In this document: positions 1 to 64,000 of the stretch, piece by piece
How positions within the stretch are numbered: position 1 is the stretch's first letter
Layout: every line of letters begins with the position of its first letter
Assembly (NCBI GenBank): GCA_043813075.1
Contig: JBDRLL010000003.1
Span: forward strand, 96,001 to 160,000
DNA length: 64,000 nucleotides
Source of the DNA: Candidatus Altiarchaeota archaeon
GTDB lineage: Archaea > Altiarchaeota > Altiarchaeia > IMC4 > SCGC-AAA252-I15
Direction: 5' to 3'
The notes under the pieces: generated by a model
Databases searched by the model: none
What the model was told of the DNA's origin: nothing
Seen by the model: only the letters and a program-made list of their open reading frames with translations
Position numbers and translations under genes: made by a program

Positions 1-1204
1 CCTTACAGACGTATGACATGTGATCCCAGTAATCCAGGTCTGTTATGCCGACTTTCCCTTCCTCAAGGAATTCGTCCATAAGCCTGCCGTGGGGGGTGAA
101 CTTCTGGTAGACCACCATGCTGGGATTCACTTCGTCCATGAAGTCTGTCTTCTCGACTATCGAATCCATTGATTCCAGGGGAGAGCCGACTATCATGGAG
201 GCTATGACAAACACCCCGTTTTCAATCAGTATTGAGAACACCTCCTTGACTCGCAAGGCATCGTATCTCTTGCCGTAGTATCCCATTATCTCCTCGTTAA
301 CGTCCTCAATGCCGAAGAGTATGGCCTTCACCCCAGCCTCGCGAGCTAGGGGTATCAGGTCAGGGTGGCTTATGAACGTGTCGACCCTCGCCTGGATGCT
401 CGCGTTGATATCCAGCTTCCGCTCTGAAATGAGTTGCAGCAGCCGCCTGGTCTTGGAGACGTCGCCGAAGAAGTTGTCGTCAGCGAACATCAGGTTTTTC
501 ACACCCATGCTCCGGGCATAGTATTCGATGTCTTCAGCCATGCGTTCGGGACTCCTTGTCCTGTATGGTGTGAAGAAGTCTTTTGAGGAGCAGAACAGGC
601 ATTTGTGGGGGCACCCCCGGGACCAGTCGACCAGTAGGAATGGTTTTTCACACCATACGAAGTCGTAGTCATTGACGTCTATCAGCCTGAAGTCCGGGCG
701 GGGCAGGTCATCCAAGTCAACCGTATCCTGTCTCCCAGAGTATCTGACCGCGCCGTCCTCCAGATAGTAGACCCCCTTAACCAGGGAGACTGGCTTGCCT
801 GAATCGATCGAGTCCACGAGGCTCTTGAAGACAAAGTCTCCCTCGCCGGAGACTATGTAGTCCATAACCCGGCCCTTGAGTAGTGATTCGAAGTCCCGGT
901 CCCTGAAGAAGATGTAGCTGCCTCCTGCGACAATAACCATGGTGTCGTCGAGCTCACGCAACTCCCTTAAGAGCTTTAGTGATTTAGTGTATGAAACGGT
1001 GTGAAGCAGGCTTATGCCCAGCACCTGAGGCTTGAACTCCCTCACCGCGTCGAACAGGATGCTGTCACCGCAAGCAGTCAAGTCTATAAGACGCACTTCA
1101 TGGTCAGGCTCAAGGATTGCGGCGATATACAGCAACCCTAGGGGCATCGCATTACCCAGAACTGATTCGACGTTAGAGTCGGGATTGACAAGTAAAACCC
1201 TCAT
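1..1204 (-). CDS. Cobalamin (B12)-binding domain radical SAM protein, 3' end outside the window
   Basis: Not in ORF track; read manually from ATG at 1204: MRVLLVNPDSNVESVLGNAMPLGLLYIAAIL (B12-binding N-terminus), then DWSRGCPHKCLFC (CxxxCxxC). Confidence 0.9.
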   Translation of the reverse strand, partial: MRVLLVNPDSNVESVLGNAMPLGLLYIAAILEPDHEVRLIDLTACGDSILFDAVREFKPQVLGISLLHTVSYTKSLKLLRELRELDDTMVIVAGGSYIFFRDRDFESLLKGRVMDYIVSGEGDFVFKSLVDSIDSGKPVSLVKGVYYLEDGAVRYSGRQDTVDLDDLPRPDFRLIDVNDYDFVWCEKPFLLVDWSRGCPHKCLFCSSKDFFTPYRTRSPERMAEDIEYYARSMGVKNLMFADDNFFGDVSKTRRLLQLISERKLDINASIQARVDTFISHPDLIPLAREAGVKAILFGIEDVNEEIMGYYGKRYDALRVKEVFSILIENGVFVIASMIVGSPLESMDSIVEKTDFMDEVNPSMVVYQKFTPHGRLMDEFLEEGKVGITDLDYWDHMSYVCK

Positions 1205-1216
1205 CCTGGATAACAA

Positions 1217-2692
1217 TTATACTTTATCAAGGTATAAGCGCCTGGCCGCCCCCCATAATCTCCATTCCACAGGATGGTTGAAGTACCTCCGCCGCCACCT
1301 GGCTTCAGCTGAAATATTGAAGAGGTAGTGGAATACATCGTATGCAGCCACCATAAGACTGCTTCCCCCAAGCCACGCCTTCTTCACCTCCGGACCCCTG
1401 GAGGCCAGCCGCTCATGGAAGTGGGTGAAGCGGACTATGTTTGATATCGTATCCAACTGGGACTGGGCTTCCATGCTCATCCAGGGGAGACGCACGGAGT
1501 CGAACCTCCATCCACCCCATTCTTCCAGGGAACCATGCACCATCATGCCCTGGGAGACCGCGGTTTCATGGATGGGCGTGCCAGGCTGGGGTATGAGCAT
1601 CCATAGGTTACATACCTCCGTCCTAGGGTTCAGCCTCCTGAGCTCGTCCACCAGGCTGAGGGTCTTGGACAGGTCTCCTGGAGTCTCATCAGGCCAGCCG
1701 ATGATGAAGCTCACCATTGGCGTTATCCCATAGTCCCCGCACTTTCGGACAGAATCAGTTATCTGGCTGACTGTGATACCCTTCCCAATCCCGTCAAGTA
1801 TCCTCTGGGAGCCTGACTCAGCGCCGAAAAACAGCGTCTCGCATCCGCTATCCCCCAGGAGTCTGGTGAACTCATCATCGTATCCGGAGAAATAGTCAGC
1901 CCTATTATAGGCCATCCACTTCACGTCCCACCCCTCCCGTATTATCGCCGAGCAGATGCTCCGCATCCTCTCCTTGTCGACAAAGGAGTTGTCCTCCTGG
2001 AAGGTTATGCTGTTTGCGCCGACTTCTTCTATTATGTTCCTTAGCTCCTCCACCACAACCTCGGGTTTCTTCGCCCTCCAGCCGCCCTTGCTGTAGCAGT
2101 GGTTAAAGCAGAACGTGCAGTTGTGGGGGCATCCCCTGCTGGACTGGTAGGAGAAGTATTCCCTGCAGTCGATGTATTTACGCAAGTCCACCAGATCGTA
2201 GTGGAGGCTGCCTATGGCGTTCATGTCCGTGAAACCCCTCGGTGGGGTTGAGACGACAACCCCGTCTTTCTTGAATGCGATTCCGTTGACATCCTTTAGC
2301 GGACCCTCATCCCTGACAGTGTTGGCAAGCTCTATGATGGTTTCCTCGCCGTCACCACTGACGGCGATGTCGACGAGACTGCTGGCCGCAGTCTGCTCCG
2401 GCAGCATCGTGGCGTGGGGCCCGCCCCATACTATCGGGATGTTTGGGTCTTCCTCGCGTATCATGCCTGCGACAGCGAGGCCGTGGCTTATCTGCGGCCC
2501 TGTCATGGATGTTATGCCTGCCAGAAGATACTCGCCGTCGAGATGCTTGAGGTCTTGAATCCGTGTGTCCACGATTTTCGGGTCGTAACCAGCATTCCGG
2601 AGGACTGTTCCAAGGTTTAGGAGCGGGAGCGGCATGTAGGGCGCCCTCTCTTTTTTTCCAGGGTATATCAGGAGTATTTTATCTGTCGCCAT
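1217..2692 (-). CDS. Cobalamin-binding domain radical SAM protein
   Basis: Likely start MATDKILLIYP at 2692; PLPLLNL, WGGPHAT, GDGEET, SSRGCPHNCTFC, FFGAESGS motifs. Confidence 0.92.
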   Translation of the reverse strand: MATDKILLIYPGKKERAPYMPLPLLNLGTVLRNAGYDPKIVDTRIQDLKHLDGEYLLAGITSMTGPQISHGLAVAGMIREEDPNIPIVWGGPHATMLPEQTAASSLVDIAVSGDGEETIIELANTVRDEGPLKDVNGIAFKKDGVVVSTPPRGFTDMNAIGSLHYDLVDLRKYIDCREYFSYQSSRGCPHNCTFCFNHCYSKGGWRAKKPEVVVEELRNIIEEVGANSITFQEDNSFVDKERMRSICSAIIREGWDVKWMAYNRADYFSGYDDEFTRLLGDSGCETLFFGAESGSQRILDGIGKGITVSQITDSVRKCGDYGITPMVSFIIGWPDETPGDLSKTLSLVDELRRLNPRTEVCNLWMLIPQPGTPIHETAVSQGMMVHGSLEEWGGWRFDSVRLPWMSMEAQSQLDTISNIVRFTHFHERLASRGPEVKKAWLGGSSLMVAAYDVFHYLFNISAEARWRRRYFNHPVEWRLWGAARRLYLDKV

Positions 2693-2732
2693 GCTTAATG
2701 TTTGATGATTATTACAAGAGTACCATATAAAG

Positions 2733-4073
2733 ATGGAGTTGGGGAAAAGCAGGAGCCTCTGTCCCATATGCCTGAAGGAGATTGACGCGAGCATAATCCA
2801 GGATGATGGGAGGGTGTTCATCTCTAGGGAGTGCGCTGCGCATGGATTGTTTGTTGACCCACACCTCTACGAGGATCCGGTCATATACAAGGCGCTCTCC
2901 AACATGGACTGCGGCGGGGATGACGTCCTACCGGACACTCTAGTGTTCCACACTACACCAGCATGCAACATGGACTGCCAGTTCTGCCCTATACCAGGCG
3001 AGATGAGGTCTGGTGAAGGCCCTGAGATAGGTGAGATTATGGATGAGGTCTCCAGATTCCATGGGTCTACCATATTCCTGTGCGGGGGAGAGCCGACCAT
3101 AAGGGGGGATTTGCCGGAGATAGTCGGGAAAATCTCAGGTGCAGGGAAGAATGTGCTGGTCTTCACCAACGGACTGAGACTAGCGGACAGGAAAAACGTG
3201 GATTCCCTCAAGGCCACAGGCCTGACCCAGGTCATACTCTCGTTCAGCACGTTTCAAGAGGAGAAGGACATTAAAGTCTACGGCTCCCGCGTCACTTCAT
3301 TGAAGCTGAAGGCCTTGGAGAACCTGAAGGCCACGCTGACCCCGACCGGCTTCTCATTCCTAGTATTCAAGGACATTAACGAAGACGAGGTGGATAAGGT
3401 GATCGGATACGCGGTAGACAACCGGGAGTGGGTCAAGAGCATATGCTTTCAGGTGGTCTGGAGGCCTTCCGAAAGGGACTCCAGCATGGTGAAGCAGAAG
3501 GGGATAATAGACCTTGTGCGAAAATCCGCTGGAATTGATGTTGAAGACTTCATAGAATGCACTGTCTTCGGCAGCACTGTGTCTGAGATTTTCAGGAGGA
3601 TTACGGGCAGGGGTGGGCGCGTGTATTCCAGGTGCGAGCTAAGATGCCAGTCATGGGTGTCAGATGGACGACTTGTGCCATTATCCGGGATGATTGATTT
3701 GAAGACTGTGAACGAATCGCTACGGAGAATTAACAGCCGCCTCAAGGGGTCAGCAGCCCGGAAGATTGGTGTGATGATCTTGTTTTTCCCTTACACAGAA
3801 TTATTGAAGTCGTTCATATTCAACAGGGACTTCAGAAACTTCTGCCTTAGCAGGTTTTCAGGCATGCTCTCAGGTATAGTGCACGGCAGGATGTTCCGCG
3901 AGTCGTTGGGGAAGGACATGCTCGGATTCATGGTGGGGAGATATTATACCAGGTACAACATCGACTTGGGGTTGGCGGATACTTGCAGGTACTGCAGGTC
4001 TCCTGAGGGAAACGACATCTCATACTGCATATGCGATATGATAGGGTGGACTGAGAACAAGCAGACTGCTTGA
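2733..4073 (+). CDS. Radical SAM protein, divergent tetraether lipid synthase (Tes/MJ0619)-like paralog 1
   Basis: N-terminal SLCPIC...ECAAHG metal site, CNMDCQFC, GGEPTIRGDLP, C-terminal YNID...C...SYC region. Confidence 0.8.
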   Translation: MELGKSRSLCPICLKEIDASIIQDDGRVFISRECAAHGLFVDPHLYEDPVIYKALSNMDCGGDDVLPDTLVFHTTPACNMDCQFCPIPGEMRSGEGPEIGEIMDEVSRFHGSTIFLCGGEPTIRGDLPEIVGKISGAGKNVLVFTNGLRLADRKNVDSLKATGLTQVILSFSTFQEEKDIKVYGSRVTSLKLKALENLKATLTPTGFSFLVFKDINEDEVDKVIGYAVDNREWVKSICFQVVWRPSERDSSMVKQKGIIDLVRKSAGIDVEDFIECTVFGSTVSEIFRRITGRGGRVYSRCELRCQSWVSDGRLVPLSGMIDLKTVNESLRRINSRLKGSAARKIGVMILFFPYTELLKSFIFNRDFRNFCLSRFSGMLSGIVHGRMFRESLGKDMLGFMVGRYYTRYNIDLGLADTCRYCRSPEGNDISYCICDMIGWTENKQTA

Positions 4074-4095
4074 TGAGCCGCTTGGTCCTGGTGAG

Positions 4096-5433
4096 TCATG
4101 GATTATCTGATTCCCGCGACCGGAACACTTCCCTAAGGCAGAACGGAACGACTCTATCTCCCTCAAAGCCTCCGAGACTGCAGCAGGACATGAATTCATA
4201 ATCCACGTTTGACGCGTCAAAATACCTGTTAGCTATTATACTGCACACCTGAGGCAGCATCATTGTTATCGGATGGTCATTTTCCGCAATGATCTTCCAT
4301 AATCCGGATGCGCTCGGCAGCATGAACAATATTGCGCGCGCGTCTCTGACGCTAGAGAGGAATGCGAGGATAGTCTTCACTAGGGCGCCTGCTTTCCCTG
4401 CTTTTCCATTGAAGTCTGTGCTAACGCTTATCTTGGATAGCCTTTCTGAGAGTGCCTGCATGTCCAGCAGATGGTTTAAAGGCGTTAGAGAATCCCCCAT
4501 ACGGACTAGGTATAGCCGTAGGTAGCATGCTGAAACCCGCCTACCACCCCTCCCAGACATCTTTCGCATAAGCTGGCTGAAGCAGAAGCCGAACCTGGTG
4601 CACTCGAGGAAGTCTTCCAAGCAGGTTCCCAGATGCATGCATACCAGATCAGCGGACTTGCTTGCAGGCACTGAACGCCCCGCGTCATTCCCATTTGGAT
4701 TCCAGTAGGATGAGAAAGCTAAACCCCTTATCCTACCCCTATGACGCCTCAAAAGTTCTATGAAGCCTGGAACCTGGTCCTCGTTTACGCCGTCCCGTAG
4801 GACAACATTCAGGAAGACTGGTATGTCTAGTTGAAGTAGGTTTTTTAACGCCCCCATCTTCTTCCCGACCACTTCCTCGCCGTATAGCCGGATGCCCTGA
4901 CCAGCATCCAGTGTGTCCAATGAGAGCACTATCAGTGGCTTGTTTCTTGAGAATGAACTGGCATAATCCATGCTGCCCAGCCTAATCCCGTTGGTGAAGA
5001 ATGAGGGATGATATCCCATAGACCTTAATTCACCTATTATCCCCGGCAGGTCGTCGCGCATGGTAGGCTCCCCGCCGAACAAGTATATTATGGAGCCGCC
5101 GAACCCAGCGGCAGTGGAGACTAATTCTTCCAGAGATATCGGATGTTCTTCCACCATGCCTTGAGGCTTAAAGCAGTCTGGGCAGTTCATGTTGCATAAT
5201 CCGGTGACATCCAGAAAAGCAGTGTCCGGAGACCATTCACCGTCTTCAGGGTCGATGGCCAGGAGTGACTTCATTGACGCGTAGACTTGCTTGTCTTGGA
5301 AAACGTGCGGGCTCACTGAAGTGCCATGCTCCGGGCATTCCTGCCTTATGAACATTCTCCCGCCATCCTCGAAGACCGTTGCATCAACATCCCTCAAGCA
5401 CTTCGGACAGATGCTCCGTGAATTTGATTCCAA
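4096..5433 (-). CDS. Radical SAM protein, divergent Tes-like paralog 2 (TTG start)
   Basis: SICPKC...ECPEHG, CNMNCPDC, GGEPTMRDDLP, RYFDASNVD...CC...VVPFC. Confidence 0.8.
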   Translation of the reverse strand: MESNSRSICPKCLRDVDATVFEDGGRMFIRQECPEHGTSVSPHVFQDKQVYASMKSLLAIDPEDGEWSPDTAFLDVTGLCNMNCPDCFKPQGMVEEHPISLEELVSTAAGFGGSIIYLFGGEPTMRDDLPGIIGELRSMGYHPSFFTNGIRLGSMDYASSFSRNKPLIVLSLDTLDAGQGIRLYGEEVVGKKMGALKNLLQLDIPVFLNVVLRDGVNEDQVPGFIELLRRHRGRIRGLAFSSYWNPNGNDAGRSVPASKSADLVCMHLGTCLEDFLECTRFGFCFSQLMRKMSGRGGRRVSACYLRLYLVRMGDSLTPLNHLLDMQALSERLSKISVSTDFNGKAGKAGALVKTILAFLSSVRDARAILFMLPSASGLWKIIAENDHPITMMLPQVCSIIANRYFDASNVDYEFMSCCSLGGFEGDRVVPFCLREVFRSRESDNP

Positions 5434-5545
5434 AAAAACCCCTCAAACACAGATTATGAGACAGGCAAGATATATTATTGTTAAGTTCTGATATTCAATA
5501 ATATCAAGGGTGTACGCTAGTGCAAAGAATTTCCGAATGGTTTGA

Positions 5546-7210
5546 ATGAAAATCAGGTTGAGCTGCTTTAATCCGTTCTCATATAGCATAACCCCCCTCG
5601 GACTGGGATACAAAAACGCTTCCCACAACAACGCTGGACACGACTCTATGATACGCCTTTTTGAACGGGAGGAGTCAGCGTTCTACGACACACTGCTGTC
5701 GATGGACTTTCTTGGGAAGAGATTCCCGCTAATATCGATACCAGAATACATACAACAGATCGAACTGGTGGAGAATGAAGTTTTCGCAGAGGAGCTCGGC
5801 TTCATAGACAGGGGGGAGATGAACTACAGGTCCAGATTCCCCTCTGAAACAGAGAGGCTGGTTGGGATATGCGACTCCATAGCGGACAGCCTGTCAGGCA
5901 ACAGTATGGTGGGATTCAACATAACGTCAATAGCCATGGGACCGACACTATACATCTCGAAGGCAATTAGGGAGAGGGATGATGGCGTGAAGATAGTGTA
6001 TGGGGGGCCGATAACAGACATGATGGCTGGAGTTTTAGACCCCATAAACGCCATGCACAAGTCCATCAACGAGTCAATGAGGAGTAGCGGCATATACGGG
6101 AGGTACGCTGATTTTCTGGCTGGGAACGTCGACTTCCTGGTTCACGGTGAGGGTGAGGAGACTATTGTGGAAATTGCTAATGCGATTGATGATGGAGGTG
6201 ACGCGGAGATACCGGGGACTACCGCCATCAGGGAGGGGTCTTTCAAGAGGAGTCGCCCTAGGAGGCCTGTTGACTTGGATGGGATATGCCGTCCAGACTT
6301 TGATGGCATAGACATGAGGACGTACGGGTATGTCACGTTCAACTTCTCCAGGGGTTGTATTAACGCGTGCACGTTCTGTGACGAGTGCCTGTTCTTCAAG
6401 GGCTACAGAGTCAGGGATCCGGCAAAGGTTTTGGAGGAGTTGAGCGCCGGCTCAGAGAGATATCCTGGTAAAAGGTTTCTCGCGTGCGACAGCCTGCTGA
6501 ACGGAGACCCTGCGAGGCTGAAGGAGCTCTGCAGGCTGATTACTGAGTCAGGGCTGCGTATAGACTGGAGCGGATACCTGCGGCTGCCTGAGACGGACGA
6601 GGAACTAGTAGACCTGCTCTATGAGTCCGGTTTCAGGAGGCCGAAATTCGGTTTAGAGACCATCGACGATGGGGTCTATGAGGAGGTTGGCAAGCGGCAG
6701 GAGACCGGTCACGCGCTTAGGATCATGGACTACTGCAGGAGGAAGGGCATGAAGGTGACCGCGAACTTCATGATCGGGTATCCGGGGAGGGGAATGGACT
6801 TCGAGCTGGAGGTGATGGATAGGGTTAAGGGCATACGAGGGCACTATGATTACATGCCGCTTGAATCGATAAACGTGGGTATAAGGTCGAGTGTCGCGAG
6901 CGACCCTGAGAGGTGGGGTTTCGAGATAAAAAGCACCCATGAATTCAGTGAGAGTGACTGGGAGTATTATACACTGGCAAGGTCGTATATCCCGGGAATC
7001 ATAACGTACACGAGGAATTCGCTGTCACGAAGCGAGGCTGAGAGGATATTCGAGGAATACAACAGGCACGGTCTTCTCAACAAGAGGGGGTTGGAGTATG
7101 GACTCCACAAGTATGGATTAGGATGGCTGAAAAAGTATAGGCGGTATATTCCGTTCAGCATATCCAACTGGCTTAAGCTCCAGTATCTTAAGGAGGAGAT
7201 AATCATTTGA
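5546..7210 (+). CDS. Cobalamin-binding domain radical SAM protein
   Basis: TPLGLGY, VYGGP, HGEGEET, FSRGCINACTFC, FGLET, NFMIGYP. Confidence 0.9.
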   Translation: MKIRLSCFNPFSYSITPLGLGYKNASHNNAGHDSMIRLFEREESAFYDTLLSMDFLGKRFPLISIPEYIQQIELVENEVFAEELGFIDRGEMNYRSRFPSETERLVGICDSIADSLSGNSMVGFNITSIAMGPTLYISKAIRERDDGVKIVYGGPITDMMAGVLDPINAMHKSINESMRSSGIYGRYADFLAGNVDFLVHGEGEETIVEIANAIDDGGDAEIPGTTAIREGSFKRSRPRRPVDLDGICRPDFDGIDMRTYGYVTFNFSRGCINACTFCDECLFFKGYRVRDPAKVLEELSAGSERYPGKRFLACDSLLNGDPARLKELCRLITESGLRIDWSGYLRLPETDEELVDLLYESGFRRPKFGLETIDDGVYEEVGKRQETGHALRIMDYCRRKGMKVTANFMIGYPGRGMDFELEVMDRVKGIRGHYDYMPLESINVGIRSSVASDPERWGFEIKSTHEFSESDWEYYTLARSYIPGIITYTRNSLSRSEAERIFEEYNRHGLLNKRGLEYGLHKYGLGWLKKYRRYIPFSISNWLKLQYLKEEIII

Positions 7211-7827
7211 CACATAGGGGAGAGCTTACCGGAGAATTGCCTGAACCCGACTGGGATGCGGTCTGGGGCAGGAATTTAGGCAAGAATCTGACGGTATTTA
7301 GGGTATACTCTGGGCTCAGGTTCAGAAGCTATAGAAGACTGTTCAGTGGACTGGACCTGGAGGGTAGGGGGGTGCTGGAGATAGGGGGTGGGACAGGACA
7401 GTTAGGCAGCATGCTTGGGAGGGAATTCAAGTGCAATGTAACACTGATAGACGATAGTGAAGAGGCTTTCAGATTCCACTCCAGATTCGGCATAAAAGGG
7501 GTGGATTATGTGAGGGGGGATGTCTTCAGGCATGAGGGAGTCTACCATCTAGTCTACAGTGACGGGCTTATAGAACACTACAGGGGCGCTAAGAGGGAGG
7601 ATCTGATACGGCGTCATTCCCTGTTATGCGGTGAGGGGGGTTACACCGCCTTTTTTGTGCCAAAAAAATCGTTTTTCGTTGACATGTTCCTCACACTCAG
7701 GGGCTATTACGAGGAGAAGTACGACGTGGATGGCATCACTTCAGAGCTGGAGGAGAATGGCCTTGAGGTCCTCAAGACTGTGGAGGATTTCCATATGATA
7801 GGTGTGTTATGCGAGCAGAGGGGATAG
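7207..7827 (+). CDS. Class I SAM-dependent methyltransferase
   Basis: VLEIGGGTG motif I; SDGLIEHY; overlaps the genes on both sides. Confidence 0.85.
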   Translation: MTHRGELTGELPEPDWDAVWGRNLGKNLTVFRVYSGLRFRSYRRLFSGLDLEGRGVLEIGGGTGQLGSMLGREFKCNVTLIDDSEEAFRFHSRFGIKGVDYVRGDVFRHEGVYHLVYSDGLIEHYRGAKREDLIRRHSLLCGEGGYTAFFVPKKSFFVDMFLTLRGYYEEKYDVDGITSELEENGLEVLKTVEDFHMIGVLCEQRG

Positions 7828-9164
7828 CCTTTGAGGCAAGGACTAGGAGCCTCTGCCCAGTTTGCCTCAAGCAGGTGGACGCGAGCGTAAGGATTATTGA
7901 GGGTAAGGTCAGCATCAGCAAGGAATGCGACAAGCATGGCTCCTTCGAGTCGCCGCATTTTTGGGGTGATGAAGTGCTTTATCACGCGATGAAGAGGATA
8001 GCGGACATGTGTGATGACGGGGTACCCCCGGACAACCTCGGGTTGTATCTCACACAGAAGTGCGATTTGAGTTGCAGCTACTGTTATCTGAAGGATAATG
8101 AGGAGGGGATGGAAGAGCCGAGCATAAGCGATGTCTTAGATTATGTGTCCGGATTTAAGGGGTCGACTGTCATACTAAGCGGGGGGGAGCCGACACTCAG
8201 GGACGACCTGCCTGAGATAATCAAGGTGGTGCGGGAGAGAGGATACATGATTGTGCTCGCGACAAATGGCATGAGGCTTTCGAGAGAATACGTGGAAGAC
8301 CTGAAGTCATGCGGTTTGGGCATGGTGATGCTGTCTTTCACGACCTTTAAGGAGGAATACTCAGAGAGACTGCAGGGCATCAACACTGTCGAGGCTAAGA
8401 GAAGCGCTGTAAGAAACCTTAATGACGCATGCATCCCATTGTTCCTCTACATTCCTGTTTTGAGGGGGGTGAACGACAGTGAGATAGGCGCATTCATAGA
8501 TTACGCCAAATCCGTGAATGCGGTGAGGGCGGTTGACTTCAATGTGACAACACACCCAGGAGGATTCTCAGACAAGCTGACGCTCACACAGAAGGAGATT
8601 ATCGACGTGATAGGAGAGCATACTGGCGTTGGCGTTGAGGACTTTACGGACTGCACGTTATCCGTGCACCTTGCATCAGAGGCATTAAGGAAGGTATTAG
8701 GTGGTGGGAGGAGGAGTTCAGGATGTTATCTGAGACTATACTTCCTCAGGTCAGGGGAGGTCTTAAGTCCAGTGAGCGGGATTCTGGACTTGAAGTATGT
8801 TAACATGAGGCTTCTATCAGCCAACGCTATCCTTGACTCGAAATCACCGCTCAGGAGAATCAAGGCGTTGAGCATCATCGCGGGATTGTTCCTATCAACC
8901 GCTTGGCGGAATCAGGAGGGGATGATGCTTTGTTCAAGTGTTGTCAGAAGCATTGCCTCCAGGAGAGGTGGCTCGTCTGCTGGCGGCGGATTACTATGCA
9001 TTAATGTTATGCGATTCAACGACCGCTTCAACGCTGACCTTGGTTTCACTCGGGCATGCTGCTCGCACAGCATCAGGAATGCTTCAGAGAAGCCAATGTG
9101 CGCGTGCATTAGGGAAATGTATTTCTGCAGGCCGCCTGTCTTTAAGAAAAGGAATCTAAAGTAG
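7809..9164 (+). CDS. Radical SAM protein, divergent Tes-like paralog 3
   Basis: RSLCPVC...ECDKHG, CDLSCSYC, GGEPTLRDDLP, MRFNDRFNAD...CC.H. Confidence 0.8.
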   Translation: MRAEGIAFEARTRSLCPVCLKQVDASVRIIEGKVSISKECDKHGSFESPHFWGDEVLYHAMKRIADMCDDGVPPDNLGLYLTQKCDLSCSYCYLKDNEEGMEEPSISDVLDYVSGFKGSTVILSGGEPTLRDDLPEIIKVVRERGYMIVLATNGMRLSREYVEDLKSCGLGMVMLSFTTFKEEYSERLQGINTVEAKRSAVRNLNDACIPLFLYIPVLRGVNDSEIGAFIDYAKSVNAVRAVDFNVTTHPGGFSDKLTLTQKEIIDVIGEHTGVGVEDFTDCTLSVHLASEALRKVLGGGRRSSGCYLRLYFLRSGEVLSPVSGILDLKYVNMRLLSANAILDSKSPLRRIKALSIIAGLFLSTAWRNQEGMMLCSSVVRSIASRRGGSSAGGGLLCINVMRFNDRFNADLGFTRACCSHSIRNASEKPMCACIREMYFCRPPVFKKRNLK

Positions 9165-9170
9165 TGTATA

Positions 9171-11351
9171 ATGCAATTCTGGCGTGGGGGTATTGCAAGG
9201 GACTTGCTGTTCCTGGTCTGCCTTTCTGCGGTTATACTAGTCATCGGAGCATCCAGCATAAGGGAGAAGTCTCCAGTATGGGACGAACCATATTATGTTG
9301 GAGCGGGATACTACATGCTCAGACAGTGGGATAAACCGTGGATAAACTATACCAGCCTAGTTCCCATAATAACGCACCCCCCGCTACCGTATTACGTCAA
9401 CAGCATACCGTTCTACATATACGACTTGATTGGCGACTTCTCGGATGGAGGATTGTTTGATACAAATGAGAGCGAACTAGTCACGTATCCGCCACCAAGC
9501 GTGGATGAGATATTGGATTTGAAGAGGGATTATCCTGAAAAATTCGGGCAGAGATTCATATACTCTGACGAATACGAGGAGTACGACCTCCTGTTCTACT
9601 CGAGGTGCTCGATGCTACTATTGCTGATACTATGCAGCACATACATGTTCGTGATTGCCAAGAGATACTACGGTTTCGAGACGGCCTGCGTGATAACCGC
9701 TTTATTCTCGCTAAACCCGAGCATACTCGCACACGCCAGGCTGGCGACAACCGATATCGCTCCGGCATGCTTTAATCTCATATCATTCTACTACTTCACG
9801 CTTTTCATGGAGAGGAAGAGTCTGACGAGGGGTCTTGCTGTAGGCATAACACTCGGACTGGCCTTGCTCAGCAAGGAATCCAGCACCTACCTGCTGGCAC
9901 TATATTCCGCAATAGTATTCATCCGACTAGTGTCATGGTTTGTGTCGAGGGTCGTGCATGTAGTAAAGACTTGTTGTGGTCTTATGAGTGATAAAAACAG
10001 AATGTCCGAGTCCATCGCGTCGATGCTAACTTGGAGTAGGTTTAGGGGGAGCCTCCCGCTCTTAGGGCTCATAACGCTCATCTCACTGACAGGTGTTTCA
10101 GTATACCATGGCGGGGAAAAAAGCACTATAGTATACGTTGTGGTGATAACGCTTTTCATGATCTTCTACTCTGAGGGGAGGAAGAGGGCTTTCATTGGTT
10201 TTGTCAGATGGTTTTTCCGGCTTTTGAGGTCGCTGACACCATACGCGATGATTGTTGTTTTAGCGACAACCACATTGAATGCGGGGTACTTGTTCACGGA
10301 GATAAACTACGACTGGCTCGAGAACTGGGGGGGTATCCTGCTAAAGGACGTCCGCTTCTCGCAAGACGAGATGATGGATAGGAGCATTAGGGGTTATGCC
10401 CTTGGCTTGAGACTGCCTGTGTCAGACTACTACCTCTACACTATAATGAATACGCGAGTTCATATGAGGGTCGGGCACCCAAGCTACATAAAGGATGTTA
10501 TAATCTCTAGTAGGGAGGTGGGCGAGATGAAACCCGGATTCGTGGAGGACGAGATGCTGAAGATAAGGGAGGGTGTTAGTGTGAAGAAGAGGATGGACTA
10601 CTGGGTGACGCTATTCCTGATAAAAGCCCCTGAAGGGCTTCTGATACTGCTGCTCTTCTCGATATTCTACTTCTTCTCAAACCAATTCAAGAGGGGGATA
10701 GTCAACGATAAGTTGACATGGTTCAGGACGTGCCTTGTGCTGAACATAATCACGGCCTGCATGATGATTCTCGCATCAACCATACTGATTGGCGTAAGAC
10801 TTGTGTTATTCATATTTCCGCTATTGTATCTACTACTAGCGGAGCCGATGAAGGCTCTGCTGTCTGGCGGCAGAACCTCCAGGAGACTAGCATACATCAT
10901 CATAGCATTATCGGTACTCCCAGCTGTCATATACCACCCGCACTACATCCCCTACTTCAATCAGTTGGTTGGCGGCCCGGAAAACGGATACACTTACGCT
11001 TCAGACTCGAATGTTGACTGGGGTCAGGATTTGCCTGGCCTGAAGGAGTATATGGACGAGAAAGGCATTGACGAGATTAAACTGGCATACTTCGGGACCG
11101 CGAGGATAGATGAGTATGGGATAGAGTATTTTTCACTGCCAAACAACCAGGGGATAGAGATGTTCTCTGGGCAGCGGAGTCCTGACGTGGAGTGCGGCCC
11201 TGTTGAGGGCATACTCGCAGTCAGCGCGACAAGCCTGACAGGGCAGTTCGGAGACCCCGGATGCTATGAGTGGCTTAGAGGCTACGAACCGATGGACAAC
11301 ATAGGATATTCCATACTAGTCTATAACATCACCAATGCAACAGCAGGCTAG
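9171..11351 (+). CDS. GT-C fold lipid-carrier-dependent glycosyltransferase (ArnT/PMT family)
   Basis: WDEPYY, HPPL, NPSILAHARLATTD, LALLSK, YFNQLVGG, DSNVDWGQDL motifs; many TM segments. Confidence 0.88.
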   Translation: MQFWRGGIARDLLFLVCLSAVILVIGASSIREKSPVWDEPYYVGAGYYMLRQWDKPWINYTSLVPIITHPPLPYYVNSIPFYIYDLIGDFSDGGLFDTNESELVTYPPPSVDEILDLKRDYPEKFGQRFIYSDEYEEYDLLFYSRCSMLLLLILCSTYMFVIAKRYYGFETACVITALFSLNPSILAHARLATTDIAPACFNLISFYYFTLFMERKSLTRGLAVGITLGLALLSKESSTYLLALYSAIVFIRLVSWFVSRVVHVVKTCCGLMSDKNRMSESIASMLTWSRFRGSLPLLGLITLISLTGVSVYHGGEKSTIVYVVVITLFMIFYSEGRKRAFIGFVRWFFRLLRSLTPYAMIVVLATTTLNAGYLFTEINYDWLENWGGILLKDVRFSQDEMMDRSIRGYALGLRLPVSDYYLYTIMNTRVHMRVGHPSYIKDVIISSREVGEMKPGFVEDEMLKIREGVSVKKRMDYWVTLFLIKAPEGLLILLLFSIFYFFSNQFKRGIVNDKLTWFRTCLVLNIITACMMILASTILIGVRLVLFIFPLLYLLLAEPMKALLSGGRTSRRLAYIIIALSVLPAVIYHPHYIPYFNQLVGGPENGYTYASDSNVDWGQDLPGLKEYMDEKGIDEIKLAYFGTARIDEYGIEYFSLPNNQGIEMFSGQRSPDVECGPVEGILAVSATSLTGQFGDPGCYEWLRGYEPMDNIGYSILVYNITNATAG

Positions 11352-11354
11352 CGG

Positions 11355-11645
11355 CTATGCTTTGGAAGGAGTGTTCTGGAATCTGCTCCAGTAGGCTAGG
11401 GCAGATACTGTCACCAAGATTATAACCAGGTAAGAGGTAAGTGAGGTTATGGCTATGCCAGCATTCTTGTTTATAAAGTATATTATAAGATGTGGTATCA
11501 CACCCAGTATGGCGCTTAATCCGATCCTCTCGACTATACTGACGTCATTGCGCTTAGGGAATATTGCGAGGGATAGGGCGTACCCAGGGACGAATATGAA
11601 CAAGAGGGAGATTATTGTGCCCCAGAATATGCTTTGACCGTCCAT
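11355..11645 (-). CDS. Small membrane protein (DUF1616-like)
   Basis: FVPGYALSLAIFP...ERIGLS motif; three TM helices. Confidence 0.75.
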   Translation of the reverse strand: MDGQSIFWGTIISLLFIFVPGYALSLAIFPKRNDVSIVERIGLSAILGVIPHLIIYFINKNAGIAITSLTSYLVIILVTVSALAYWSRFQNTPSKA

Positions 11646-11680
11646 CCTTTATTATTACACAACAAGCCCATAAAAAGCCT

Positions 11681-12766
11681 TTAAAGCATGTCTGCAATGA
11701 AGAAGGGCGAGTAGGCGAGGAATTTGACCGCGAACCGGGGGTTGAAGGCTAGGCTGCTGATAACCCTTGACGCATAGTCCATGTCGCCCCCACTCTCAAG
11801 ACTGCCCCTTACAGACTGGAGTAGGTCGAAGAGACGATCCAGACTCTTTGGTGAAAGCCCGGATAAGAAACGATGTATGAACAAGTGCATGAGAAGCTCG
11901 CGTCCGACCGCCCTCTTCCATTCGCGCTCGTATTGGTCGCTGAAAGCATATTCAGCAGCCAGACCGCCCATGACGATTCCGCCGCCGGTGGAAGCCTTCA
12001 CCTGCCCTCCAGCATCCCCCACAGTCACCAGACCATCGTACTGCGTCCTCATCGACGGCTTGTGTATGGGTATTATCCCGTAGTGCTCGTCGAACACCGT
12101 GTCTTTTCTGAGGCGGCCTTCATCACGCAGTTTTTTCACGAATGCCTCCATGTAGGGCCTTGGATTTCTCTTGGTGCAGAGTCCGATGCGAGCACGGTCC
12201 CCGATGGGTATGACCCATGCGAAGAAGTCAGGGACGGTGAAATACAATTCAGCGAAATCATTGTCGCATTCAACGTCCATCTCGTACTGCATTCCAATGA
12301 GGAATTCGCTCGGCTTTTCAATGCCCATTGTGATGTGGAGTGAGTAGTCCGTTCCGGTGGCGAGGGCTATTCGGTCGGCCTTTATCTTGGAGCCGTCACT
12401 GGTGGATATTGTGCCATTGACGTCAACCACGCGGCCGGTGGCCCGGACTGCTCCCGCATCAACTGCCTTGTTTAAGAGGTGGCCGTCAAAACCTATACGA
12501 TCCACCACACACGCCATCGTCTTGCCGCCATCAGCCTCGAACAGCACGCCCCCTGGAGAGTAGAACCTCGCGCCACGAATCCTGTTCAATATGAAATCCC
12601 CGTCACTAACGCCCAGTCTCTCAAGTCCAGACTTGCTTATCAGGCCCGCACACTGGACCCTGCAGACGTCGCCGCCTATCAGCGCGACATCCATTGACTT
12701 GGCGGCGTGCGTTGCTGCGATACAACCTACGGGGCCTGCACCCACCACAGCAGCGTCATATTTCAT
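11681..12766 (-). CDS. Geranylgeranyl reductase family FAD oxidoreductase
   Basis: GAGPVG, CAGLIS, DRIGFD, FAWVIP, VGDAGGQVKASTGGGI. Confidence 0.88.
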   Translation of the reverse strand: MKYDAAVVGAGPVGCIAATHAAKSMDVALIGGDVCRVQCAGLISKSGLERLGVSDGDFILNRIRGARFYSPGGVLFEADGGKTMACVVDRIGFDGHLLNKAVDAGAVRATGRVVDVNGTISTSDGSKIKADRIALATGTDYSLHITMGIEKPSEFLIGMQYEMDVECDNDFAELYFTVPDFFAWVIPIGDRARIGLCTKRNPRPYMEAFVKKLRDEGRLRKDTVFDEHYGIIPIHKPSMRTQYDGLVTVGDAGGQVKASTGGGIVMGGLAAEYAFSDQYEREWKRAVGRELLMHLFIHRFLSGLSPKSLDRLFDLLQSVRGSLESGGDMDYASRVISSLAFNPRFAVKFLAYSPFFIADML

Positions 12767-13464
12767 TTCTTCTTGTGCTTAGAATAAGCCAGGAGCAGCC
12801 TATTGGTTGAAACCAGTATCTTATCCTTCCTATCCGTCTTGACTTCTATCAGCTTCTTACTCTCAAGCGACTCAGCCCACTCCATGACAGTGTTCTTGTC
12901 TGAGTCGAGGAGTATCGCCGCGTCAATCAGCTTGACCCTCTTCAGTCTTGCGACAGTCTTGGCGAGTTCCTTTGGTCCGGAAGACTTGGCCTGCGACTTT
13001 TCCCTCTTTTCGGGGGATGCTATGAGGTCGTCGAATGAATCCTCTGTTAGAGGGGTCACTATCCTCTGTGATACGGGCCTCTCGGGTTCAGTGGGCCTTG
13101 CCTTGGAGGCGTATTCCAGTTCGTCGGTTATCCTCTTGACGTCATCCTCAAGACGTTTCACGTCAGATTCTCTCCCAGCGAGCTTTGACGCCCATTCGGA
13201 GTCCTTGTTTCTAACTTCTTCACGCAATTGGCGTATGGTTTCGTTGGAGCGCATGAGGTGGTATGTTAGGACATCCATCTTCTCAGCGACTGCGATAGCG
13301 TATAGCTGGTCTGGGTGCGCTCCGGTGAGGGAACGCTGGTACCATGCGTCAAGCTCCTGCTCACGCTTCAAGAGCATTGCGTGTTCACGCACGTATTTTC
13401 TCTCAAGTTCCTCGTATCTCCTGCGTTCTTCCTTAAGCTGTTTTTCCAGGTCTTCCCCAGCCAT
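12763..13464 (-). CDS. Hypothetical coiled-coil protein with C-terminal winged-helix-like domain
   Basis: Heptad-rich N-terminal half; C-terminal VKLIDAAILL..VMEWAESLESKKLIEV; packed between purA and the reductase. Confidence 0.65.
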   Translation of the reverse strand: MAGEDLEKQLKEERRRYEELERKYVREHAMLLKREQELDAWYQRSLTGAHPDQLYAIAVAEKMDVLTYHLMRSNETIRQLREEVRNKDSEWASKLAGRESDVKRLEDDVKRITDELEYASKARPTEPERPVSQRIVTPLTEDSFDDLIASPEKREKSQAKSSGPKELAKTVARLKRVKLIDAAILLDSDKNTVMEWAESLESKKLIEVKTDRKDKILVSTNRLLLAYSKHKKK

Positions 13465-13467
13465 TCT

Positions 13468-14544
13468 TCAATCACCCCTTAAGTCGATCACGTCAACGTC
13501 CTCAGGCCCCGTTGAGATTATAGCCACCGTGACGCCCACCTTATCCTCTATGTTCTTTATGTGGGCTAGCGCGTCCGCCGGCAAGTCATCTATGGATGTT
13601 GCACCAGCGCATTCTGGGAACAGTTTGTCGAGGCATGTGACGCATATTCTCGTTGCACCATTCACTCTCGCAGAGTATCTGGCGAGAGTGAAGTCGAATG
13701 AGCCTATCTTCCTCGGTCTGCCGGTTACTGTACCTACTTCGCCGAGATAACACGCTATCCGCTCGTTGTCGTTTTCGCCCTTGCACCCGGCATCCTCAGC
13801 CCACTTCAGGACGTTAGTCCATATGCTGCTGCCCTCTATCTCCTCGTTTGTCAGGTAGTGGACGTATGGGTCTTCACCAACCCTGCTCATGTAAGCCTTG
13901 TATATGACGTACACATCGTCTACTCGTGTTGGGCCCACGCCCATGTCTGCTGCGGCGGTGGATGCTGAAGTGTCCTTGCTGGTCACATAGGGGTAGTTGC
14001 CGTAGTAGAGGCTTAGTCCGAATCCCTGGCTTGCCTCGATGAGCACTTCCTCCCCCGCATCAATGGCGTCGTTAACTATCTGGGGCACGTCGGCTATGAA
14101 GTCCTTGAGTTCTGGGAAGTCCTTGGCCTGCCTTGCCACACGATTGACTCGGGCAGCATTCGCCGGACCGCATCCGGAGCCGGTTGTCCCTATCTTCTTG
14201 CTGTTGGCTCCCCTATCCTCCTGCTTGTGTTTTTCCTCGATGACTGCGCAACGCTTGTCGACGAATACGCGCCCACGGGTATTAGTCTCATCAACCTCCT
14301 TCATCAAAGTTGGTATGTCCACGAGTACTCCCGCCCCAATCAGCAGCTTCGCTGTCTGATTCATGAACCCGCAGTTTATCATCCGCAGCCCGTATTTCCT
14401 GCCGTTGTGGACTATCGTATGGCCTGCGTTAGGCCCGACACCAGCCCGCCCTATCACCGACGGATTGTCCTTTAATGCGAGATAGGATATTATCTTGCCC
14501 TTGCCCTCATCCCCGTAATGTCCTCCAACCACTATAGAAACCAT
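13468..14544 (-). CDS. purA: Adenylosuccinate synthetase (short archaeal type)
   Basis: GGHYGDEGKGK, GPNAGHT, IGTTGSGCGPA, YPYVTS, GTVTGRPR; likely start MVSIVV at 14544. Confidence 0.96.
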   Translation of the reverse strand: MVSIVVGGHYGDEGKGKIISYLALKDNPSVIGRAGVGPNAGHTIVHNGRKYGLRMINCGFMNQTAKLLIGAGVLVDIPTLMKEVDETNTRGRVFVDKRCAVIEEKHKQEDRGANSKKIGTTGSGCGPANAARVNRVARQAKDFPELKDFIADVPQIVNDAIDAGEEVLIEASQGFGLSLYYGNYPYVTSKDTSASTAAADMGVGPTRVDDVYVIYKAYMSRVGEDPYVHYLTNEEIEGSSIWTNVLKWAEDAGCKGENDNERIACYLGEVGTVTGRPRKIGSFDFTLARYSARVNGATRICVTCLDKLFPECAGATSIDDLPADALAHIKNIEDKVGVTVAIISTGPEDVDVIDLRGD

Positions 14545-14589
14545 ATCGTACACCCTATTTGAAAACAAGTAAAATAGTGGGATTGAATA

Positions 14590-14597
14590 TTATTAAG
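14590..14597 (+). promoter_or_regulatory. TATA box of a probably leaderless transcript
   Basis: TTATTAAG 21 nt upstream of the ATG at 14619; same spacing seen at other genes. Confidence 0.5.
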
Positions 14598-14618
14598 CTG
14601 GCTTCACATTAGGTTAAG

Positions 14619-15197
14619 ATGCTGGATAAACGCGACTGCAGGGCCATTAAGGCCGATTTGGACAAGCTCAGCAGGGGTAAGATAGAGGTCATGAAGCAGT
14701 CGAGGGAGATTGTTAAGGCGTCTAAGGAGCTGATATACAGCATACACCGGGGGGACGTTAAGGGATCCCGTGCGCTTCTCGCCAACATCCGGAAGAAGAG
14801 GGGGGTGCTTGATAGGATAGCCTCAACCCCGAGGCTTAGGGCATACCATCCGTACATCAATGGCGTGCAGGAGTATGTTGAGGCTGTATCATACCACTAC
14901 GTGATGACTAGTGGGCATATTCCATCCCGGAAAGACCTTGACGTGGACAGCGAGACGTATCTGATGGGCCTGTCAGACCTGACGGGCGAGCTTATGAGGA
15001 AGGGTGTCGACGACATGGTGAATGAGAGATACGCGCATGCGATAATGATGAGGGATGCGGTGGCCGAGATTTACGGTCTCATGCTCAGTCTTGACCTGGA
15101 TGGTGGTGAGGCGCGGAGAAAGTCTGATGCGGTCAAGTGGAACCTGGCGAAGCTCGAGGATTTGGTGTACGATGCCAAGATAAGGGACAAGATATGA
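14619..15197 (+). CDS. Translin/Trax family protein (C3PO-like RNase)
   Basis: QEYVEA and YLMGLSDLTGELMR motifs, RRKSD near the C-terminus. Confidence 0.88.
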   Translation: MLDKRDCRAIKADLDKLSRGKIEVMKQSREIVKASKELIYSIHRGDVKGSRALLANIRKKRGVLDRIASTPRLRAYHPYINGVQEYVEAVSYHYVMTSGHIPSRKDLDVDSETYLMGLSDLTGELMRKGVDDMVNERYAHAIMMRDAVAEIYGLMLSLDLDGGEARRKSDAVKWNLAKLEDLVYDAKIRDKI

Positions 15198-15712
15198 TGG
15201 AAGACTTCAGGTATCATATGATGGCGGCTGCCGCGATTGCGGTGATACTTTTTCTCATAGGAGTGATGGTGGGGATGGGTTTGGGCTACTATGCCATCCC
15301 ATCGGTGATGGATAGGATTGACCCGACTACGACAACCACTACCAGCAGCACGACGACCACTACTACAAGCACAACGACCACGAGCACAACGACATCCACG
15401 ACTTCAACAACAACCACGACCATGGAGCCGTTCTACGTTTGCGCAGAGGAGTTGATGAGGGACGAGTTCGTTGAAACCGAATGCTACGGGAAGACTAGCG
15501 GAGAATACTACAACAGCTCGATGAAGTCCACAGTATGGTATGTGTTGAACAACACCGCTATCGGAGACCACGCCTCCAACAGGGTGAAGGTGGTGGAAGA
15601 CACCTGCTACTACACCCTCAAGAAGCTGAACTTCCAGGTTGGCGCGCTTTCCACATGCGTGATACCCCAGGAAAGGAACTGCACGCTGGACGCGGACCTC
15701 ATTACAGACTGA
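15194..15712 (+). CDS. Membrane-anchored Thr-rich surface protein
   Basis: N-terminal TM helix, ~32-residue poly-Thr/Ser linker, Cys-containing C-terminal domain; ATGA overlap with translin stop. Confidence 0.75.
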   Translation: MMEDFRYHMMAAAAIAVILFLIGVMVGMGLGYYAIPSVMDRIDPTTTTTTSSTTTTTTSTTTTSTTTSTTSTTTTTMEPFYVCAEELMRDEFVETECYGKTSGEYYNSSMKSTVWYVLNNTAIGDHASNRVKVVEDTCYYTLKKLNFQVGALSTCVIPQERNCTLDADLITD

Positions 15713-15772
15713 GGCACCGATTAGTTTAAATTCATCGATACATATTACTAGTATGTTCTCAGGGGTGATGTG

Positions 15773-16015
15773 ATGGAGTATCAGGTTGAAGTGCGCGTAA
15801 GCCTTAAAAAGGGTGTTCTTGACGCTGAAGGCGAGACCGTGCAGAAGTCCCTTAGCCTGCTCGGATTCAGGATAAGCAGGGTCGAGACTGTCAAGACGTA
15901 CGTGATAACCGTCGACGCCGGCTCTGAAGACGCGGCAGTTAAGACCGTTGAAGACGCATGCCAGAGGCTTCTAGCAAACCCGGTCATACAGGAGTATTCC
16001 ATAACGGTGGTGTAG
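15773..16015 (+). CDS. purS: FGAM synthase subunit PurS
   Basis: LKKGVLDAEG...LLANPVIQEY; upstream GGGGTGA SD. Confidence 0.96.
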   Translation: MEYQVEVRVSLKKGVLDAEGETVQKSLSLLGFRISRVETVKTYVITVDAGSEDAAVKTVEDACQRLLANPVIQEYSITVV

Positions 16016-18325
16016 TTGTACAAGAAGATAGTCGAACACGTCTACGAAGTAGACCTGCTCAACGCAACAGACGATGAGTTAAAACAAGTGACTGCCGAAC
16101 GGAGTCTCGGCCTATCGCTCGGCGAGATGAAGATGGTGAGAGACCACTTCAAGAACGAAGGCAGGAACCCCAGGGACGTTGAGCTGGAGGCCATAGCCCA
16201 GAGCTGGAGTGAACACTGCTGCTACAAGACGAGCAAACCCATACTGAAGGATACTGTATTCAACATCAAGGCCCCGCAGAACATCTGCGTGATAAGCGAG
16301 GACGCGGGTGTCGTGGACTTCGATGATAAACACGCCTATGTTGTGGCGCTTGAGTCTCACAATCACCCGTCTGCGCTAGACCCGTATGGTGGGGCGGCTA
16401 CTGGAGTCGGCGGGATACTGCGTGATGTCGTGTGCATGGGCGCGCAGCCTATCGCATTGATTGACCCGCTGTTTTTCGGCCCGCTCGATTATGATGAGAA
16501 GAAGCTTCCTAAGGGCGTCAAACATCCTAGATACTTGTTTCACGGCGTGATAGCGGGGATAGCGGACTATGGTAATCGCGTGGGCGTGCCAACTATCGCG
16601 GGCATGGTGTGTTTTGACGAGAGCTACGTCTCGAACTGCCTGGTTAACGTTGGTTGCATCGGGATACTGCCGAAGGACGAGATAATACACAGCAGGGCTG
16701 GCGGTTCAGGCGACGTCTTCATACTTGCTGGCGGCAAGACGGGGCGTGACGGGATTCACGGCGTCACATTCGCTTCCGCTGAACTGCATGAGGAGAGTGA
16801 CGAGGAAAGCAGGCCTGCAGTCCAACTGGGTTACGCGATAATGAAGGAGCCGTTGACACACGCATGTCTTGAAGCCAACAGGAAGAAGCTTTTGACTGGC
16901 ATGAAGGATTTCGGGGGAGGTGGGTTGAGCTGTGTTTCAGCGGAGATGGCGCATTCAGCCGGACTTGGCGCGACAATACGCTTGGACAATGTAATGCTGA
17001 AGGAGCCGGGGCTGGCGCCCTGGGAGATATGGGTGTCGGAGAGCCAGGAACGCATGCTGGTTTCGGTTAAGCCTGAAAACGTGGACAGCGTACTTGAGAT
17101 ATTCGACTTCTGGGATGTTCCCGCCGCAGTCGTCGGAGAGGTCGACGATTCCGGGAGGATAAAGGCCACATACCAGGGCGTTGAAGTCCTGAACCTTGAG
17201 TTGGAGTACCTGATAAAGGGTGTGTGCTACAACAGGCCCTACAGGAAGCCTCAAGCCTGCCTGACTGAGGTGGAATTCGAGATGCCTGAACTCGGTGATG
17301 CTTGCATGAGAATTCTTAACATGCAGAATGTTGGCAGCAGGGAGACGATAGTGAGGCGCTATGACCATGAAGTCAGGGGCAGCACAGTCATCAAGCCCAT
17401 GCAGGGCGTGGTCAACAGGCAGACTCACGGGGATGCTTCCGTCTTGAAGCCTCTTGAAGACTCCTATCAGGGCCTTTCAATCACATCCGACGTGAACCCT
17501 TTCCTATGCAGGGCTGACCCATATTGGGGTTCTGCGAGCGCTGTGGACGAGGTCGTGAGGAACCTTGTGGCGGTAAACAGCATGCCACACTCTATGGCTG
17601 ACTGCCTTAACTTCGGGAACCCGGAGAAGGAGGAGCGGCTCGGGGACTTCGTGTCAGCTACGGAGGGATTATATTTCGCGGCTAACGCTTATGGGATACC
17701 ATTCGTTTCAGGGAACGTGAGCTTATACAATGAGGCTCCGAAGGGGCCGATAGCGCCGACACCCACACTCCTGGGGGTGGGGATAGTTAAGGACGTTAGG
17801 AAGTGCGTGACCTCGGACTTGAAGGATGAGGGCAGCATAGTATACCTGATAGGGGAGACGATGAGGGAGATGCGCGGCTCCCAGTACTACCGCATGATGA
17901 ATCTGGATGGCGGATGCGTTCCGACAGTAGACCCAGGTAAGACCAAGAAGAGCATGGAAGAACTGCTGGCCGCCATGGACAAGGGCATCGTTAGGAGCTG
18001 CCATGACCTGAGCGAAGGCGGGCTGCTCGTCGCCCTGGCTGAAATGTGCTTTGGCGGGGATATGGGTGTTGAAGCGGACTTGAACGGGATGGGAGACTTG
18101 CGGACAGACTTCAAACTGTTCAGCGAGTCCAACAGCAGGTGGCTTGTTGAGGTATCTCCAGGTAAGGCGGATGAGTTCGAGGAGAATGTGGGTTGCGTCA
18201 AGATTGGGGTCGTAAAGTCGGCTAAGAAAATCGTATTGTCTGATGGTGATGTCAAAATCGAATTGAGTCTCGAGGAGTTAAGAGACAGGTGGGATTCCGC
18301 GATAGGCAGGGAGGTCCCGGAATGA
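16016..18325 (+). CDS. purL: FGAM synthase subunit PurL
   Basis: SWSEHCCYK, ESHNHPSA, GRDGIHG, SESQERM, NFGNPE, SGNVSLYN. Confidence 0.97.
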   Translation: MYKKIVEHVYEVDLLNATDDELKQVTAERSLGLSLGEMKMVRDHFKNEGRNPRDVELEAIAQSWSEHCCYKTSKPILKDTVFNIKAPQNICVISEDAGVVDFDDKHAYVVALESHNHPSALDPYGGAATGVGGILRDVVCMGAQPIALIDPLFFGPLDYDEKKLPKGVKHPRYLFHGVIAGIADYGNRVGVPTIAGMVCFDESYVSNCLVNVGCIGILPKDEIIHSRAGGSGDVFILAGGKTGRDGIHGVTFASAELHEESDEESRPAVQLGYAIMKEPLTHACLEANRKKLLTGMKDFGGGGLSCVSAEMAHSAGLGATIRLDNVMLKEPGLAPWEIWVSESQERMLVSVKPENVDSVLEIFDFWDVPAAVVGEVDDSGRIKATYQGVEVLNLELEYLIKGVCYNRPYRKPQACLTEVEFEMPELGDACMRILNMQNVGSRETIVRRYDHEVRGSTVIKPMQGVVNRQTHGDASVLKPLEDSYQGLSITSDVNPFLCRADPYWGSASAVDEVVRNLVAVNSMPHSMADCLNFGNPEKEERLGDFVSATEGLYFAANAYGIPFVSGNVSLYNEAPKGPIAPTPTLLGVGIVKDVRKCVTSDLKDEGSIVYLIGETMREMRGSQYYRMMNLDGGCVPTVDPGKTKKSMEELLAAMDKGIVRSCHDLSEGGLLVALAEMCFGGDMGVEADLNGMGDLRTDFKLFSESNSRWLVEVSPGKADEFEENVGCVKIGVVKSAKKIVLSDGDVKIELSLEELRDRWDSAIGREVPE

Positions 18326-19125
18326 AGGCGTGCATACTATTGATAGAAGGCACCAACTGCGAGGACGAGAGTGTGAGAGCCTTCAAAAGCGTCGGCATAG
18401 ACGCGGAGAAAGTACACCTGAAGCAGCTGACTGGAGAATGCGTGTCAGAGAGGATGAGGAACCTTGATGAATATGACGCGCTCTTCATACCGGGAGGATG
18501 GAGTGCCGGCGACTACATACGTGCTGGCGCCATATTCGCAGCGAGAATGAAGGCGAAGCTAGGGCCCGCACTAAGGAAATTCACTGAAGACGGGAGGATC
18601 ATAGTGGGCGTTTGTAACGGCTTCCAGGTGCTTGTTGAATCCGGACTGCTGCCTGGATTCGATGGGATAAGCGAACGCCCGGAGGCGGTGCTAACAATCA
18701 ACGCTTCGAACAGATTCCAGTGCAGGCCATCATTCCTAAAGCACGTTAACAAGTGCAGCATCACCTCGCGCATCCCTGAAGGCAGGGTGCTCCAGGTGCC
18801 GGTCGCGCATGCGGAAGGCAGGCTCAGTTTCGGGTCCAGGAACGATGAATTTCTGGGTAAGCTGGTTGACGGCGGGCAGATAGTGTTCAGATACTGCAGA
18901 AGCGATGGCGTTGACGCGGAAGGGGAGTTCCCATGGAACCCGAACGGATCGCTCTATGACATTGCAGGCATCTGCAATCCTGAAGGCAGCATACTCGGCA
19001 TGATGCCGCATCCTGAGCGGGTCATAGAACCTGTACAGCAGGCGGACTGGACCCGTAAAAAATACGTGGAGGGCGAAGGCAGGATATTCTTCGAAAGCAT
19101 CAGGGACTACCTCAAGTCCAAGTGA
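18322..19125 (+). CDS. purQ: FGAM synthase glutaminase subunit PurQ
   Basis: EGTNCE, GGWSAGD, GVCNGFQ, AHAEG, NPNGS, GMMPHPER; start MKACI at 18322. Confidence 0.97.
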   Translation: MKACILLIEGTNCEDESVRAFKSVGIDAEKVHLKQLTGECVSERMRNLDEYDALFIPGGWSAGDYIRAGAIFAARMKAKLGPALRKFTEDGRIIVGVCNGFQVLVESGLLPGFDGISERPEAVLTINASNRFQCRPSFLKHVNKCSITSRIPEGRVLQVPVAHAEGRLSFGSRNDEFLGKLVDGGQIVFRYCRSDGVDAEGEFPWNPNGSLYDIAGICNPEGSILGMMPHPERVIEPVQQADWTRKKYVEGEGRIFFESIRDYLKSK

Positions 19126-19616
19126 ACGCCCTTAGGTATGTCGGAGATGAAAGACATGTTGCCCTGCATCTTGTTCTCGAAACCGCACGTTGTCTTCAGG
19201 TCGTCGCCGCAGACGAACTTAACGTCCGCGAACAACAATCCCTGCTTTATGAGGAGGGCTATTGAATCACCCTCTGAAAGCAGTGGTTTTCCAGACCTTG
19301 TTGATAGAATGCATTCATCCATGACGCATGACAGCATAATTCTTTCCAACGCATAACATTCCATCCTGCACTCATCGCACGTCTGGATGCACAAGTCATT
19401 TACCACTTCCAGATGATTCCCGGTCACACTATACCGCCACTCATATCCGTTAAGAGAGTGGATGAGAAAACGTTCCGGCGCGGTAGCACCATACATGAAG
19501 TACCCGCCAGACATGAATGCCATGAGGCCTATCGCAAGATGCAGTAGAGTGAAGATCGCAGTCAACAGGATTATGCGCCGGACCCTAGCAGATTTTTCTG
19601 GCGTGCCAGGGTTCAT
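19107..19616 (-). CDS. Hypothetical membrane-anchored Cys-rich protein
   Basis: One TM helix then eight Cys; ATGA-coupled to the pcn stop. Confidence 0.6.
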   Translation of the reverse strand: MNPGTPEKSARVRRIILLTAIFTLLHLAIGLMAFMSGGYFMYGATAPERFLIHSLNGYEWRYSVTGNHLEVVNDLCIQTCDECRMECYALERIMLSCVMDECILSTRSGKPLLSEGDSIALLIKQGLLFADVKFVCGDDLKTTCGFENKMQGNMSFISDIPKGVHLDLR

Positions 19617-20347
19617 ACGCTCTCTATCCGTGGTGCTAGGTAATAGACAACCCTCCCGTCACCTATAGCATACTCGACCCGTAGTGGGGCGTCGGAACGT
19701 AGCTTGAGTGTGACCACGCTCGGCGCCTCAGCAGCCTTCAGTATGTTGTTCAAATGGTCTAGACTAAACACGGCACGAGACTCCTTGCTGACATTGACAC
19801 TCAAAACCTTCTCTTCAGGAAACTGTATGTCCACGCTACCGGTGTCGCCGTCACTTTTTATGCTGAAACCGCCGTCAAGCTTCAACTCCACGTGATTGCT
19901 CACCAGCTCAGCATCCTTGAGAGCTTCTTTTAGTATGTTAGGCGCAATCTTCACTTCAGCGGTGAATTCGATTGAAGGCTCCTTCGGCGGGTTTGAAGAA
20001 GCATCGATGACTGAGACGCTGAAGCTTCTCTTGGTCTCGCCGCGGAATACCATCTTAAGCCGCTGGTCTAGCGTCAAGTCAATCCGGTCCTCAGGCTTTG
20101 AACGCTTGGTTATCTTGTTCAGCTCAGCGAAGTCTATCCCAATGTTGGTGGGATTGTCAACCGAGAACTTCTCGAACGCGCTCCCTGAAAGCTCAAAGTC
20201 CACGAGAGCAATCTGAGAGGGGTCCATCGCACGAAGCTTAAGGCCTTCCTTGCTTATCTGGAAGGTGCCCTCGTCAATCAAGGCTGCAATAGCCTCAATG
20301 CTACTCCTCCAAGACTTAGTGTCGTTAATCGTTGCCTGAAACATCAA
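19613..20347 (-). CDS. pcn: DNA polymerase sliding clamp PCNA
   Basis: LRAMDPSQIALVD and C-terminal YYLAPRIE; exact start codon uncertain by one codon. Confidence 0.96.
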   Translation of the reverse strand: MMFQATINDTKSWRSSIEAIAALIDEGTFQISKEGLKLRAMDPSQIALVDFELSGSAFEKFSVDNPTNIGIDFAELNKITKRSKPEDRIDLTLDQRLKMVFRGETKRSFSVSVIDASSNPPKEPSIEFTAEVKIAPNILKEALKDAELVSNHVELKLDGGFSIKSDGDTGSVDIQFPEEKVLSVNVSKESRAVFSLDHLNNILKAAEAPSVVTLKLRSDAPLRVEYAIGDGRVVYYLAPRIESV

Positions 20348-20406
20348 AACACCCCAACCTAATGATGATATTAATTAACGAGTCAGGATATAAAAGCAGG
20401 AACACG

Positions 20407-21957
20407 TCATATCGTGCTTAGCCTTCTGACCACAAAATCCCGGTCCAACGTAAGCAGGAACATGGCCGCCTTAGGGCCCTTCCGCTTGCCTATAAGCGCC
20501 AGGTATATGGCCTCAAAGACCTGTTTTGGGTCTTCACCAACGTTCCTTGAAGTCTCGTATATCCGCTTGTGGAAGTCTTCAGGCTTCCATTCTTTCCCAA
20601 GCTCCTGTGAAATCTTCTTCAATGCTTCTAACTGTTTTTCAGTGAGGGAGTCGGATATTTTAGCTGCCTCCCCGTCGTCTATGAGATGGAAGAGTAGGTA
20701 TTCTGGACCGTGCTTCTGAACCCATGTTCCCGCCAGTCTTGTGCGTTCCTTGAGGCGTTTTTCAGAGAATCCATCGTAGCCCATGGAGGACACCCGGTCG
20801 GACAGCATGCGTTCATTGTCTTCCGGTATTATCTGCGCCAAGACCGCGCAGAGGGTGAATGGGACGTTAAGGTATTCTGGCTCCCCAATCTGGGACAGGC
20901 TGTACATCTCCTTGAATCCTGCGTCACCCTCTTCCTTGCAGAAGTACACGCGTTCCGCGGTGTCGTATTCGTCTGTCAGCGATGTTAGGCTGGATAGGTT
21001 TATGTCCCTCTGCTTCTGAAGCCTCTTGTACATGAAGTACTTCAGTACTTCAGGCTCCGCTATCTCAAGCCAGTCTGAGAGCGTTATCACATTGCCTTGG
21101 GAGCTGGATATCTTAGCCCCGTTGAGGGTGAAGAACTCGTAGACCACAGGCAACGGCGGCTGCCAGCCGAATACTTCCTGGGATATTATCTTGCTGGTGT
21201 CATAGCTTCCGCCTGATGCTGCATGCTCTTTCCCGAAGGGCTCGCACGTGACCTTAAAGTGGTGCCATCGCGCAGCCCATTCGACACGCCAGGGAAGCTT
21301 GCCCATACCCTGCGAAGCGTCGCTGACGCCTTTGAAGCCGCATCCCTCAACCTCCCCGCCTGAAACATCCGTGGTAACGCACTCGTAGCTGACGTTCATA
21401 CCGTCGATGCCGGTCACATTAGTCGTGGATATCCTCCCGCATCCATCGCATACCGGAGTCCATGGAACATAGTCTTCAGGCAGCGGGTCGCTCCTGAACC
21501 TGTTGAGTATTTCACGTATCTTATCCCGCGTCTTGAAGGAGGTCCGTATCTCGTCGAGTAATGCGCCTGTACGGTACAATTCTGTTCCAGAGTATACCGT
21601 GGGGTTGACGCCGAATTTCTCCAAGTCCTCTAGGAACGGTTTTGCCATGTGGTCTACGAAATTGCTGTGGCAGCCGTGGGGGTCAGGGATGTCCTTGACT
21701 GGGAAACCCAGATGATCGCGGAGGGACTCCATGCCTGCAGGCACCTTGCGGAATGGGTCGCTGTCATCAGATATCCATATCAACTCCGCATCTTGGCCGG
21801 ACGCCGCCAAAGCCTTCCTGACGCAGTCCCCCCTTATAACGTCGCTGGCGTTGCCAACGTGGGGTATGCCGGATATGCTCGTCCCGGTGGCGATAACATG
21901 GCTACCACCCCGACCAACCAATCCCTCGACTATCTCGTCACTCCAATGCATGACCAT
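20407..21957 (-). CDS. lysS: Lysine--tRNA ligase, class I
   Basis: HWSD, SISGIPHVGN (HIGH-like), GKLPWRVEWAARW, EPFGKEH, KISSSQGN. Confidence 0.97.
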   Translation of the reverse strand: MVMHWSDEIVEGLVGRGGSHVIATGTSISGIPHVGNASDVIRGDCVRKALAASGQDAELIWISDDSDPFRKVPAGMESLRDHLGFPVKDIPDPHGCHSNFVDHMAKPFLEDLEKFGVNPTVYSGTELYRTGALLDEIRTSFKTRDKIREILNRFRSDPLPEDYVPWTPVCDGCGRISTTNVTGIDGMNVSYECVTTDVSGGEVEGCGFKGVSDASQGMGKLPWRVEWAARWHHFKVTCEPFGKEHAASGGSYDTSKIISQEVFGWQPPLPVVYEFFTLNGAKISSSQGNVITLSDWLEIAEPEVLKYFMYKRLQKQRDINLSSLTSLTDEYDTAERVYFCKEEGDAGFKEMYSLSQIGEPEYLNVPFTLCAVLAQIIPEDNERMLSDRVSSMGYDGFSEKRLKERTRLAGTWVQKHGPEYLLFHLIDDGEAAKISDSLTEKQLEALKKISQELGKEWKPEDFHKRIYETSRNVGEDPKQVFEAIYLALIGKRKGPKAAMFLLTLDRDFVVRRLSTI

Positions 21958-22026
21958 ATATTATTAAAATACAGCATAATATTAACCGGCGGTATGATGA
22001 TGCGAACAACCTCTGAATTGTGATGA

Positions 22027-22218
22027 GTGATGGGCGACCTGACCGCCATTCTGGGTGTGTCCAATGTTAAGGACGGTGTTCTTGGGGTTATGGCCGCTAA
22101 ATTCAGGGATAACCTGCAGGAGTACGGGCCATATGACGGGATTACCTTAGCAGAGGGCGGGTCAAACCTTGACGAGCTGGTTACGAGACAATTAATTAGT
22201 TTCGATTATACAAGTTAA
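22027..22218 (+). CDS. Small hypothetical protein
   Basis: 63-aa ORF filling the gap before the GT4 gene; no recognised motif. Confidence 0.35.
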   Translation: MMGDLTAILGVSNVKDGVLGVMAAKFRDNLQEYGPYDGITLAEGGSNLDELVTRQLISFDYTS

Positions 22219-22226
22219 TTGACAAG

Positions 22227-23501
22227 ATGAAAGTGGGTTACCTGCACCTAGGGCCCCCTAAACATGGCGTTTGCCGTTACGGGATGCTCCTCGCCGAGGA
22301 AGCCAAGACTAGGAGTGACTTGGAGGTGATGGAGGAGAGGATTATCCTGGGGGATGATTATGGGAAGAACCGGAGGATGCTTGCTAATGCGGGGAAGAGG
22401 CTTTCTGCCGCAGATGTCGTGCACATCCAGTACACGAGGTACCCTGACCTAGTGTGGGGTAAAGGTTTCGATCACGTCCGCAATATGCTGGTGTTCATGA
22501 TGCACTGCAGGACACTGGTGGTCACCACACTCCACGACGTCTATCTGAACGAGTATTTCACTCCCGGGATGGTACTGGGTTTTTACGCGAAATACTTCAA
22601 GGGGATGCTGTCAGGTATTTTCAATGGCAGGAGAAGGGAGACCAGTCTGAGGGAATTGTATCTGAAGGCAAGGCCCAGCCTCGGGTACCTGCTTGCCACT
22701 AAGATGATATCCTTCAAGTCAAGCCTGGTTCTAGTATGCTCTAGGGAGGAGAGGAAGAGGATAAAGAGCTTCGTGAAGATTAGAAAAATCAGGGTCATAA
22801 ACCATTTCGTGGAAAAAAGGGATCCCCACACGAAGTCCGACGCTGAGAAGGCAAAGAAAAAGCTCGGATTAGAAGGGCATCGGGTGATAACACTGCTAGG
22901 ATTCTTATGGGGTTCTAAGGGGCACAGGATGGTTGTAGAGTCAATCCCTCTTCTGCCAGAGGACGTGACCGTGGTTTTCGCTGGGGGGCCGGGCTTGAAA
23001 CAGGAGGAGACTGAGGACATAGTCTGGATGCTTACACTTTTGGCCAGGAGGCTTCGTGTCTCATCAAGACTTAGGATAACTGGTTATCTGCCGGATGACA
23101 AGCTCGAGGAGTACATTATCGCAACAGACCTGGCGGTATGCCCGTTCATAAACATGGCGAGCTCGGGATCCCTATCCACCTGGATTTCATACGCGCGGCC
23201 GATACTCGCATCCAGGCTCCCTCAGATGAGGGAGTATAACGCGATGGAGCCCGGTTCGATACGTTTTTTCGAACCATACAACAGCAGGGGGTTCGCGATA
23301 GCGGTTGACAGGGAATTGGAGACTTGCAGCCTGAAGGATGACGCTAGGGTGGCTGGGCTCAGGAGCAGGATGATCATCCCAGTCGCCTTCGACAAACACC
23401 TGGAATGCTTTAAACGCATCATAAAGCAGAATAATAGTAAAGAAAACCTAAGGGATACAGATGGATTACGACATAAAACGCTCGATAGAACACCTGCTTG
23501 A
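22227..23501 (+). CDS. Glycosyltransferase family 4
   Basis: HGVCRYG, DVVHIQY, TTLHD, GFLWGSKG, ASSGSL. Confidence 0.88.
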   Translation: MKVGYLHLGPPKHGVCRYGMLLAEEAKTRSDLEVMEERIILGDDYGKNRRMLANAGKRLSAADVVHIQYTRYPDLVWGKGFDHVRNMLVFMMHCRTLVVTTLHDVYLNEYFTPGMVLGFYAKYFKGMLSGIFNGRRRETSLRELYLKARPSLGYLLATKMISFKSSLVLVCSREERKRIKSFVKIRKIRVINHFVEKRDPHTKSDAEKAKKKLGLEGHRVITLLGFLWGSKGHRMVVESIPLLPEDVTVVFAGGPGLKQEETEDIVWMLTLLARRLRVSSRLRITGYLPDDKLEEYIIATDLAVCPFINMASSGSLSTWISYARPILASRLPQMREYNAMEPGSIRFFEPYNSRGFAIAVDRELETCSLKDDARVAGLRSRMIIPVAFDKHLECFKRIIKQNNSKENLRDTDGLRHKTLDRTPA

Positions 23502-24342
23502 GACCAACAACGTGAGGAGGAGCCTCTGGCACATGGACAACAAGGTTGAGGACCTGGTGTACGGCATACGCCAGGGAGACGACTCGGTTGTCGTTGGGGA
23601 CATGATATTCAACATGGAGGGCCCATACCCCCTCAAGACCGGGAGGAAGACAGGCCTCATACACACTTGCAGCGACATAGTGGTTATGGGCGGGAGGCCG
23701 TTGTTCGCATTCAACGCGATGCAGGTGGATTCCATGAAGGAGGCTGATGAGGTTATTGAAGACATCAAGAGGCAGTCGAACGGCCTGGGCGTGCCGATGG
23801 TCGGGGGCAACACACAGATGGAGAACGACCTCAAGCCCTGCGTCTCATTTGCAGTGGTTGGGAGGCTTGTCGGGGAGCCTATCGCCGATGCGGGATGCGT
23901 TGAGGGGGATAGTATGCTGATGCTAGGCGAGATTGTCGAGGGGGATATAGGGGAGAGGGTGTATAGGGCTAAGGTAAAGTATGAGACGTTCCTGGAGATG
24001 CTGGAGGAGAAGGTTGTGGTTCACGCGGCGAAGGATGCGAGCAGGGGAGGATGGTTCGGGAACATGGTCGAGATGCTTGTGAAAAGCAGGCGGGGCGTGA
24101 AGTTGAAGAGCATACCTTATCCGGAGGTATCAAGGTATATGGGCACTTTCCTCATCTCAGTGCCGGAGGTGGAAGTGGACCGTGTTGTGGAAATCGCGTC
24201 CAAGAGAAAGTGTCCTGTCGTCGAAGTCGGTGAGGTGCTGAAGGACACTCATGTTGTCATGGGCAGGAAGAAGCTTGTGAACAAGAAGAAGATGCAGGAA
24301 CTCATACGGGGCATACCCTACAAGAAGCCGAAAAAGGCTTGA
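23461..24342 (+). CDS. AIR synthase-related (PurM-like fold) protein
   Basis: GDDSVV, SDIVVMGGRP, VGGNT, AKDASRGG. Confidence 0.85.
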   Translation: MDYDIKRSIEHLLETNNVRRSLWHMDNKVEDLVYGIRQGDDSVVVGDMIFNMEGPYPLKTGRKTGLIHTCSDIVVMGGRPLFAFNAMQVDSMKEADEVIEDIKRQSNGLGVPMVGGNTQMENDLKPCVSFAVVGRLVGEPIADAGCVEGDSMLMLGEIVEGDIGERVYRAKVKYETFLEMLEEKVVVHAAKDASRGGWFGNMVEMLVKSRRGVKLKSIPYPEVSRYMGTFLISVPEVEVDRVVEIASKRKCPVVEVGEVLKDTHVVMGRKKLVNKKKMQELIRGIPYKKPKKA

Positions 24343-24369
24343 TGACAATCAACAACACCGGTTTTTCAA

Positions 24370-25596
24370 ATGGCAGGAGTGGAGATATCTGTTGTAGTGT
24401 GCACGTACAAGCGTCCGGACTATCTCAGAAAAACGATTAAAAGCCTGGTGACACAGAGTTTAGACGGGGGAAGATACGAGATAATAGTCGTCGACAACGA
24501 GATAAGCGGTGAAACGCGCGGTGTGGTAGACGAATTCGGTGGATACAACGTCAGATACATTCCCGAACCTAGGCTCGGCGCATCATACGCAAGGAACACC
24601 GGATGGATGAATGCTAGCGGGCGTTACATAGCATTCACTGACGACGACGCGATAGCGTATCCTGACTGGCTTGAGAGCATAATAAAAGCATTCGATAGCG
24701 TGAAGCCTAGTCCTGGAGTTGTGGGCGGTAAGGTGGAGCCCATATGGCAGTCCAAACCCCCTGAATGGCTTAGAGGATGGCTGCTGGACCTGCTCACAAT
24801 AGTCGACCATTATGACTCCCCGACGGTTCTGAACGACACCGGAAAATGGCTGGTTGCCATGAACATCGCCTACCCCAGGGAAATCCTAGAGAAATACGGG
24901 GGATGGGACGTTAAGACAGGTAGGAGAGGCGGCAGACTACTGTCCTGCGAGGAAGAGTGGTTGAACGAGAAAATCGCTGGGGACGGCCATCAGATATACT
25001 ACAGTCCAGACATCATCATGAAGCACCACATAATGCCGGAACGTATGACAGTCAAATGGCTTGCCAGAAGGATGTTTTGGAATGGCGTATCGCACGCGGT
25101 AATACAACTGATTAAGGGCGGACGACGGAAAGGCATAAGCTCTCTGATTAAAGATGTCGACTCGCACACACTCAACTACATGGAAAAGGAATACGAAAGC
25201 AAAGTACTGTTAGAGCTTAAGAGAGACTACGACAAGACTTGGGGGGGGAACAATATTGTTAAGGAAGGCATTGATGACTTGATAGTAAGATACAACGACT
25301 ACGGCGGCAGGAAGTCACTAATCAGCGAACTGCGTGAATTAAACCGGAAAAACGAGTGCAGGGGGATAAGAGACCTGCTGGAGAGATACGACGTTAGCAT
25401 GATACCGCTGAAAACAAGGGTGACATACATTTATGCAGTATACAAGGGGCTATGTGAAGACTATGTGGGGCCGGGCGGCCTAAAGAAAAGTGAAAAAGAG
25501 CGCTACTATTCTCTTCTATACGATAGGATAACGTTTATCCTCTACTTATCCGAGAATATCGGATACACGTTGGGTATGACTGGTTTGGTCAATTGA
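24370..25596 (+). CDS. Glycosyltransferase family 2
   Basis: SVVVCTYKR, IIVVDN, GASYARNTG, FTDDD. Confidence 0.9.
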   Translation: MAGVEISVVVCTYKRPDYLRKTIKSLVTQSLDGGRYEIIVVDNEISGETRGVVDEFGGYNVRYIPEPRLGASYARNTGWMNASGRYIAFTDDDAIAYPDWLESIIKAFDSVKPSPGVVGGKVEPIWQSKPPEWLRGWLLDLLTIVDHYDSPTVLNDTGKWLVAMNIAYPREILEKYGGWDVKTGRRGGRLLSCEEEWLNEKIAGDGHQIYYSPDIIMKHHIMPERMTVKWLARRMFWNGVSHAVIQLIKGGRRKGISSLIKDVDSHTLNYMEKEYESKVLLELKRDYDKTWGGNNIVKEGIDDLIVRYNDYGGRKSLISELRELNRKNECRGIRDLLERYDVSMIPLKTRVTYIYAVYKGLCEDYVGPGGLKKSEKERYYSLLYDRITFILYLSENIGYTLGMTGLVN

Positions 25597-25647
25597 AAAG
25601 CAGCTTCAGGACTCAACTAATAAAACACCAAACCAATGATATAAAAT

Positions 25648-27570
25648 ATGAACAAGGACTCTGGACTGGCGAAATACCTCAGGGATGAGGAGAAGATAGC
25701 CAAGATGCTTTTCCTACTAGCTGCCGCGAGCGCTGTCCTAGAGTACTTTGGCGTGGAGCAGAGACTGCCTTTCCATATAGCACTGCTGACTATCGCATTC
25801 ACGCCAATCCTGTTGAAGAGGGAGCAGATGAACAACATGAGGTTTGCCGTACCCTATCTAGCTGCAGCAGCATTGATTTTCACCATGCCCTTGTTCAAGA
25901 ACTTCAGTTACTGGGGGTATCATGACTGGGACTTCCACATGGCCATGAACGAGGTGGCGAGGAGGACCATAATAGAATACTGGCAGATCCCATTCTGGAA
26001 TCCTTTCGCTGGGGGAGGGAAGATATTCCTCGCGAACCCGAGCTCAGGATTCCTAAGCCCGCTCTACGTCATCGTGCTGATATTCGGCACAGTCCACGGA
26101 ATGAAGCTGCAGATAATAGCGCACACCATATTAGGTTTGATAGGGTTCATGCTGCTGTCGAAAAACCTGGGTTTGAAGGGGCATGCTGCATACCTACCAG
26201 GATTCGTGTACATGTTCAACAGCTTCTACAGCCTTCACCTGACGGTAGGCCATTACGCGTGGATAGCCACCTGCTGGCTCCCCTACGTCTTCCTATACTA
26301 CAAGATGAGTTACGAGGAGTTGAGGTACACGCTGGTGGCGGGACTGTTCATCGCACTAATGTATCTTGAGGCTCACGGATACTTGTTCGCATACTCTCTT
26401 CTCGTCATAGGACTGCACGCGTTCTTCAAATTCGCAACAAACCTTCTGTCCCGGCAAACTTCCTTAAGGAGAAAGCTGATGCCGTTGATTATCATACCAC
26501 TGATAGTCAGTTCGACATTGCTTATTGGGTCTGTGAAGATAATACCCACACTATTGTACACTCAAGACTACCCACACAAATTCACGAGACAGCCAGGATT
26601 CCAGCTTTCAACCCTAGAGTACGCCCTCCTGAACACCAGCAGGATAAGCACTTCAATATACTGGCATAACAAAAGCGCGTACATGGGTGTCATACCCATA
26701 CTGCTCGCGTTGATGGGCGTGGTAGTCATGGGGAGGGAGTCGATACCTTTGATACTTGCATTGATCATAATACTGTGGGCGTCGTTCACGACCTACGCGC
26801 AGATAAACATTTGGGAGATGATAAACAAGCTGCCGTTATACCAACACCTTAGGTCGCCCACCAGGCTGATAATGCTGGTCGTGTTCATAATAGCCATCTT
26901 CGCAGGGCAGGGGGCTAAGAAGGTGGACAGGATAAGCGAGAAGCTTACGGCACTCCTCGTCACATACTGTATGATAACCTTCGTCATGTACAACAGTAAC
27001 GTGCTGTACAAGGCGTTCATAATAGAACCATACGCAGTCAAAAGAACAGGCACCGAATTCCAGCAGGGATACTTCAGCGACAAGAAGAGGGGTCAGAACA
27101 CCAACATATTCGCCCACATAAACGCTAACCAAGGCTACCTGAAGGACTACGACCCCGTGAAGAAGAGGAACTACGCCATAGACTTCAGGAACAAAAGCTA
27201 TGAGGGAGAAGCGTTCATGACATCCAACAACAAGGCAGAGCTCACATACTTCTCCCCCAACAAGTTCGTGGTAGAACCCGGTGACGACGGAGTAGTGGTC
27301 TTGAACCAGAACTACGTTGACGGGTGGAGTGCGAACGGGAAGGAAGCACTGAAGGTGGACGGGCTTGTGGGTGCTGAAGCAACCAAAGAAGAGGGAGAAG
27401 TCGCCTTCAAATACACTCCGCCAGGATTCTACCTCGGATTCATGCTGACCACAGGAACACTAGTGCTGACACTGCTCGCGCTGACGAACAACCTGCCAAA
27501 ACTAAAGCAGATGATAAAAGACACCCTCAAAGAGGCCCGGAAGGAGTCCGAACGCGAATACCTCAAGTAG
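25648..27570 (+). CDS. YfhO-like multi-pass membrane protein (putative GT-C glycosyltransferase)
   Basis: PFWNPFAGGG..FLANP, LRSPTR, C-terminal LNQNYVDGW...FKYTPP; many TM helices. Confidence 0.8.
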   Translation: MNKDSGLAKYLRDEEKIAKMLFLLAAASAVLEYFGVEQRLPFHIALLTIAFTPILLKREQMNNMRFAVPYLAAAALIFTMPLFKNFSYWGYHDWDFHMAMNEVARRTIIEYWQIPFWNPFAGGGKIFLANPSSGFLSPLYVIVLIFGTVHGMKLQIIAHTILGLIGFMLLSKNLGLKGHAAYLPGFVYMFNSFYSLHLTVGHYAWIATCWLPYVFLYYKMSYEELRYTLVAGLFIALMYLEAHGYLFAYSLLVIGLHAFFKFATNLLSRQTSLRRKLMPLIIIPLIVSSTLLIGSVKIIPTLLYTQDYPHKFTRQPGFQLSTLEYALLNTSRISTSIYWHNKSAYMGVIPILLALMGVVVMGRESIPLILALIIILWASFTTYAQINIWEMINKLPLYQHLRSPTRLIMLVVFIIAIFAGQGAKKVDRISEKLTALLVTYCMITFVMYNSNVLYKAFIIEPYAVKRTGTEFQQGYFSDKKRGQNTNIFAHINANQGYLKDYDPVKKRNYAIDFRNKSYEGEAFMTSNNKAELTYFSPNKFVVEPGDDGVVVLNQNYVDGWSANGKEALKVDGLVGAEATKEEGEVAFKYTPPGFYLGFMLTTGTLVLTLLALTNNLPKLKQMIKDTLKEARKESEREYLK

Positions 27571-28507
27571 AGTTCTCAGGCGCATTCCCAGACAGGACAG
27601 TGTTGTCTATGTCCTTGAACATGGGGAAGCCGCGCTCGCTTATCGGGACATACATGACGCTGTTGTGCTTGTCCAGATTGGTAATCCAGTACCAGCTCAA
27701 GTACGCTGGAGTCAGACTCTGGCCGATTATGTCATTGGCCTTGGATATGCCCTCAGCCTCAATGCGCTTCCTCTCAGCCTCCTTCTGCTCCTTCTGTATA
27801 ACGAACTCCATCTTCTGAGCCTCCTGCTCAGCCTGCAGTTTAACCTCGATGGCACGCTCTATCTGCGGGGGCCGGACTATTGTCCTAACCAGCACCTGCT
27901 CCAAAACTATGTTCTTATCCTGGAACAGAGGCCTTAGGTTGTTGAATATCTTCTTGGCCATCTCAGGCCGCTTCTGGTGCATGTCCATCGCAAGGTATTC
28001 CCCGGCAACGTCGCGTATCGCCGTCCTGGCGACTGGGCGTATGATTATCTTCTCATAGTCTCTCCCGACAGTCTGATGAATCTGATTCGCCTTCTCAGGG
28101 ACTATGTGGTAGAGTATTGTCACGTCAAAGTCGACGTTCAAACCGTCCTTTGATATGGCGGTTATCCTGTCGTCGCCCTTGACACTACCCTCCCCGGAAA
28201 CGATGCTCATGGTATAGTCCTGGGTCTTTACGTTGTAGTTGGTGACCGTCACCCAGGGCGGCTTGAGATGCCACCCCTCATTGAACTCATCCTCCAGAAC
28301 GCCTCCAGACAGGTAGTTGAACCTCACACCACGCTCGCCGGCGCCGACACTCGCAATCAACAAGGGGCTGATGAAGATGAATGCTATGAAAAAAACGATT
28401 AGAAGCGTTATGATTGAGCCGGCCGGACTCCTGCCGCCGGACCTGCCTCTATGATGCCCGGACTCAACGCCAACCGGGATATCAATCTCCTCGCCGAATA
28501 GCCTCAT
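27563..28507 (-). CDS. Prohibitin/SPFH domain protein
   Basis: GERGVRF, EGWHLKPPW, SKDGLNV, AEQEAQ coiled coil. Confidence 0.92.
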   Translation of the reverse strand: MRLFGEEIDIPVGVESGHHRGRSGGRSPAGSIITLLIVFFIAFIFISPLLIASVGAGERGVRFNYLSGGVLEDEFNEGWHLKPPWVTVTNYNVKTQDYTMSIVSGEGSVKGDDRITAISKDGLNVDFDVTILYHIVPEKANQIHQTVGRDYEKIIIRPVARTAIRDVAGEYLAMDMHQKRPEMAKKIFNNLRPLFQDKNIVLEQVLVRTIVRPPQIERAIEVKLQAEQEAQKMEFVIQKEQKEAERKRIEAEGISKANDIIGQSLTPAYLSWYWITNLDKHNSVMYVPISERGFPMFKDIDNTVLSGNAPENST

Positions 28508-28528
28508 GATAGATGATTAGTTCAGTTA

Positions 28529-28536
28529 GTATATAA
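28529..28536 (-). promoter_or_regulatory. TATA box of SPFH gene (probably leaderless)
   Basis: TTATATAC on the minus strand 21 nt before the ATG at 28507. Confidence 0.55.
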
Positions 28537-28543
28537 GTGACGT

Positions 28544-28948
28544 TTACCCGGACTTGTTTTTGTTTTTCATCTCCCGGAACTTCTCCTTCAGGTCGTCGGG
28601 GGAGCTGACGTTGGAGAACACGAGCTCATAGCCGGTAGAGCCGGCGGTATTGAAGTAGAGTGTGCCGTAGTTCAGAAGCTTGCCCACCATGCCCTGCTTT
28701 ATGATTATGTCCTGTATCTTATCCAAGTCCGCCTCGCGTTTCGTCGTCGACAGGAAACCATACTTGACTTTTATGCGCTCGCTCGTCACCTCATACTTCC
28801 AACGGTTCATCTTCAGCACGCCGAGGATTAGTATGGGTATCCCGAATATAGCGAATATGAATGTTATCGTCAGGAAACCTCCGATTAGCCAGTACCAGTA
28901 AAGGCTCGCAGGCGCGAGCCCACCCTTCCAGACAACCTCCTCCGCCAT
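28544..28948 (-). CDS. Bacterial PH domain (bPH_2) membrane protein
   Basis: YEVTSERI..KYGFLS, IQDI.IKQG..GKLLNYGTL..TAG; start MAEEV at 28948. Confidence 0.85.
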   Translation of the reverse strand: MAEEVVWKGGLAPASLYWYWLIGGFLTITFIFAIFGIPILILGVLKMNRWKYEVTSERIKVKYGFLSTTKREADLDKIQDIIIKQGMVGKLLNYGTLYFNTAGSTGYELVFSNVSSPDDLKEKFREMKNKNKSG

Positions 28949-28992
28949 GGTAAATCCTTTTCTTTTGTAAAATAAGTTTCTTTCTTTTTCGT

Positions 28993-29031
28993 AAACGTTT
29001 TTCTTTCTTTCCCAAAGAAAGAAAAAGGTTT
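28993..29031. repeat. Long A/T-rich inverted repeat (possible terminator)
   Basis: TTTTTCTTTCTTT-CCC-AAAGAAAGAAAAA: perfect 13-bp arms (28998-29010 / 29014-29026), extended by AAAC/GTTT after one mismatch. Confidence 0.8.
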
Positions 29032-29112
29032 GCCGCCGACGAGACATTCAGAAGCCTTAGGCTTCTGATGCGCCGGAATCGCTCTTGCGATTCCGAGCGT
29101 TTGAACTCGCGA
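29028..29112 (-). repeat. Duplicate of the tRNA-Phe 3' end with a 55-nt double-hairpin insertion in the T-loop
   Basis: 29028-29044 = 29117-29133 and 29100-29112 = 29134-29146; insert 29045-29099 folds into two hairpins. Confidence 0.85.
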
Positions 29113-29119
29113 TGGTGTT

Positions 29120-29223
29120 TGCCGCCGACGAGATTTGAACTCGCGACACCCCGGTTTCGAAAAGCCTTTTGGACTAAGGGGCTCTCTTCAGCCGAGTGCT
29201 CTCCCAGACTGAGCTACAGCGGC
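29120..29223 (-). tRNA. tRNA-Phe(GAA) with 30-nt intron at position 37/38 (29156-29185)
   Basis: GCCGCTG acceptor, GCTC/GAGC D-stem, CTCGG-CT-GAA-G|intron|A-CCGGG, GCGAG-TTCAAAT-CTCGT T-arm, discriminator A, CCA not encoded; BHB-like fold at the junctions. Confidence 0.95.
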
Positions 29224-29374
29224 GAACGCTAGTAACTTATTTCAAGGGTTTATTTCTTGTTGTTTTGGGTTTAAATTCTTTTCTAAATGATTTTTAATGT
29301 TTTTAATGTGGTTTTGATGAAGTTGACGTTTGGTTTGGCGTATATATCAGCATGCAATGCCCTTTTCTTAACAC

Positions 29375-30652
29375 ATGGCTGCCGTAGAATCTGAGAGGGA
29401 ACCTAGACTAACACCCAATCAAATACGCCTAGTTAGGGCCTCTCGTTTCTCGAGGGAGGATGAGAGGCGCTTGGACGAGCTTTTGAAAGGTCCTTTACCT
29501 GACGACCCCAACAGAGGCCTGATTGCTGATGGACTTAGGAGTGAGTATGGACTTCAGGGTGTTGATGATGGTGTTCTCGCGCCGTTGGTTCGGCTTAGGG
29601 TTATGAGGCAGGGTTTGAGGGGGAGGTTAGGGGTAAGCGCTCAGGATGAGGAGGGCTTGCGCGAGTTCATTCGGGTAGAGCCGGGGGAGATTGACAAGTA
29701 TGAGGATTTCGCTCAGAGCTTGAGGAACATGGTGAGAATCCAGGAGGGGATTGGAAGTCGCATAGGCGAGTGGTTGGACGGCAGGGTGGACGAGAGAGTT
29801 GAGAGCGCATGCAAGAGTGAGATTGAAGGCATCAAGTTTCTCACGTTCATAGAGAATCTTGGCGGTGTCGGGGAATACCATAAGGTGCCTGGGATAATAA
29901 CCGAGACTGTTCAGACTGGGAATAGGTTCCTAAGCGACATCATCGGATTCACTGGATACAATACCCTACTCGACACTGACCTGACGGAGAGGATTAAGAA
30001 GCGTTTTGAAGGCCAGCGGCAGGTCAACATCTTGGACTCCGGATGCGGCAAGGGAAGTGCCTTGGCTGAGTTGGTCCAGAATCTGGATAAGGAGTGGGGC
30101 GGCCACACGGTTTTGGATGAGGGTGGTGAGAAGATAGTCTTATTCCGGAACGGTAAGCGACTTAAACTAGTGGGTGTGAGCAGGCTGGAGTACAAGCCGC
30201 ACCAGGATTACATAAATTACGTTGTTAGTGACATAAACCAAGCGCCACTTAAAGGACCCTTTGACGAGATATGGGACGTGTACGGGCCATTAACATATAT
30301 TTTAGAGAAAAAAGAACTGTTGGAGAAGTACTACCGACTTCTAAGGAAGGATGGGGACGGTGGCGAGGCAGGAGCAGTGAGGATAGCGACTAATGAGATG
30401 ATAATACTGCCCCCCAACCTCAATAAACCATTGGAGGAGCTGAATAGTGATGATGTTGAAGCTGGTGGAAGAGAGCTCTCGAGGAGGGTGGACGGCTTTG
30501 AATTGAAAGTCATACGCAGACGGTCGTTGGCTATCGAATTGCGTAGGCTTCACGATCAGATTCAACTGCCACTTGGAAAAGGAGAACCAGTAGCGTATGG
30601 TGGGATATACGTCACAGGCGTTAGAGAGATATACAAGGTGGAGTCGGATTAG
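29375..30652 (+). CDS. Class I SAM-dependent methyltransferase with long N-terminal extension
   Basis: ILDSGCGKG motif at ~aa 220, FDEIWDVYG..Y; first ~200 aa unrecognised. Confidence 0.7.
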   Translation: MAAVESEREPRLTPNQIRLVRASRFSREDERRLDELLKGPLPDDPNRGLIADGLRSEYGLQGVDDGVLAPLVRLRVMRQGLRGRLGVSAQDEEGLREFIRVEPGEIDKYEDFAQSLRNMVRIQEGIGSRIGEWLDGRVDERVESACKSEIEGIKFLTFIENLGGVGEYHKVPGIITETVQTGNRFLSDIIGFTGYNTLLDTDLTERIKKRFEGQRQVNILDSGCGKGSALAELVQNLDKEWGGHTVLDEGGEKIVLFRNGKRLKLVGVSRLEYKPHQDYINYVVSDINQAPLKGPFDEIWDVYGPLTYILEKKELLEKYYRLLRKDGDGGEAGAVRIATNEMIILPPNLNKPLEELNSDDVEAGGRELSRRVDGFELKVIRRRSLAIELRRLHDQIQLPLGKGEPVAYGGIYVTGVREIYKVESD

Positions 30653-30698
30653 TAGAATGCTTCCAGACGTGATTCACATGTAGTTAGATTGGGGGAAT

Positions 30699-30956
30699 TC
30701 AGAGTATCTCCGCCTTGGTGCCCAACGCCTGCCCGGGAAGCCCGTTCTCAAAATGGGCCACCACAGCCCCCTTCCCGCCGTGCGTTCTCGTTACTTCACC
30801 AGCCAGCTTCTTGCCTGAGGACGTCGTCCACTCGACCTTCTTGCCCAAGAGTTTCTCTGCATCCTCCTTGCTCTTCGAATCCGCAGGCTGGAGCACCATC
30901 TGCTTGTTGTTCTGCGTGCGCCTGCCGCCCCGGTAGCTTACGACAACTGCTTCCAT
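30699..30956 (-). CDS. rpl35ae: 50S ribosomal protein L35Ae
   Basis: MEAVVVSYRGGRRTQ...RTHGGKGAV.A.F..GLPGQALG. Confidence 0.95.
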   Translation of the reverse strand: MEAVVVSYRGGRRTQNNKQMVLQPADSKSKEDAEKLLGKKVEWTTSSGKKLAGEVTRTHGGKGAVVAHFENGLPGQALGTKAEIL

Positions 30957-31055
30957 CTTAAAAGGTATATATATTGTGCAATCGGCCTTTAAAAAGAGGT
31001 TTCGACCATGGAACTGTTTTGTTTTTATATTATGCTTCTTAATTAAGAGGCACAT

Positions 31056-31589
31056 ATGAAGGAGGTTCGTTTCCACGGTCGGGGGGGTCAGGGTGCTGTG
31101 ACTGCCGCCATGATACTTTCTGTTGCAGCCTTCCATGACGGCAAATACACGCAGGCGTTCCCGAAATTTGGTGTGGAACGGAGGGGTGCTCCTGTGCAGG
31201 CTTTCACCCGTATTTCCGACGAGTTCGTGAGGCGTAAGAGCCAGGTCTACACGCCGGATTACCTTGTAGTCCTCGACAGCACGCTATTCGGCGCTGAAAA
31301 TATCACTGACGGTTTTAAGGAGGACGGCATGATCATAGTAAACACCAACATGAGTGCAGGCGACTTGGGGCTTAAGGGTTTGAACGTCAAGACCCTTGAC
31401 GTCAGCAAGCTCGCTATGGAGGTCTTGGGCAGGGATATTGTGAATACCGCCATGCTCGGCGCCTTCGCGGGATTCACCGGCGAAGTGAGTCTTGAGGGGC
31501 TTCTGAAGGGTGTTGAAGGGCAGTTCTCAGGCGCCATAGCCGAGAAGAACAAGAAACTAGTTGAGGAAGTTTATAATCAGTCAAAATGA
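31056..31589 (+). CDS. porC: Pyruvate/2-oxoacid:ferredoxin oxidoreductase gamma subunit
   Basis: EVRFHGRGGQGAVT, FGVERRGAPV, VNTAMLGA. Confidence 0.93.
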   Translation: MKEVRFHGRGGQGAVTAAMILSVAAFHDGKYTQAFPKFGVERRGAPVQAFTRISDEFVRRKSQVYTPDYLVVLDSTLFGAENITDGFKEDGMIIVNTNMSAGDLGLKGLNVKTLDVSKLAMEVLGRDIVNTAMLGAFAGFTGEVSLEGLLKGVEGQFSGAIAEKNKKLVEEVYNQSK

Positions 31590-31885
31590 GCGTCGACTTG
31601 GGCAAGAAAAAACTGGCTGGAGTTGAGATAACCACAGGCTGTGTTCTGCCCAGCGACGGGAGCACTAAGGCTAACAAGACGGGCGGATGGCGTGCCATGA
31701 GGCCTGTCACCGACCATGAGAAGTGCACTGCCTGCGGCATCTGCTGGGCCTACTGTCCTGACGCGTCGCGGGTTAAAGCCAAGGACGGGAAGTATGATTT
31801 TGACGAGGACTACTGTAAGGGCTGCGGCATCTGCGCCGACGTGTGTCCAGTCAAATGCATTAAGATGGTGGTGGAAGAGAAATGA
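31586..31885 (+). CDS. porD: Pyruvate/2-oxoacid:ferredoxin oxidoreductase delta subunit
   Basis: KTGGWR, CTACGICWAYCP, YCKGCGICADVCP. Confidence 0.93.
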   Translation: MSVDLGKKKLAGVEITTGCVLPSDGSTKANKTGGWRAMRPVTDHEKCTACGICWAYCPDASRVKAKDGKYDFDEDYCKGCGICADVCPVKCIKMVVEEK

Positions 31886-31908
31886 ATGTCATAATTATGT
31901 CTTGCCCA

Positions 31909-31964
31909 GTGCGGCTAAGCGAAGCGCATGCCGCACCTTTTGATGAAACTTTTGCAAAAGTTTC
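31909..31964. repeat. Intergenic double-hairpin element within the por operon
   Basis: GTGCGGC...GCCGCAC (31909-31936) and perfect 20-bp palindrome GAAACTTTTGCAAAAGTTTC (31945-31964). Confidence 0.75.
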
Positions 31965-31976
31965 GGGGGAGGAAAA

Positions 31977-33149
31977 ATGAGGGAGGTTATGGAGGCGTCT
32001 CACGCCATTTCGGATGCTGTTAAGGCGATTGAGCCGGATGTTATAGCCGCCTACCCGATTACGCCGCAGACTCACATAGTAGAGAGGATTTCCGAGTTCG
32101 TGGCTAACGGTGAGATAAACTCTGAGTACATTAGGGTTGAGTCAGAGTTCAGCGCCATATCAGCTTGTTTGGGCGCTTCCGCCGCAGGCTCCAGGGCGTA
32201 TACTTCAACATCATCCCAGGGCCTCGCCTTGATGCATGAGATCCTGTTCATAGTCTCGGGAATGAGGCTTCCAGTCTGTATGTCGGTTGTGAACAGGGCT
32301 TTGAGCGCGCCAATCAACATCTGGAACGACCATTCTGACACTATGGCAGAGAGGGATACCGGCTGGATACAGTTGTATGTGGAGACCGCTCAGGAAGGTT
32401 ATGACATGACGATAATGCAGCATAAGATAAGCGAGGACAAGAGGGTGCTTCTACCGTCAATGGTCTGCATGGACGGCTTCACCCTATCACACGTTTATGA
32501 GCCTGCTGAGATACACTCCAAAGAGGAGGTGGACTCGTTCCTGCCTAAATTCAAGCCTGTTCACGCCGTATTAGACCCTAAGGAGCCGTTGACGCAGGGG
32601 CCGATAGGATTCCCAACCCACTACATGGAGTTCAAGAAGGATTTAGAGGATGCCATGAGGAACTCGCTCCCAGTGATAGGGGAGGTTATGAGGGACTACA
32701 GCAAGAAGTTCAAGTGCGGCATCAAGTATTCAAGGCCAGAGAAGTATTATCACGTCGAAGAGTACAAGACTGATGACGCTGACGTGACCCTTGTTGCAAT
32801 GGGTTCCGTGTGCGGCACGATAAAGGAGGTCATTGACCAGCTGAGGGAGAAGGGTGTGAAGGCTGGGTTGCTAAAGATAATAACCTACAGGCCGTTCCCC
32901 GCAAAGCTCATAGTCGAGAAGCTGAAGGGCGCCGGCAAGGTGGCTGTTGTTGAAAAGGCCATGTCACCAGGATTCGGCGGGCCATTATACGGCGAAATCG
33001 CAGCAACCATGTATGATTCGGATGAGAAGCCTGAGTTGAGGAACTTCATAGTTGGCTTGGGAGGGCGTGACGTCCGCCTGGATCATGTTGAGAGGATAAT
33101 AGACATGACCCTCAAGGGAGAGGGGAAGAGGGAGGAGTGGATGTTCTAA
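31977..33149 (+). CDS. porA: Pyruvate:ferredoxin oxidoreductase alpha subunit
   Basis: AAYPITPQT, ESEFSA, TSSQGLALMHE, NRALSAP, GLGGRD. Confidence 0.95.
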   Translation: MREVMEASHAISDAVKAIEPDVIAAYPITPQTHIVERISEFVANGEINSEYIRVESEFSAISACLGASAAGSRAYTSTSSQGLALMHEILFIVSGMRLPVCMSVVNRALSAPINIWNDHSDTMAERDTGWIQLYVETAQEGYDMTIMQHKISEDKRVLLPSMVCMDGFTLSHVYEPAEIHSKEEVDSFLPKFKPVHAVLDPKEPLTQGPIGFPTHYMEFKKDLEDAMRNSLPVIGEVMRDYSKKFKCGIKYSRPEKYYHVEEYKTDDADVTLVAMGSVCGTIKEVIDQLREKGVKAGLLKIITYRPFPAKLIVEKLKGAGKVAVVEKAMSPGFGGPLYGEIAATMYDSDEKPELRNFIVGLGGRDVRLDHVERIIDMTLKGEGKREEWMF

Positions 33150-33150
33150 G

Positions 33151-34065
33151 ATGGCGATACTTGGTTTAGATGAGAAGGAGTATTTCGCGAAAGGCCATAG
33201 GGCGTGCGCCGGCTGCGGTGAAGCCCTGGCTTTAAGGCTCATAATGAAGGCTGCAGGCCCGAATACGGTCGTCACACAGTGCACTGGATGCATGGAGGTC
33301 GTTTCCACCCCGTATCCTGAGACTGCATGGGAGGTTCCATGGGTTCACGGCGCCTTCGAGAACAATGCGTCAATAGCGTCCGGTGTGGAGCGTGCGTTGA
33401 AGATGCAAGGCAAGGAAGACGTTAACGTCCTTGTTCTGGGCGGAGATGGTGGAACATACGACATCGGGTTCCGCGGGCTCTCAGGCGCATTTGAGAGGGG
33501 GCATAATATCACTTACGTGTGCACCGACAACGAGGCCTACATGAACACTGGAATACAGAGGAGCGGTGCAACACCTTACGGTGGCTCCACCACCACTTCC
33601 CCTGCTGGAAAGAATACTATCGGAAAGGAAGAGTGGAAGAAGGACATAATCCATATAATGGCTGCGCATGGCTCGCCTTACGTGGCGACGGCTTCAGTGG
33701 GATACCATACGGACCTGGTTAGGAAGATAAAGACTGCCCTCGAGACTAAGGGGCCGACTTTCGTGAACGTGTATTGTCCGTGCACTCCCGGCTGGAGGAT
33801 CGATCCGTCCGCAACGATAAAGGTCGCTAAACTTGGTGTTGAGACTGGGGCTACCCCGCTCTTCGAGATAATCGGCGGCAAACACAAGGTGAACATGCCA
33901 AGAGACCCTGGCAAGCTGAAGCCTGTTGAAGAGTACTTGAAGCTCCAAGGCAGGTTCAGGCAGCTCTTCAAGCCAGAGGAGAAGAAGGAGGACCTCAAGT
34001 ACATTGGAGACAGGATACGGAAAAATCTTGAGACCCTTCTGGCTTACGAGGAGAAGGGCTTCTAA
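33151..34065 (+). CDS. porB: Pyruvate:ferredoxin oxidoreductase beta subunit
   Basis: GHRACAGCG, GGDGGTYDIG, DNEAYMNTGIQRS, QGRF. Confidence 0.95.
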   Translation: MAILGLDEKEYFAKGHRACAGCGEALALRLIMKAAGPNTVVTQCTGCMEVVSTPYPETAWEVPWVHGAFENNASIASGVERALKMQGKEDVNVLVLGGDGGTYDIGFRGLSGAFERGHNITYVCTDNEAYMNTGIQRSGATPYGGSTTTSPAGKNTIGKEEWKKDIIHIMAAHGSPYVATASVGYHTDLVRKIKTALETKGPTFVNVYCPCTPGWRIDPSATIKVAKLGVETGATPLFEIIGGKHKVNMPRDPGKLKPVEEYLKLQGRFRQLFKPEEKKEDLKYIGDRIRKNLETLLAYEEKGF

Positions 34066-34128
34066 GCTTCTACCGCCTATCGCCGGGTTTGAAGCCGTAT
34101 TTTCGCGGCTGTTTCCCGTAATAATAAG

Positions 34129-35865
34129 ATGATTGGCAACAACAATCATGGGCGGAATTCTAGCGGAGCCGTAATCCTACCCAGCAGGGAAGAACTAGAG
34201 AAGGTTGGACTGTTTTCCAGGATGAGGGAAAACAGGAAGAGGATAAGGACGGTTTTAGGGGATAAGGACGTAATGTACGTTTCATTCAGAATCGACGACA
34301 GGGCGCTTGACGGAGTCTCCCTTGAGATAGATGAGTGGACTAAGGCCCTACACGGGATGTGCAAGAGCATCAGCTTCTTCTCAGGAGACACTAAGAACCC
34401 GGGATTCCTTGATGATAAGGACATGATCGAGCACCCGATATGCCATTTCACGAGGCCTGAGATACGGGGTATTACAGACGAGTGGTTTGAGAGGGATGAT
34501 ATAACCGGTGCGGAGGTTGAAGTGCTTACAGGATTTAGGAGTATAAGTGATGGCGCTTTCACTAGGCTGAAGCGTATTGGAAGCTATTTAGGGGCGGGCA
34601 GCCCAACTGAAGATGGCGTGCGCAAGCTCATCGGCGATGACGAGACAGGCAGTGAAGTGAGGAATCTTATGCGCGACACAACGGTTGGTGTAGAACAGGA
34701 AGACTTCATGCTGGGGGTGAAGAGGGCGACAGAGCTCGTGAAGCTCCTGGGCATAAAAAACCAGATTAAAGAGTATCTGCTAAAGGCAGCCAGGGAAAAG
34801 AAGACGGACGTCATGATAGTGGACAACGTGCTATGCTATCCAGGTAACATACCATTCTCTCTCGCAGTAGTTGAGGCAGCCAACCAGCTAAACAGGGATG
34901 GGGGGATGATGGTTGTAAACCACAGCCACGACTTCTGGTGGGAGCAGGAGAGGTTCAACGCGAAAGGCCCTAACATGGAGACGCTGATGGAGTATCTCGC
35001 GACGGGGGTGGAAAACCAGAGTGTGGCTGTCATAAACACTCCTGCAAAGGAGGAGTTGGAGCGTAGGACTGGAGTAAAGGCTGTTGTGATGCCCAATGTC
35101 AGGGACTTCGACAATGTTGAGGAGACCAGCCGGGACACGGTCAGAGGCTTCAGGCAGCTGGTGCTTGAAAGCGAGGACGACATAATGCTCCTACTGCCGG
35201 TTCGACCGGTAAGGAGGAAGAACCTTAGGCTATCCGTAGAGCTCGCTGATGAACTGCAGAAGAGGCTTGAAGAGCGGGGGGACAAGAGGAAGGTGAGGCT
35301 TGTGGTAACACACCCGCCTGACGATGAAGGCGACGGATACCTCCGTAGCGTACAAGAGTATGGATTGCGGAGGGGGATACTGGTTATTGACGCCAGTAGA
35401 TTAGTGAGGAAGACGAAGACCGGAATGGATGATGGAGTGGAAGTATCCGATATCCTAACATCAAATGGGAAGTCCGGTAGGATAGGGCCTGAAGCCGTGA
35501 GGGTCATGCGTGATGGAATAACGCTGGACGAAGCATATGACGCGTGCGACATGGTAGTATACAGTACTTCAAGGGAGGGTTATGGGAACGTGATACCAGA
35601 GGCTGTTAGAAAACGGAAACCATTAGCAAGCTCTGATTACCGTATAGCTAAAACAGACATACTACCTAATGGCTTTGACTTCATTATAATCCAGGGGGAT
35701 GGTTTGAAGCCGTCTTCCGAAAAGATGGTTGATATGATATGCGACCCTGAGAGGAGGAGCGAGAATGTTGAGGGAAACTTCAGCAGGGGGAGACTGCACA
35801 TGTCGTACGACACCTTCTACGAGAGATTCCTCAGCCTAGTCGACAGCCTACAGACCGCGACATAA
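34129..35865 (+). CDS. GT4-type glycosyltransferase (DGVSLE subfamily) with insertions
   Basis: DGVSLE, HSHDFWWEQERF, PVRPVRRKN, YSTSREGYGN. Confidence 0.8.
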   Translation: MIGNNNHGRNSSGAVILPSREELEKVGLFSRMRENRKRIRTVLGDKDVMYVSFRIDDRALDGVSLEIDEWTKALHGMCKSISFFSGDTKNPGFLDDKDMIEHPICHFTRPEIRGITDEWFERDDITGAEVEVLTGFRSISDGAFTRLKRIGSYLGAGSPTEDGVRKLIGDDETGSEVRNLMRDTTVGVEQEDFMLGVKRATELVKLLGIKNQIKEYLLKAAREKKTDVMIVDNVLCYPGNIPFSLAVVEAANQLNRDGGMMVVNHSHDFWWEQERFNAKGPNMETLMEYLATGVENQSVAVINTPAKEELERRTGVKAVVMPNVRDFDNVEETSRDTVRGFRQLVLESEDDIMLLLPVRPVRRKNLRLSVELADELQKRLEERGDKRKVRLVVTHPPDDEGDGYLRSVQEYGLRRGILVIDASRLVRKTKTGMDDGVEVSDILTSNGKSGRIGPEAVRVMRDGITLDEAYDACDMVVYSTSREGYGNVIPEAVRKRKPLASSDYRIAKTDILPNGFDFIIIQGDGLKPSSEKMVDMICDPERRSENVEGNFSRGRLHMSYDTFYERFLSLVDSLQTAT

Positions 35866-36005
35866 GCATGATTGATGGTGAAAACAGGGGGGCAGTCATT
35901 CGCGTGCACACGTTTTTTAAGCACTAGAATCTCATATTATACACGATTTAAACAAAATAAGTCAACCTTGAATTAGATTTTTTAAGGTGACGTGAGGGGT
36001 TAAAC

Positions 36006-37136
36006 ATGGATTCGATAGTTCAAAACGCGATAAACAAGGCCGTGTCAGGCAGCGGAGGGACGCCTTCCAGGCCAAACGTTTCTGACTCGGACGAAGAGTT
36101 AAAGAGGATTGTTGAAGGTATAAAGACCTCCATAAAGGTTGTTGGATGTGGGGGAGCTGGGTCAAACACGATAGACCGTCTGATGGAGATGGGTGTTGAA
36201 GGCGGTGAGGTAATAGCCGTAAACACTGACGCACTTCATCTATTGTACTGTAAGGCCCCGATGAAGGTTCTTATCGGAACGAGCATTACCGGCGGGGTTG
36301 GTGCTGGAAACGATCCGGAGATAGGGGAACAGTGCGCTGAAAGCGATGTGGACAAGATTTCAACGTCTCTTCAGGGCTCTGACATGATATTCATAACGTG
36401 CGGGCTTGGCGGCGGTACTGGAACAGGTAGCGCGCCGGTCGTTGCTGAAGTTGCTGAAGACCTGCAGGCGCTGACAATAGCCATAGTGACTCTGCCATTC
36501 AGTGTTGAAGGTAGGGTGAGGGCGACTAACGCGCTGCGGGGGCTTAAGAAGCTCAGGAAATACGCTGACACAGTAATCGTGATACCGAACGACAGGCTTC
36601 TGGACATAGCACCTAACCTTCCGTTGAACGCCGCATTCAAGGTAGCTGACGAACTGCTTGCGAACGGCGTTAAGGGCATCACAGAGATGGTCACCAAGCC
36701 GGGGTTAGTGAACTTGGACTTCGCTGACGTGCGAGCCATAATGAAGGACGGTGGCACGGCGATGATAGGCATGGGCGCGTCGTCAAAAGACACTTCCATG
36801 GACGCCAGATCAAGGGAGTCCGTAGAGAAGGCTTTGACGTCACCGTTGCTTGACACAGAGATAAACAATGCCACTGGCGCGTTGATAAACATTATTGGAA
36901 GCAGGGACATGACGCTAGAGGAGGCTGAGGAGATTGTGAGGATCGTTTCCGAGAGGATAAGCCCTGACGCAGAGATAATCTGGGGTGCGCAGATAGACGA
37001 GACACTTGACAGGAACGTCATAAAGACGCTTCTAATACTCTCAGGGGTCAGTGTCCCAGGATACGAGGAAGCCCTAGAGGAGAAGGTAGAGAGGGGCGGC
37101 GACGAACACATGGACATAGGCTTAAAACACCTCTAA
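36006..37136 (+). CDS. ftsZ: Cell division protein FtsZ
   Basis: [25 protein letters not shown]. Confidence 0.98.
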
Positions 37137-37237
37137 AACCCTTAATTCCCCCTTAACAGGGGGATATCCATTTATTTCATGTCTTAGTTTTAGACAGGGA
37201 TTATTTTTAAGTTCTGAATCAGAAGTTTTAAGCCAAC

Positions 37238-37402
37238 ATGCGTCTAGCAAGTGCCTTAAGGGATACCAGGAGGATTTTAAGGCTCACCAGAAAGCCCAAG
37301 CAGTCCGAATTCATGGAGACTGTAAGAGTCACCAGCATAGGGATAATAGTTATCGGACTGGTGGGGGCGTTAATATTCATAATATCGAGGATAGTCGAGT
37401 AA
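37238..37402 (+). CDS. secE: Protein translocase subunit SecE/Sec61-gamma (54 aa, below ORF-track cutoff)
   Basis: MRLASALRDTRRILRLTRKPKQSEF...GIIVIGLVGALI; canonical position between ftsZ and spt5. Confidence 0.93.
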   Translation: MRLASALRDTRRILRLTRKPKQSEFMETVRVTSIGIIVIGLVGALIFIISRIVE

Positions 37403-37403
37403 G

Positions 37404-37913
37404 ATGCCGATATACGCTGTTAAAGCAACCGCAGGACAGGAGCGCGTAGTAGCCGAACTAGTGTACCGGGAGGCGGTTAACAGGAGGGAGGAGATACTGC
37501 GCGAGGGAGGGGAGATATACAGCATACTCTACACCACAGGACTCAAGGGATACGTGCTTGTTGAAGCAAGCGGCCCCGGTGTTGTGGAAGACCTTGCCAG
37601 GAACGTGCCGAAAACGCGTGGACTTCTATTGAAGGAGAAGGGGAACCTGGATTCTGCTGGAGTAATACCTATCAGCGACTTGGAGAACACGCTATCCCCG
37701 AAGCCGATAGTGAACGACGTGTCCAGGGGAGACTTGATAGAGCTTATCGCAGGACCATTCAAGGGGGAGAAGGCTAGGATAGCCAGGATAGACGAGGACA
37801 AGAACGAGATAACAGTCGAGCTGATAGAGGCTGCAGTACCCATACCCGTCGTAGTTAGCGGTGAGGACATAAAGGTCATCAGGAAAGAGGAGGATGGAGA
37901 GGAGAATGGATGA
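37404..37913 (+). CDS. spt5: Transcription elongation factor Spt5
   Basis: AVKATAGQE, KGYVLVEA, KOW motif GDLIELIAGPFKGEKA. Confidence 0.96.
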   Translation: MPIYAVKATAGQERVVAELVYREAVNRREEILREGGEIYSILYTTGLKGYVLVEASGPGVVEDLARNVPKTRGLLLKEKGNLDSAGVIPISDLENTLSPKPIVNDVSRGDLIELIAGPFKGEKARIARIDEDKNEITVELIEAAVPIPVVVSGEDIKVIRKEEDGEENG

Positions 37914-38583
37914 GAGCATCAGCATACTTGTAGACGGTGGTTCAGCGACCGCGGGACCGCCATTGGGCCCCGCATTAGGTCCGCTTGGTGTTAACGCGCA
38001 GAAGGTTGTTGAAGAGATAAACAAGCAGACGAAGGACTACAAGGGGATGAAGATCCCAGTAGACGTTATAGTCGACACAAGCACGAAGGAATTCAGGATA
38101 AAGATAGGGACCCCACCCACATCAGCGCTCATACTGAAGGCTATTGGATTGGAGAAGGGCGGCGGTAAAAACGAGTTTGTGGGCGACATCGGATTCCTGC
38201 AGCTTTTAGATATCGCCAAGAAGAAGTCGGATTCAATGCTATCCATAGAACTTAGTTCAGCCATAAAAGAGGCTGCTGGAGCATGCCAGAGCCTGAAGAT
38301 AACGATATCCGGGAGAAAACCCAAGCAATTGATAAAGGAGATAAACGAGGGAGTCTTCGACGCCGTGATGGCAGGGAAGAGCACGGAGATACCGGAGGCA
38401 AAGATAGTAGAGGAAAAGAAGGTAAAGATTATAGGCGTCAAGATAGAGGAGGAGGAAAAGCCGGTTGAGGAGGAGAAAACCGAAAAACCAGGTGAAAAGC
38501 CACTAAAATCAGGTGAAAAACCCGGAAAACCCGGTGAAAAACCCTCCAAATCAGGTGAAAAACCTTCAGACGGCAAGAAGTAG
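37906..38583 (+). CDS. rpl11: 50S ribosomal protein L11 with C-terminal extension
   Basis: GGSATAGPPLGPALGP, GTPPTSALI; start MDESI at 37906. Confidence 0.95.
   Translation: MDESISILVDGGSATAGPPLGPALGPLGVNAQKVVEEINKQTKDYKGMKIPVDVIVDTSTKEFRIKIGTPPTSALILKAIGLEKGGGKNEFVGDIGFLQLLDIAKKKSDSMLSIELSSAIKEAAGACQSLKITISGRKPKQLIKEINEGVFDAVMAGKSTEIPEAKIVEEKKVKIIGVKIEEEEKPVEEEKTEKPGEKPLKSGEKPGKPGEKPSKSGEKPSDGKK
38491..38574 (+). repeat. Four tandem 21-bp repeats (GEKPxxx) in the rpl11 tail
   Basis: GGTGAAAA begins at 38491, 38512, 38533 and 38554. Confidence 0.85.
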
Positions 38584-38657
38584 GGTTTTTTAAGGCATTG
38601 ATGCATAATGATTAAAACCCGTTTCACTATCCTGCTCTCAGGATAGGAGGGCTTGAC

Positions 38658-39287
38658 ATGAATAAAGAGAACATAATAGCGAAAATAAAGGAATGCATCG
38701 AGAAATCACCTAAACGCAAGTTCAAGCAGAATATAGACTTGACTCTTAACTTCTCAGACGTCCAGATGGAGGGTGAACACAAGCTTAACCTGAACATCCT
38801 ACTGCCCAAGGGACGTGGCAAGGACGTTGAGATAGGGGTCTTTGCCGACGGAGACATGAACCTCAAGGCGAAGGAAGTGTCAAAACACGTGTTAGACAAG
38901 AAGGAGCTTGAGGGCATGGCTAGCGACAAGCGCGGTATGCGAAAGTACGCTGGTGAATGCTATGGCTTCATAGCGTCATCAGACCTTCTGCCAGTCGTCG
39001 GTAAGAACTGGGGTGTCGTCCTCGGGGTTAGGGGTAAGATGCCACAGCCTGTGCCTCCGAACGCGGACGTTAAGGCCGCCATTGAAAGATCCAAGAACAC
39101 TGTGAGGATAAAATCGAAGAAAAACCCTAACATACACGTTCCCGTGGGGACTGAGGATAACAGTCCTGAGGAGCTGTTCGAGAACATACAGGCAGTATAC
39201 ATTTCTGTCGAGCGTGTGATACATGAGGAGAAGATAAAGTCCGCGTTCATTAAGACAACAATGGGTTCGGCGGTGAGGTTATGGTAG
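38658..39287 (+). CDS. rpl1: 50S ribosomal protein L1
   Basis: RKFKQNIDL, LGVRGKMP, KTTMG; SD GGAGG at 38646-38650. Confidence 0.96.
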   Translation: MNKENIIAKIKECIEKSPKRKFKQNIDLTLNFSDVQMEGEHKLNLNILLPKGRGKDVEIGVFADGDMNLKAKEVSKHVLDKKELEGMASDKRGMRKYAGECYGFIASSDLLPVVGKNWGVVLGVRGKMPQPVPPNADVKAAIERSKNTVRIKSKKNPNIHVPVGTEDNSPEELFENIQAVYISVERVIHEEKIKSAFIKTTMGSAVRLW

Positions 39288-40240
39288 CCACATGGAAGAA
39301 AGACCTGGCTAAGGAGATTACTAAGGGAGTTAAGGCAGCTAAGACCATAGGCGTAGTCAAGATTGATAACATACCGTCGAAACAGATGCAGCAGATGAGG
39401 AAGACCCTGAGGGGCAAGGCAAATCTGGTAATAGCGAAGAGGAACGTTTTGAAGCAGTCATTCAGCAAGGCAAACCTTGAGGGGTTGAGTGAATACCTTG
39501 ATGGTTCTGTCGGATTACTCTCCAGCGACCTTGACCCATTCCAGCTGGAAAAGCTAGTCTACAGCTGCAGGACAAACGCCCCGGCAAAAGCCGGCGCAAC
39601 GGCACCATGCGATATTATAGTGCCTGCAGGCGACACTGGACTGCCGGCAGGTCCGGTGATAGGTGACATACAGGGTGCTGGCATAAAGGCGAAGATACAA
39701 GGGGGTAAGATAATAGTACAGCAAGAGTCTGTGGTGGTGAAGGAGGGGGACCCCATAAGCGAGGAGGTCGCGACCGCCTTGATGAGGCTCAAGATACAGC
39801 CCATGAACATCGGCCTGGATTTGAAGGCTGTTTGGAACGATAATGTGGTCTATCCCTACGAAGTCTTGCACATAGAGGAGGCTGAGACCATCAGCAGGCT
39901 ACAGTCAGCTCATGTTAAAGCATTCAACCTCGCATTCAATGCTGGATTATTCATGCCAGACACGGTTAGGTTATTCATACAAGAGGCGTTCTGCAACGCC
40001 AGGAACCTGGCCATAAACGCTGAAGTGATAAACAAGGATACCGTCGACTACTTCATAGGCAGGGCAGACGCTCAGGCAAAGGCCTTGAAGAGCGTCCTGC
40101 CTGATGATATCAAGCCGGCTGAAGAACCTGTGAAGGAGGAGGCAAAGCCTGAAGAGGTTAAAGAGACGCCTGCAGAAGAGAAGAAGGAGACCCCTAGTGA
40201 GGATAATAAGGGGGAGGCTCCTGCTGAGGGGAAGGTATAG
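39281..40240 (+). CDS. rpl10: 50S ribosomal protein L10 (P0)
   Basis: VATWKK, QMQQMRKTLRG, APAKAG..AP.DI.VPAGDT, three spine helices, acidic tail. Confidence 0.95.
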   Translation: MVATWKKDLAKEITKGVKAAKTIGVVKIDNIPSKQMQQMRKTLRGKANLVIAKRNVLKQSFSKANLEGLSEYLDGSVGLLSSDLDPFQLEKLVYSCRTNAPAKAGATAPCDIIVPAGDTGLPAGPVIGDIQGAGIKAKIQGGKIIVQQESVVVKEGDPISEEVATALMRLKIQPMNIGLDLKAVWNDNVVYPYEVLHIEEAETISRLQSAHVKAFNLAFNAGLFMPDTVRLFIQEAFCNARNLAINAEVINKDTVDYFIGRADAQAKALKSVLPDDIKPAEEPVKEEAKPEEVKETPAEEKKETPSEDNKGEAPAEGKV

Positions 40241-40283
40241 TAGATTCTTTTTTAGTCTTGTTCTTCCGCGTTCTATAAGAGAG

Positions 40284-42404
40284 ATGTCTAGGAACAGGAC
40301 TCTAGAGTATATCAGGGGTAGGGAAAAGCTCGTCGCTAAACTCATTAGGGAGGGGGCTCCGTTACCCCGCATCATGGAAGAGTTGGGTGTGGACGAGTCT
40401 GAAGGCAGCAACATACGCGCTGGATTCTCAAGGGCCATCACAACCCACCCTGAACTGTCTGGCGCACTGAAGGACAGGGTAGAGTCGATTGTAGAGCAAA
40501 ACCGTAGGTCCGGCAGGAACACGTCTGTGAACGAGCTGGTTGAGGCCACCGGCGTAGGCTGGTATCCTATGAAAGCGTTCGTTCATGGGAAGAAGGGGCC
40601 TGGACAGTCCATCAACCTGACGCCTTTAGGGGACATACATGCTTCAAGGGTGGAACGGATAAAAGCCGAGGCCGCGGGGCAGGGCGGTAGGGTGAGCATC
40701 AAATCCACTGCCAGGAAGCTTGGGACCGATGAGAAGACGGCTAGCAGGCTGGTGAAGGAGGCGGGGGTGGGGGATATGACCCCTGACGCCGCTAAGAGCA
40801 GTCAAATCGAGTTCCAGGCTAAGATACTGTCTGATATTCTATCGGAACATGCTGATGCCTGTGAAATTCCGGAAACGCGTAGGCTCGTGGAGTTGAATGA
40901 GGGCGAGAGCACAACTCCTGCGGGAAGAAGGAAGCTGGTGAAAACCACGAAGAGGGAGATAACCGCCCGGCTGGTTGGGATGCTTGGCGAGGTCAGGGCG
41001 GCCAGGTCAAGCCAGGCGAGGTCTGTGTGGGAGGAGTTGAATGAAACACGCCAGGAGCTATACTCCCCTGACGTCTGCACTGCAAGAGCCCGGTTAAGCC
41101 GTGAGCTAGAGGAGATGGGGGAGGTTACTGAGGAACAGTTAGCCACCTCACTGCAGGAGAGGGTTAACCAGACATGGTTTGGGGGCAGGGAAGTGTGCCC
41201 TTACTGGCTTCCTGAGAGGCTGGTGCGCATGGACTTGTACGGTGACGCGGACAAGGTACTGCACCCGCAGGTGCCGACACCACAGACGCTTGATGATGTG
41301 AGGGACCAGCTACTGGATTATTCCAAGAGAACGCACGGGCGTAAGAGGTACAGGGTGATACATCAGATGAGCACGCAAGACATGTCGAAGGGTGCGCCAT
41401 CATTCTATTACCTGCTTAAGAGGAAGCTGCCTGACATGGACGCCCGCCAGATAACGCAGACTGCCATATGGATTCTGACTGGGGAGGAAGGCAGGACTTA
41501 CGACAGGTACTGGGATAAGAGGGGTGTGCGTGAGGATGCTGTGGTCGGCATGCTGGAGGAGGCTGGATGGGATCCAACCGGGGTGACGACAGGCGACCTG
41601 TCTAGGAAAGCCCACGGACTGCACATGCATTATAAGAGGCATGAAGGTTCAAAATGCCTGAGAGAGAGCCTCGTGATGGCTTTAAGGGAGTTCAGTGAAC
41701 TCACGCCAGAGCAGGAGAGGTTCATACTGGCGAGGAGGAACAGGCCGATGCAGATGAGGCTGATACTCCAGCACCTTGACCCAGGCAGGTCGGTTGAAGA
41801 GTACGCTGGTCTAATGGGGATAGAGAGGACTGCAGCGTACAATGTGGTGCGGAGGCTTCAGAGGGAGTTGACTGACGCCGTAGACGGGGGGGATAGCGTT
41901 AGGGAAATTGCGGACAGGTATGGTGTGGGCGCGAGGGGGATAAGCAATCTCGGACTGCGAGAGCTTGAAAGGCCGGGTGGTATTATAAGGCTGGTAGGAT
42001 ATCCTGTCGAAGCGGGGGATGAGATGGCTGTTAGAGGGGATATGACGTCTTTGGAAGAGCTTGCCAGGGGTTTTAACGTGCACACTCATATGCTTCAGGG
42101 CATAAGCACTGGAAGGCAGAGGCCTTCAGGGAGGGTTGAGAGGAGCGCCGGCCTGAATCGGCTTGAAGAGCATTCTAGAATGCTTGTTCAGGCGTGCGGT
42201 AGGAGGGACTACGACGGCATGGCAAGGCTTGCAGGGGAGATAGGATGCGATGTTGAGGGGGTTAGGAAGCTTCCTGAAGGAGAGAGGGGTGTGTCAGTCA
42301 CCTCAAGGTCTGGTAACATGAGCATAAGATACGTCACAGACGCCAGGCTGGATGAAATGCTAAGCCTCGCTGGAAGCATAGCTGGTGAGGCAGAATTCAG
42401 GTAA
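40284..42404 (+). CDS. Large hypothetical protein with several HTH-like segments
   Basis: Start MSRNRT at 40284; HTH-like stretches SIKSTARKLGTDEKTASRL, SVEEYAGLMGIERTAAYNVVRR, SVREIADRYGV. Confidence 0.6.
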   Translation: MSRNRTLEYIRGREKLVAKLIREGAPLPRIMEELGVDESEGSNIRAGFSRAITTHPELSGALKDRVESIVEQNRRSGRNTSVNELVEATGVGWYPMKAFVHGKKGPGQSINLTPLGDIHASRVERIKAEAAGQGGRVSIKSTARKLGTDEKTASRLVKEAGVGDMTPDAAKSSQIEFQAKILSDILSEHADACEIPETRRLVELNEGESTTPAGRRKLVKTTKREITARLVGMLGEVRAARSSQARSVWEELNETRQELYSPDVCTARARLSRELEEMGEVTEEQLATSLQERVNQTWFGGREVCPYWLPERLVRMDLYGDADKVLHPQVPTPQTLDDVRDQLLDYSKRTHGRKRYRVIHQMSTQDMSKGAPSFYYLLKRKLPDMDARQITQTAIWILTGEEGRTYDRYWDKRGVREDAVVGMLEEAGWDPTGVTTGDLSRKAHGLHMHYKRHEGSKCLRESLVMALREFSELTPEQERFILARRNRPMQMRLILQHLDPGRSVEEYAGLMGIERTAAYNVVRRLQRELTDAVDGGDSVREIADRYGVGARGISNLGLRELERPGGIIRLVGYPVEAGDEMAVRGDMTSLEELARGFNVHTHMLQGISTGRQRPSGRVERSAGLNRLEEHSRMLVQACGRRDYDGMARLAGEIGCDVEGVRKLPEGERGVSVTSRSGNMSIRYVTDARLDEMLSLAGSIAGEAEFR

Positions 42405-42405
42405 G

Positions 42406-42681
42406 CTAGTAAGCCCTTATTTCCGGCAGGGGATTAGATTCAGCCTTCTGTATCGCTTTTATTCCACCCGACTTCTTTGCGATATAATAGGCGTCGAATG
42501 CGGATATGAAGCTGAGCAGAATGTTGAGTGAGAAGGCGAGCGCATAGCTTACGGGAGTGAGCTCGACTGTGGCCAGCTCCATAATGAAGAAGAGTGCGGC
42601 CCGCCATAGCCTGCCCACATAGAGCTGACCCAACCCTGCTACAAGAAAGGACAGTATTGCCGCCAGCCAAGGCTTCTTCAT
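42406..42681 (-). CDS. Small membrane protein (KKPWLAAILS..GLGQLY family)
   Basis: AAILSFLVAGLGQLYVG...SAFDAY motif. Confidence 0.8.
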   Translation of the reverse strand: MKKPWLAAILSFLVAGLGQLYVGRLWRAALFFIMELATVELTPVSYALAFSLNILLSFISAFDAYYIAKKSGGIKAIQKAESNPLPEIRAY

Positions 42682-42719
42682 GTGGATATATTAAGAACAC
42701 AGGGATTAATTAAAATGAC

Positions 42720-43538
42720 ATGGAAGTCAGGATCGACCTGCGGAAGAGCATACCAGAGAACGCTGAGGCATACTATAATACGGCGAAGAAGTCCAAGCGT
42801 AAGATTAACGGTCTTGTGAAAGCGATTGAGGAGACTAAAGGCCGGCTGGAGGGGATGCCTGAAGCAGATTCGGAGCCCACCCAGCAGGTGATAAGGAAGA
42901 AGAAAAAGAAGAGGTGGTTCGAGTCCTATCGTTGGTTCACTTCAAGCGATGGCTTCCTTGTGGTGGGGGGGCGTGACGCGGGAAGCAACGAGTCGCTGAT
43001 AAAGAAGCATCTGGAAGACAGGGACCTGGTGTTCCACGCGGAGATTCAGGGCGCCCCATTCTTCATAGTGAAAAACCCGGATGGGAAGGAGATCCCGGAG
43101 AATACGATACTGGAGGCTGCTGAGGCTGCTGGAGCATACAGCAAGGCGTGGGGTAGGGGCATGGGCTCATGCAGCGTATACTACGTGAACCCTGACCAGG
43201 TCTCAAAGACGCCGCCCGCAGGTGAATACCTGCCTAAAGGGGCTTTCATGATATACGGGAGGAAGAACAAGGTACATGACGTTGAACTGAAGGTTGCCAT
43301 AGGATTCATCGTTGACGAGGGCGTGGAGACTGTGGGCGGCCCGGTCTCTTCAGTGGAATCCAAGACAGGATACTATGCGGTAGTCGGTGTTGGAGACGTC
43401 AAATCCAGGAAGCTTTCAGAGGATGTTGTGAAGAGCGTCTTGAGAAAGACCCCTGCGGAAGCAGGGGCTTTGATAAAGAAAACGGGCCTCGATGAAGTCC
43501 AGAAGTGGATTCCGTCAGGGAAGGGCAGGCTCCTCTAG
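42720..43538 (+). CDS. NFACT RNA-binding domain protein (short Rqc2-like)
   Basis: ENAEAYY..AKK, WFESYRWF.SSDG.LVVGGRDA..NE, HAEIQGAP, QVSKTPPAGEYLPKGAFMIYG. Confidence 0.9.
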   Translation: MEVRIDLRKSIPENAEAYYNTAKKSKRKINGLVKAIEETKGRLEGMPEADSEPTQQVIRKKKKKRWFESYRWFTSSDGFLVVGGRDAGSNESLIKKHLEDRDLVFHAEIQGAPFFIVKNPDGKEIPENTILEAAEAAGAYSKAWGRGMGSCSVYYVNPDQVSKTPPAGEYLPKGAFMIYGRKNKVHDVELKVAIGFIVDEGVETVGGPVSSVESKTGYYAVVGVGDVKSRKLSEDVVKSVLRKTPAEAGALIKKTGLDEVQKWIPSGKGRLL

Positions 43539-44581
43539 CGCCTCCTGCTTTTCACGAAAGACTTCGGGTCGCGGAGTATGATGTAGGATGCTGTCAACAC
43601 TAATAGACCTGCAGTCAACGAATCCTTTAGCTGAAATCCGAGATGCCAGTGCATCAGGGCTATTGTTGAAGACGATAATGCGGGCGGGATTAGCTTGTAC
43701 ACCCCACTTATCTCCGACATCTTGGAGAACAGGAATGCTAGGGGCAGCATGAGCAGTAGGAGTGTCGACGATGCGAGGAGCACGGTTATAGTGAACCATA
43801 GGAGCGCCTTCACACACCAGGATATGTTGGATTCCACTCCCGCGAGATTCCAAGGCTCCTCAGAGAAGAAGAGCATAAGCCATAGGATTATTAGGGTGAA
43901 CAAAGTGCTTATCGGATGAGTGTACAGGTTTTTGAAGGAGCCCTTGAAGTCTATGCTGCTGGGCGCGGCCCCGACCGCAAAACACATCTGCAGGTAGAGC
44001 ATTATCCATGATAATATACTCCCATAGTCCATGCTGAGGAAGGATGATGTCATGATGGATGACGTGTGGATGAATGCGCCGATGAAGTCCTCTGGAACGT
44101 TAAGCTGCACCGAGTTGACAACGTTAACCAGGTCTCCGCCCTGGAGATAGTTTAGCATTATCATGAGGGAGCCGCACCCAAAGAAGGGGGCGAAGGCTAT
44201 GACGAACTCGCGCAACACAATCCACTTGTCCAATGGAGTCCTATAGTTAACGTAGCCCAGCATCCCTGTCTTGGGGTTTGGCTTGAACAAGGACATCCCG
44301 GTTATGTAACATCCTGAGAACAGGGCCGCGAAAAAGTGGGATAGCTCGTGGAGTATTGTGCCTGGGGCCATGAAAACTATGAAGGGGTAGGAGCCGAACC
44401 TCATCCGCTTTAGGACGTAGTATTCTATGAGGTCGCTTAACAGCACTTGCACTGCGAAGAGTAGGGGTATGAATGACGCGTATGAGCGGATGTAGTAGCC
44501 GTCAAGATACGCCCATAGACAGTAGGAGGATGCGAACAATAGTATGAGGGTGACAACCCTGTTGGACAGACCGAAAACCAT
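43535..44581 (-). CDS. Membrane zinc metalloprotease-like protein (M50-type HExxH)
   Basis: PGTILHELSH, LGYVNY, IAFAPF, APSSID; multiple TM helices. Confidence 0.78.
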   Translation of the reverse strand: MVFGLSNRVVTLILLFASSYCLWAYLDGYYIRSYASFIPLLFAVQVLLSDLIEYYVLKRMRFGSYPFIVFMAPGTILHELSHFFAALFSGCYITGMSLFKPNPKTGMLGYVNYRTPLDKWIVLREFVIAFAPFFGCGSLMIMLNYLQGGDLVNVVNSVQLNVPEDFIGAFIHTSSIMTSSFLSMDYGSILSWIMLYLQMCFAVGAAPSSIDFKGSFKNLYTHPISTLFTLIILWLMLFFSEEPWNLAGVESNISWCVKALLWFTITVLLASSTLLLLMLPLAFLFSKMSEISGVYKLIPPALSSSTIALMHWHLGFQLKDSLTAGLLVLTASYIILRDPKSFVKSRRR

Positions 44582-44641
44582 TTTGTTTAAATATTTTTAG
44601 GCTATTGATTAATCTCAGTAAACCAATAATAACGTCATATA

Positions 44642-45718
44642 ATGGACTTGAGGGAGAAGATAAAGGCTATTGAGGAGGAGATAGAGAAGACCCCATACAA
44701 CAAGGCCACCCAGCACCACATAGGGAAGCTTAAGGCGAAGCTTGCTAAGATGAGGGAGAAGGAGTTCAAGGCCTCTTCAAAGAAAGGTAGTGGCGTCGGC
44801 TTCGGGGTGAGGAAGACCGGGCACGCTACCGCAGTCCTTATAGGCCTCCCTTCAGTGGGCAAGTCCACCCTGTTGAACAAGCTGACTAACGCCGAGTCGG
44901 AGGTTGCAGGCTATGACTTCACCACACTGGATGTGATACCCGGGATGCTACAGCACGAGAGCCTTAACGTGCAGATACTCGACCTGCCGGGGATAATAAC
45001 GGGGGCGGCCATAGGGAAGGGGAGGGGTAGGGAAGTCCTGTCGATGGTGAGGAACGCTGACCTGGTGATAATAATGCTGGACGCTGGTAGGACGAGCGTT
45101 TTGCATGAGATAAAAGACGAGTTGTATGACATAGGAGTCCGGCTGGACTCGAAGCCTCCTGAAGTATCGGTTAAAAAGAAGATAAGAGGCGGGGTCTCGC
45201 TGACTTCGACCGTTAAGCTCAGGCGGATAGATGTTGAGGAAGTTAGGGCTGTGCTGAACGAGTATGGCGTACATAACGCTGACGTGGTGATAAGGGAGGA
45301 CATGACAATCGACCAGTTCATAGATGCCGTGGCAGGGAACAGGGTTTACGTCCCGTCCCTAGTGCTCGTCAACAAGATAGACAAGGGAGGGGTGAAGAAC
45401 CTGGATTTCGAGCATCTGCCCATATCAGCGGAGAAGGAGGTCGGAATCGAGGGGGTTAAGGACGCTATCGTTTCAAAGATAGATGTCATAAGGGTTTTCC
45501 TGAAGCCGCAGGGAGGGGAGGCTGACATGAACGATCCGCTGATACTGAAGAATGGATCTAGCATAAAAGACCTGTGCGAGAAACTCCACAAAGACTTCCT
45601 CAAAGGCTTCAGATATGCCCTGATATGGGGGGAATCCGCGAAACACCCCGGCCAACACGTGGGCTTGAAGCACGTATTAAAAGATAAGGACGTAGTAACA
45701 ATAATAAAAAGTGGTTGA
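44642..45718 (+). CDS. DRG/OBG-family GTPase with TGS domain
   Basis: TPYNKATQHHIGKLKAK, GLPSVGKST, DLPGII, NKID, TGS tail. Confidence 0.96.
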   Translation: MDLREKIKAIEEEIEKTPYNKATQHHIGKLKAKLAKMREKEFKASSKKGSGVGFGVRKTGHATAVLIGLPSVGKSTLLNKLTNAESEVAGYDFTTLDVIPGMLQHESLNVQILDLPGIITGAAIGKGRGREVLSMVRNADLVIIMLDAGRTSVLHEIKDELYDIGVRLDSKPPEVSVKKKIRGGVSLTSTVKLRRIDVEEVRAVLNEYGVHNADVVIREDMTIDQFIDAVAGNRVYVPSLVLVNKIDKGGVKNLDFEHLPISAEKEVGIEGVKDAIVSKIDVIRVFLKPQGGEADMNDPLILKNGSSIKDLCEKLHKDFLKGFRYALIWGESAKHPGQHVGLKHVLKDKDVVTIIKSG

Positions 45719-45719
45719 A

Positions 45720-46403
45720 ATGAATTACTGGAAGACTATACTATTGATGGCCTTTACGGCCCTGCTCAGCGGATGCATGTGCTGCGGCGGATTCGGCCCT
45801 GGAGGCGATGATGGCTATGAAGACGTTGATGCCGGCAGCCAGTGCAGTCCGCCATACATGGTTTTCGGGAGCGGATGCTGTCTTGATGCTAATGTGAACA
45901 GCATCTGCGACGATGATGAGATGACGACAACCCTCATGAAAGAGACGACGATAAAAACCCAGACAACCGTGCGCGTGGAAACGACAGCCAATGATGCCAC
46001 GACGACAACCATGATGGAGCCAGCGACAACAATTATGGAGGCGACAACCACGACCATCGCAGGCAAGACTCCAGTACAGTTATGCGTGGAGAAGGCAGGA
46101 TACAAGTCAGACACTCTAATATACGTGTACAGCAACAGGTGCGGTGTGACTGAGAAGACCAAACTAACAAACGACGGGTTTAGGAAAGGCAGGGAATACC
46201 AATACATCGACATAGGCATACTAAGCGATCAGGAGAAGGAGGTCCTAGCATGCTTCTACGGCCCATACTACAAGGGCAACATGAAGTACTCCATGTGCCC
46301 CATGCTACTGTGCCCGACGACAGGGGCCCATGAAGCGCACACAGGTTATAGTTCCATAACAGTAATGGCCGCTAGGATGATTAGGGATTGCTTCGGTGAA
46401 TAA
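45720..46403 (+). CDS. Secreted/lipoprotein-like Cys- and Thr-rich protein, thioredoxin-like paralog A
   Basis: Signal ending LLSGC, CCLDANVNSICDD motif, Thr-rich linker, C-terminal four-Cys domain. Confidence 0.7.
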   Translation: MNYWKTILLMAFTALLSGCMCCGGFGPGGDDGYEDVDAGSQCSPPYMVFGSGCCLDANVNSICDDDEMTTTLMKETTIKTQTTVRVETTANDATTTTMMEPATTIMEATTTTIAGKTPVQLCVEKAGYKSDTLIYVYSNRCGVTEKTKLTNDGFRKGREYQYIDIGILSDQEKEVLACFYGPYYKGNMKYSMCPMLLCPTTGAHEAHTGYSSITVMAARMIRDCFGE

Positions 46404-46826
46404 ATGAGGCGGATGTTATTGTTGATGGCTTTGATAGCCCTCCTACAGCCGGCGGCAGGCGAAGAAGACATGATGTACGAGACCCTGACGGAAGCATGCG
46501 TCCAGAACGCGGGCTATAATCCAGGATACGTGGCCTACGTCTACAGGAACAGGTACAAGATGGGGGGCACAAAGCCGAAGATAATGGATGCCGGGAGGAA
46601 GACGGGTGTGGGAGTGCATTTCATAGAGACTGGAATACTGACAGAGGGGGAGGAGAGCCTACTAAGCTGCTTCTACGGCACGTATTCAGAAGAGAACAGG
46701 GAATACATGAAGTATCCGAGGATAATCTGCCTTAAAAACGGTGAAGTCAACAATATTAGGAGCGGCAGGCCGGTGACAGTGCAGGCCCGCGAGATGATGT
46801 ACGAATGCAGGAGGAGTATGGGATGA
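46404..46826 (+). CDS. Secreted protein, thioredoxin-like paralog B
   Basis: Signal peptide; CV..AGY...YVY.NR, GIL...E...L.CFYG.Y shared with paralog A. Confidence 0.7.
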   Translation: MRRMLLLMALIALLQPAAGEEDMMYETLTEACVQNAGYNPGYVAYVYRNRYKMGGTKPKIMDAGRKTGVGVHFIETGILTEGEESLLSCFYGTYSEENREYMKYPRIICLKNGEVNNIRSGRPVTVQAREMMYECRRSMG

Positions 46827-47395
46827 AGGCTATGATAATGAGTTTAACGGCATTGCTTGTCCTAAGCGGATGCCTGTGCAATATGGGGGCTGAAGACTGC
46901 CTTGACGCGGACAGTAACGGTGTGTGCGACAATGAAGAGAAGGCGACTAGCACGACGGTAAAGACCACCAGCACGACAAACATGCCGACACTACCACCAC
47001 TTCCCGCGGACACCACAATAGAGACGATCACCACAACCCTAGGCCCTACAACCACCACATTATCTATGGCCGAGTGTGTGGGGCAGTATCAGGTACAGAG
47101 CAATGAGGTCATATTCCTGTATACGACAAGCTGTTGCGCCAGCCTGCACAACACAGTCAACCAGCTGGGCTCATTGAAGTTCGAGAAGATGGAATTGACT
47201 GTCATAGATCCGAGGGAGAGGAATATTCTAGGGTGCCTTGGCATAACGGACGTGAAGGAAATATCGCTCGCACGATTGTACTGTCCGTTCAACAGTGAGA
47301 GCATGTACATACCAAAGGAAGAGTTCGCGGGCGCCAGGGACAGGATAAGGGATTTCACGCTGAAATGCAAGGAAGACTCGCTTAAAGATGCCTGA
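46823..47395 (+). CDS. Secreted/lipoprotein-like Thr-rich protein, thioredoxin-like paralog C
   Basis: LVLSGC signal, CLDADSNGVCD, Thr-rich linker, VIFLYTTSCC, same Cys pattern. Confidence 0.7.
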   Translation: MKAMIMSLTALLVLSGCLCNMGAEDCLDADSNGVCDNEEKATSTTVKTTSTTNMPTLPPLPADTTIETITTTLGPTTTTLSMAECVGQYQVQSNEVIFLYTTSCCASLHNTVNQLGSLKFEKMELTVIDPRERNILGCLGITDVKEISLARLYCPFNSESMYIPKEEFAGARDRIRDFTLKCKEDSLKDA

Positions 47396-48563
47396 AGTTG
47401 TTGAATTATGCCTTAACGGCAAGAAGGTTTATATCGTAGGTACCGCACACGTCTCCGACGATAGCGTCAGGCTGGTGGAGGAGACTGTCAGGGGGGTGAA
47501 ACCGGACGCCGTCGCCGTTGAACTCTGCGAGCAGCGCTTCAAGGCATTGAAGAACGAGCGCGAATGGGATGAGACGGAGATAACAGAGGTCATAAAATCC
47601 GGGAGAACATACCTTTTCCTAGTCCAGATACTGATGGCCAACTTCCAGAGGCAGATAGGAGACAAGATAGGTGTCAAACCAGGGTCGGAGATGCTGAAGG
47701 CCATTGAGATAGCGGAGGAGAACAAGTCGGAGATAGTCCTCATAGACAGGGACATAACCATAACGCTGAAACGGGCCATAGGCTTGACGACGCTAAGGGA
47801 AAAGCTGAAACTCCTCTATGGATTCTTCAATGACGTGCTAAGCGAGGGGGAGATTGACGAAGAGCTCGTGGAGAAGCTGAAGGAGAAGGACATGCTCTCA
47901 GAGCTGATGGAAGAGCTTGCCGTGGAGACGCCGTCAATAAAGAGGGTGCTGGTTGACGAGAGGGATGAGTACATGGCGTTAAGCATAGCGTCCATCGAAG
48001 CCGAGAAGATTGTCGTGGTCGTCGGCGCCGGACACGTTGACGGGCTTAGGAGGAGGCTTGAAGAACTTGAGGGATACGTTATAGTAAGGTACAAGCAGGG
48101 TATGGGGGAGCTCATGAAAGTCGAGAAAAAGAGGAGTGTGGTGGGATATGCAGGCTACGCCATACCCCTACTATTCCTCGTGATAATAGGTTGGGGTTTT
48201 ATGAATCACGGAAGCGCTATGACTTTAACTATGCTGAAGGAATGGTTCCTGATAAACGGGACGCTATCCGCGCTCGGAGCAGCCCTTGCACTAGCACACC
48301 CCCTAACCGTGTTGACTGCATTCATCGCAGCACCATTCACGTCATTAAACCCCACCATAGCGGCGGGATGGGTGGCGAGCATAGTTGAATTCAAGATGAG
48401 GAAGCCAAGGGTCAAGGACTTCAAGAACCTGCTGAAGCTGAATAGCATGGGAGACTACTGGAGGAACAGGGTAACGCGGATACTCCTGGTGATAGTATTC
48501 GCGAACATAGGGTCCAGCATAGGCACATTCATAGCCCTACCATACCTGGCAAGCCTTATTTAA
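47388..48563 (+). CDS. TraB/GumN family protein
   Basis: IVGTAHVS, VAVELC..R, PGSEM, LVDERD.YM, VVGAGH, C-terminal TM region. Confidence 0.93.
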   Translation: MPEVVELCLNGKKVYIVGTAHVSDDSVRLVEETVRGVKPDAVAVELCEQRFKALKNEREWDETEITEVIKSGRTYLFLVQILMANFQRQIGDKIGVKPGSEMLKAIEIAEENKSEIVLIDRDITITLKRAIGLTTLREKLKLLYGFFNDVLSEGEIDEELVEKLKEKDMLSELMEELAVETPSIKRVLVDERDEYMALSIASIEAEKIVVVVGAGHVDGLRRRLEELEGYVIVRYKQGMGELMKVEKKRSVVGYAGYAIPLLFLVIIGWGFMNHGSAMTLTMLKEWFLINGTLSALGAALALAHPLTVLTAFIAAPFTSLNPTIAAGWVASIVEFKMRKPRVKDFKNLLKLNSMGDYWRNRVTRILLVIVFANIGSSIGTFIALPYLASLI

Positions 48564-48598
48564 AGCCATAAAAAGACATGCTTCAATAAGATTACACT

Positions 48599-49432
48599 AT
48601 GAGACTATACTGTGTTGTGGGGCATCCGGTCTCGCACAGCATGTCGCCAGCAATGCACAACGACGCGTTCAAGAAGCTGGGCATGAAATTCAGGTACGAG
48701 ACCGCTGACATAGGACCGGAAAGGCTCAGGGAGTTCATGACCACTGCAAGGTTCACTTACGCTGGAATGAACGTCACAATACCCCATAAAGTCGCGGTCA
48801 TCGAATACCTGGACGAGCTGAGCAGGGAGGCTGAGTTGATTGGCGCAGTCAACACAGTCAAGTGCGGAGACAAGATGGTGGGCTACAACACCGATGGAAT
48901 AGGCTGCGTACGCGCGCTATGCGAGGAAGGTGTTGAAGTGAAGGGCAAGAGCGTGCTGATAGTAGGCTCCGGGGGAGCGGGAAGGGCGATATCATTCCAA
49001 CTAGCGCTTGAGGGAGCCTGCGTGACGCTGTCAGACCGCCTGATGGATAAGGCTGAGGAGCTTTCAAACGAGATAAAGACGAAGGTCGGTTGTGATGTGG
49101 GGGTTGCTGACGCCGATGCCTGCTCGTTAGGGGAGGCTCTTAAAGACGCTGACATCCTGATAAACTCGACCCCAGTAGGAATGTCGCCAAACGTGTCCGA
49201 GTCGGTGATAGAAGCCGCACTGCTGCCCAACGACATCGTCGTAATGGACCTGGTCTACAACCCTCTTGAGACGAAACTGCTTAAGATAGCGAGGGAGAGG
49301 GGCTGCAAGACAGTGGAGGGAGTCGGCATGCTAGTCCACCAGGGAGCCGAGTCATTCAGGATATGGCTGGACGTGGAGCCTCCAGTAGACGTCATGAGGA
49401 AGGCTGTCCTCAAAGGCCTTAATCAAGTCTAG
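48599..49432 (+). CDS. aroE: Shikimate dehydrogenase
   Basis: GHPVSHSMSP, NVTIPHK, GAVNT, NTDG, GSGGAG, MLVHQG. Confidence 0.96.
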   Translation: MRLYCVVGHPVSHSMSPAMHNDAFKKLGMKFRYETADIGPERLREFMTTARFTYAGMNVTIPHKVAVIEYLDELSREAELIGAVNTVKCGDKMVGYNTDGIGCVRALCEEGVEVKGKSVLIVGSGGAGRAISFQLALEGACVTLSDRLMDKAEELSNEIKTKVGCDVGVADADACSLGEALKDADILINSTPVGMSPNVSESVIEAALLPNDIVVMDLVYNPLETKLLKIARERGCKTVEGVGMLVHQGAESFRIWLDVEPPVDVMRKAVLKGLNQV

Positions 49433-50325
49433 AGGGATCCCACCAGCTTACGGTAGTTTGAAGCTAGCCCCGCTTTGACCAAACCATCCATTTCCATGAT
49501 ACCTGCCAGATCATCTGGCGTAACAATTCCTCCGGATATGTGAGACTCTGCCATCGACTTGATTTTCTCCCAGTACACTGCGTCCATGCGAACCAGACTG
49601 TCAGTGAACAAATCATCTAAACGTGATGCTATGGCGTTAAGGAATGATAGTGGCATTGAACCCAGACTCTCCTTCTCTTCCATGCCAGTGAGCGAGAGGA
49701 AGTTAACCGCCGTACCAGTAAGGCAGATGAACCCCCTGCAGACCCCGAGTTTAAGACCGTTCTCGTATAGAATGCACCGGCCGTCGTCATCAAGGAAAAA
49801 ACACGCCCTAGCACTGCCGCCGCACCATAGCGGAGACTTCTCGCTCAGGAGGGGCAGATTGGATAGTAGTTCGCGCGATATTGGACTTGCAGGGTTAAGC
49901 GGGGTGTGGTATACGTAGTCGACACCATCCTCGGTTGACACATAGTGGGATTGACTCTTATCGAGCCTAATTTTTAGGTCATCATCTGCCTCATCCAGTC
50001 TGGAGCGGAGGAGAGGTGGATAACATGACTCCAGTATAAACTCGTTGAGAATAGGGGTCATCACCTTGTCGACCACAACACCTTTGTCATTGTTGAAGAA
50101 GCAGCAGGCCTTGCACTCCCGGATACTGCATTCCGGGTGATGGACTATCTTCTCGATAAAACGGGTGATGGAATCGTGAACAACCAGCATATAGTCCCGC
50201 ACTTTCCGCGCGGAGTCTTCATGGGGATCACGCTGTAAATCCCCTCTGCGCGAGTCGAACCATGATGCAAGAGCGCGCCTGGATTCAACCCACTGCCTGT
50301 ATCTGCCGACCCTTACTTCCCGCAT
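49429..50325 (-). CDS. YkgJ-like cysteine-cluster protein
   Basis: CSIRECKACCF and CFFLDDDGRCILYE...VCRGFIC; start position uncertain. Confidence 0.65.
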   Translation of the reverse strand: MREVRVGRYRQWVESRRALASWFDSRRGDLQRDPHEDSARKVRDYMLVVHDSITRFIEKIVHHPECSIRECKACCFFNNDKGVVVDKVMTPILNEFILESCYPPLLRSRLDEADDDLKIRLDKSQSHYVSTEDGVDYVYHTPLNPASPISRELLSNLPLLSEKSPLWCGGSARACFFLDDDGRCILYENGLKLGVCRGFICLTGTAVNFLSLTGMEEKESLGSMPLSFLNAIASRLDDLFTDSLVRMDAVYWEKIKSMAESHISGGIVTPDDLAGIMEMDGLVKAGLASNYRKLVGSL

Positions 50326-51374
50326 TTCACCAAGCCCTTAGCCATTCTAAAAGACATGCCATGCTTCAAGGCAAGCCGCCTAACGTCATCGTATTCAGGC
50401 TTACACCCCACGCCAGAGTACTTCACGCCAACCTCCTCCAGGCAACCGTCCACATTAACCGAAACACTACCCATCATGCGACGAGCCTCGAAACGCCCTA
50501 AGACAGGCTGCCTACGAACGCCCAGAGTCCCAGTCTCCTCCATGATTATGCTTGAATGCTCTTCAGGCAGGTCTGACAGGACTCTTATCAAGTAGCCGAG
50601 CCTCCCCTTCTTCATCAGGCACGGTATTACATGGACGTCAATGGCGCCTGCACCCATCAGCGACTCGATCATGAAGGAGACGTGCTCTGGAGTGCAGTCG
50701 TCGACATTAGTCTCCAGGATGAACTTATCCCGAGACTCCACAGCCCTCAGAACGTTAGGATACTCCAGCATCATTGAGCCTGCGCCAACACCGGATCTGC
50801 CTTCCGGAATGGTGCATTCATAGCGTGAGGCGATGACTGAGAGTATGGCCGCGCCGGTCGGCGTTGTTATCTCCCTGCCTGAAGTGTGCCTGACAGGCAT
50901 GCCAGAAGACCGGATTATGTGCATTGTGGCGGGAGCTATATAACCCACCGACACGGGAGTTGCAATAACCCCAGAGTCTAATGCACCCAATTCCTCCAAC
51001 GCCAGTGATGTTGAGACAGCATCCACAACACAGTCAACAGCCTCGTGCAGATGCACTTTCTTGAGTGGGACTTTATGGGCCTTAGACTCCGCCCTAGCAA
51101 GCTGCTTCAATATCTCCAACGAAATCTTCTCGCATTTACGGGAGAGTCGGAGTGACTTCACAACATTCACCAAGTCGACATACTCCCTCGACTTGGGAGC
51201 GAATTCCACGTCAAACTTCAATGCCCTCACGCCACGACGCCTGACCTTCCTGAAACCCACCACAGCAACCCTGCGGAGGACTTTCCGTATCCGCTCAGCA
51301 TCAGCACCCAAATCAACGAGCGCTGCAACCACCATGTCTCCGCTAGCACCAGCAGAGCAGTCGAGGTAAATCAT
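50313..51374 (-). CDS. larC: Nickel insertion protein LarC
   Basis: YLDCSAGASGDM, AESKAH, VHLHE, TTPTGAA, LETNVDD, MKKGR, ETGTLGVR, KPEYDD. Confidence 0.92.
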   Translation of the reverse strand: MIYLDCSAGASGDMVVAALVDLGADAERIRKVLRRVAVVGFRKVRRRGVRALKFDVEFAPKSREYVDLVNVVKSLRLSRKCEKISLEILKQLARAESKAHKVPLKKVHLHEAVDCVVDAVSTSLALEELGALDSGVIATPVSVGYIAPATMHIIRSSGMPVRHTSGREITTPTGAAILSVIASRYECTIPEGRSGVGAGSMMLEYPNVLRAVESRDKFILETNVDDCTPEHVSFMIESLMGAGAIDVHVIPCLMKKGRLGYLIRVLSDLPEEHSSIIMEETGTLGVRRQPVLGRFEARRMMGSVSVNVDGCLEEVGVKYSGVGCKPEYDDVRRLALKHGMSFRMAKGLVKCGK

Positions 51375-51841
51375 TTGTCAAACAAAAGCCTCACTTCAAG
51401 GAACCGGAGGTCATTCGGGCAAGACTCCAAAACCCTCTGATACTCGACCTTAGCCTTGTCATACTCTCCAGTGAAATAATATAGCAAAGCGAGATTATAC
51501 CTAGCCTCATGGAAGTCGGGCTTCAAACGCAAAGCCTTCTTATACGCTCTAACCGCCTTCTTAACGCTATCCGAGTCTTCTGCGAGAGGCCCGTCCTCGG
51601 TGTGGTGGAGGCCCATATTGTAGAATATGTATGGGTTCTTAGGGTCCAATAGCATCGCCTGCTGCAACAGCATTCCGGCGATGGGGTAGTGCTGGCTTGT
51701 GGAGTACTCGAGGCAGCCTGCTATGTGGCTGAGCTCGTCAGCCATCGCCTCCCGGTCCTCAACCTGGTCTGAAAGCTTTAACGCCTCCAGTATCTTGCCA
51801 TCCCCCAATAGCTTCTTGACTTCCTGTATCGTAGCCATCAT
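51371..51841 (-). CDS. Tetratricopeptide repeat protein
   Basis: TPR-like YKKALRLKPDFHEARYNLALLY; ATGA overlaps with larB and larC. Confidence 0.85.
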   Translation of the reverse strand: MMATIQEVKKLLGDGKILEALKLSDQVEDREAMADELSHIAGCLEYSTSQHYPIAGMLLQQAMLLDPKNPYIFYNMGLHHTEDGPLAEDSDSVKKAVRAYKKALRLKPDFHEARYNLALLYYFTGEYDKAKVEYQRVLESCPNDLRFLEVRLLFDK

Positions 51842-52494
51842 AACCTCGCTATCTGGTATGCCAGTACCGCAGCACCATAGCCGTTGTCTATGTTCACGAC
51901 TGCGACTGGCGTGCACGAGTTGAGCATAGTGTTCAACGCAGCCCTACCGCCCTTGCCGACCCCGTAACCCACTGAAGTGGGGACGCCTATGACTGGCACG
52001 TCAACAAGCCCTGACACCAGGGCTGGCAGAGCACCCTCCATGCCGGCGACAACTATTATGGCCTTAACGCCAGACATCTCCTTTAGAGCTGGGAACAGAC
52101 GGTGGACTCCCGCTATGCCGATGTCATAGCTTGACGTGACAATGCACCCTAATTCCACCGCAATCACCCTAGCCTCCTCCGCTATGGGAACGTCTGAAGT
52201 GCCTGCAGTGATTATGCCTATCGAACCGGTTTCAGAGACAGTGAACCCCTTTTTCCTTGCGACAATAACCCTCGCCTTATCATGGTACACCACTTCAGAG
52301 CCCTCCAGGCCGACGCGTTTTATGAATTCTGATGCGGCAGCTCCGCTGACTTTCGTGGCAATGAACCTGCCCATCTTGCCGATGAAGTCATGGGCTATCT
52401 CAATCAGGTCTTCAACAGTCTTGTATTCCCCGTATACTACTTCAGGTATCCCGCATCGTTCAGGCCTGTCGTAGTCAGGAGTCACTATCTTCAT
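51838..52494 (-). CDS. larB: Nickel pincer cofactor biosynthesis protein LarB
   Basis: R..R.G.PEVVYGE.K, AGTSD.P.AEEA, VAGMEGALP, VPTSVGYG, VVNIDNGYGAA. Confidence 0.94.
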   Translation of the reverse strand: MKIVTPDYDRPERCGIPEVVYGEYKTVEDLIEIAHDFIGKMGRFIATKVSGAAASEFIKRVGLEGSEVVYHDKARVIVARKKGFTVSETGSIGIITAGTSDVPIAEEARVIAVELGCIVTSSYDIGIAGVHRLFPALKEMSGVKAIIVVAGMEGALPALVSGLVDVPVIGVPTSVGYGVGKGGRAALNTMLNSCTPVAVVNIDNGYGAAVLAYQIARL

Positions 52495-53170
52495 CACACA
52501 ACAACCCCAGCATCGTTTTTAACTCGTCCACCGTCAACTGGCCTGGAGCAGACTCTTTCCCACGTTCAGCGCACCCGAAAGTCAGGTAGGAACCGTACAT
52601 CGGAGCCATTAAGCGGGTTATGCTGCCCATAGCGCCCATCGACAATGCTATAGCCGGCTTCTTGCCCTTCCACCGGTCATCCCACTCGTACAACGCGTCC
52701 ATCAGGTTAAGGACATCCTTCCGCTCCTTCGGCATGTACGCCACCTTACCTATGTCGGCGCCCACAATCATCTCCCTCTCAAGGGTCTTGAGTATCTCGA
52801 TTATCGGTGGGGTGGACTCGAAATCATGGTGTGCGACAATCACCTTTACGCCAGCAGCCTTTGCCTTAGCGATAAGCCCTTCCCTTAGTTTCTCCTTGGT
52901 ATCCAATTCTATGGTGACATAGTCGGAGTGCTTTAGAGAAGACTCGAGTATCCCCATCCTAACATCCTCCAGGACCTTGCAACTGCCCCCCTCCCATGTA
53001 GGCATGCAAGTGGAGATGACGGGCTTCCGTATGCCAGCCAGCCCACTCAGGTCAGAAGCATCCCGCAGATAATCCAGGCGGACTTCAACCAAGTCAGAAT
53101 CAACCCTATTCGCGACTTCCACGACATCCTTCAAATCCTCCATAGCCAGCGAGAGACATATCAAAGCCAT
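52475..53170 (-). CDS. aroD: Type I 3-dehydroquinate dehydratase
   Basis: VEVRLD, EGG, HDFESTP, GKVA, SMG..G..TR, APGQ. Confidence 0.93.
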   Translation of the reverse strand: MALICLSLAMEDLKDVVEVANRVDSDLVEVRLDYLRDASDLSGLAGIRKPVISTCMPTWEGGSCKVLEDVRMGILESSLKHSDYVTIELDTKEKLREGLIAKAKAAGVKVIVAHHDFESTPPIIEILKTLEREMIVGADIGKVAYMPKERKDVLNLMDALYEWDDRWKGKKPAIALSMGAMGSITRLMAPMYGSYLTFGCAERGKESAPGQLTVDELKTMLGLLCDEDSDS

Positions 53171-53214
53171 TCTAATCAATAAGGTAAAGAATAATAGAAT
53201 TTATATTAGATATA

Positions 53215-54123
53215 TCAGAATTCAATCCTTCCGGGCGGTATCCTACCTGGCTTTTCGAGTATCTCGTAAACCATCTGGCGTACAGGCTTGTCCTCGGTCT
53301 TATGGCTGCCGTCACCGGTATAGAGGAATAAACCGTGCGGGTAGTATTCAGGATGCCTGCGCAGTTTAACGCCGAGACGGCCAGCGATTTCCTCGAACTC
53401 CTCGCAGGCCACAATCATCGAACCGTCAACACCATCATATCCATAGGAGTTTATGTTAACCAGTCCGCCAGTCTTAACCACCCGCATCAACTCCTTAAGC
53501 ATAGACCTGCGTTTAGCATGATCCTCAACATAGGATGCGACAGAGATTAAAGCCGCCTTATCCACCATGTCATCATCCAGCGGCAGGTGAAAAAGATTCG
53601 TCTCCATGAACCGCACATTCGGGAGAGTTCCGCCAAGCTGCTTCACGTGCTTGAGGAAGCCGACTTCCTCAGGCATCTCGTCTTGACGGCCGGAGGCGAC
53701 TAGAGGAAGTACCGCCCTTAGGTTAGGCTTAGCCTCATCTATGTGGGATACGAGATGCTGGAATTCATTGGGGTGAGAGTAGGCTACTTGGGATAGTATC
53801 CTCCCGCAAGCGACTTCCTCAGGGTATGCGCTCAGACCGAGAGAATGCCTGACAGGGGTTATCTCCCCTGGCATGCCCAATCCAGCGAGGACAGTGTGCT
53901 CGCCCATGCCATGCCCAACGTCAAGGAAAAAATCCGTTCTCTTCAGCTGAAGAGGTAGTAATGCTATATAGTATGATGTGCCAAGGCCAGGCCATCCTCC
54001 GACATGGTCAATGAAGTCCCTGGTGATTTCCGCTGACGCAGGTAGTTTAGCGAACAAAGGCTCCCTCTCAAGCCCATGAACATCGGCCATCGGACCATCA
54101 TATGCCCTCCTTGAAGTCGCCAT
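53215..54123 (-). CDS. Class I SAM-dependent methyltransferase-like protein
   Basis: FLDVGHGMG, LPLDDDMVD, ELMRVVKTGG. Confidence 0.72.
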   Translation of the reverse strand: MATSRRAYDGPMADVHGLEREPLFAKLPASAEITRDFIDHVGGWPGLGTSYYIALLPLQLKRTDFFLDVGHGMGEHTVLAGLGMPGEITPVRHSLGLSAYPEEVACGRILSQVAYSHPNEFQHLVSHIDEAKPNLRAVLPLVASGRQDEMPEEVGFLKHVKQLGGTLPNVRFMETNLFHLPLDDDMVDKAALISVASYVEDHAKRRSMLKELMRVVKTGGLVNINSYGYDGVDGSMIVACEEFEEIAGRLGVKLRRHPEYYPHGLFLYTGDGSHKTEDKPVRQMVYEILEKPGRIPPGRIEF

Positions 54124-54156
54124 AATACATTAATTATTGGGAATTCAATCAATAAG

Positions 54157-54534
54157 ATGACTAGTATGAGGGTCGTCAACAAGACCAGGAACAAGGTACT
54201 GAGCGAGGATGCTGGAGTCAGGGAATCATTCCTTGGACGGCTGACTGGACTTATGATGCAAGACAGGAAGGACATAGTCATAAAAGTGCCGTGGGAGGGA
54301 ATCCTAGAGGCCTCGATACACATGATGTTCATGAGGTACGGCATATCCGTAATATGGGCGGACTCTGACATGAAGGTCGTGGATGTGGAGAAGAATGCGA
54401 GGCCATTCAACCCGTTTAAGCCTCGGACCTGGCGGACCTATAAACCATGCGGCCCTGCGAAGTACGTTGTCGAACTGGGAAAAGGCAGGTTAGGGGGAAC
54501 CAGGCGGGGGGATGTCATCGAGTTTACCCACTGA
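54157..54534 (+). CDS. DUF192 family protein
   Basis: R..GLM, IHMMFMRY.I.VIW.D, AKYVVEL. Confidence 0.9.
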   Translation: MTSMRVVNKTRNKVLSEDAGVRESFLGRLTGLMMQDRKDIVIKVPWEGILEASIHMMFMRYGISVIWADSDMKVVDVEKNARPFNPFKPRTWRTYKPCGPAKYVVELGKGRLGGTRRGDVIEFTH

Positions 54535-55279
54535 AACCCCTGCTCCTAAGGAGATATCCTATGCAGGCGCCTGAAACCATTGTTAACGCCAATGCTATGC
54601 CAATATCAACGTAGGGTATCCTCCTCTCAGCGAGTATCCGGGGGGCCTCATCATAAACCAACTCGACTTCAGGGAATGTCGTTGAAGGCGCCGGCCCTAC
54701 TGCAACATCCTCTTTCTTGTCCAAGTCAAGCCCATCCACTTCACCGGCTGCCATTATGTCTTCATACTCCATCATCCTATTTAGGGGAACATCATCCCGG
54801 CTTCGCCCGGCTTTTTTCTCAGCCTCCACGCCGGATTTGGCTAGTAAAAGCCCACCCCCATCGACAGGAGGGGCATCGCGTTTAGGCTCGCCAGCCTTAA
54901 ATGACTGCTGGACTGCAAGCGGCTGTATGCTGACTATGTCTGCAAGGTGTGTGTGAAGGCTTATCATAGAGGCGCCCAACAGTAGGAGGCTTACACCAAG
55001 CATTATCCACACCTTGGTCTCAGCCGGGTTTAAGACACCCCTGCCCTTGTAAGTGAGCTTATAGTACTTCCACTTGGTGCCCCGCTCCACATGCTCTATC
55101 AGGCCGGCGGACACAAGCTTGTCCAAATGCTCTTTTATGGTGGACGGGCTCATGCCCATCTCCTGAGCAAGGTCTGTGAGAGTCTTCTTATGGGACTCAA
55201 TCCTCTTGAGTATCTCCACCCTAGTGTCGGCGGCCAACACCTTGAAGGTCTCCCTGTCTAACGTTATCTTGTCTGTCAT
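54524..55279 (-). CDS. Membrane-anchored ArsR-type winged-helix transcriptional regulator
   Basis: FKVLAADTRVEILK, TLTDLA..MGMS.ST.KEHL.KL..AGL, KWKYYKLT.KG, then two TM helices; start MTDKI at 55279. Confidence 0.88.
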   Translation of the reverse strand: MTDKITLDRETFKVLAADTRVEILKRIESHKKTLTDLAQEMGMSPSTIKEHLDKLVSAGLIEHVERGTKWKYYKLTYKGRGVLNPAETKVWIMLGVSLLLLGASMISLHTHLADIVSIQPLAVQQSFKAGEPKRDAPPVDGGGLLLAKSGVEAEKKAGRSRDDVPLNRMMEYEDIMAAGEVDGLDLDKKEDVAVGPAPSTTFPEVELVYDEAPRILAERRIPYVDIGIALALTMVSGACIGYLLRSRGFSG

Positions 55280-55347
55280 ATTCCAAGATGATACAACAAC
55301 ACTGTTATGTTCACGAACAGCAACAAAACAGCGACATACTCCCTCAT
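55276..55347 (-). CDS. Putative 23-aa hydrophobic micropeptide MREYVAVLLLFVNITVLLYHLGI
   Basis: ATG 20 nt after TATA TTTAAATA (55368-55375); TGA overlaps the regulator ATG (ATGA). Confidence 0.5.
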   Translation of the reverse strand: MREYVAVLLLFVNITVLLYHLGI

Positions 55348-55367
55348 AGATAAATAGAAGGAGGACG

Positions 55368-55408
55368 TATTTAAAGCAGTTTCGGTTTGTTTCGGCCAAT
55401 GCCGAAAC
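55368..55408 (-). promoter_or_regulatory. TATA box plus upstream palindrome GTTTCGGC-CAAT-GCCGAAAC (operator or terminator)
   Basis: 8-bp inverted repeat 55389-55408 with an extra GTTTCGG half-site at 55379-55385; TATA at 55368-55375. Confidence 0.55.
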
Positions 55409-56721
55409 TAGACGCCGAAGCCCATCTTCTTCATCATCCGCTCCATCTTCCGGCCTCCACCCATCCCCTTCATAAGCTTCTTCATCTTCTTGTAGTAGTT
55501 CAAAAGGTCGCGGACGTCTTCTGGCCGCGTCCCGCTGCCGGACGCAATCCTGTCTATGCGGGTGCGCTTGATTGCGGACGGGTCATCCAACTCGTCACCG
55601 GTCATTGAGTCCATGATGACCTGGTACATCACGAGCTTGTCCTCCTGGAGGTCCATAAGCTCCTTGGGTATCTTAGCCTGGAAGGGGAGCATCTCCATCA
55701 GCTTGCTCATGGAACCCATATTGCCCATCTGCTCCAGCTGCTGGTACAAGTCCCTCAACGTGAACTGGCCCTTCATCATCCTCTTGGCGGACTCCTCGTC
55801 GAAGTCGACTTCCATCGCCTTCTCCAGCAGGCCCTCGATGTCTCCCATACCTAGGAGGCGGGAGACGAACCTCTTGGGGTCAAATGGCTCTATGTCTTCA
55901 ATGTGCTCGCCAACACCTATGAAGTAGACTGGCGCATTGGTTTCAGCGCAGGCTGCTAGAGACCCGCCGCCCTTGGCACTGCCGTCAAGCTTTGAGATGA
56001 TGACCCCGTCTATGCTGCACGCCTCTGAGAAAGCCTTTGCCTGGTCGCCTGCACCCTGACCGATGGTGCCGTCCAGGACTAGGATGGTCTTGCTAGGTTT
56101 GACTTCCCGGTGTATCCTGTTGATGTCGTCCATAAGCTCCTTGTTGAGCTTGTGCCTGCCCTCCGAGTCTATGATCACGAGCCCCTCATTCTTGAACTGC
56201 TTCATACCCTGGTTGATTATGTTCAACGTGTCTTTCTCATCGTTCTCGCCGTAGAATGGGACGTGTATCTCCTCAGCCAGCTGCTTTAACTGGTCGTATG
56301 CCGCCGGACGGAAGGTGTCAGCGCATATGAGGCGCGGATTCAATCCCTTCTTCTTCACGTGGGACGCGAGTTTTGCGGCGGTAGTCGTCTTACCTGAACC
56401 CTGGACGCCAACAAGGAGTATTCTGTCGCCGTCCTTCAAATCCAGTTCTACCCCAGCACCAACCAGGTCCACAAGCTCCTCATAGGTTATGCGCACGAGG
56501 TTCTCAGTCCTGTTGAGCATGCCTGGAGGCTTCTCCAGCAGGCCGCGCTCCTCAATCCTCTTCGACAAGTCAAGGACCAGCTTAACGTTCACGTCAGCGG
56601 ATAACAGCGCCTTCTGTATCTCCTTAGTATACTCTCTGATGGTCTTCTTGTCCACCACAACCGCCTTCCTGAGGGTCTTAACCGCACCCTGGAGGCCGTC
56701 CTTGAGTTTTTCGAACGCCAT
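55408..56721 (-). CDS. srp54: Signal recognition particle protein Srp54
   Basis: ALLSADVN, GVQGSGKTTT, DTFRPAA, KLDGSAKGGG, RIASGSG, Met-rich M domain. Confidence 0.97.
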   Translation of the reverse strand: MAFEKLKDGLQGAVKTLRKAVVVDKKTIREYTKEIQKALLSADVNVKLVLDLSKRIEERGLLEKPPGMLNRTENLVRITYEELVDLVGAGVELDLKDGDRILLVGVQGSGKTTTAAKLASHVKKKGLNPRLICADTFRPAAYDQLKQLAEEIHVPFYGENDEKDTLNIINQGMKQFKNEGLVIIDSEGRHKLNKELMDDINRIHREVKPSKTILVLDGTIGQGAGDQAKAFSEACSIDGVIISKLDGSAKGGGSLAACAETNAPVYFIGVGEHIEDIEPFDPKRFVSRLLGMGDIEGLLEKAMEVDFDEESAKRMMKGQFTLRDLYQQLEQMGNMGSMSKLMEMLPFQAKIPKELMDLQEDKLVMYQVIMDSMTGDELDDPSAIKRTRIDRIASGSGTRPEDVRDLLNYYKKMKKLMKGMGGGRKMERMMKKMGFGV

Positions 56722-56775
56722 TTTACATCCTTGCTAGTGGAGTATTTAGGGTTAAATGGAATATAAGTGGGGTTT

Positions 56776-58047
56776 CTACTTCTCCCATATGTTTATGTTT
56801 TCCTTCCTCTTGGAAAAAGGATTCAACTCCAGTATTAGGGGGGTTATGAAGGCTATTAATGCCATTATGGAGTAGGGGAAGAAGAAGAATATGGCCAGCA
56901 GATGCCTCCATGTTATCCTAGTCCACCTTAGGATGGATAGTAGGTTATAGGATAGGCCAAGTAGGAATGACGTGAAGCAGAATATGAAGACTGTGGTCAT
57001 CGGGTACACGCCAGTGAGTGTGTTGTAGGAGTATTCAACCATCCCGTAGAGGGATATCCACCCGAAGAAATACTTGAGTACGCTGAATGAGAGGTAGTCG
57101 CTATATTTAGCGAAGTATATTATGTATCCGTTGGTTATCTGGTATAGAGAGATTGGAAGTGCTATGAAACCGTGTATGAACCAGTATAGTTGGGTTGGTA
57201 TCCCGTAGAATCCTATTGCCCCGTACTGGGGGTTGAATGGGACGTCCGAATGTTTTTTAACAACCTGTATCGTACCCCTTCCCCAACGGAACCTCTGGCG
57301 TAAGAGGGACTTTATGTCCTGAGGCACGTGCGTGTACATGACTGCGTCAGCCATCAGCATTCGGTAGCCGGCCTTCCTCAGACGCAGGCCAACCTCGAAA
57401 TCCTCTGAAAGCGTATCCCTTGTGAATCCGCCGATCTCTATTAGAGCGCTCTTTCGGAATGCTGTGAATCCTGGAAGCAGGTAAGTGGAGTCCAGCTTAT
57501 CGCATATGAGACGCCATGTCGAGGACATCAAGTACTCCAGGTCCTGGAACCAGACCAGAATGTTGTTGTTTACGATAGCCCTTATGACGCCGGAGACGGC
57601 GCCAACACGCTCGTCTGAGAATGGTGCCACCAGTTTGACCAGGGCGTCCGCGTTGAGCTTCGAGTCCGCGTCGACTACGACCACTATCTCGCCCTTAGCC
57701 TCGTTCAGGGCAGTGTTTATCGCATTTGACTTTCCACCGTGATCTAGGCTGATGAGATTCAGTCGGCTGTCGGAGGACATCACTTGCTTGACTAATGCCG
57801 CGGTATCGTCTGTCGAACCGTCGTCCACCACGATAACCTCCTTGACGCCGTCATAATCGGAGTCCAACGCATTCTGGATGGATTCCCTGATTATACCCGC
57901 CTCGTTGTGGGCTGGGAGTATTACTGAGACTGGGGGGAATATTGGTTCCGCTGGAGCTCTTCTCCGAGGAGTGAAGAAGAGGATTAGCCATGAGGAATAT
58001 AGCACTATCATGAATGAAAACAGCACTAGAAGTATCTCCTCAATCAT
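56776..58047 (-). CDS. Processive GT2 membrane glycosyltransferase (polysaccharide synthase-like)
   Basis: PAHNE, DDGSTD, GGKS.A, DAD, SED, QRFRW; C-terminal TM helices. Confidence 0.9.
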   Translation of the reverse strand: MIEEILLVLFSFMIVLYSSWLILFFTPRRRAPAEPIFPPVSVILPAHNEAGIIRESIQNALDSDYDGVKEVIVVDDGSTDDTAALVKQVMSSDSRLNLISLDHGGKSNAINTALNEAKGEIVVVVDADSKLNADALVKLVAPFSDERVGAVSGVIRAIVNNNILVWFQDLEYLMSSTWRLICDKLDSTYLLPGFTAFRKSALIEIGGFTRDTLSEDFEVGLRLRKAGYRMLMADAVMYTHVPQDIKSLLRQRFRWGRGTIQVVKKHSDVPFNPQYGAIGFYGIPTQLYWFIHGFIALPISLYQITNGYIIYFAKYSDYLSFSVLKYFFGWISLYGMVEYSYNTLTGVYPMTTVFIFCFTSFLLGLSYNLLSILRWTRITWRHLLAIFFFFPYSIMALIAFITPLILELNPFSKRKENINIWEK

Positions 58048-58072
58048 GTTCTATTATCGCCTCCAACGCCTA

Positions 58073-58753
58073 TTAATCACAGATGGACAGGTTGCTTGTG
58101 CTGCACAGTATCTCGGTCATCTGCTCCCTGTCGAGCAGGCTGCAGTGCGCTCTGTCACCGACAACAACACACGGGTACTCTGTCACATTGTATATCCCAA
58201 GCAGGACGTTGACTGAAGGCAGGTCCAGGTCCGCGTCAAAACTGAATACCGCTATCTCAGGGTCTATCTTCTGGTTGAAGTAGTTGAGCACGTAGGACTG
58301 CTTGTCGCAGTCCGGGCAGAATTCGCTCCTACGGTAGAAGTAGAGTATCTCCGTCTGGTTCATGTCGCACTGTTGCTTCATCTCCTTCAGCAGGGACAGG
58401 TATATGACTTCCTGCCGGTTGAACTTCTTCTTCTGGATGTTGTAGTATGGGTCGTTCATATATTCCCTGGTCAGCTCGCGGTAGGAATCTATCTTCTCGC
58501 CCATCTTCCATATCTTGGTGTCTAAAAGCTTTATGTTGGTCTCCAATGCTATGCAGCTCGCGTTCTCGCCGAAGACGCGCATCATTGTGGTCAACGCCTG
58601 CATCTCCTCAAAATCCTCGAGTATCTCTGCCATGCGCTCGTCCAGAGACTCCTCGCGCATTGAGTTAAGGTAGACGTTCAGCGAATAGACGCTCGCGAAT
58701 ATTATCAGTGTTATCACAAAAGCCTTCAGGAATATGGACTTGCCTACCTCCAT
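58073..58753 (-). CDS. Membrane-anchored thioredoxin-like (CPDC) protein
   Basis: N-terminal TM helix, coiled coil, ILYFY....CPDC, YNVTEYP.VVV. Confidence 0.8.
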   Translation of the reverse strand: MEVGKSIFLKAFVITLIIFASVYSLNVYLNSMREESLDERMAEILEDFEEMQALTTMMRVFGENASCIALETNIKLLDTKIWKMGEKIDSYRELTREYMNDPYYNIQKKKFNRQEVIYLSLLKEMKQQCDMNQTEILYFYRRSEFCPDCDKQSYVLNYFNQKIDPEIAVFSFDADLDLPSVNVLLGIYNVTEYPCVVVGDRAHCSLLDREQMTEILCSTSNLSICD

Positions 58754-59991
58754 TTTACCTCTTTTCTCGTCAACACGCTGTAGAATGAGTTAAGCCAGAA
58801 CATCTGGTAGAACACGAAGAAGAACACGAATCCTATGAAGCCTAGTACATTCTCCCTTATCCTCCTGCCCAGCGTATTGAAGCTAAGTTTGGTGAGTATC
58901 ACGGTGATGCATATCATCGTGAAAGCCATTGTGGTGAATATGTCTATGGACAGTGGATCCAACTCCAAGACGAAGTTGAAGTGGCTTAAGTCGAAGTTCA
59001 CCAGACTCAGGTAGTTTATGTTCTTCAGAATCTTTGATGAAAACAGGTAAATGGAGTAGATGAAGAGCATCATGCCCATTGTTATGAGAGAGTAGTTGAA
59101 TGGCACGTAAATGCCGAAGAGCCCCATCTTGCGGTTGAACATCATGTCCTTGTGCTGCCAGACAGTCAGAAGCGATCCGGAATACCACCTCTTCCTCTGC
59201 TTGAAGAGGGACTTGATGCTGGAGGGGACTATCGTGGACACCGAGGTTGAAAGGCAGAATGACAGCTTATAGCCGGCCTTCTGTATCCTGAAGGCTATCT
59301 CAAGGTCTTCGGTTATGTTCGTCTCGTCAAAGCCGCCCAGCTCTGTGAGAACGCTCTTACGGTATATGCTGAAAGGCCCTGGAGTCACGTGCATTATGTT
59401 GAGGAAGGATAGTATCTTCAGGGAAATCGACAATCCAACGACGTATTCAACGTCTATAACCTTCTCAAGGAAGTTTTTAGGCTCACGGACGTTAACCCTC
59501 ACGCTCACAGAACCCATCTTCGGGTCGCTGAAGTAACCGACCGTCTGTGAGAGTATGTCAGGCTTTACTAGGCTATCCCCGTCCATGCAGGCGATGAGTT
59601 CTCCGGAAGCGCGTCTTATGGCCTCATTTAGGCTGTAGCTTTTACCCTGATTCTCCACCCGATCTATGAATACAATGTTCAGAAACCTGTTTTGGGATAT
59701 GAATTCCTTGACTAGGGCGCTGGTATTGTCAGAAGACCCATCGTTTACCACTATGACCTCATATAAATCCTTCGGGTAGGTTATATTGGATAAGGAAATC
59801 AGAGCTGGTAGTATACCCTCCTCCTCATTGTATGCTGGCAGTATTATGCTTACCTTGGGTTTAGCCTCCTGACACCCCACTTTGGCGAATAACTGCCTCC
59901 TCTTCTCGAGGATTATGAGCAATACAGTCACCACAAAGAAGGTGGACATGAACCAGACGGTGAGGACCATTGTGGAGTAGATTACGTTCAT
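58744..59991 (-). CDS. Processive GT2 membrane glycosyltransferase (polysaccharide synthase-like)
   Basis: PAYNEE, NDGSSD, GKS..LN, DGD, TEDLE, QRKRW; TM helices. Confidence 0.9.
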   Translation of the reverse strand: MNVIYSTMVLTVWFMSTFFVVTVLLIILEKRRQLFAKVGCQEAKPKVSIILPAYNEEEGILPALISLSNITYPKDLYEVIVVNDGSSDNTSALVKEFISQNRFLNIVFIDRVENQGKSYSLNEAIRRASGELIACMDGDSLVKPDILSQTVGYFSDPKMGSVSVRVNVREPKNFLEKVIDVEYVVGLSISLKILSFLNIMHVTPGPFSIYRKSVLTELGGFDETNITEDLEIAFRIQKAGYKLSFCLSTSVSTIVPSSIKSLFKQRKRWYSGSLLTVWQHKDMMFNRKMGLFGIYVPFNYSLITMGMMLFIYSIYLFSSKILKNINYLSLVNFDLSHFNFVLELDPLSIDIFTTMAFTMICITVILTKLSFNTLGRRIRENVLGFIGFVFFFVFYQMFWLNSFYSVLTRKEVKWR

Positions 59992-60039
59992 CGTAAATCG
60001 GCCTTATTAGATAGGATACCTCCATTTATATAATACAGT

Positions 60040-60627
60040 ATGGCGTTAAAAGGGCTTAAAACCAGGGAAAACAGGCTGGAACTGCGCAGGCAGTTGGTTC
60101 ATATGACGGGGGGAGTGCTTATCAGCATAATGGCCTATCTGATGAAGCCGCTGTTGGGCTGGCTCATCGTATTCCCTGTCCTGGGGGGCCTCGCCTGGTT
60201 CCTGTCCGCACCAAAGCTCTTCCCCAACCTCAAGGACTCTAATTCCATACTATTCCACTTCGAGCGTGAAGAAGACGTGAGGACACTACCCTACAGGGGG
60301 GCGATATACTTCGGGTTCGGGATGCTTATACCCCTGGCTCTGCTGCCTACAGAACCTGCCTGCGCGGCGATAATAGTATTGAGTGTGGGGGACGCACTAT
60401 CCACAATAATAGGAAGACTCTACGGTAGGGTGAGGATAGGAGGCAAGAGTCTTGAGGGATTCGCGGCCTTCGTGATTTCAAGCTTTATCGCTGCACTAGC
60501 ATACGTCGACCCTAAGACAGCGATCGTTTTCGCAGTGATAGGGGGTGTGGTGGAGTTAATACCGCACGCCAACGACAACATATCAATACCAGCCGCACTG
60601 ACCCTGGCATACAAGACACTACTTTAA
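60040..60627 (+). CDS. Dolichol/phytol (polyprenol) kinase family membrane protein
   Basis: ELRRQLVH, GDALSTIIG..YG, KSLEG, DNISIP. Confidence 0.88.
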   Translation: MALKGLKTRENRLELRRQLVHMTGGVLISIMAYLMKPLLGWLIVFPVLGGLAWFLSAPKLFPNLKDSNSILFHFEREEDVRTLPYRGAIYFGFGMLIPLALLPTEPACAAIIVLSVGDALSTIIGRLYGRVRIGGKSLEGFAAFVISSFIAALAYVDPKTAIVFAVIGGVVELIPHANDNISIPAALTLAYKTLL

Positions 60628-61230
60628 AACGCGCACGCGCCGGCCATCAATCCGGAGCTTACCCTCGACAAACAACTTCACGGCCTCAGGATAGGCCTTA
60701 TGCTCCTGCTCTAGTATGCGGGCGGCCAGGGATGCCTCATCATCGCCTTCACGGACTTCAACAACCTTCTGGATTATTATTGGGCCATGGTCTACTTCAT
60801 CGTCGACGAAATGGACTGTGCATCCGGTAACCTTCACCCCGTATTCAAGGGCATCCCTCTGGCCGTGCAGTCCTGGAAATGACGGTAGTAGGGCGGGATG
60901 TATGTTTATGACACGGTTCTTGAACTCGCGGACAAAATAGGAGGATACTATCCGCATGTAGCCAGCCAACAGCACCAACTCCACGCCACGCTCCCTTAAC
61001 TCCCGGACAATCTCCCTGTCGAAATCATCACGAGAAGCATGGCTGGAGGGGTCTATGAATACCGAGTCTATGCCGTGTTTTCTAGCCCTCTCCTGGGCGT
61101 AAGCATCTTTCTTGTCCACTATGAGGACTACTATGCTGGCATCACGAACGTGGCTGGACTCAACAGCGTCTATCAACGCCTGGAAATTGCTCCCACGACC
61201 AGAAGCAAGGACACCAATCTTCACAACCAT
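60619..61230 (-). CDS. purN: Phosphoribosylglycinamide formyltransferase
   Basis: ASGRGSN, LAGYMRI, NIHPALLPSFPG, TGCTVHFV, DHGPII. Confidence 0.97.
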   Translation of the reverse strand: MVVKIGVLASGRGSNFQALIDAVESSHVRDASIVVLIVDKKDAYAQERARKHGIDSVFIDPSSHASRDDFDREIVRELRERGVELVLLAGYMRIVSSYFVREFKNRVINIHPALLPSFPGLHGQRDALEYGVKVTGCTVHFVDDEVDHGPIIIQKVVEVREGDDEASLAARILEQEHKAYPEAVKLFVEGKLRIDGRRVRVLK

Positions 61231-61286
61231 GTTATTGATTAATATTCTATGGAAAAAAATGATGTATCTAAGCTTATGAGGGTGAA

Positions 61287-62519
61287 ATGGACTCTTGGAT
61301 CTTGTTTTTCATAATAATGGGGTCAAGCTTCCTGCTCCCGGAGATAACCCGGAGATTCCACATACCATACGTGACCGCGCTCATGGTGGCAGGCATAATA
61401 ATAGGCCCGCGGGGCATGGGAATCATCGAAGTCGACGACACGCTGAGATTCCTCGGGGAGATAGGGGCGGTATTCCTCATGTTCACCGCAGGACTTGACG
61501 TGTGGCTCAGCAGCCTCAAGAAGATCAAGACGAAGATAGTAACAGTCTCCATGCTGAATGGCATAATGCCGTTCATAATCGGATACGCGATAACACAATA
61601 CCTGGGTTATGGCTTCTACCAGTCGCTGGTGATTGGCATACTATTCATATCCTCTTCAGTGGGCATCATAATACCGACGCTAAAGGAAGTCGGACTGATC
61701 TCAAAGGATTTGGGGAAGACGATACTAGCGGCAGTGGTGTTTGAAGACGTTGGAAGCCTCCTCCTGCTCACGCTAGTACTCCAGAAGATAAGCCCTAAAA
61801 GCTACCTGCCGCTCCCCATATTCATAACACTGGTAGTACTGCTGTTATACGTCATGATAAGAATACTACCCAGAATAGAGAAGTACTACCTCAGCCTCTG
61901 CCCGACGTGCACCGGAGAAGATGACGTGTTCGAGAGGGAACTCCGCTTTGTAGTGATGATACTCGTAGTCACATCCATACTATTCGAAGCACTAGGATTC
62001 CACGCGATAATAGCAGGCTTCTTCCTTGGCCTCATACTCTCAGACATAATAAAACACCGGCAGGTATTCCACAAGATACATACCATAGGATACGGCCTCT
62101 TCATCCCAGTATTCTTCCTTGTAATAGGAATGCAGACCAACATCAACGCAATATTAGATTCTAAAAGCCATTTCCTGGTGACATTCGCCATCGTCTCAGG
62201 CCTCTTAGCCAGCAAGGTGCTGAGCGGCGTCTTAGCGGGTTTTATGACCGGATTCGATGCGAAGGATAGCATCGTGATGGGGGTCTCGAGCATACCACAA
62301 CTCTCCACCACAATCGTAACGGCATTCGCAGCCTTCACATACCATGTGATAGACGAAGTCTTACTAGGCAGTGTGATAGTGTTGTCCATAGTGACAAGCT
62401 TTCTAGCACCCATCCTGGTGGGGATAGCATGTCATCCAAAGAGGAGGCTGGTGCGCAAGGGCCTTAGGAGGTACGAGAGGAGGGAGTACATAGACGAGTC
62501 TGATGAATTCATCGCCTAA
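61287..62519 (+). CDS. Cation:proton antiporter (CPA2/Kef-like)
   Basis: GIIIGP, FLMFTAGL, AAVVFED, IIAGFFLG, FIPVFF..IG. Confidence 0.9.
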   Translation: MDSWILFFIIMGSSFLLPEITRRFHIPYVTALMVAGIIIGPRGMGIIEVDDTLRFLGEIGAVFLMFTAGLDVWLSSLKKIKTKIVTVSMLNGIMPFIIGYAITQYLGYGFYQSLVIGILFISSSVGIIIPTLKEVGLISKDLGKTILAAVVFEDVGSLLLLTLVLQKISPKSYLPLPIFITLVVLLLYVMIRILPRIEKYYLSLCPTCTGEDDVFERELRFVVMILVVTSILFEALGFHAIIAGFFLGLILSDIIKHRQVFHKIHTIGYGLFIPVFFLVIGMQTNINAILDSKSHFLVTFAIVSGLLASKVLSGVLAGFMTGFDAKDSIVMGVSSIPQLSTTIVTAFAAFTYHVIDEVLLGSVIVLSIVTSFLAPILVGIACHPKRRLVRKGLRRYERREYIDESDEFIA

Positions 62520-63325
62520 CGCATCACTATCCGCCCAATCAGGTCCAGAGCCTCGCGATTCTCCCTCACGTCATGGACGCGGACCAATTCCACGCCATGG
62601 GAGACAAGATACGCGGTAACCGCGACAGTAGCGTTCACCCGCTCGCCCACAGGAAGATCCAGGGTCTTGCCTATGAAAGACTTGCGGGAATGGCCAACCA
62701 CCAGCGGGTAACCGAGGTCCTTGAACTCGTCGATGCGTCGGAGTATCTCGAGGTTGTGTTCGACGGTCTTGCCGAACCCTATGCCAGGGTCAACTAGGAT
62801 GTTTTTCGCATCAACGCCCTTGGATTCCGCATACCCGGCCTGCTTCCCCAAGAAGGCCTTTATTTCGCAGACGACGTCATCGTACTCTGGATTATCCTGC
62901 ATGCTGCTTGGGGAACCCTGCATGTGCATGATGCATACGGGGACGCCATGCCCTGCTACGAGTTCGGCCATTCCAGGAGTCCGCAGGCCGTTGACGTCGT
63001 TGACCATGCTGGCGCCAGCATTCAATGCGGCCTTGACGACATCAGGCTTGTATGAGTCTATCGACACGGGAATATCGTATTCACCGGTAATCTCCTTGAT
63101 GGCAGGGAGGACGCGGCCCAACTCTTCCTTAAGACTCAATGATTTCGCGCCAGGACGCGTGCTCTCACCACCAACATCTATTATGTCAGCACCCTCACCG
63201 ATCATCTTGCGCGCGTGGCTGAAAGCCTTAGCAGAATCATAATGTTCTCCACCATCACTGAACGAGTCGGGGGTGACATTGAGCACACCCATCAAACGCG
63301 TCTTGTCTCCGAACCTTACCCTCAT
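62516..63325 (-). CDS. folP: Dihydropteroate synthase
   Basis: MGVLNVTPDSFSDGG, DVGGESTRPG, DPGIGFGK, SRKSF, RVHDV. Confidence 0.96.
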   Translation of the reverse strand: MRVRFGDKTRLMGVLNVTPDSFSDGGEHYDSAKAFSHARKMIGEGADIIDVGGESTRPGAKSLSLKEELGRVLPAIKEITGEYDIPVSIDSYKPDVVKAALNAGASMVNDVNGLRTPGMAELVAGHGVPVCIMHMQGSPSSMQDNPEYDDVVCEIKAFLGKQAGYAESKGVDAKNILVDPGIGFGKTVEHNLEILRRIDEFKDLGYPLVVGHSRKSFIGKTLDLPVGERVNATVAVTAYLVSHGVELVRVHDVRENREALDLIGRIVMR

Positions 63326-63999
63326 AAAACACACTCCCTGAACCAAAACCGCCTGGCCTCCCCAACCAGGTAGATACTCCCCGCCACCAGCACCATATCA
63401 CCCCTGCCGGCAAGCCTTAAAGCCTCAACCAAAGCACTCTTAACGGAGGGGAAAGCCTTTGAGTTAGTATACTTACCCGCCTCTCTTGAAATAACACCAG
63501 CATCCAAAGCCCCCGCATAACCAGACTCCACAGCCAACACCATCTCAGACATGCCCGCTATCCGGGGTATCATATCCATGTAGTCCTTAGTCCTGGTGAA
63601 CCCCAACACAGTGAAAAGCCGGTCGTATTCAAACGACTCCATCGTCTTTAGCAGCGAGTCGAATCCTGAGGGATTATGAGCTCCGTCAAGAACAGTCAAC
63701 GGCCTCTTCCGCACCACCTCCATGCGGCCAGGCCACACAACCTTGCTTAAACCGACTTCAGTGTCGTCGACGTTAACCTCAATCCCAGACGAATCCAATT
63801 CTTCCAAGGCCGCTATAGCTGTCGCCGCATTGACCACCTGGTGGCCGCCCAAAAGCTTTAGCGTTAGGTTGTATGAATTGCGGGCGTCGACGAGCGCATT
63901 CTGCGCGTAGTCTACTATACCAAGGTCCTTGTATTTAACGTCAACACCAACCCTCACAAGACGGGAATTCTTTTCAGCGCAAACAGCCTTGAGAACATC
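63322..63999 (-). CDS. folC: Folylpolyglutamate synthase/dihydrofolate synthase, 5' end outside the window
   Basis: LLGGHQ..NA, WPGRME, LDGAHNP, AGSIYLVGE; frame stays open to the window end. Confidence 0.92.
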   Translation of the reverse strand, partial: DVLKAVCAEKNSRLVRVGVDVKYKDLGIVDYAQNALVDARNSYNLTLKLLGGHQVVNAATAIAALEELDSSGIEVNVDDTEVGLSKVVWPGRMEVVRKRPLTVLDGAHNPSGFDSLLKTMESFEYDRLFTVLGFTRTKDYMDMIPRIAGMSEMVLAVESGYAGALDAGVISREAGKYTNSKAFPSVKSALVEALRLAGRGDMVLVAGSIYLVGEARRFWFRECVL

Positions 64000-64000
64000 C

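Follow-up and report, generated by a model that had tools for sequence, protein, structure and literature searches.

What do six radical SAM enzymes, encoded side by side within 9.2 kb of the genome of an Altiarchaeota archaeon, make together? Three of the genes are cobalamin-type (B12a, B12b, and B12c) and three are Tes-like (TesL1-3), and they are adjoined by a small methyltransferase (MT), a GT39/ArnT-type GT-C, and a gene of the geranylgeranyl reductase (GGR) family. We hold with moderate confidence that this is an accessory Altiarchaeota locus tailoring isoprenoid chains, either of membrane ether lipids or of another polyprenyl-derived lipid. The window, i.e., the whole stretch of 64,000 nucleotides that was analysed, contains no further radical SAM paralogue, cobalamin-type or Tes-like, in its other 52 kb, and the grouping exceeds chance. 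The base composition of the cluster is that of the remainder of the window, which indicates that the genes are resident.

The genes are tightly packed, with intergenic gaps of only 40, 22, 112, 6, 3, and 35 bp. B12b (1217..2692, minus strand) and TesL1 (2733..4073, plus strand) diverge from an AT-rich 40-bp intergenic region (2693..2732), where a bacterial-type promoter scan, uninformative for an archaeon, gave 11 sites against 12.3 expected. TesL2 (4096..5433, minus strand) converges on TesL1 across 22 bp and is separated by 112 bp (5434..5545) from the divergent B12c (5546..7210, plus strand). The latter opens a four-gene string on the plus strand: MT (7207..7827) overlaps B12c by 4 bp, TesL3 (7809..9164) overlaps MT by 19 bp, and the GT-C gene (9171..11351) closes the string 6 bp further on. 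B12a (2..1216, minus strand; 405 aa visible) lies directly downstream of B12b, and since its 3' end is off the window, the cluster continues to the left. The preliminary description had placed all these genes at or near these positions, and it was right about the two B12/Tes-like pairs diverging from 40- and 112-bp gaps, the tight operon at 5546-11351, and the extension of the cluster past the window edge, where B12a is truncated.

TesL1-3 share their domains with Tes/GDGT-MAS (M. jannaschii, PDB 7TOL/7TOM; NCBIfam NF045702). Each protein matches the Pfam models Zn_ribbon_HMPTM (50–51 bits, 51 in TesL1) and Radical_SAM (63.5 bits in TesL1), and the three are 32%–35% identical to one another (E 1e-62 to 1e-74). 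TesL3 matches 7tol by sequence over residues 5-422 (E 5.5e-40), and its AF2 model (pLDDT 84, pTM 0.86) has the same four-part fold: in a Foldseek search 7tol (GDGT-MAS) was the sole full-length match (E 3e-29, TM 0.80/0.74), while the next match (E 3e-9, TM 0.39) covered the radical SAM core only. Like Tes, all three paralogues keep the rubredoxin-like C/C/C/H site of the zinc ribbon, the CX3CX2C motif that holds the radical SAM cluster, and all three C-terminal cluster cysteines. The earlier designation as Tes-like is thus borne out for fold and family, but these proteins are not Tes proper. Their scores with the Tes model (127.7, 103.7, and 158.3 bits for TesL1, TesL2, and TesL3, respectively) are far below the cutoff of 450, the trees place them apart from the Tes clade, and the N-terminal [4Fe-4S] cluster is missing; an identification as Tes was rejected on these grounds.

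Compared with Tes, the TesL proteins carry a deletion of about 20 residues, which takes away the CX3CX2CX2H site where Tes binds its N-terminal cluster. The remaining linker contains a single cysteine and no such motif in TesL1, and no cysteine at all in TesL2. In the alignment, the C/C/C/H columns of this N-site are occupied in 38–41 of 41 Tes rows and 30–31 of 31 TrsS rows, but in none of the 12 low-scoring rows. A check that does not depend on the alignment gives the same picture: the median linker length is 62 residues in Tes, with at least three cysteines in 38 of 41 rows, versus 40 residues in the branch to which TesL1-3 belong, with at least three cysteines in 0 of 132 rows. The window also encodes three paralogues where Tes is one gene. 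Only TesL3 and P0002, one of its relatives, retain the Met that serves as a ligand of the C-terminal cluster, and the identity to characterised Tes is only 23%–25%; both observations count against a lipid-tailoring role.

TrsS, an uncharacterised radical SAM (seleno)protein (NCBIfam NF045646) that we found mentioned in print only in one table row of PMC13188914, belongs to the same superfamily and shares the N-terminal zinc ribbon. The TesL proteins differ from it as well, scoring 116.2, 117.1, and 166 bits (TesL1 to TesL3), far under the cutoff of 490, whereas TrsS rows form their own clade (support 100) and retain the N-site as noted above. TesL1-3 group with P0002 and P0003 (support 97), and the same set groups with two Omnitrophota copies (support 98), in both cases outside Tes and TrsS. 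In a tree of 217 rows, the 133 rows without the N-site make up one side of a branch with support of 96, and the site is missing in 126 of 133 new representatives (a 50%-identity set of proteins of at least 380 aa). Judged from these sequences, TesL1-3 are members of an extensive, uncharacterised branch of the Tes/GDGT-MAS superfamily that has lost the N-terminal cluster. Within it, TesL1 is sister to P0003 plus P0293, TesL2 to P0297 (60% identity), and TesL3 to P0002 (56%).

The family and fold of the TesL proteins would also suit ordinary GDGT biosynthesis by the known pathway, with TesL as redundant tetraether synthases and the B12 enzymes as GDGT ring synthases, and excerpts of PMC13003381 report that Altiarchaeota make GDGT-0 and carry tes. 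We regard this explanation as very unlikely. An Altiarchaeales genome (L076) already encodes a canonical Tes scoring 635 bits, from which the TesL proteins are set apart by their scores, their separate position in the trees, and the missing N-terminal cluster site. The same excerpts report grsA and grsB as missing from a Ca. Altiarchaeum metagenome, and B12a-c pass no NCBIfam equivalog cutoff. Moreover, canonical Tes genes have different neighbours.

Among 42 Tes loci, none has a B12 radical SAM neighbour detectable by blastp, whereas a Pfam-verified B12-binding radical SAM gene stands beside the branch gene in all five fetched loci of the branch (L001, L004, L009, L041, and L050), which come from four bacterial phyla. 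Two of 30 TrsS loci have such a neighbour by blastp, both below the Pfam B12-binding cutoff. Pairing with a B12-type radical SAM enzyme, to which the preliminary description had drawn attention, is a recurring property of the Tes-like branch. This recurrence makes it hardly credible that the genes of the window are chance neighbours or products of tandem duplication without a shared pathway, the more so as six radical SAM genes occupy 9.2 kb and none the other 52 kb, neighbouring genes overlap or stand close together, and every TesL paralogue has a separate orthologue elsewhere. Chance would fit better with the B12 paralogues, which are only 24%–28% identical and branch without resolution in their tree, and with the MT, GT-C, and GGR genes, which do not recur in related loci. 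Indeed, among the 79 fetched loci homologues of the GT-C were found in 0 and of MT in 1, and the methyltransferase of L001 shows no detectable homology to that of the window, so the full gene set does not recur. The combination of B12 radical SAM, Tes-like, methyltransferase, and GT-C genes whose recurrence had been proposed as a check did not turn up in this exact form in any of these loci.

The bacterial cousin loci favour an isoprenoid substrate. UbiA is encoded in three of the five branch loci, and L009 additionally carries a polyprenyl synthetase and a squalene-hopene cyclase fusion. In L009 and L004, UbiA, U32 proteins, a UbiE/PEMT-like methyltransferase, and a Glycos_transf_3 protein are found beside the Tes-like/B12 genes. 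These two loci also suggest a different product, a prenylated small molecule, quinone-like or cofactor-like, rather than a membrane lipid. Such a product seems unlikely here, although the explanation overlaps with the one we prefer because isoprenoid chain chemistry is part of both: the cluster of the window lacks UbiA, U32, and aromatic-precursor genes, and a product at the membrane face would be a better fit for the GT-C.

B12a, a cobalamin-type (class B) enzyme that starts at TTG 1216 or ATG 1204, matches B12-binding (52.8 bits) and Radical_SAM (66.3 bits) in Pfam, and its top PDB match is TokK (E 5.8e-12). Its top NCBIfam match, BchE, reaches 161 bits, far under the cutoff of 481, so it belongs to none of the known equivalogs. 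The open reading frame of B12b spans 1217-2821, and a start at Met-44 (position 2692), giving 491 aa, fits the usual N-terminus of the family. B12b scores 43.2 bits with B12-binding and 72.6 bits with Radical_SAM, passes no NCBIfam model cutoff, and has 9ccb (MgmA) as top PDB match (E 1.1e-15); its identity to B12a and B12c is the 24%–28% given above. B12c is divergent in its N-terminal domain, which contains an insert, and reaches 57.5 bits with Radical_SAM but only 16.1 bits with B12-binding (cutoff 32.1). Its class-B matches in NCBIfam suggest that it is cobalamin-type, and so does a model of low confidence (pLDDT 53), for which the top 15 PDB matches all have cobalamin-type radical SAM architecture (TsrM, MgmA, OxsB, CysS, and TokK being the best). 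Among 5.8e9 proteins, B12c has just two close relatives, P0122 (53%), from a named Candidatus Altiarchaeales, and P0123 (45%). The organism of P0122 is absent among the 120 TesL3 matches listed, which leaves co-occurrence in relatives no more than a possibility and counts against the lipid-tailoring pathway. The unresolved branching of the B12 enzymes in a tree of the window's proteins with those of the bacterial clusters, which lends no support to orthology between the two sets, counts against it too, as do several of their top NCBIfam matches, which are RiPP methylases.

The last point leads to peptide or protein maturation, in which the B12 enzymes as C-methylases and TesL would modify a ribosomal peptide or surface protein to be O-glycosylated by the GT-C. 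The RiPP C-methyltransferase matches are sub-cutoff (rSAM_ocin_1 88–108 bits, ApyD 147 bits), SPASM-type radical SAM genes occur in L001 and L050, and the Pfam name of the GT-C is that of a protein mannosyltransferase. PMT-family GT-Cs are indeed chiefly known as protein O-mannosyltransferases, which counts against the lipid-tailoring pathway. Maturation of a peptide nevertheless appears improbable to us. In fold, the Tes-like protein resembles only the lipid enzyme, and this extends to its C-terminal domain; the cousin loci contain UbiA, polyprenyl synthetase, and squalene-hopene cyclase, not peptidases or leader-binding proteins. Furthermore, the visible cluster offers neither a free small ORF nor intergenic room for a precursor, which may lie beyond the window edge.

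The GT-C itself (726 aa) is of the GT39/PMT_2/ArnT type. It passes the Pfam cutoffs of PMT (41.2 bits) and PMT_2 (38.2 bits), and in the ESM Atlas its features are at 0.99 to PMT_2 clusters and its structure at TM 0.71–0.90 to GT39/ArnT clusters. Its WDEPYY sequence we take to be the DE motif after the first membrane helix. It differs from known ArnT/PMT enzymes (GT39/GT83) in having no sequence match in the PDB and in sharing an operon with radical SAM enzymes, an arrangement that occurred in none of the 79 loci. MT is a small class I SAM-dependent methyltransferase-like protein of 206 aa with a GxGxG motif (LEIGGGTG). It reaches 26.6 bits with Methyltransf_25, just below the cutoff of 27, and matches PDB 3dtn (E 6.4e-6) and the methyltransferase of L009 (29% identity, E 5.7e-17).

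Beyond the string, the minus strand carries a 96-aa membrane ORF (11355..11645), which resembles the N-terminal part of DUF1616 (32.7 bits, cutoff 31.6; profile positions 29-120 of 307) and whose membership in the cluster is uncertain, and a geranylgeranyl-reductase-family flavoprotein (11681..12766). The latter passes TIGR02032 (164.3 bits, cutoff 158.8) and matches PDB 3oz2 (E 3.9e-15). It was rejected as the canonical lipid reductase and is a paralogue, since it scores 60 and 44 bits with the DGGGPL reductase equivalogs against cutoffs of 780 and 580. The geranylgeranyl reductase said to follow the cluster is present, but it belongs to a separate transcription string on the opposite strand (purA, a coiled-coil ORF, and the GGR-family gene), where its reading frame and that of the ORF upstream share 4 bp. 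Its connection with the cluster is weak, and its company with purA on the other strand counts against the lipid-tailoring pathway.

There is precedent in archaea for the tailoring of isoprenoid chains by such a pair of enzymes. According to excerpts of PMC11214058, gms, a C–C cross-linker, and gmm, a B12 methylase, are often clustered there, and the GMGT synthase and methylase that they encode resemble the window in their logic, a radical SAM C–C bond former beside a cobalamin radical SAM enzyme that would work on the same isoprenoid chain. According to the review PMC13459092, Gms is a SPASM/Twitch enzyme and has no rubredoxin domain, unlike TesL with its rubredoxin-like site. The same review describes radical C(sp3)–C(sp3) coupling by Tes, in which the radical resides on the C-terminal cluster, and a recent preprint (bioRxiv 10.1101/2025.10.20.683597) describes B12 radical SAM enzymes that methylate, cyclise, and desaturate GDGT tails. 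By analogy with Tes, coupling of this kind may be expected in TesL too: each TesL would remove a hydrogen atom at an unactivated sp3 carbon, keep the resulting radical on its C-terminal cluster, and then form a C–C bond with a carbon of a second chain. On these same chains, the three B12 enzymes would carry out methylation, cyclisation, or desaturation, reactions known from Grs, Gmm, the GDGT methylases, and Ted. Decorating a polar portion of the product would fall to MT and the GT-C, the latter presumably acting at the outer membrane face with a polyprenyl-phosphate sugar as donor, and the GGR-family gene may have a part in the pathway.

The preliminary description had envisaged an undescribed pathway for tailoring lipids, glycans, or a surface polymer. 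The UbiA and polyprenyl genes of the cousin loci are in keeping with it, and our search of the literature found no description of such a pathway; the absence of any prenyltransferase, polyprenyl synthase, or ether-lipid gene from the window's own cluster counts against it. If the explanation preferred here is true, the Altiarchaeota locus would encode a lipid-modifying pathway not yet described.

An ORF map combined with Pfam and NCBIfam scans bore out the gene layout proposed in the preliminary description. Two cobalamin-type radical SAM genes, B12a (2–1216, minus strand, its 3' end lying beyond the window; B12-binding 52.8 and Radical_SAM 66.3 bits) and B12b (1217–2692, minus strand; 43.2 and 72.6 bits), are followed by two Tes-like genes, TesL1 (2733–4073, plus strand) and TesL2 (4096–5433, minus strand), and by a third, putatively cobalamin-type radical SAM gene, B12c (5546–7210, plus strand; Radical_SAM 57.5 bits). 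Next on the plus strand come the small methyltransferase-like gene MT (7207–7827), TesL3 (7809–9164), and GT-C, a PMT-type glycosyltransferase gene (9171–11351). All three Tes-like genes encode Zn_ribbon_HMPTM and Radical_SAM domains. The gaps between the divergent genes of the B12b/TesL1 and TesL2/B12c pairs are 40 and 112 bp, as had been claimed, and B12c, MT, TesL3, and GT-C form a string with overlaps of 4 and 19 bp and a gap of 6 bp between TesL3 and GT-C. Pairwise identity amounts to 32–35% among TesL1–3 and 24–28% among B12a, B12b, and B12c, and the remaining 52 kb of the window contain no radical SAM paralogue of either kind. Scans for sites of bacterial type, the host being archaeal, returned 11 promoter sites (12.3 expected) and 9 terminator sites (9.7 expected).

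A DUF1616-like ORF of 96 aa (11355–11645, minus strand) separates GT-C from GGR, a gene of the geranylgeranyl reductase family (11681–12766, minus strand). GGR does lie beside the cluster, but it is read from the opposite strand, as part of a string that also contains purA and an ORF for a coiled-coil protein. It passes the TIGR02032 subfamily model only (164.3 vs. 158.8 bits); as a canonical archaeal lipid reductase it scored 60.3 vs. 780 bits on NF041160 and 44.2 vs. 580 bits on NF041080. Elsewhere, in Candidatus Altiarchaeales ex4484_2 (L076:7160-11479), roughly 1.7 kb lie between a canonical Tes gene (635 bits) and a gene of the GGR family whose product is 27% identical to that of the window.

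Beyond the cluster, the window carries the archaeal genes for PCNA, class I LysRS, FtsZ, Spt5, L11-L1-L10, and SRP54, as well as folate genes; no tRNA genes were found in it, and its GC content is about 0.49–0.55. SRP54 (55408–56721) is 65–81% identical to proteins named Candidatus Altiarchaeota/Altiarchaeales, and among the 120 matches listed all but two of the named ones bear one of these names; the host is thus a member of the Altiarchaeota. Recent horizontal transfer of the cluster was considered and rejected: its tetranucleotide correlation (0.72–0.86) compares with 0.68–0.89 for other chunks, its GC3 is similar to the rest of the window, and the overall composition is the same. Folate-type C1 genes for PurN, dihydropteroate synthase, and FolC occupy 60619–63999, so the archaeon appears to use folate. 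Glycosyltransferase-rich surroundings were noted at 22227–25596 (a GT1-type gene, an sll0787-like AIR-synthase-related gene, and an AglG-like GT2) and at 56776–59991 (two PgaC/NodC-like GT2 genes around a 226-aa unknown ORF). At 50313–52497, the nickel-pincer cofactor genes larC (C1 and C2 fused) and larB flank an overlapping TPR ORF. A 272-aa ORF (42720–43538) corresponds to the C-terminal part alone of archaeal RqcH (model positions 381–643 of 645; 330.9 vs. 400 bits) and lies downstream of a 735-aa ORF (40197–42404) with HTH matches only; this region may represent a split or truncated gene. Finally, a 191-aa ORF (15137–15712) overlapping the end of a translin-family gene, with mucin/glue-type low-complexity matches only, below cutoff, may not be a real gene.

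The three Tes-like proteins had been compared with Tes, the tetraether synthase also called GDGT-MAS (PDB 7TOL), and they prove distinct from it. On the Tes model NF045702, TesL1–3 scored 127.7, 103.7, and 158.3 bits against a cutoff of 450, and on NF045646, the model of the related radical SAM (seleno)protein family TrsS, 116.2, 117.1, and 166 bits against a cutoff of 490. The sequence of TesL3 aligned with GDGT-MAS (7tol) over residues 5–422 with an E value of 5.5e-40. Its AF2 model (pLDDT 84, pTM 0.86) matched 7tol with TMq 0.80, TMt 0.74, and E 3e-29, and the second-best match had a TM of 0.39. Judged from this predicted structure, the fold of TesL3, the C-terminal lipid-binding domain included, is thus the 7TOL fold of the lipid enzyme.

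According to the review PMC13459092, Tes holds four metal sites, namely a rubredoxin-like iron (three Cys and His), an N-terminal [4Fe-4S] cluster (three Cys and His), the SAM cluster, and a C-terminal [4Fe-4S] cluster (three Cys and Met), the last of which captures the substrate radical; the rubredoxin-site ligand residues used here were deduced from that description. The CX3CX2C radical SAM motif is invariant across all aligned rows. The C/C/C/H columns of the N-terminal cluster site (N-site, CX3CX2CX2H) are present in 38–41 of 41 Tes rows and 30–31 of 31 TrsS rows of the 84-row alignment and deleted in 12 of 12 low-scoring rows, TesL1–3 among them; in the same alignment the low-scoring rows retain the cysteines of the other three metal sites. 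The rubredoxin-like C/C/C/H site is kept in TesL1–3 (Zn_ribbon_HMPTM 50–51 bits). A pterin methylase role, taken from the Pfam name HMPTM, was rejected; the older annotation of MJ0619 behind it has reportedly been superseded by the GDGT-MAS work. At the C-terminal cluster every TesL has three Cys, and Met occurs solely in TesL3 and its relative P0002, with G, N, or A in the others. The linker between the rubredoxin-site His and the first SAM-cluster Cys provided an alignment-independent check: its median length is 40 in the branch of Tes relatives lacking the N-site (hereafter the cluster-less branch), 62 in Tes, and 61 in TrsS, and at least three Cys are found in 0/132, 38/41, and 31/31 rows, respectively. 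The linkers of TesL1–3 contain 0–1 Cys.

Among the matches listed by a word-index search, only three were closer relatives of TesL3: P0002 (56%), P0003 (34%), and P0004 (30%). A scan of genome contigs yielded at least 79 loci, and an NCBIfam scan covered 81 locus proteins and P0002–4. The Tes cutoff was passed by 41 of the scanned proteins, with one more at 444.8, and the TrsS cutoff by 28, with three marginally below; a third group, low on both models, comprised proteins of L001 (two copies), L004, L009, L041, and L050 together with P0002–4. In an IQ-TREE tree of 84 rows, from which the incomplete ORFs at L012, L051, and L058 were omitted along with two L001 radical SAM ORFs from outside the family, TesL1–3 formed a clade with P0002 and P0003 (support 97), and with the two Omnitrophota copies of L001 added, a clade with support 98. 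Tes and TrsS each fell on one side of a branch, and TesL1–3 lay outside the Tes clade both here and in a FastTree tree of 217 rows, trees to be read with long-branch warnings.

The branch proved to be large. An exhaustive profile search of 1.84e9 representatives gave 1,104 matches at E <= 1e-30, and the best 150 of them supplied 148 new identifiers, reduced to 133 by leaving out 15 below 380 aa. The N-site is absent in 126 of these 133 new representatives, drawn from the best 150 of 1,104 matches, and present in seven. In the 217-row FastTree tree, 133 cluster-less rows make up one side of a branch with support 96, and TesL1–3 sit within a nine-row clade with support 99. Each paralogue has its own orthologue (TesL2 in P0297, at 60% identity; TesL3 in P0002; TesL1 in P0293 and P0003), indicating that the triplication predates these species splits. 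As a lead from the ESM Atlas, the nearest clusters are unnamed, have 93–94 members, and are mostly bacterial, Candidatus Omnitrophota being the commonest phylum. The rival explanation that the window genes serve ordinary GDGT synthesis may draw on the predicted 7TOL fold of TesL3, and it has to be set against the scores far below the Tes cutoff, the position outside the Tes clade, and the deleted N-site. According to PMC13003381, Altiarchaeota have glycosidic and extended archaeol as well as GDGT-0 and recently discovered extended tetraethers, and they make these lipids with a single canonical tes.

The genomic surroundings set the cluster-less branch apart. A Pfam-verified B12-binding radical SAM gene is present in 5/5 fetched loci of this branch, adjoining the Tes-like gene in four and within two genes of it in L050, and the pair is divergent in L004 and L041, as in the window. 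Among the at least 79 loci, blastp with the B12 queries found homologues at 0/42 Tes loci and at 2/30 TrsS loci (L030 and L035), both of which stay under the Pfam cutoff for B12-binding (L030 lacks a B12 domain; L035 scores 27.1 vs. 32.1). The recurrence of the full gene set, envisaged earlier, was not borne out: GT-C homologues occur at 0/79 and an MT homologue at 1/79 of the loci searched (at least 79 in all). This MT homologue, from L009, is 29% identical to the window MT. Homology between the window MT and the L001 methyltransferase was undetectable, homology of B12c to the radical SAM enzyme encoded upstream of the methyltransferase in L009 goes no further than the cluster motif, and the 24-row tree of B12 radical SAM proteins is star-like, so that no orthology can be read from it. 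Taken together, the near absence of GT-C and MT, the non-homologous L001 methyltransferase, and the star-like tree argue against a strictly shared pathway. They would suit the explanation that the window genes are chance neighbours, on the other side of which stand the recurrent B12/Tes-like pairing and the overlapping genes of the B12c to GT-C string.

UbiA prenyltransferases are encoded in L001, L009, and L050, and L009 additionally has a polyprenyl synthetase, U32 proteins, and a fusion of squalene-hopene cyclase with MacB/FtsX. Such neighbours favour isoprenoid-chain chemistry and also suggest a rival reading, the biosynthesis of prenylated small molecules. Several of these loci are of interest in themselves. 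The L009 cluster (L009:2899-20658, Bacillota MAG JAEZRV010000031.1) runs on a single strand in the order polyprenyl synthetase, radical SAM, class I methyltransferase, Glycos_transf_3, U32, B12 radical SAM, Tes-like protein without zinc ribbon, UbiA, second B12 radical SAM, squalene-hopene cyclase-MacB/FtsX fusion, ABC ATPase, second U32, and PEMT/UbiE-like methyltransferase, and looks like an undescribed pathway to an isoprenoid product. In the Candidatus Omnitrophota MAG JAHJGZ010000199.1 (L001:2483-15810), ten of 12 same-strand genes are radical SAM genes, among them five that lack any additional domain (one has a SPASM domain), two of B12 type, and two tandem Tes-like genes; the other two encode a class I methyltransferase and UbiA, and the locus extends past the fetched end. 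Window-like divergent B12/Tes-like pairs were seen in the Thermodesulfobacteriota MAG loci L041:1-2009 and L004:4921-8374.

Among the partner genes, B12a and B12b exceed the Pfam B12-binding cutoff (32.1) and also carry the Radical_SAM core, i.e., class B architecture. B12c (16.1 bits) and its relatives (31.6 and 29.6 bits) all fall below the same cutoff. Of 5.8e9 proteins, two are close to B12c, namely P0122 (53%, named Candidatus Altiarchaeales) and P0123 (45%). The low-confidence model of B12c (pLDDT 53) resembles TsrM, MgmA, OxsB, CysS, and TokK at a TM of about 0.43, which is a lead only. A complex prediction for TesL1 and B12b scored 0.00 vs. a mark of 0.32, a result speaking neither for nor against binding. 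GT-C passes PMT (41.2 vs. 22.7 bits) and PMT_2 (38.2 vs. 26.1 bits), and its ESM Atlas matches (features 0.99, structure TM 0.71–0.90) are of the GT39/PMT_2/ArnT type. MT is slightly below cutoff on Methyltransf_25 (26.6 vs. 27 bits) and Methyltransf_11 (19.9 vs. 21.2 bits), matches PDB 3dtn with an E value of 6.4e-6, and has a GxGxG motif. A further rival reading is a peptide or protein maturation system; the visible cluster has no space for a precursor-peptide gene.

Weighing homology and the bacterial contexts, we favour, at about even odds, the reading of the cluster as an undescribed isoprenoid-chain tailoring pathway, its putative chemistry and substrate being inferred from both. In this tailoring pathway, the TesL paralogues would create C–C links by means of the C-terminal cluster, which they have kept; methylation, cyclisation, or desaturation would fall to the B12 enzymes, and decoration of the product to MT and GT-C. 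As precedents, gms and gmm are reported to cluster in archaea (PMC11214058), and diverse B12 radical SAM activities are described on GDGT tails (bioRxiv 10.1101/2025.10.20.683597). A bolder proposal, which we regard as rather unlikely, is that Tes-like proteins lacking the N-site constitute a new class of radical C–C coupling enzymes, obligately paired with dedicated cobalamin radical SAM partners, which build unseen cross-linked and methylated isoprenoid lipids and are common to Altiarchaeota and mostly Omnitrophota bacteria; here, the three paralogues would each form a different link, and GT-C would glycosylate the product at the outer face. If this were true, such lipids might number among the unassigned tetraether variants of subsurface sediments.

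To our knowledge, only a handful of archaeal membrane lipid modifiers have been recognised (Tes, Grs, Gms, Gmm, GDGT methylases, Ted, and Hgs), and several natural lipid structures are still without an assigned enzyme. Our search of the literature, covering articles rather than supplementary files, found Tes-like enzymes without the N-terminal cluster, or their B12 partners, nowhere described. TrsS appears in the literature found as a table row only (PMC13188914), and bacterial Tes homologues receive general mentions only (PMC13159169 and PMC13459092). The locus supplies candidates directly testable in established hosts, namely T. kodakarensis and M. acetivorans with overexpressed tes (bioRxiv 10.1101/2025.10.20.683597). 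Within the Tes superfamily, it also reveals a large branch that still lacks a name, comprises 126 or more representatives at the 50% identity level, and is recognisable from the loss of one iron-sulfur cluster and from neighbouring B12 radical SAM genes. Should isoprenoid chains be its substrates in bacteria, e.g., in Omnitrophota, the branch would bear on how sedimentary lipid biomarkers are assigned to their sources and on how Tes-type chemistry runs without the N-terminal cluster.

What the first reader, a model, noticed from the sequence alone, without database searches (positions are those of the whole stretch)
29028..29223. tRNA-Phe followed by a copy of its own 3' end whose T-loop is split by a 55-nt double hairpin
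Seen (minus strand): 7 nt after the intact tRNA's discriminator, TCGCGAGTTCAAA recurs. Then come CGCTCGGAATCGC-AAGA-GCGATTCCGGCG and CATCAGAAGCC-TAA-GGCTTCTGAATG, then TCTCGTCGGCGGCA-AAC resumes exactly. So 30 nt are duplicated identically, and the insert sits precisely at T-loop position 59/60 with no target-site duplication, no obvious BHB motif and no integrase or transposase nearby. The insert is two abutting hairpins (9-bp and 8-bp cores, each closed by a bulged 3-bp stem), forming a multi-way junction on the T-stem. Inference: options are (a) a minimal non-autonomous element that targets tRNA T-loops and regenerates the tRNA 3' end; (b) an alternative 3' half that competes for the acceptor strand and regulates maturation; (c) a non-BHB intron type. 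I know no named element with this architecture.
Basis: partly seen in the sequence, partly recalled or inferred. Interest (0 to 1): 0.82.

Follow-up and report, generated by a model that had tools for sequence, protein, structure and literature searches.

The report
Mobile double hairpin splitting a spare tRNA end
Just after an intact archaeal tRNA-Phe gene lies a spare copy of the gene's last 30 bases, split in its T-loop by one copy of a small, two-hairpin repeat that occurs many times in this group of archaea and may show how extra sequences get into tRNA genes.

Summary
On the minus strand an intact tRNA-Phe(GAA) (29223-29120, with a 30-nt anticodon-loop intron) is followed by AAC+ACCA. 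Then comes a second copy of positions 47-59 (29112-29100), a 55-nt insert (29099-29045), and positions 60-73 plus AAC (29044-29028).

The insert ("E") is not unique. A covariance model finds it at 8 places in this genome and in 29 of 49 genomes of the same order (Altiarchaeota), but in 0 of 12 genomes of two other families of the class. Its two hairpins covary strongly (98.8% paired; 20 of 20 pairs with double changes) and hold almost no G·U. It folds equally on both DNA strands.

The layout "intact tRNA + short spacer + split partial copy" recurs at tRNA-Leu, tRNA-Arg and, by eye, tRNA-Asp in this genome. It also recurs at tRNA-Phe in two other genera. E also sits precisely, without target duplication, in other hairpin loops, in long introns and in a HEPN gene.

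Split copies decay, and wherever I looked closely an intact gene was present. I read E as a lineage-specific mobile double-hairpin DNA element lodged in a non-functional duplicate of the tRNA 3' end. How the duplicate arises, and which enzyme moves E, remain unresolved. Reads did not bridge both copies.

The parts
29120..29223 (-). Intact tRNA-Phe(GAA) gene with a 30-nt intron in the anticodon loop (about 29157-29186)
   Evidence: Rfam RF00005, 50.2 bits; ARAGORN -i Phe(gaa) i(37,30); sequence
29134..29146 (-). First copy of A: tRNA positions 47-59 (end of variable loop, T-stem 5' strand, T-loop TTCAAA)
29117..29133 (-). First copy of B: positions 60-73 (T60, T-stem 3' strand, acceptor 3' strand, discriminator) plus trailer AAC
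29113..29116 (-). 4-nt spacer ACCA between the intact gene with its trailer and the partial copy
29100..29112 (-). Second copy of A, identical to the first (13 of 13)
29045..29099 (.). Element E, 55 nt: hairpin 1 at 29071-29099 (CGC, bulged T, 9-bp stem, loop AAGA) and hairpin 2 at 29045-29070 (CAT, 8-bp stem, loop TAA, bulged A, ATG). One member of a multi-copy family. Similar in shape on both strands
   Evidence: covariance model R1, 83.3 bits; covariation; folds
29028..29044 (-). Second copy of B, identical to the first (17 of 17), continuous with the downstream flank
   Evidence: in the congener G001 the plain tRNA-Phe 3' end is followed by a copy of the same palindrome that follows this second B, though that palindrome is itself a repeat
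28976..29027 (-). T/A-rich palindromic repeat 'P' (CTTTTTCTTTCTTT-GGG-AAAGAAAGAAAAA...). It recurs after other tRNA genes and inside long tRNA introns of this genome, and is the first T-run after the gene
   Evidence: blastn of the region against the genome; sequences

Best explanation
The 55-nt insert is one copy of 'E', a lineage-specific family of small mobile double-hairpin DNA elements. The sequence it splits is a non-functional partial duplicate of the tRNA-Phe 3' end (positions 47-73 plus 3 nt) lying 7 nt behind the intact, functional gene.

Shown:
- E is multi-copy and confined to one order.
- E has precise ends, no target-site duplication and no terminal repeats beyond CGC/GCG.
- E keeps two perfect Watson-Crick hairpins through many double changes.
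- E looks alike on both strands.
- E lands in loops of pre-existing hairpins: T-loop, D-loop, anticodon loop and other repeats. It often follows TTCRA(A).
- Sister copies of E sit at different tRNAs, while the flanks are always local.

Inferred: E moves as DNA (or as single-stranded DNA), using a host or unsampled enzyme. An insertion into the T-loop of a single-copy essential tRNA gene survives only if an intact 3' end is kept or regenerated. What we therefore see is 'intact gene, short filler, split copy'.

My preferred route (about 0.45) is that the duplication arises with the insertion, by break repair or template switching at the T-loop. Inverted T-loop snippets in several spacers fit this. 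The alternative route (about 0.3) is that partial copies pre-exist, from site-specific integration, and E colonises them as safe havens. In either case the split copy then decays.
For: Family and distribution:
- R1 finds 13 matches (8 places) in this genome.
- It finds matches in 29 of 49 genomes of the order at E<=0.01.
- At E<=1e-6 it finds matches in 26 of the same 49, and in 0 of 12 genomes of two other families of the class.

Structure:
- 8-sequence alignment: 10 of 20 pairs show compensatory changes.
- 75-match alignment: 98.8% of 1402 cells are paired against 74.1% in shuffles (0 of 500 reach it). All 20 pairs have double changes. There are 348 double-change cells but only 7 one-sided ones. 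Slid controls give 30-53% paired.
- G·U makes up 10 of 1402 cells in E, against 18 of 279 stem pairs in 13 tRNA genes of the same genome.
- Both DNA strands fold equally.
- 73 of 85 places also match the model on the opposite strand.

Precise insertion:
- In G026 a 53-nt E splits a HEPN ORF. The left flank matches HEPN profile positions 3-33 and the right flank matches 36-107.
- Empty 'ggtgtttca|tcccc' sites of repeat P exist beside filled ones.

Recurrence of the layout:
- This genome: tRNA-Leu(TAA), a tRNA read by eye as Arg(TCG) and tRNA-Asp (E-like by eye).
- tRNA-Phe in G002 and G010, which belong to other genera. Their E stems are quite different, but their A and B copies are identical within each genome.
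- 24 of 43 T-loop copies have an intact T-loop plus the same 3' end (<=2 mismatches in 14) within the fetched flanks.

E moves without its flanks: the Phe and Leu copies of this genome share hairpin 1 exactly but have locus-specific flanks.

Decay of the split copies: 8 of those 24 have 1-2 mismatches, and L049 has mismatched stems.

Coupling of duplication and E: in this genome all 4 downstream copies that include the T-stem 5' strand carry E or an E-like insert. At tRNA-Phe, the copies that include it (G000, G002, G010) all carry E.

Break-repair signature: inverted T-loop pieces (such as GGATTCGAAC) lie just upstream of E in L004/L009, L028, L033, L038 and L048.
Against: - No enzyme was found. 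This genome (89% complete) gives no hit for Y1 transposase, TnpB, tyrosine integrase or reverse transcriptase.
- Across the order, E does not go with Y1 transposases (9 of 29 E-positive against 8 of 20 E-negative genomes). It does not go with integrases either (19 of 29 against 11 of 20).
- No simple transposition chemistry gives A-B-spacer-A-E-B. It is not a target-site duplication.
- In 31 of 43 T-loop copies, T54-57 can pair with the four bases before the last two of E in the BHB register. RNA-level cutting is therefore not excluded.
- T-loop-bearing partial copies without E exist (G001 tRNA-Met repeats; three in this genome). E is therefore not obligatory.
- 19 of 43 T-loop copies showed no intact partner in the fetched flanks. 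Only one of these was followed further: in G012 the intact gene lies on another contig.
- The sample of places is biased. The model includes 6+2 flank positions, and I fetched the best-scoring hits.
- Reads do not bridge the two copies.
Confidence: 0.6

Rival explanations
1. Site-specific integration remnant. The partial copy is an attR-type direct repeat left by integrase-mediated integration into the tRNA 3' end. E is either the end of such an element (part of its attP) or a later passenger.
For: Partial tRNA copies at both gene ends are common here: of 34 ARAGORN tRNAs, 8 have the 3' end repeated downstream and 7 the 5' end repeated upstream. The downstream copies shown start at T60. In the congener G001, tRNA-Met is followed by a tyrosine-integrase ORF, type I restriction genes and three direct repeats of the tRNA 3' end. 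In G008 about 410 nt with a small Zn-ribbon-like ORF lie between tRNA-Phe and its E-bearing 3' piece. In G027 the E-bearing copies after tRNA-Met and tRNA-Ile carry each other's T-arm. Published models: tRNA fragments arise from integration (bioRxiv 2022.07.05.498093, passages read). Integration can add introns and scatter fragments (PMC3293823, abstract and discussion read).
Against: Here the 'element' between the repeats would be 4 nt. Spacers of a few to about 25 nt recur at many loci, and neither integrase excision nor recombination between the repeats would leave that. The integrase-linked repeats in G001 carry no E. No integrase was found in this genome, and there is no association across the order. 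E also occurs alone in non-tRNA sites.
Confidence: 0.2
2. RNA-level intron. E is a BHB-like intron at 59/60, and the second copy is the ancestral, intron-bearing 3' end (or an alternative 3' exon). It would have been displaced by an intron-less patch, making this an intermediate of intron loss or gain.
For: 59/60 is a known non-canonical intron position, and related introns at different positions of different tRNAs are known from Thermoproteales (PMC4090602, passages read). In 31 of 43 T-loop copies, TTCR pairs with the four bases before the last two of E, giving two 3-nt bulges around a 4-bp helix next to the T-stem. In this copy all four pairs are Watson-Crick. One decayed copy (L035) has TTAGAA with CTAG, which keeps the pairing. 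E also lies in D-loops and anticodon loops.
Against: The inner helix is missing in 0 of 43... that is, none of the 43 has it. The pairing is not enriched at non-T-loop sites (3 of 42 against 3.7 in shuffles). The only EndA found is a single 174-aa protein, a size that I recall goes with the strict homotetramer type. The four E-bearing tRNA copies read in full are partial or decayed and sit beside an intact gene. The near absence of G·U and the strand symmetry point to DNA, not RNA. E splits a protein gene with a 53-nt, frame-breaking insert without a BHB.
Confidence: 0.1
3. Functional cis element. The trailer A-E-B is kept because it regulates maturation, termination or stability of the tRNA, or acts as a decoy or spare part against elements that integrate into tRNA genes.
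For: At this locus no T-run separates gene and copy, so they are probably co-transcribed. The layout recurs at tRNA-Phe in three genera. A and B are identical to the gene in 16 of 24 loci.
Against: Other loci have a T-run between gene and copy (G010, L023). Copies decay. Most tRNA-Phe loci examined in the family lack it (16 of 19 other genomes show no E-bearing copy within about 420 nt). E stems at the same locus differ completely between genera, which fits repeated recent events, not conservation.
Confidence: 0.05
4. Assembly artefact: a collapsed or chimeric join of two strain variants, one with and one without the insert.
For: Coverage in the only run found is low (about 2.5) and no contig bridges 29103-29183. 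Contigs of these bins often break at such loci (C35/C38 overlap by 141 nt).
Against: The same ordered layout with different spacers occurs at three other tRNAs of this genome and in independent assemblies of other genera. The repeats (13 and 17 nt) are shorter than usual assembly words.
Confidence: 0.02

Closest known systems
Repetitive hairpin-forming / double-hairpin elements of mitochondrial genomes (Allomyces, sponges, yeasts)
   Same: Short elements made of one or two hairpins, multi-copy and lineage-specific. They insert in intergenic DNA, introns, rRNA and sometimes coding genes. The Allomyces elements lack flanking duplications, and no enzyme is known (PMC2800124, passages read).
   Different: Those are organellar. 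No sequence relation was tested. They are not reported there to target tRNA T-loops or to come with a duplicated gene end.
tRNA gene fragments left by integrating elements (attL/attR direct repeats)
   Same: [quoted passage not shown]
   Different: Here only 4 nt separate the repeats, no integrase is present, and the distal repeat is split by E.
Non-canonical archaeal tRNA introns and their 'transposition' (Thermoproteales)
   Same: Related short inserts at 59/60, 20/21 and the anticodon loop of different tRNAs, with the spread thought to happen at DNA level and the mechanism unknown (PMC4090602, passages).
   Different: Those introns sit in functional genes and carry BHB motifs. E sits in partial or decayed copies, lacks the inner helix, shows almost no G·U, and also occupies non-tRNA hairpins and an ORF.
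IS200/IS605-derived hairpin MITEs (PATEs) and REP/REPIN elements
   Same: No target duplication, no long terminal repeats, hairpins with a bulged base, and a preferred short motif on one flank. These features of those families are recalled, not taken from a call.
   Different: No Y1 transposase in this genome and no association across the order. No E-like ends at 3 transposase loci. In G026 none of 18 hairpin copies lies within 3.9 kb of a Y1 hit. The stems vary freely between genomes.

Membership tests
Archaeal BHB tRNA intron (non-canonical, 59/60) | Interrupts a complete tRNA gene whose exons join to a full tRNA | tested here: not met
   The split copy holds only positions 47-73. The complete gene lies upstream, uninterrupted at 59/60.
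Archaeal BHB tRNA intron (non-canonical, 59/60) | 4-bp helix flanked by two 3-nt bulges that carry the splice sites, with helices on both sides (hBHBh') | tested here: inconclusive
   The central helix and both bulges are possible here (TTCA/TGAA) and in 31 of 43 T-loop copies. The inner helix is present in 0 of 43. There is no enrichment at other sites. The definition is taken from PMC4090602 (passage).
Archaeal BHB tRNA intron (non-canonical, 59/60) | Removed from the transcript by EndA and ligase | not testable with these tools
   No RNA run was listed.
IS200/IS605-type hairpin MITE (PATE) | No target-site duplication and no terminal inverted repeats; subterminal hairpins | tested here: met
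   HEPN split without loss or gain; flanks; only CGC/GCG at the ends.
IS200/IS605-type hairpin MITE (PATE) | Ends match those of an autonomous element with a Y1 transposase in the same or related genomes | tested here: not met
   0 Y1 hits in this genome. No association across 49 genomes. No R1 match better than 5 bits at 3 transposase loci. 0 of 18 hairpin copies near a Y1 hit in G026.
Classical MITE | Terminal inverted repeats plus a fixed-length target-site duplication | tested here: not met
   No duplication flanks E itself. The A/B repeat is not arranged as a target duplication.
Integration remnant (att direct repeat at a tRNA gene) | Direct repeat of the tRNA end reaching past the gene end, with the functional gene reconstituted | tested here: met
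Integration remnant (att direct repeat at a tRNA gene) | Integrated element, usually with an integrase, between the repeats | tested here: not met
   4-nt spacer and no integrase in the genome. This feature is met only at an E-less locus of G001.
Split or permuted tRNA gene | Separate transcription unit whose leader pairs with the other half, with no intact gene for that tRNA | tested here: not met
   The intact gene lies directly upstream. For the stand-alone piece in G012, an intact tRNA-Met lies elsewhere.

The most novel reading that the evidence does not exclude
E is a DNA-level mobile hairpin element that homes to tRNA loops and, in the T-loop, happens to build most of a bulge-helix-bulge motif with its own 3' end. 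The 'intact gene + split spare copy' loci would then be living intermediates of how non-canonical tRNA introns (59/60, 20/21) are born. Recombination between the two A copies would put E into the working gene, where it survives if the splicing enzyme can cut it. This would give the long-sought arrival route of archaeal tRNA introns a concrete, testable vehicle.
Probability: 0.2. Interest if true: 0.85.

Novelty: new variant of a known kind. Interest (0 to 1): 0.62.

Why it matters
How extra sequences arrive in archaeal tRNA genes is an open question. The Thermoproteales review calls the mechanism unknown (PMC4090602, passage). [quoted passage not shown]

Here a discrete, recognisable element sits at the classical non-canonical positions, in many young copies, next to untouched genes. 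Filled and empty sites are available for comparison. That makes three things directly testable in one lineage: insertion chemistry, target choice (hairpin loops, TTCRA) and the step from 'insert in a spare copy' to 'intron in the gene'.

It also has a practical side. tRNA finders miss or mis-call genes here, and contigs break at these loci.

If E is only a hairpin repeat colonising spare copies, it is still a new, well-defined family in a phylum already noted for a very high density of small repeats (PMC11602168, passage).

Tried and rejected
- Default ARAGORN on the window: 0 genes. Introns had to be allowed.
- A fuzzy-regex scan of the genome timed out and was replaced by the covariance model.
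- Rfam: no family for E at this locus. Only chance miRNA-hairpin hits to the neighbouring palindrome, all far below gathering scores. Nothing at three non-tRNA host sites.
- Reads: one DNA run holds the stretch and no RNA holder was listed. Logan contigs do not bridge the two copies.
I checked the first 80 with R1 and found only one weak match (21.3 bits, GC 0.67), so nothing usable. The remaining 40+ were not checked.
- IS200/IS605 link: tested and not supported.
- Integrase, reverse transcriptase and TnpB in this genome: none found, in an 89%-complete bin.
- Earlier findings of this scan were not open.
- Considered and dropped:
  - E plus flanks as a simple target-site duplication: the order A-B-spacer-A-E-B does not fit.
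  - cDNA of mature tRNA as donor: the copies carry genomic trailer, not CCA, and no reverse transcriptase was found.
  - K-turn or C/D-box reading of E: no such motifs by eye.
- Literature searches for a prior description found none: 'Altiarchae + tRNA + intron'; 'tRNA gene fragment/direct repeat/integration/T-loop'; 'Altiarchaeum/palindromic/repeat/hairpin'; 'tRNA gene/T-loop/miniature/insertion/archaea/partial duplication'. Supplements are closed, and the conserved-MITE tables of PMC11602168 may list related repeats.
Full report
**1. What is at the coordinates**

Read on the minus strand, the window holds an intact tRNA-Phe(GAA) at 29223-29120. Rfam scores it 50.2 bits. ARAGORN finds it only when introns are allowed, with a 30-nt intron at position 37.

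After the discriminator come these pieces:
- AAC and ACCA;
- TCGCGAGTTCAAA (29112-29100), identical to tRNA positions 47-59;
- 55 nt (29099-29045);
- TCTCGTCGGCGGCAAAC (29044-29028), identical to positions 60-73 plus the first three trailer bases.

Each repeat occurs exactly twice in the window, against 0 expected in 100 shuffles. It folds into two abutting hairpins (RNA -33.5 kcal/mol, z -6.6). As DNA it folds equally well on either strand (-23.0 and -23.1 kcal/mol).

The neighbours are ordinary genes: glycosyltransferase, Band 7, bPH_2, ribosomal L35Ae and pyruvate:ferredoxin oxidoreductase subunits.

The organism is an archaeon of the Altiarchaeota. The closest relatives of its splicing endonuclease carry that name in their record titles.

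**2. Is it an artefact?**

The only run that holds the stretch is DNA kept as low-depth contigs. One contig covers the downstream flank, the second B, all of the insert and 3 nt of the second A. Another covers the 5' part of the tRNA. Nothing bridges 29103-29183. Reads therefore neither confirm nor refute contiguity.

The same ordered layout recurs elsewhere in this genome and in independent assemblies of other genera (below). I take that as strong evidence against an artefact.

**3. The insert is a family**

A blastn of the insert found a second copy at the start of contig C35. That copy lies behind a tRNA 3' end and inside a second copy of that end. C35 overlaps the start of C38 by 141 nt, so this is tRNA-Leu(TAA).

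A DNA search in 41 genomes found 6 with matches. One of them, G002 from another genus, has tRNA-Phe followed by CAGG. Then come the same 13 nt, an insert of the same shape but quite different stems, and the same 17 nt.

Eight copies aligned with 10 of 20 predicted pairs showing compensatory changes. From these I built the covariance model R1, which gave:
- 13 matches at 8 places in this genome;
- matches in 29 of 49 genomes of the order at E<=0.01, including 17 of 20 other genomes of the family;
- at E<=1e-6, matches in 26 of the same 49 and in 0 of 12 genomes of the two other families of the class.

One genome (G022) has 49 matches counting both strands.

I fetched 60 further places, chosen from the top of the list. 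Re-scoring gave 158 matches over 72 sources. I reduced these by hand to 85 places, keeping the better strand at each. 73 of the 85 also match on the other strand.

**4. Structure and what it says**

I scored the pairs on 75 matches aligned to the model. The alignment is fitted to the model, and some places contribute both strands.
- 98.8% of 1402 cells are standard pairs, against 74.1% after shuffling (0 of 500 shuffles reach it).
- All 20 pairs show double changes.
- Sliding the partner by 1-3 columns drops pairing to 30-53%.
- There are 348 double-change cells but only 7 one-sided changes.
- G·U accounts for 10 of 1402 cells. In 13 intron-less tRNA genes of this genome, 18 of 279 stem pairs are G·T.

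The architecture is [CGC, one bulged base, 8-9 bp, loop][CGC, 8-9 bp, loop, one bulged base, GCG]. Its reverse complement has the same shape.

Near-perfect Watson-Crick pairing, strand symmetry and free change of stem sequence fit a hairpin that matters as DNA, or on both strands. They fit an ordinary structured RNA less well.

Within one genome the stems can be uniform. In the complete genome G026 one 9-bp stem occurs 18 times with different loops (control 0).

**5. Where E sits**

Of the 85 places:
- 43 are T-loop-like (TTCRAA|E|T...);
- 9 are nested in a T/A-rich palindromic repeat ('P') inside long anticodon-loop introns or tRNA trailers;
- 33 are elsewhere.

The share of T-loops is inflated, because the model includes six left and two right flank positions and I fetched the best hits.

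Other hosts are:
- D-loops and an anticodon loop of partial tRNA copies;
- the loop of another tRNA-linked repeat ('Q', GGCTCGCTCCGT|TCACACGCG...);
- loops of CCACCGGTC...GACCGGTGG hairpins;
- two conserved non-tRNA sites without any Rfam match;
- one protein gene.

The protein gene is in G026. A 53-nt E splits a HEPN ORF. The left flank matches HEPN profile positions 3-33 and the right flank matches 36-107, with one codon spanning the junction. The insertion is therefore precise, with no duplication or loss.

Empty 'ggtgtttca|tcccc' sites of P occur beside filled ones.

The common theme is insertion into the loop of an existing hairpin, often after TTCRA(A).

**6. The 'intact gene + split spare copy' layout**

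In this genome it occurs at four tRNAs:
- tRNA-Phe;
- tRNA-Leu(TAA);
- a tRNA I read as Arg(TCG), which ARAGORN mis-calls SeC;
- tRNA-Asp, with an E-like insert seen only by eye.

At tRNA-Phe it occurs in G000, G002 and G010, which are three genera. A and B are identical within each genome, but the T-stems differ between G000 and G010, and the E stems and spacers all differ.

In G008, about 410 nt with a small ORF separate the gene from its E-bearing piece. The other 16 of the 19 other genomes examined show no E-bearing copy within about 420 nt. G001, the congener, has a plain gene followed by a copy of the same palindrome that follows the second B here.

Among the 43 T-loop copies:
- 24 have an uninterrupted T-loop plus the same 14-nt 3' end (<=2 mismatches) within the fetched flanks, mostly 88-200 nt upstream;
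- 16 of those 24 are identical over the 14 nt and 8 differ at 1-2 positions.

I read four E-bearing tRNA copies in full (L027, L049, L055, L059). All are partial or decayed copies next to an intact gene.

A mirror-image version exists at 5' ends: a partial 5' copy split in the D-loop lies upstream of the intact gene. Examples are tRNA-Gly of this genome, L058, L030, and G013 tRNA-Phe. One tRNA (L030) has both.

More generally, 8 of 34 ARAGORN tRNAs of this genome have their last 14 nt repeated downstream within 700 nt, and 7 have their first 14 nt repeated upstream. The downstream copies shown start at T60. They are preceded either by E or by other small hairpin inserts.

**7. Mechanism**

Shown:
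- E moves as a discrete unit. The Phe and Leu copies here share hairpin 1 exactly but have local flanks.
- Near-identical E variants sit at tRNA-Gly in G001 and tRNA-Phe in G002.
- E inserts precisely.
- The split tRNA pieces are not maintained.

Inferred: E moves at the DNA level, and a plain insertion into a single-copy tRNA gene is lost unless an intact end remains.

I prefer formation of the duplicate together with the insertion, for two reasons. First, every downstream copy that includes the T-stem 5' strand carries E or an E-like insert (4 of 4 here; the three at tRNA-Phe). Second, several spacers hold inverted T-loop snippets of the kind left by fold-back repair at a break.

The main rival is classical integration. 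It does operate in this genus (G001 tRNA-Met, integrase, restriction genes, three E-less repeats). It does not explain 4-nt spacers.

No enzyme emerged:
- no Y1 transposase, TnpB, integrase or reverse transcriptase in this 89%-complete bin;
- no association of E with Y1 transposases (9 of 29 against 8 of 20) or integrases (19 of 29 against 11 of 20) across the order;
- no E-like ends at three transposase loci;
- in G026 no hairpin copy within 3.9 kb of a Y1 hit.

**8. Is it an intron?**

The definition I used is a 4-bp helix flanked by two 3-nt bulges, with 59/60 a known position (PMC4090602, passages).

In this copy TTCA (54-57) pairs with TGAA before the last two insert bases. That gives bulges AA|C and TG|T next to the T-stem. 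The same register works, with G·U allowed, in 31 of 43 T-loop copies. The inner helix is present in none. At non-T-loop sites the pairing is at chance (3 of 42 against 3.7).

The only EndA found is a single 174-aa protein. That this size goes with the strict homotetramer type is my recollection, not a call.

Together with the DNA-like covariation and the lack of any sole-copy tRNA carrying E among those I read, I rate the intron reading low here. The partial BHB does keep open the bolder idea that such elements seed T-loop introns.

**9. Comparison and novelty**

The closest analogues are:
- mitochondrial double-hairpin and other repetitive hairpin elements (PMC2800124, passages);
- tRNA fragments from integration (bioRxiv 2022.07.05.498093, passages; PMC3293823, abstract and discussion);
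- Thermoproteales intron transposition (PMC4090602, passages);
- hairpin MITEs of the IS200/IS605 kind (recalled).

Candidatus Altiarchaeum is reported to have the highest density of conserved MITEs among archaea (PMC11602168, passage). Its supplementary tables, which I could not open, may list related repeats.

My four literature searches found no description of this element or layout. I class it as a new variant of known kinds. It is real, recurrent and well defined, but the enzyme and the origin of the duplicate are unresolved.

Noticed in passing
window 28976-29027 (minus); also G000 C6:84562-84603, C6:3061-3097, C20:74279-74334, C10:99283-99324: T/A-rich palindromic repeat 'P' (CTTTTTCTTTCTTT..AAAGAAAGAAAAA + second purine-rich arm). 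It recurs directly after tRNA genes and inside 70-170-nt anticodon-loop introns, and often hosts E between its arms. It has two alternative pairing partners for the pyrimidine arm.
   Followed up: partly
G000 C10 after the Arg tRNA copy; C6:3136-3305 upstream of tRNA-Asn; G012, G009, G005, G008 tRNA-Phe loci (L167, L168, L179, L178): Another tRNA-linked repeat 'Q' (GGCTCGCTCCGT-TCACACGCG-NAGCGAG...) abuts tRNA 3' ends or truncated 5' copies. E is inserted in its hairpin loop in L070.
   Followed up: no
G000 C6:92238-92340 (after tRNA-Pro), C10:99090-99310 (after tRNA-Ile), C27:9650-9880 (after tRNA-Val): A second two-hairpin insert family ('E2', ...TCCGAC..GTCGG-AGGAGG-TCGGAACC..GGTTCTGA-TATTCAAA) lies directly before repeated tRNA 3' ends that start at T60. 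tRNA-Val(TAC) has yet another single-hairpin insert in its spare T-loop.
   Followed up: partly
G000 C3:22896-23170 (outside the window): tRNA-Gly(GCC) has two partial 5' copies upstream. The nearer one (positions 1 to about 33) is split in the D-loop by an E copy (R1 17.7 bits on the opposite strand).
   Followed up: partly
L077 (G026:C1:587697-588456): A HEPN-domain ORF is split by a 53-nt E, which breaks the frame. The two flanks are contiguous in the HEPN profile.
   Followed up: yes
L333 (G001:C106:1-7500): An integrated element at tRNA-Met: a tyrosine-integrase ORF overlapping the tRNA 3' half, a 966-aa type I restriction R-subunit-like ORF, a specificity-subunit fragment and a methyltransferase-like ORF. 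It is bounded by three E-less direct repeats of the tRNA 3' end.
   Followed up: partly
L005 (G027:C68) and L067 (G027:C10): Reciprocal swap. The E-bearing copies behind tRNA-Met carry the T-arm of tRNA-Ile(GAT), and the one behind tRNA-Ile carries the T-arm of tRNA-Met. The two tRNAs share the acceptor stem.
   Followed up: no
G000 C38:1-230 and C35:1-141; many relatives' contig ends (L003, L026, L034, L045): Contigs of these bins often end at E or tRNA-copy loci. C38 and C35 overlap by 141 identical bases and should be joined.
   Followed up: yes
G000 whole genome: tRNA finders struggle here. The Rfam tRNA model lists 20 genes and ARAGORN with introns lists 34, including mis-calls (a 'SeC' that reads as Arg-TCG). 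Introns of 80-170 nt are common.
   Followed up: partly
L083 (G000 C3:54522-55046): The single 174-aa EndA has its nearest non-Altiarchaeota relatives (about 35-49% identity) in Thorarchaeota and other Asgard bins, a group reported to be rich in tRNA introns.
   Followed up: no
L032 (G018:C93:879-1741): Two identical tandem units (101 nt each) of spacer + A + E + B follow one tRNA-Val, so the unit can be amplified in tandem.
   Followed up: no
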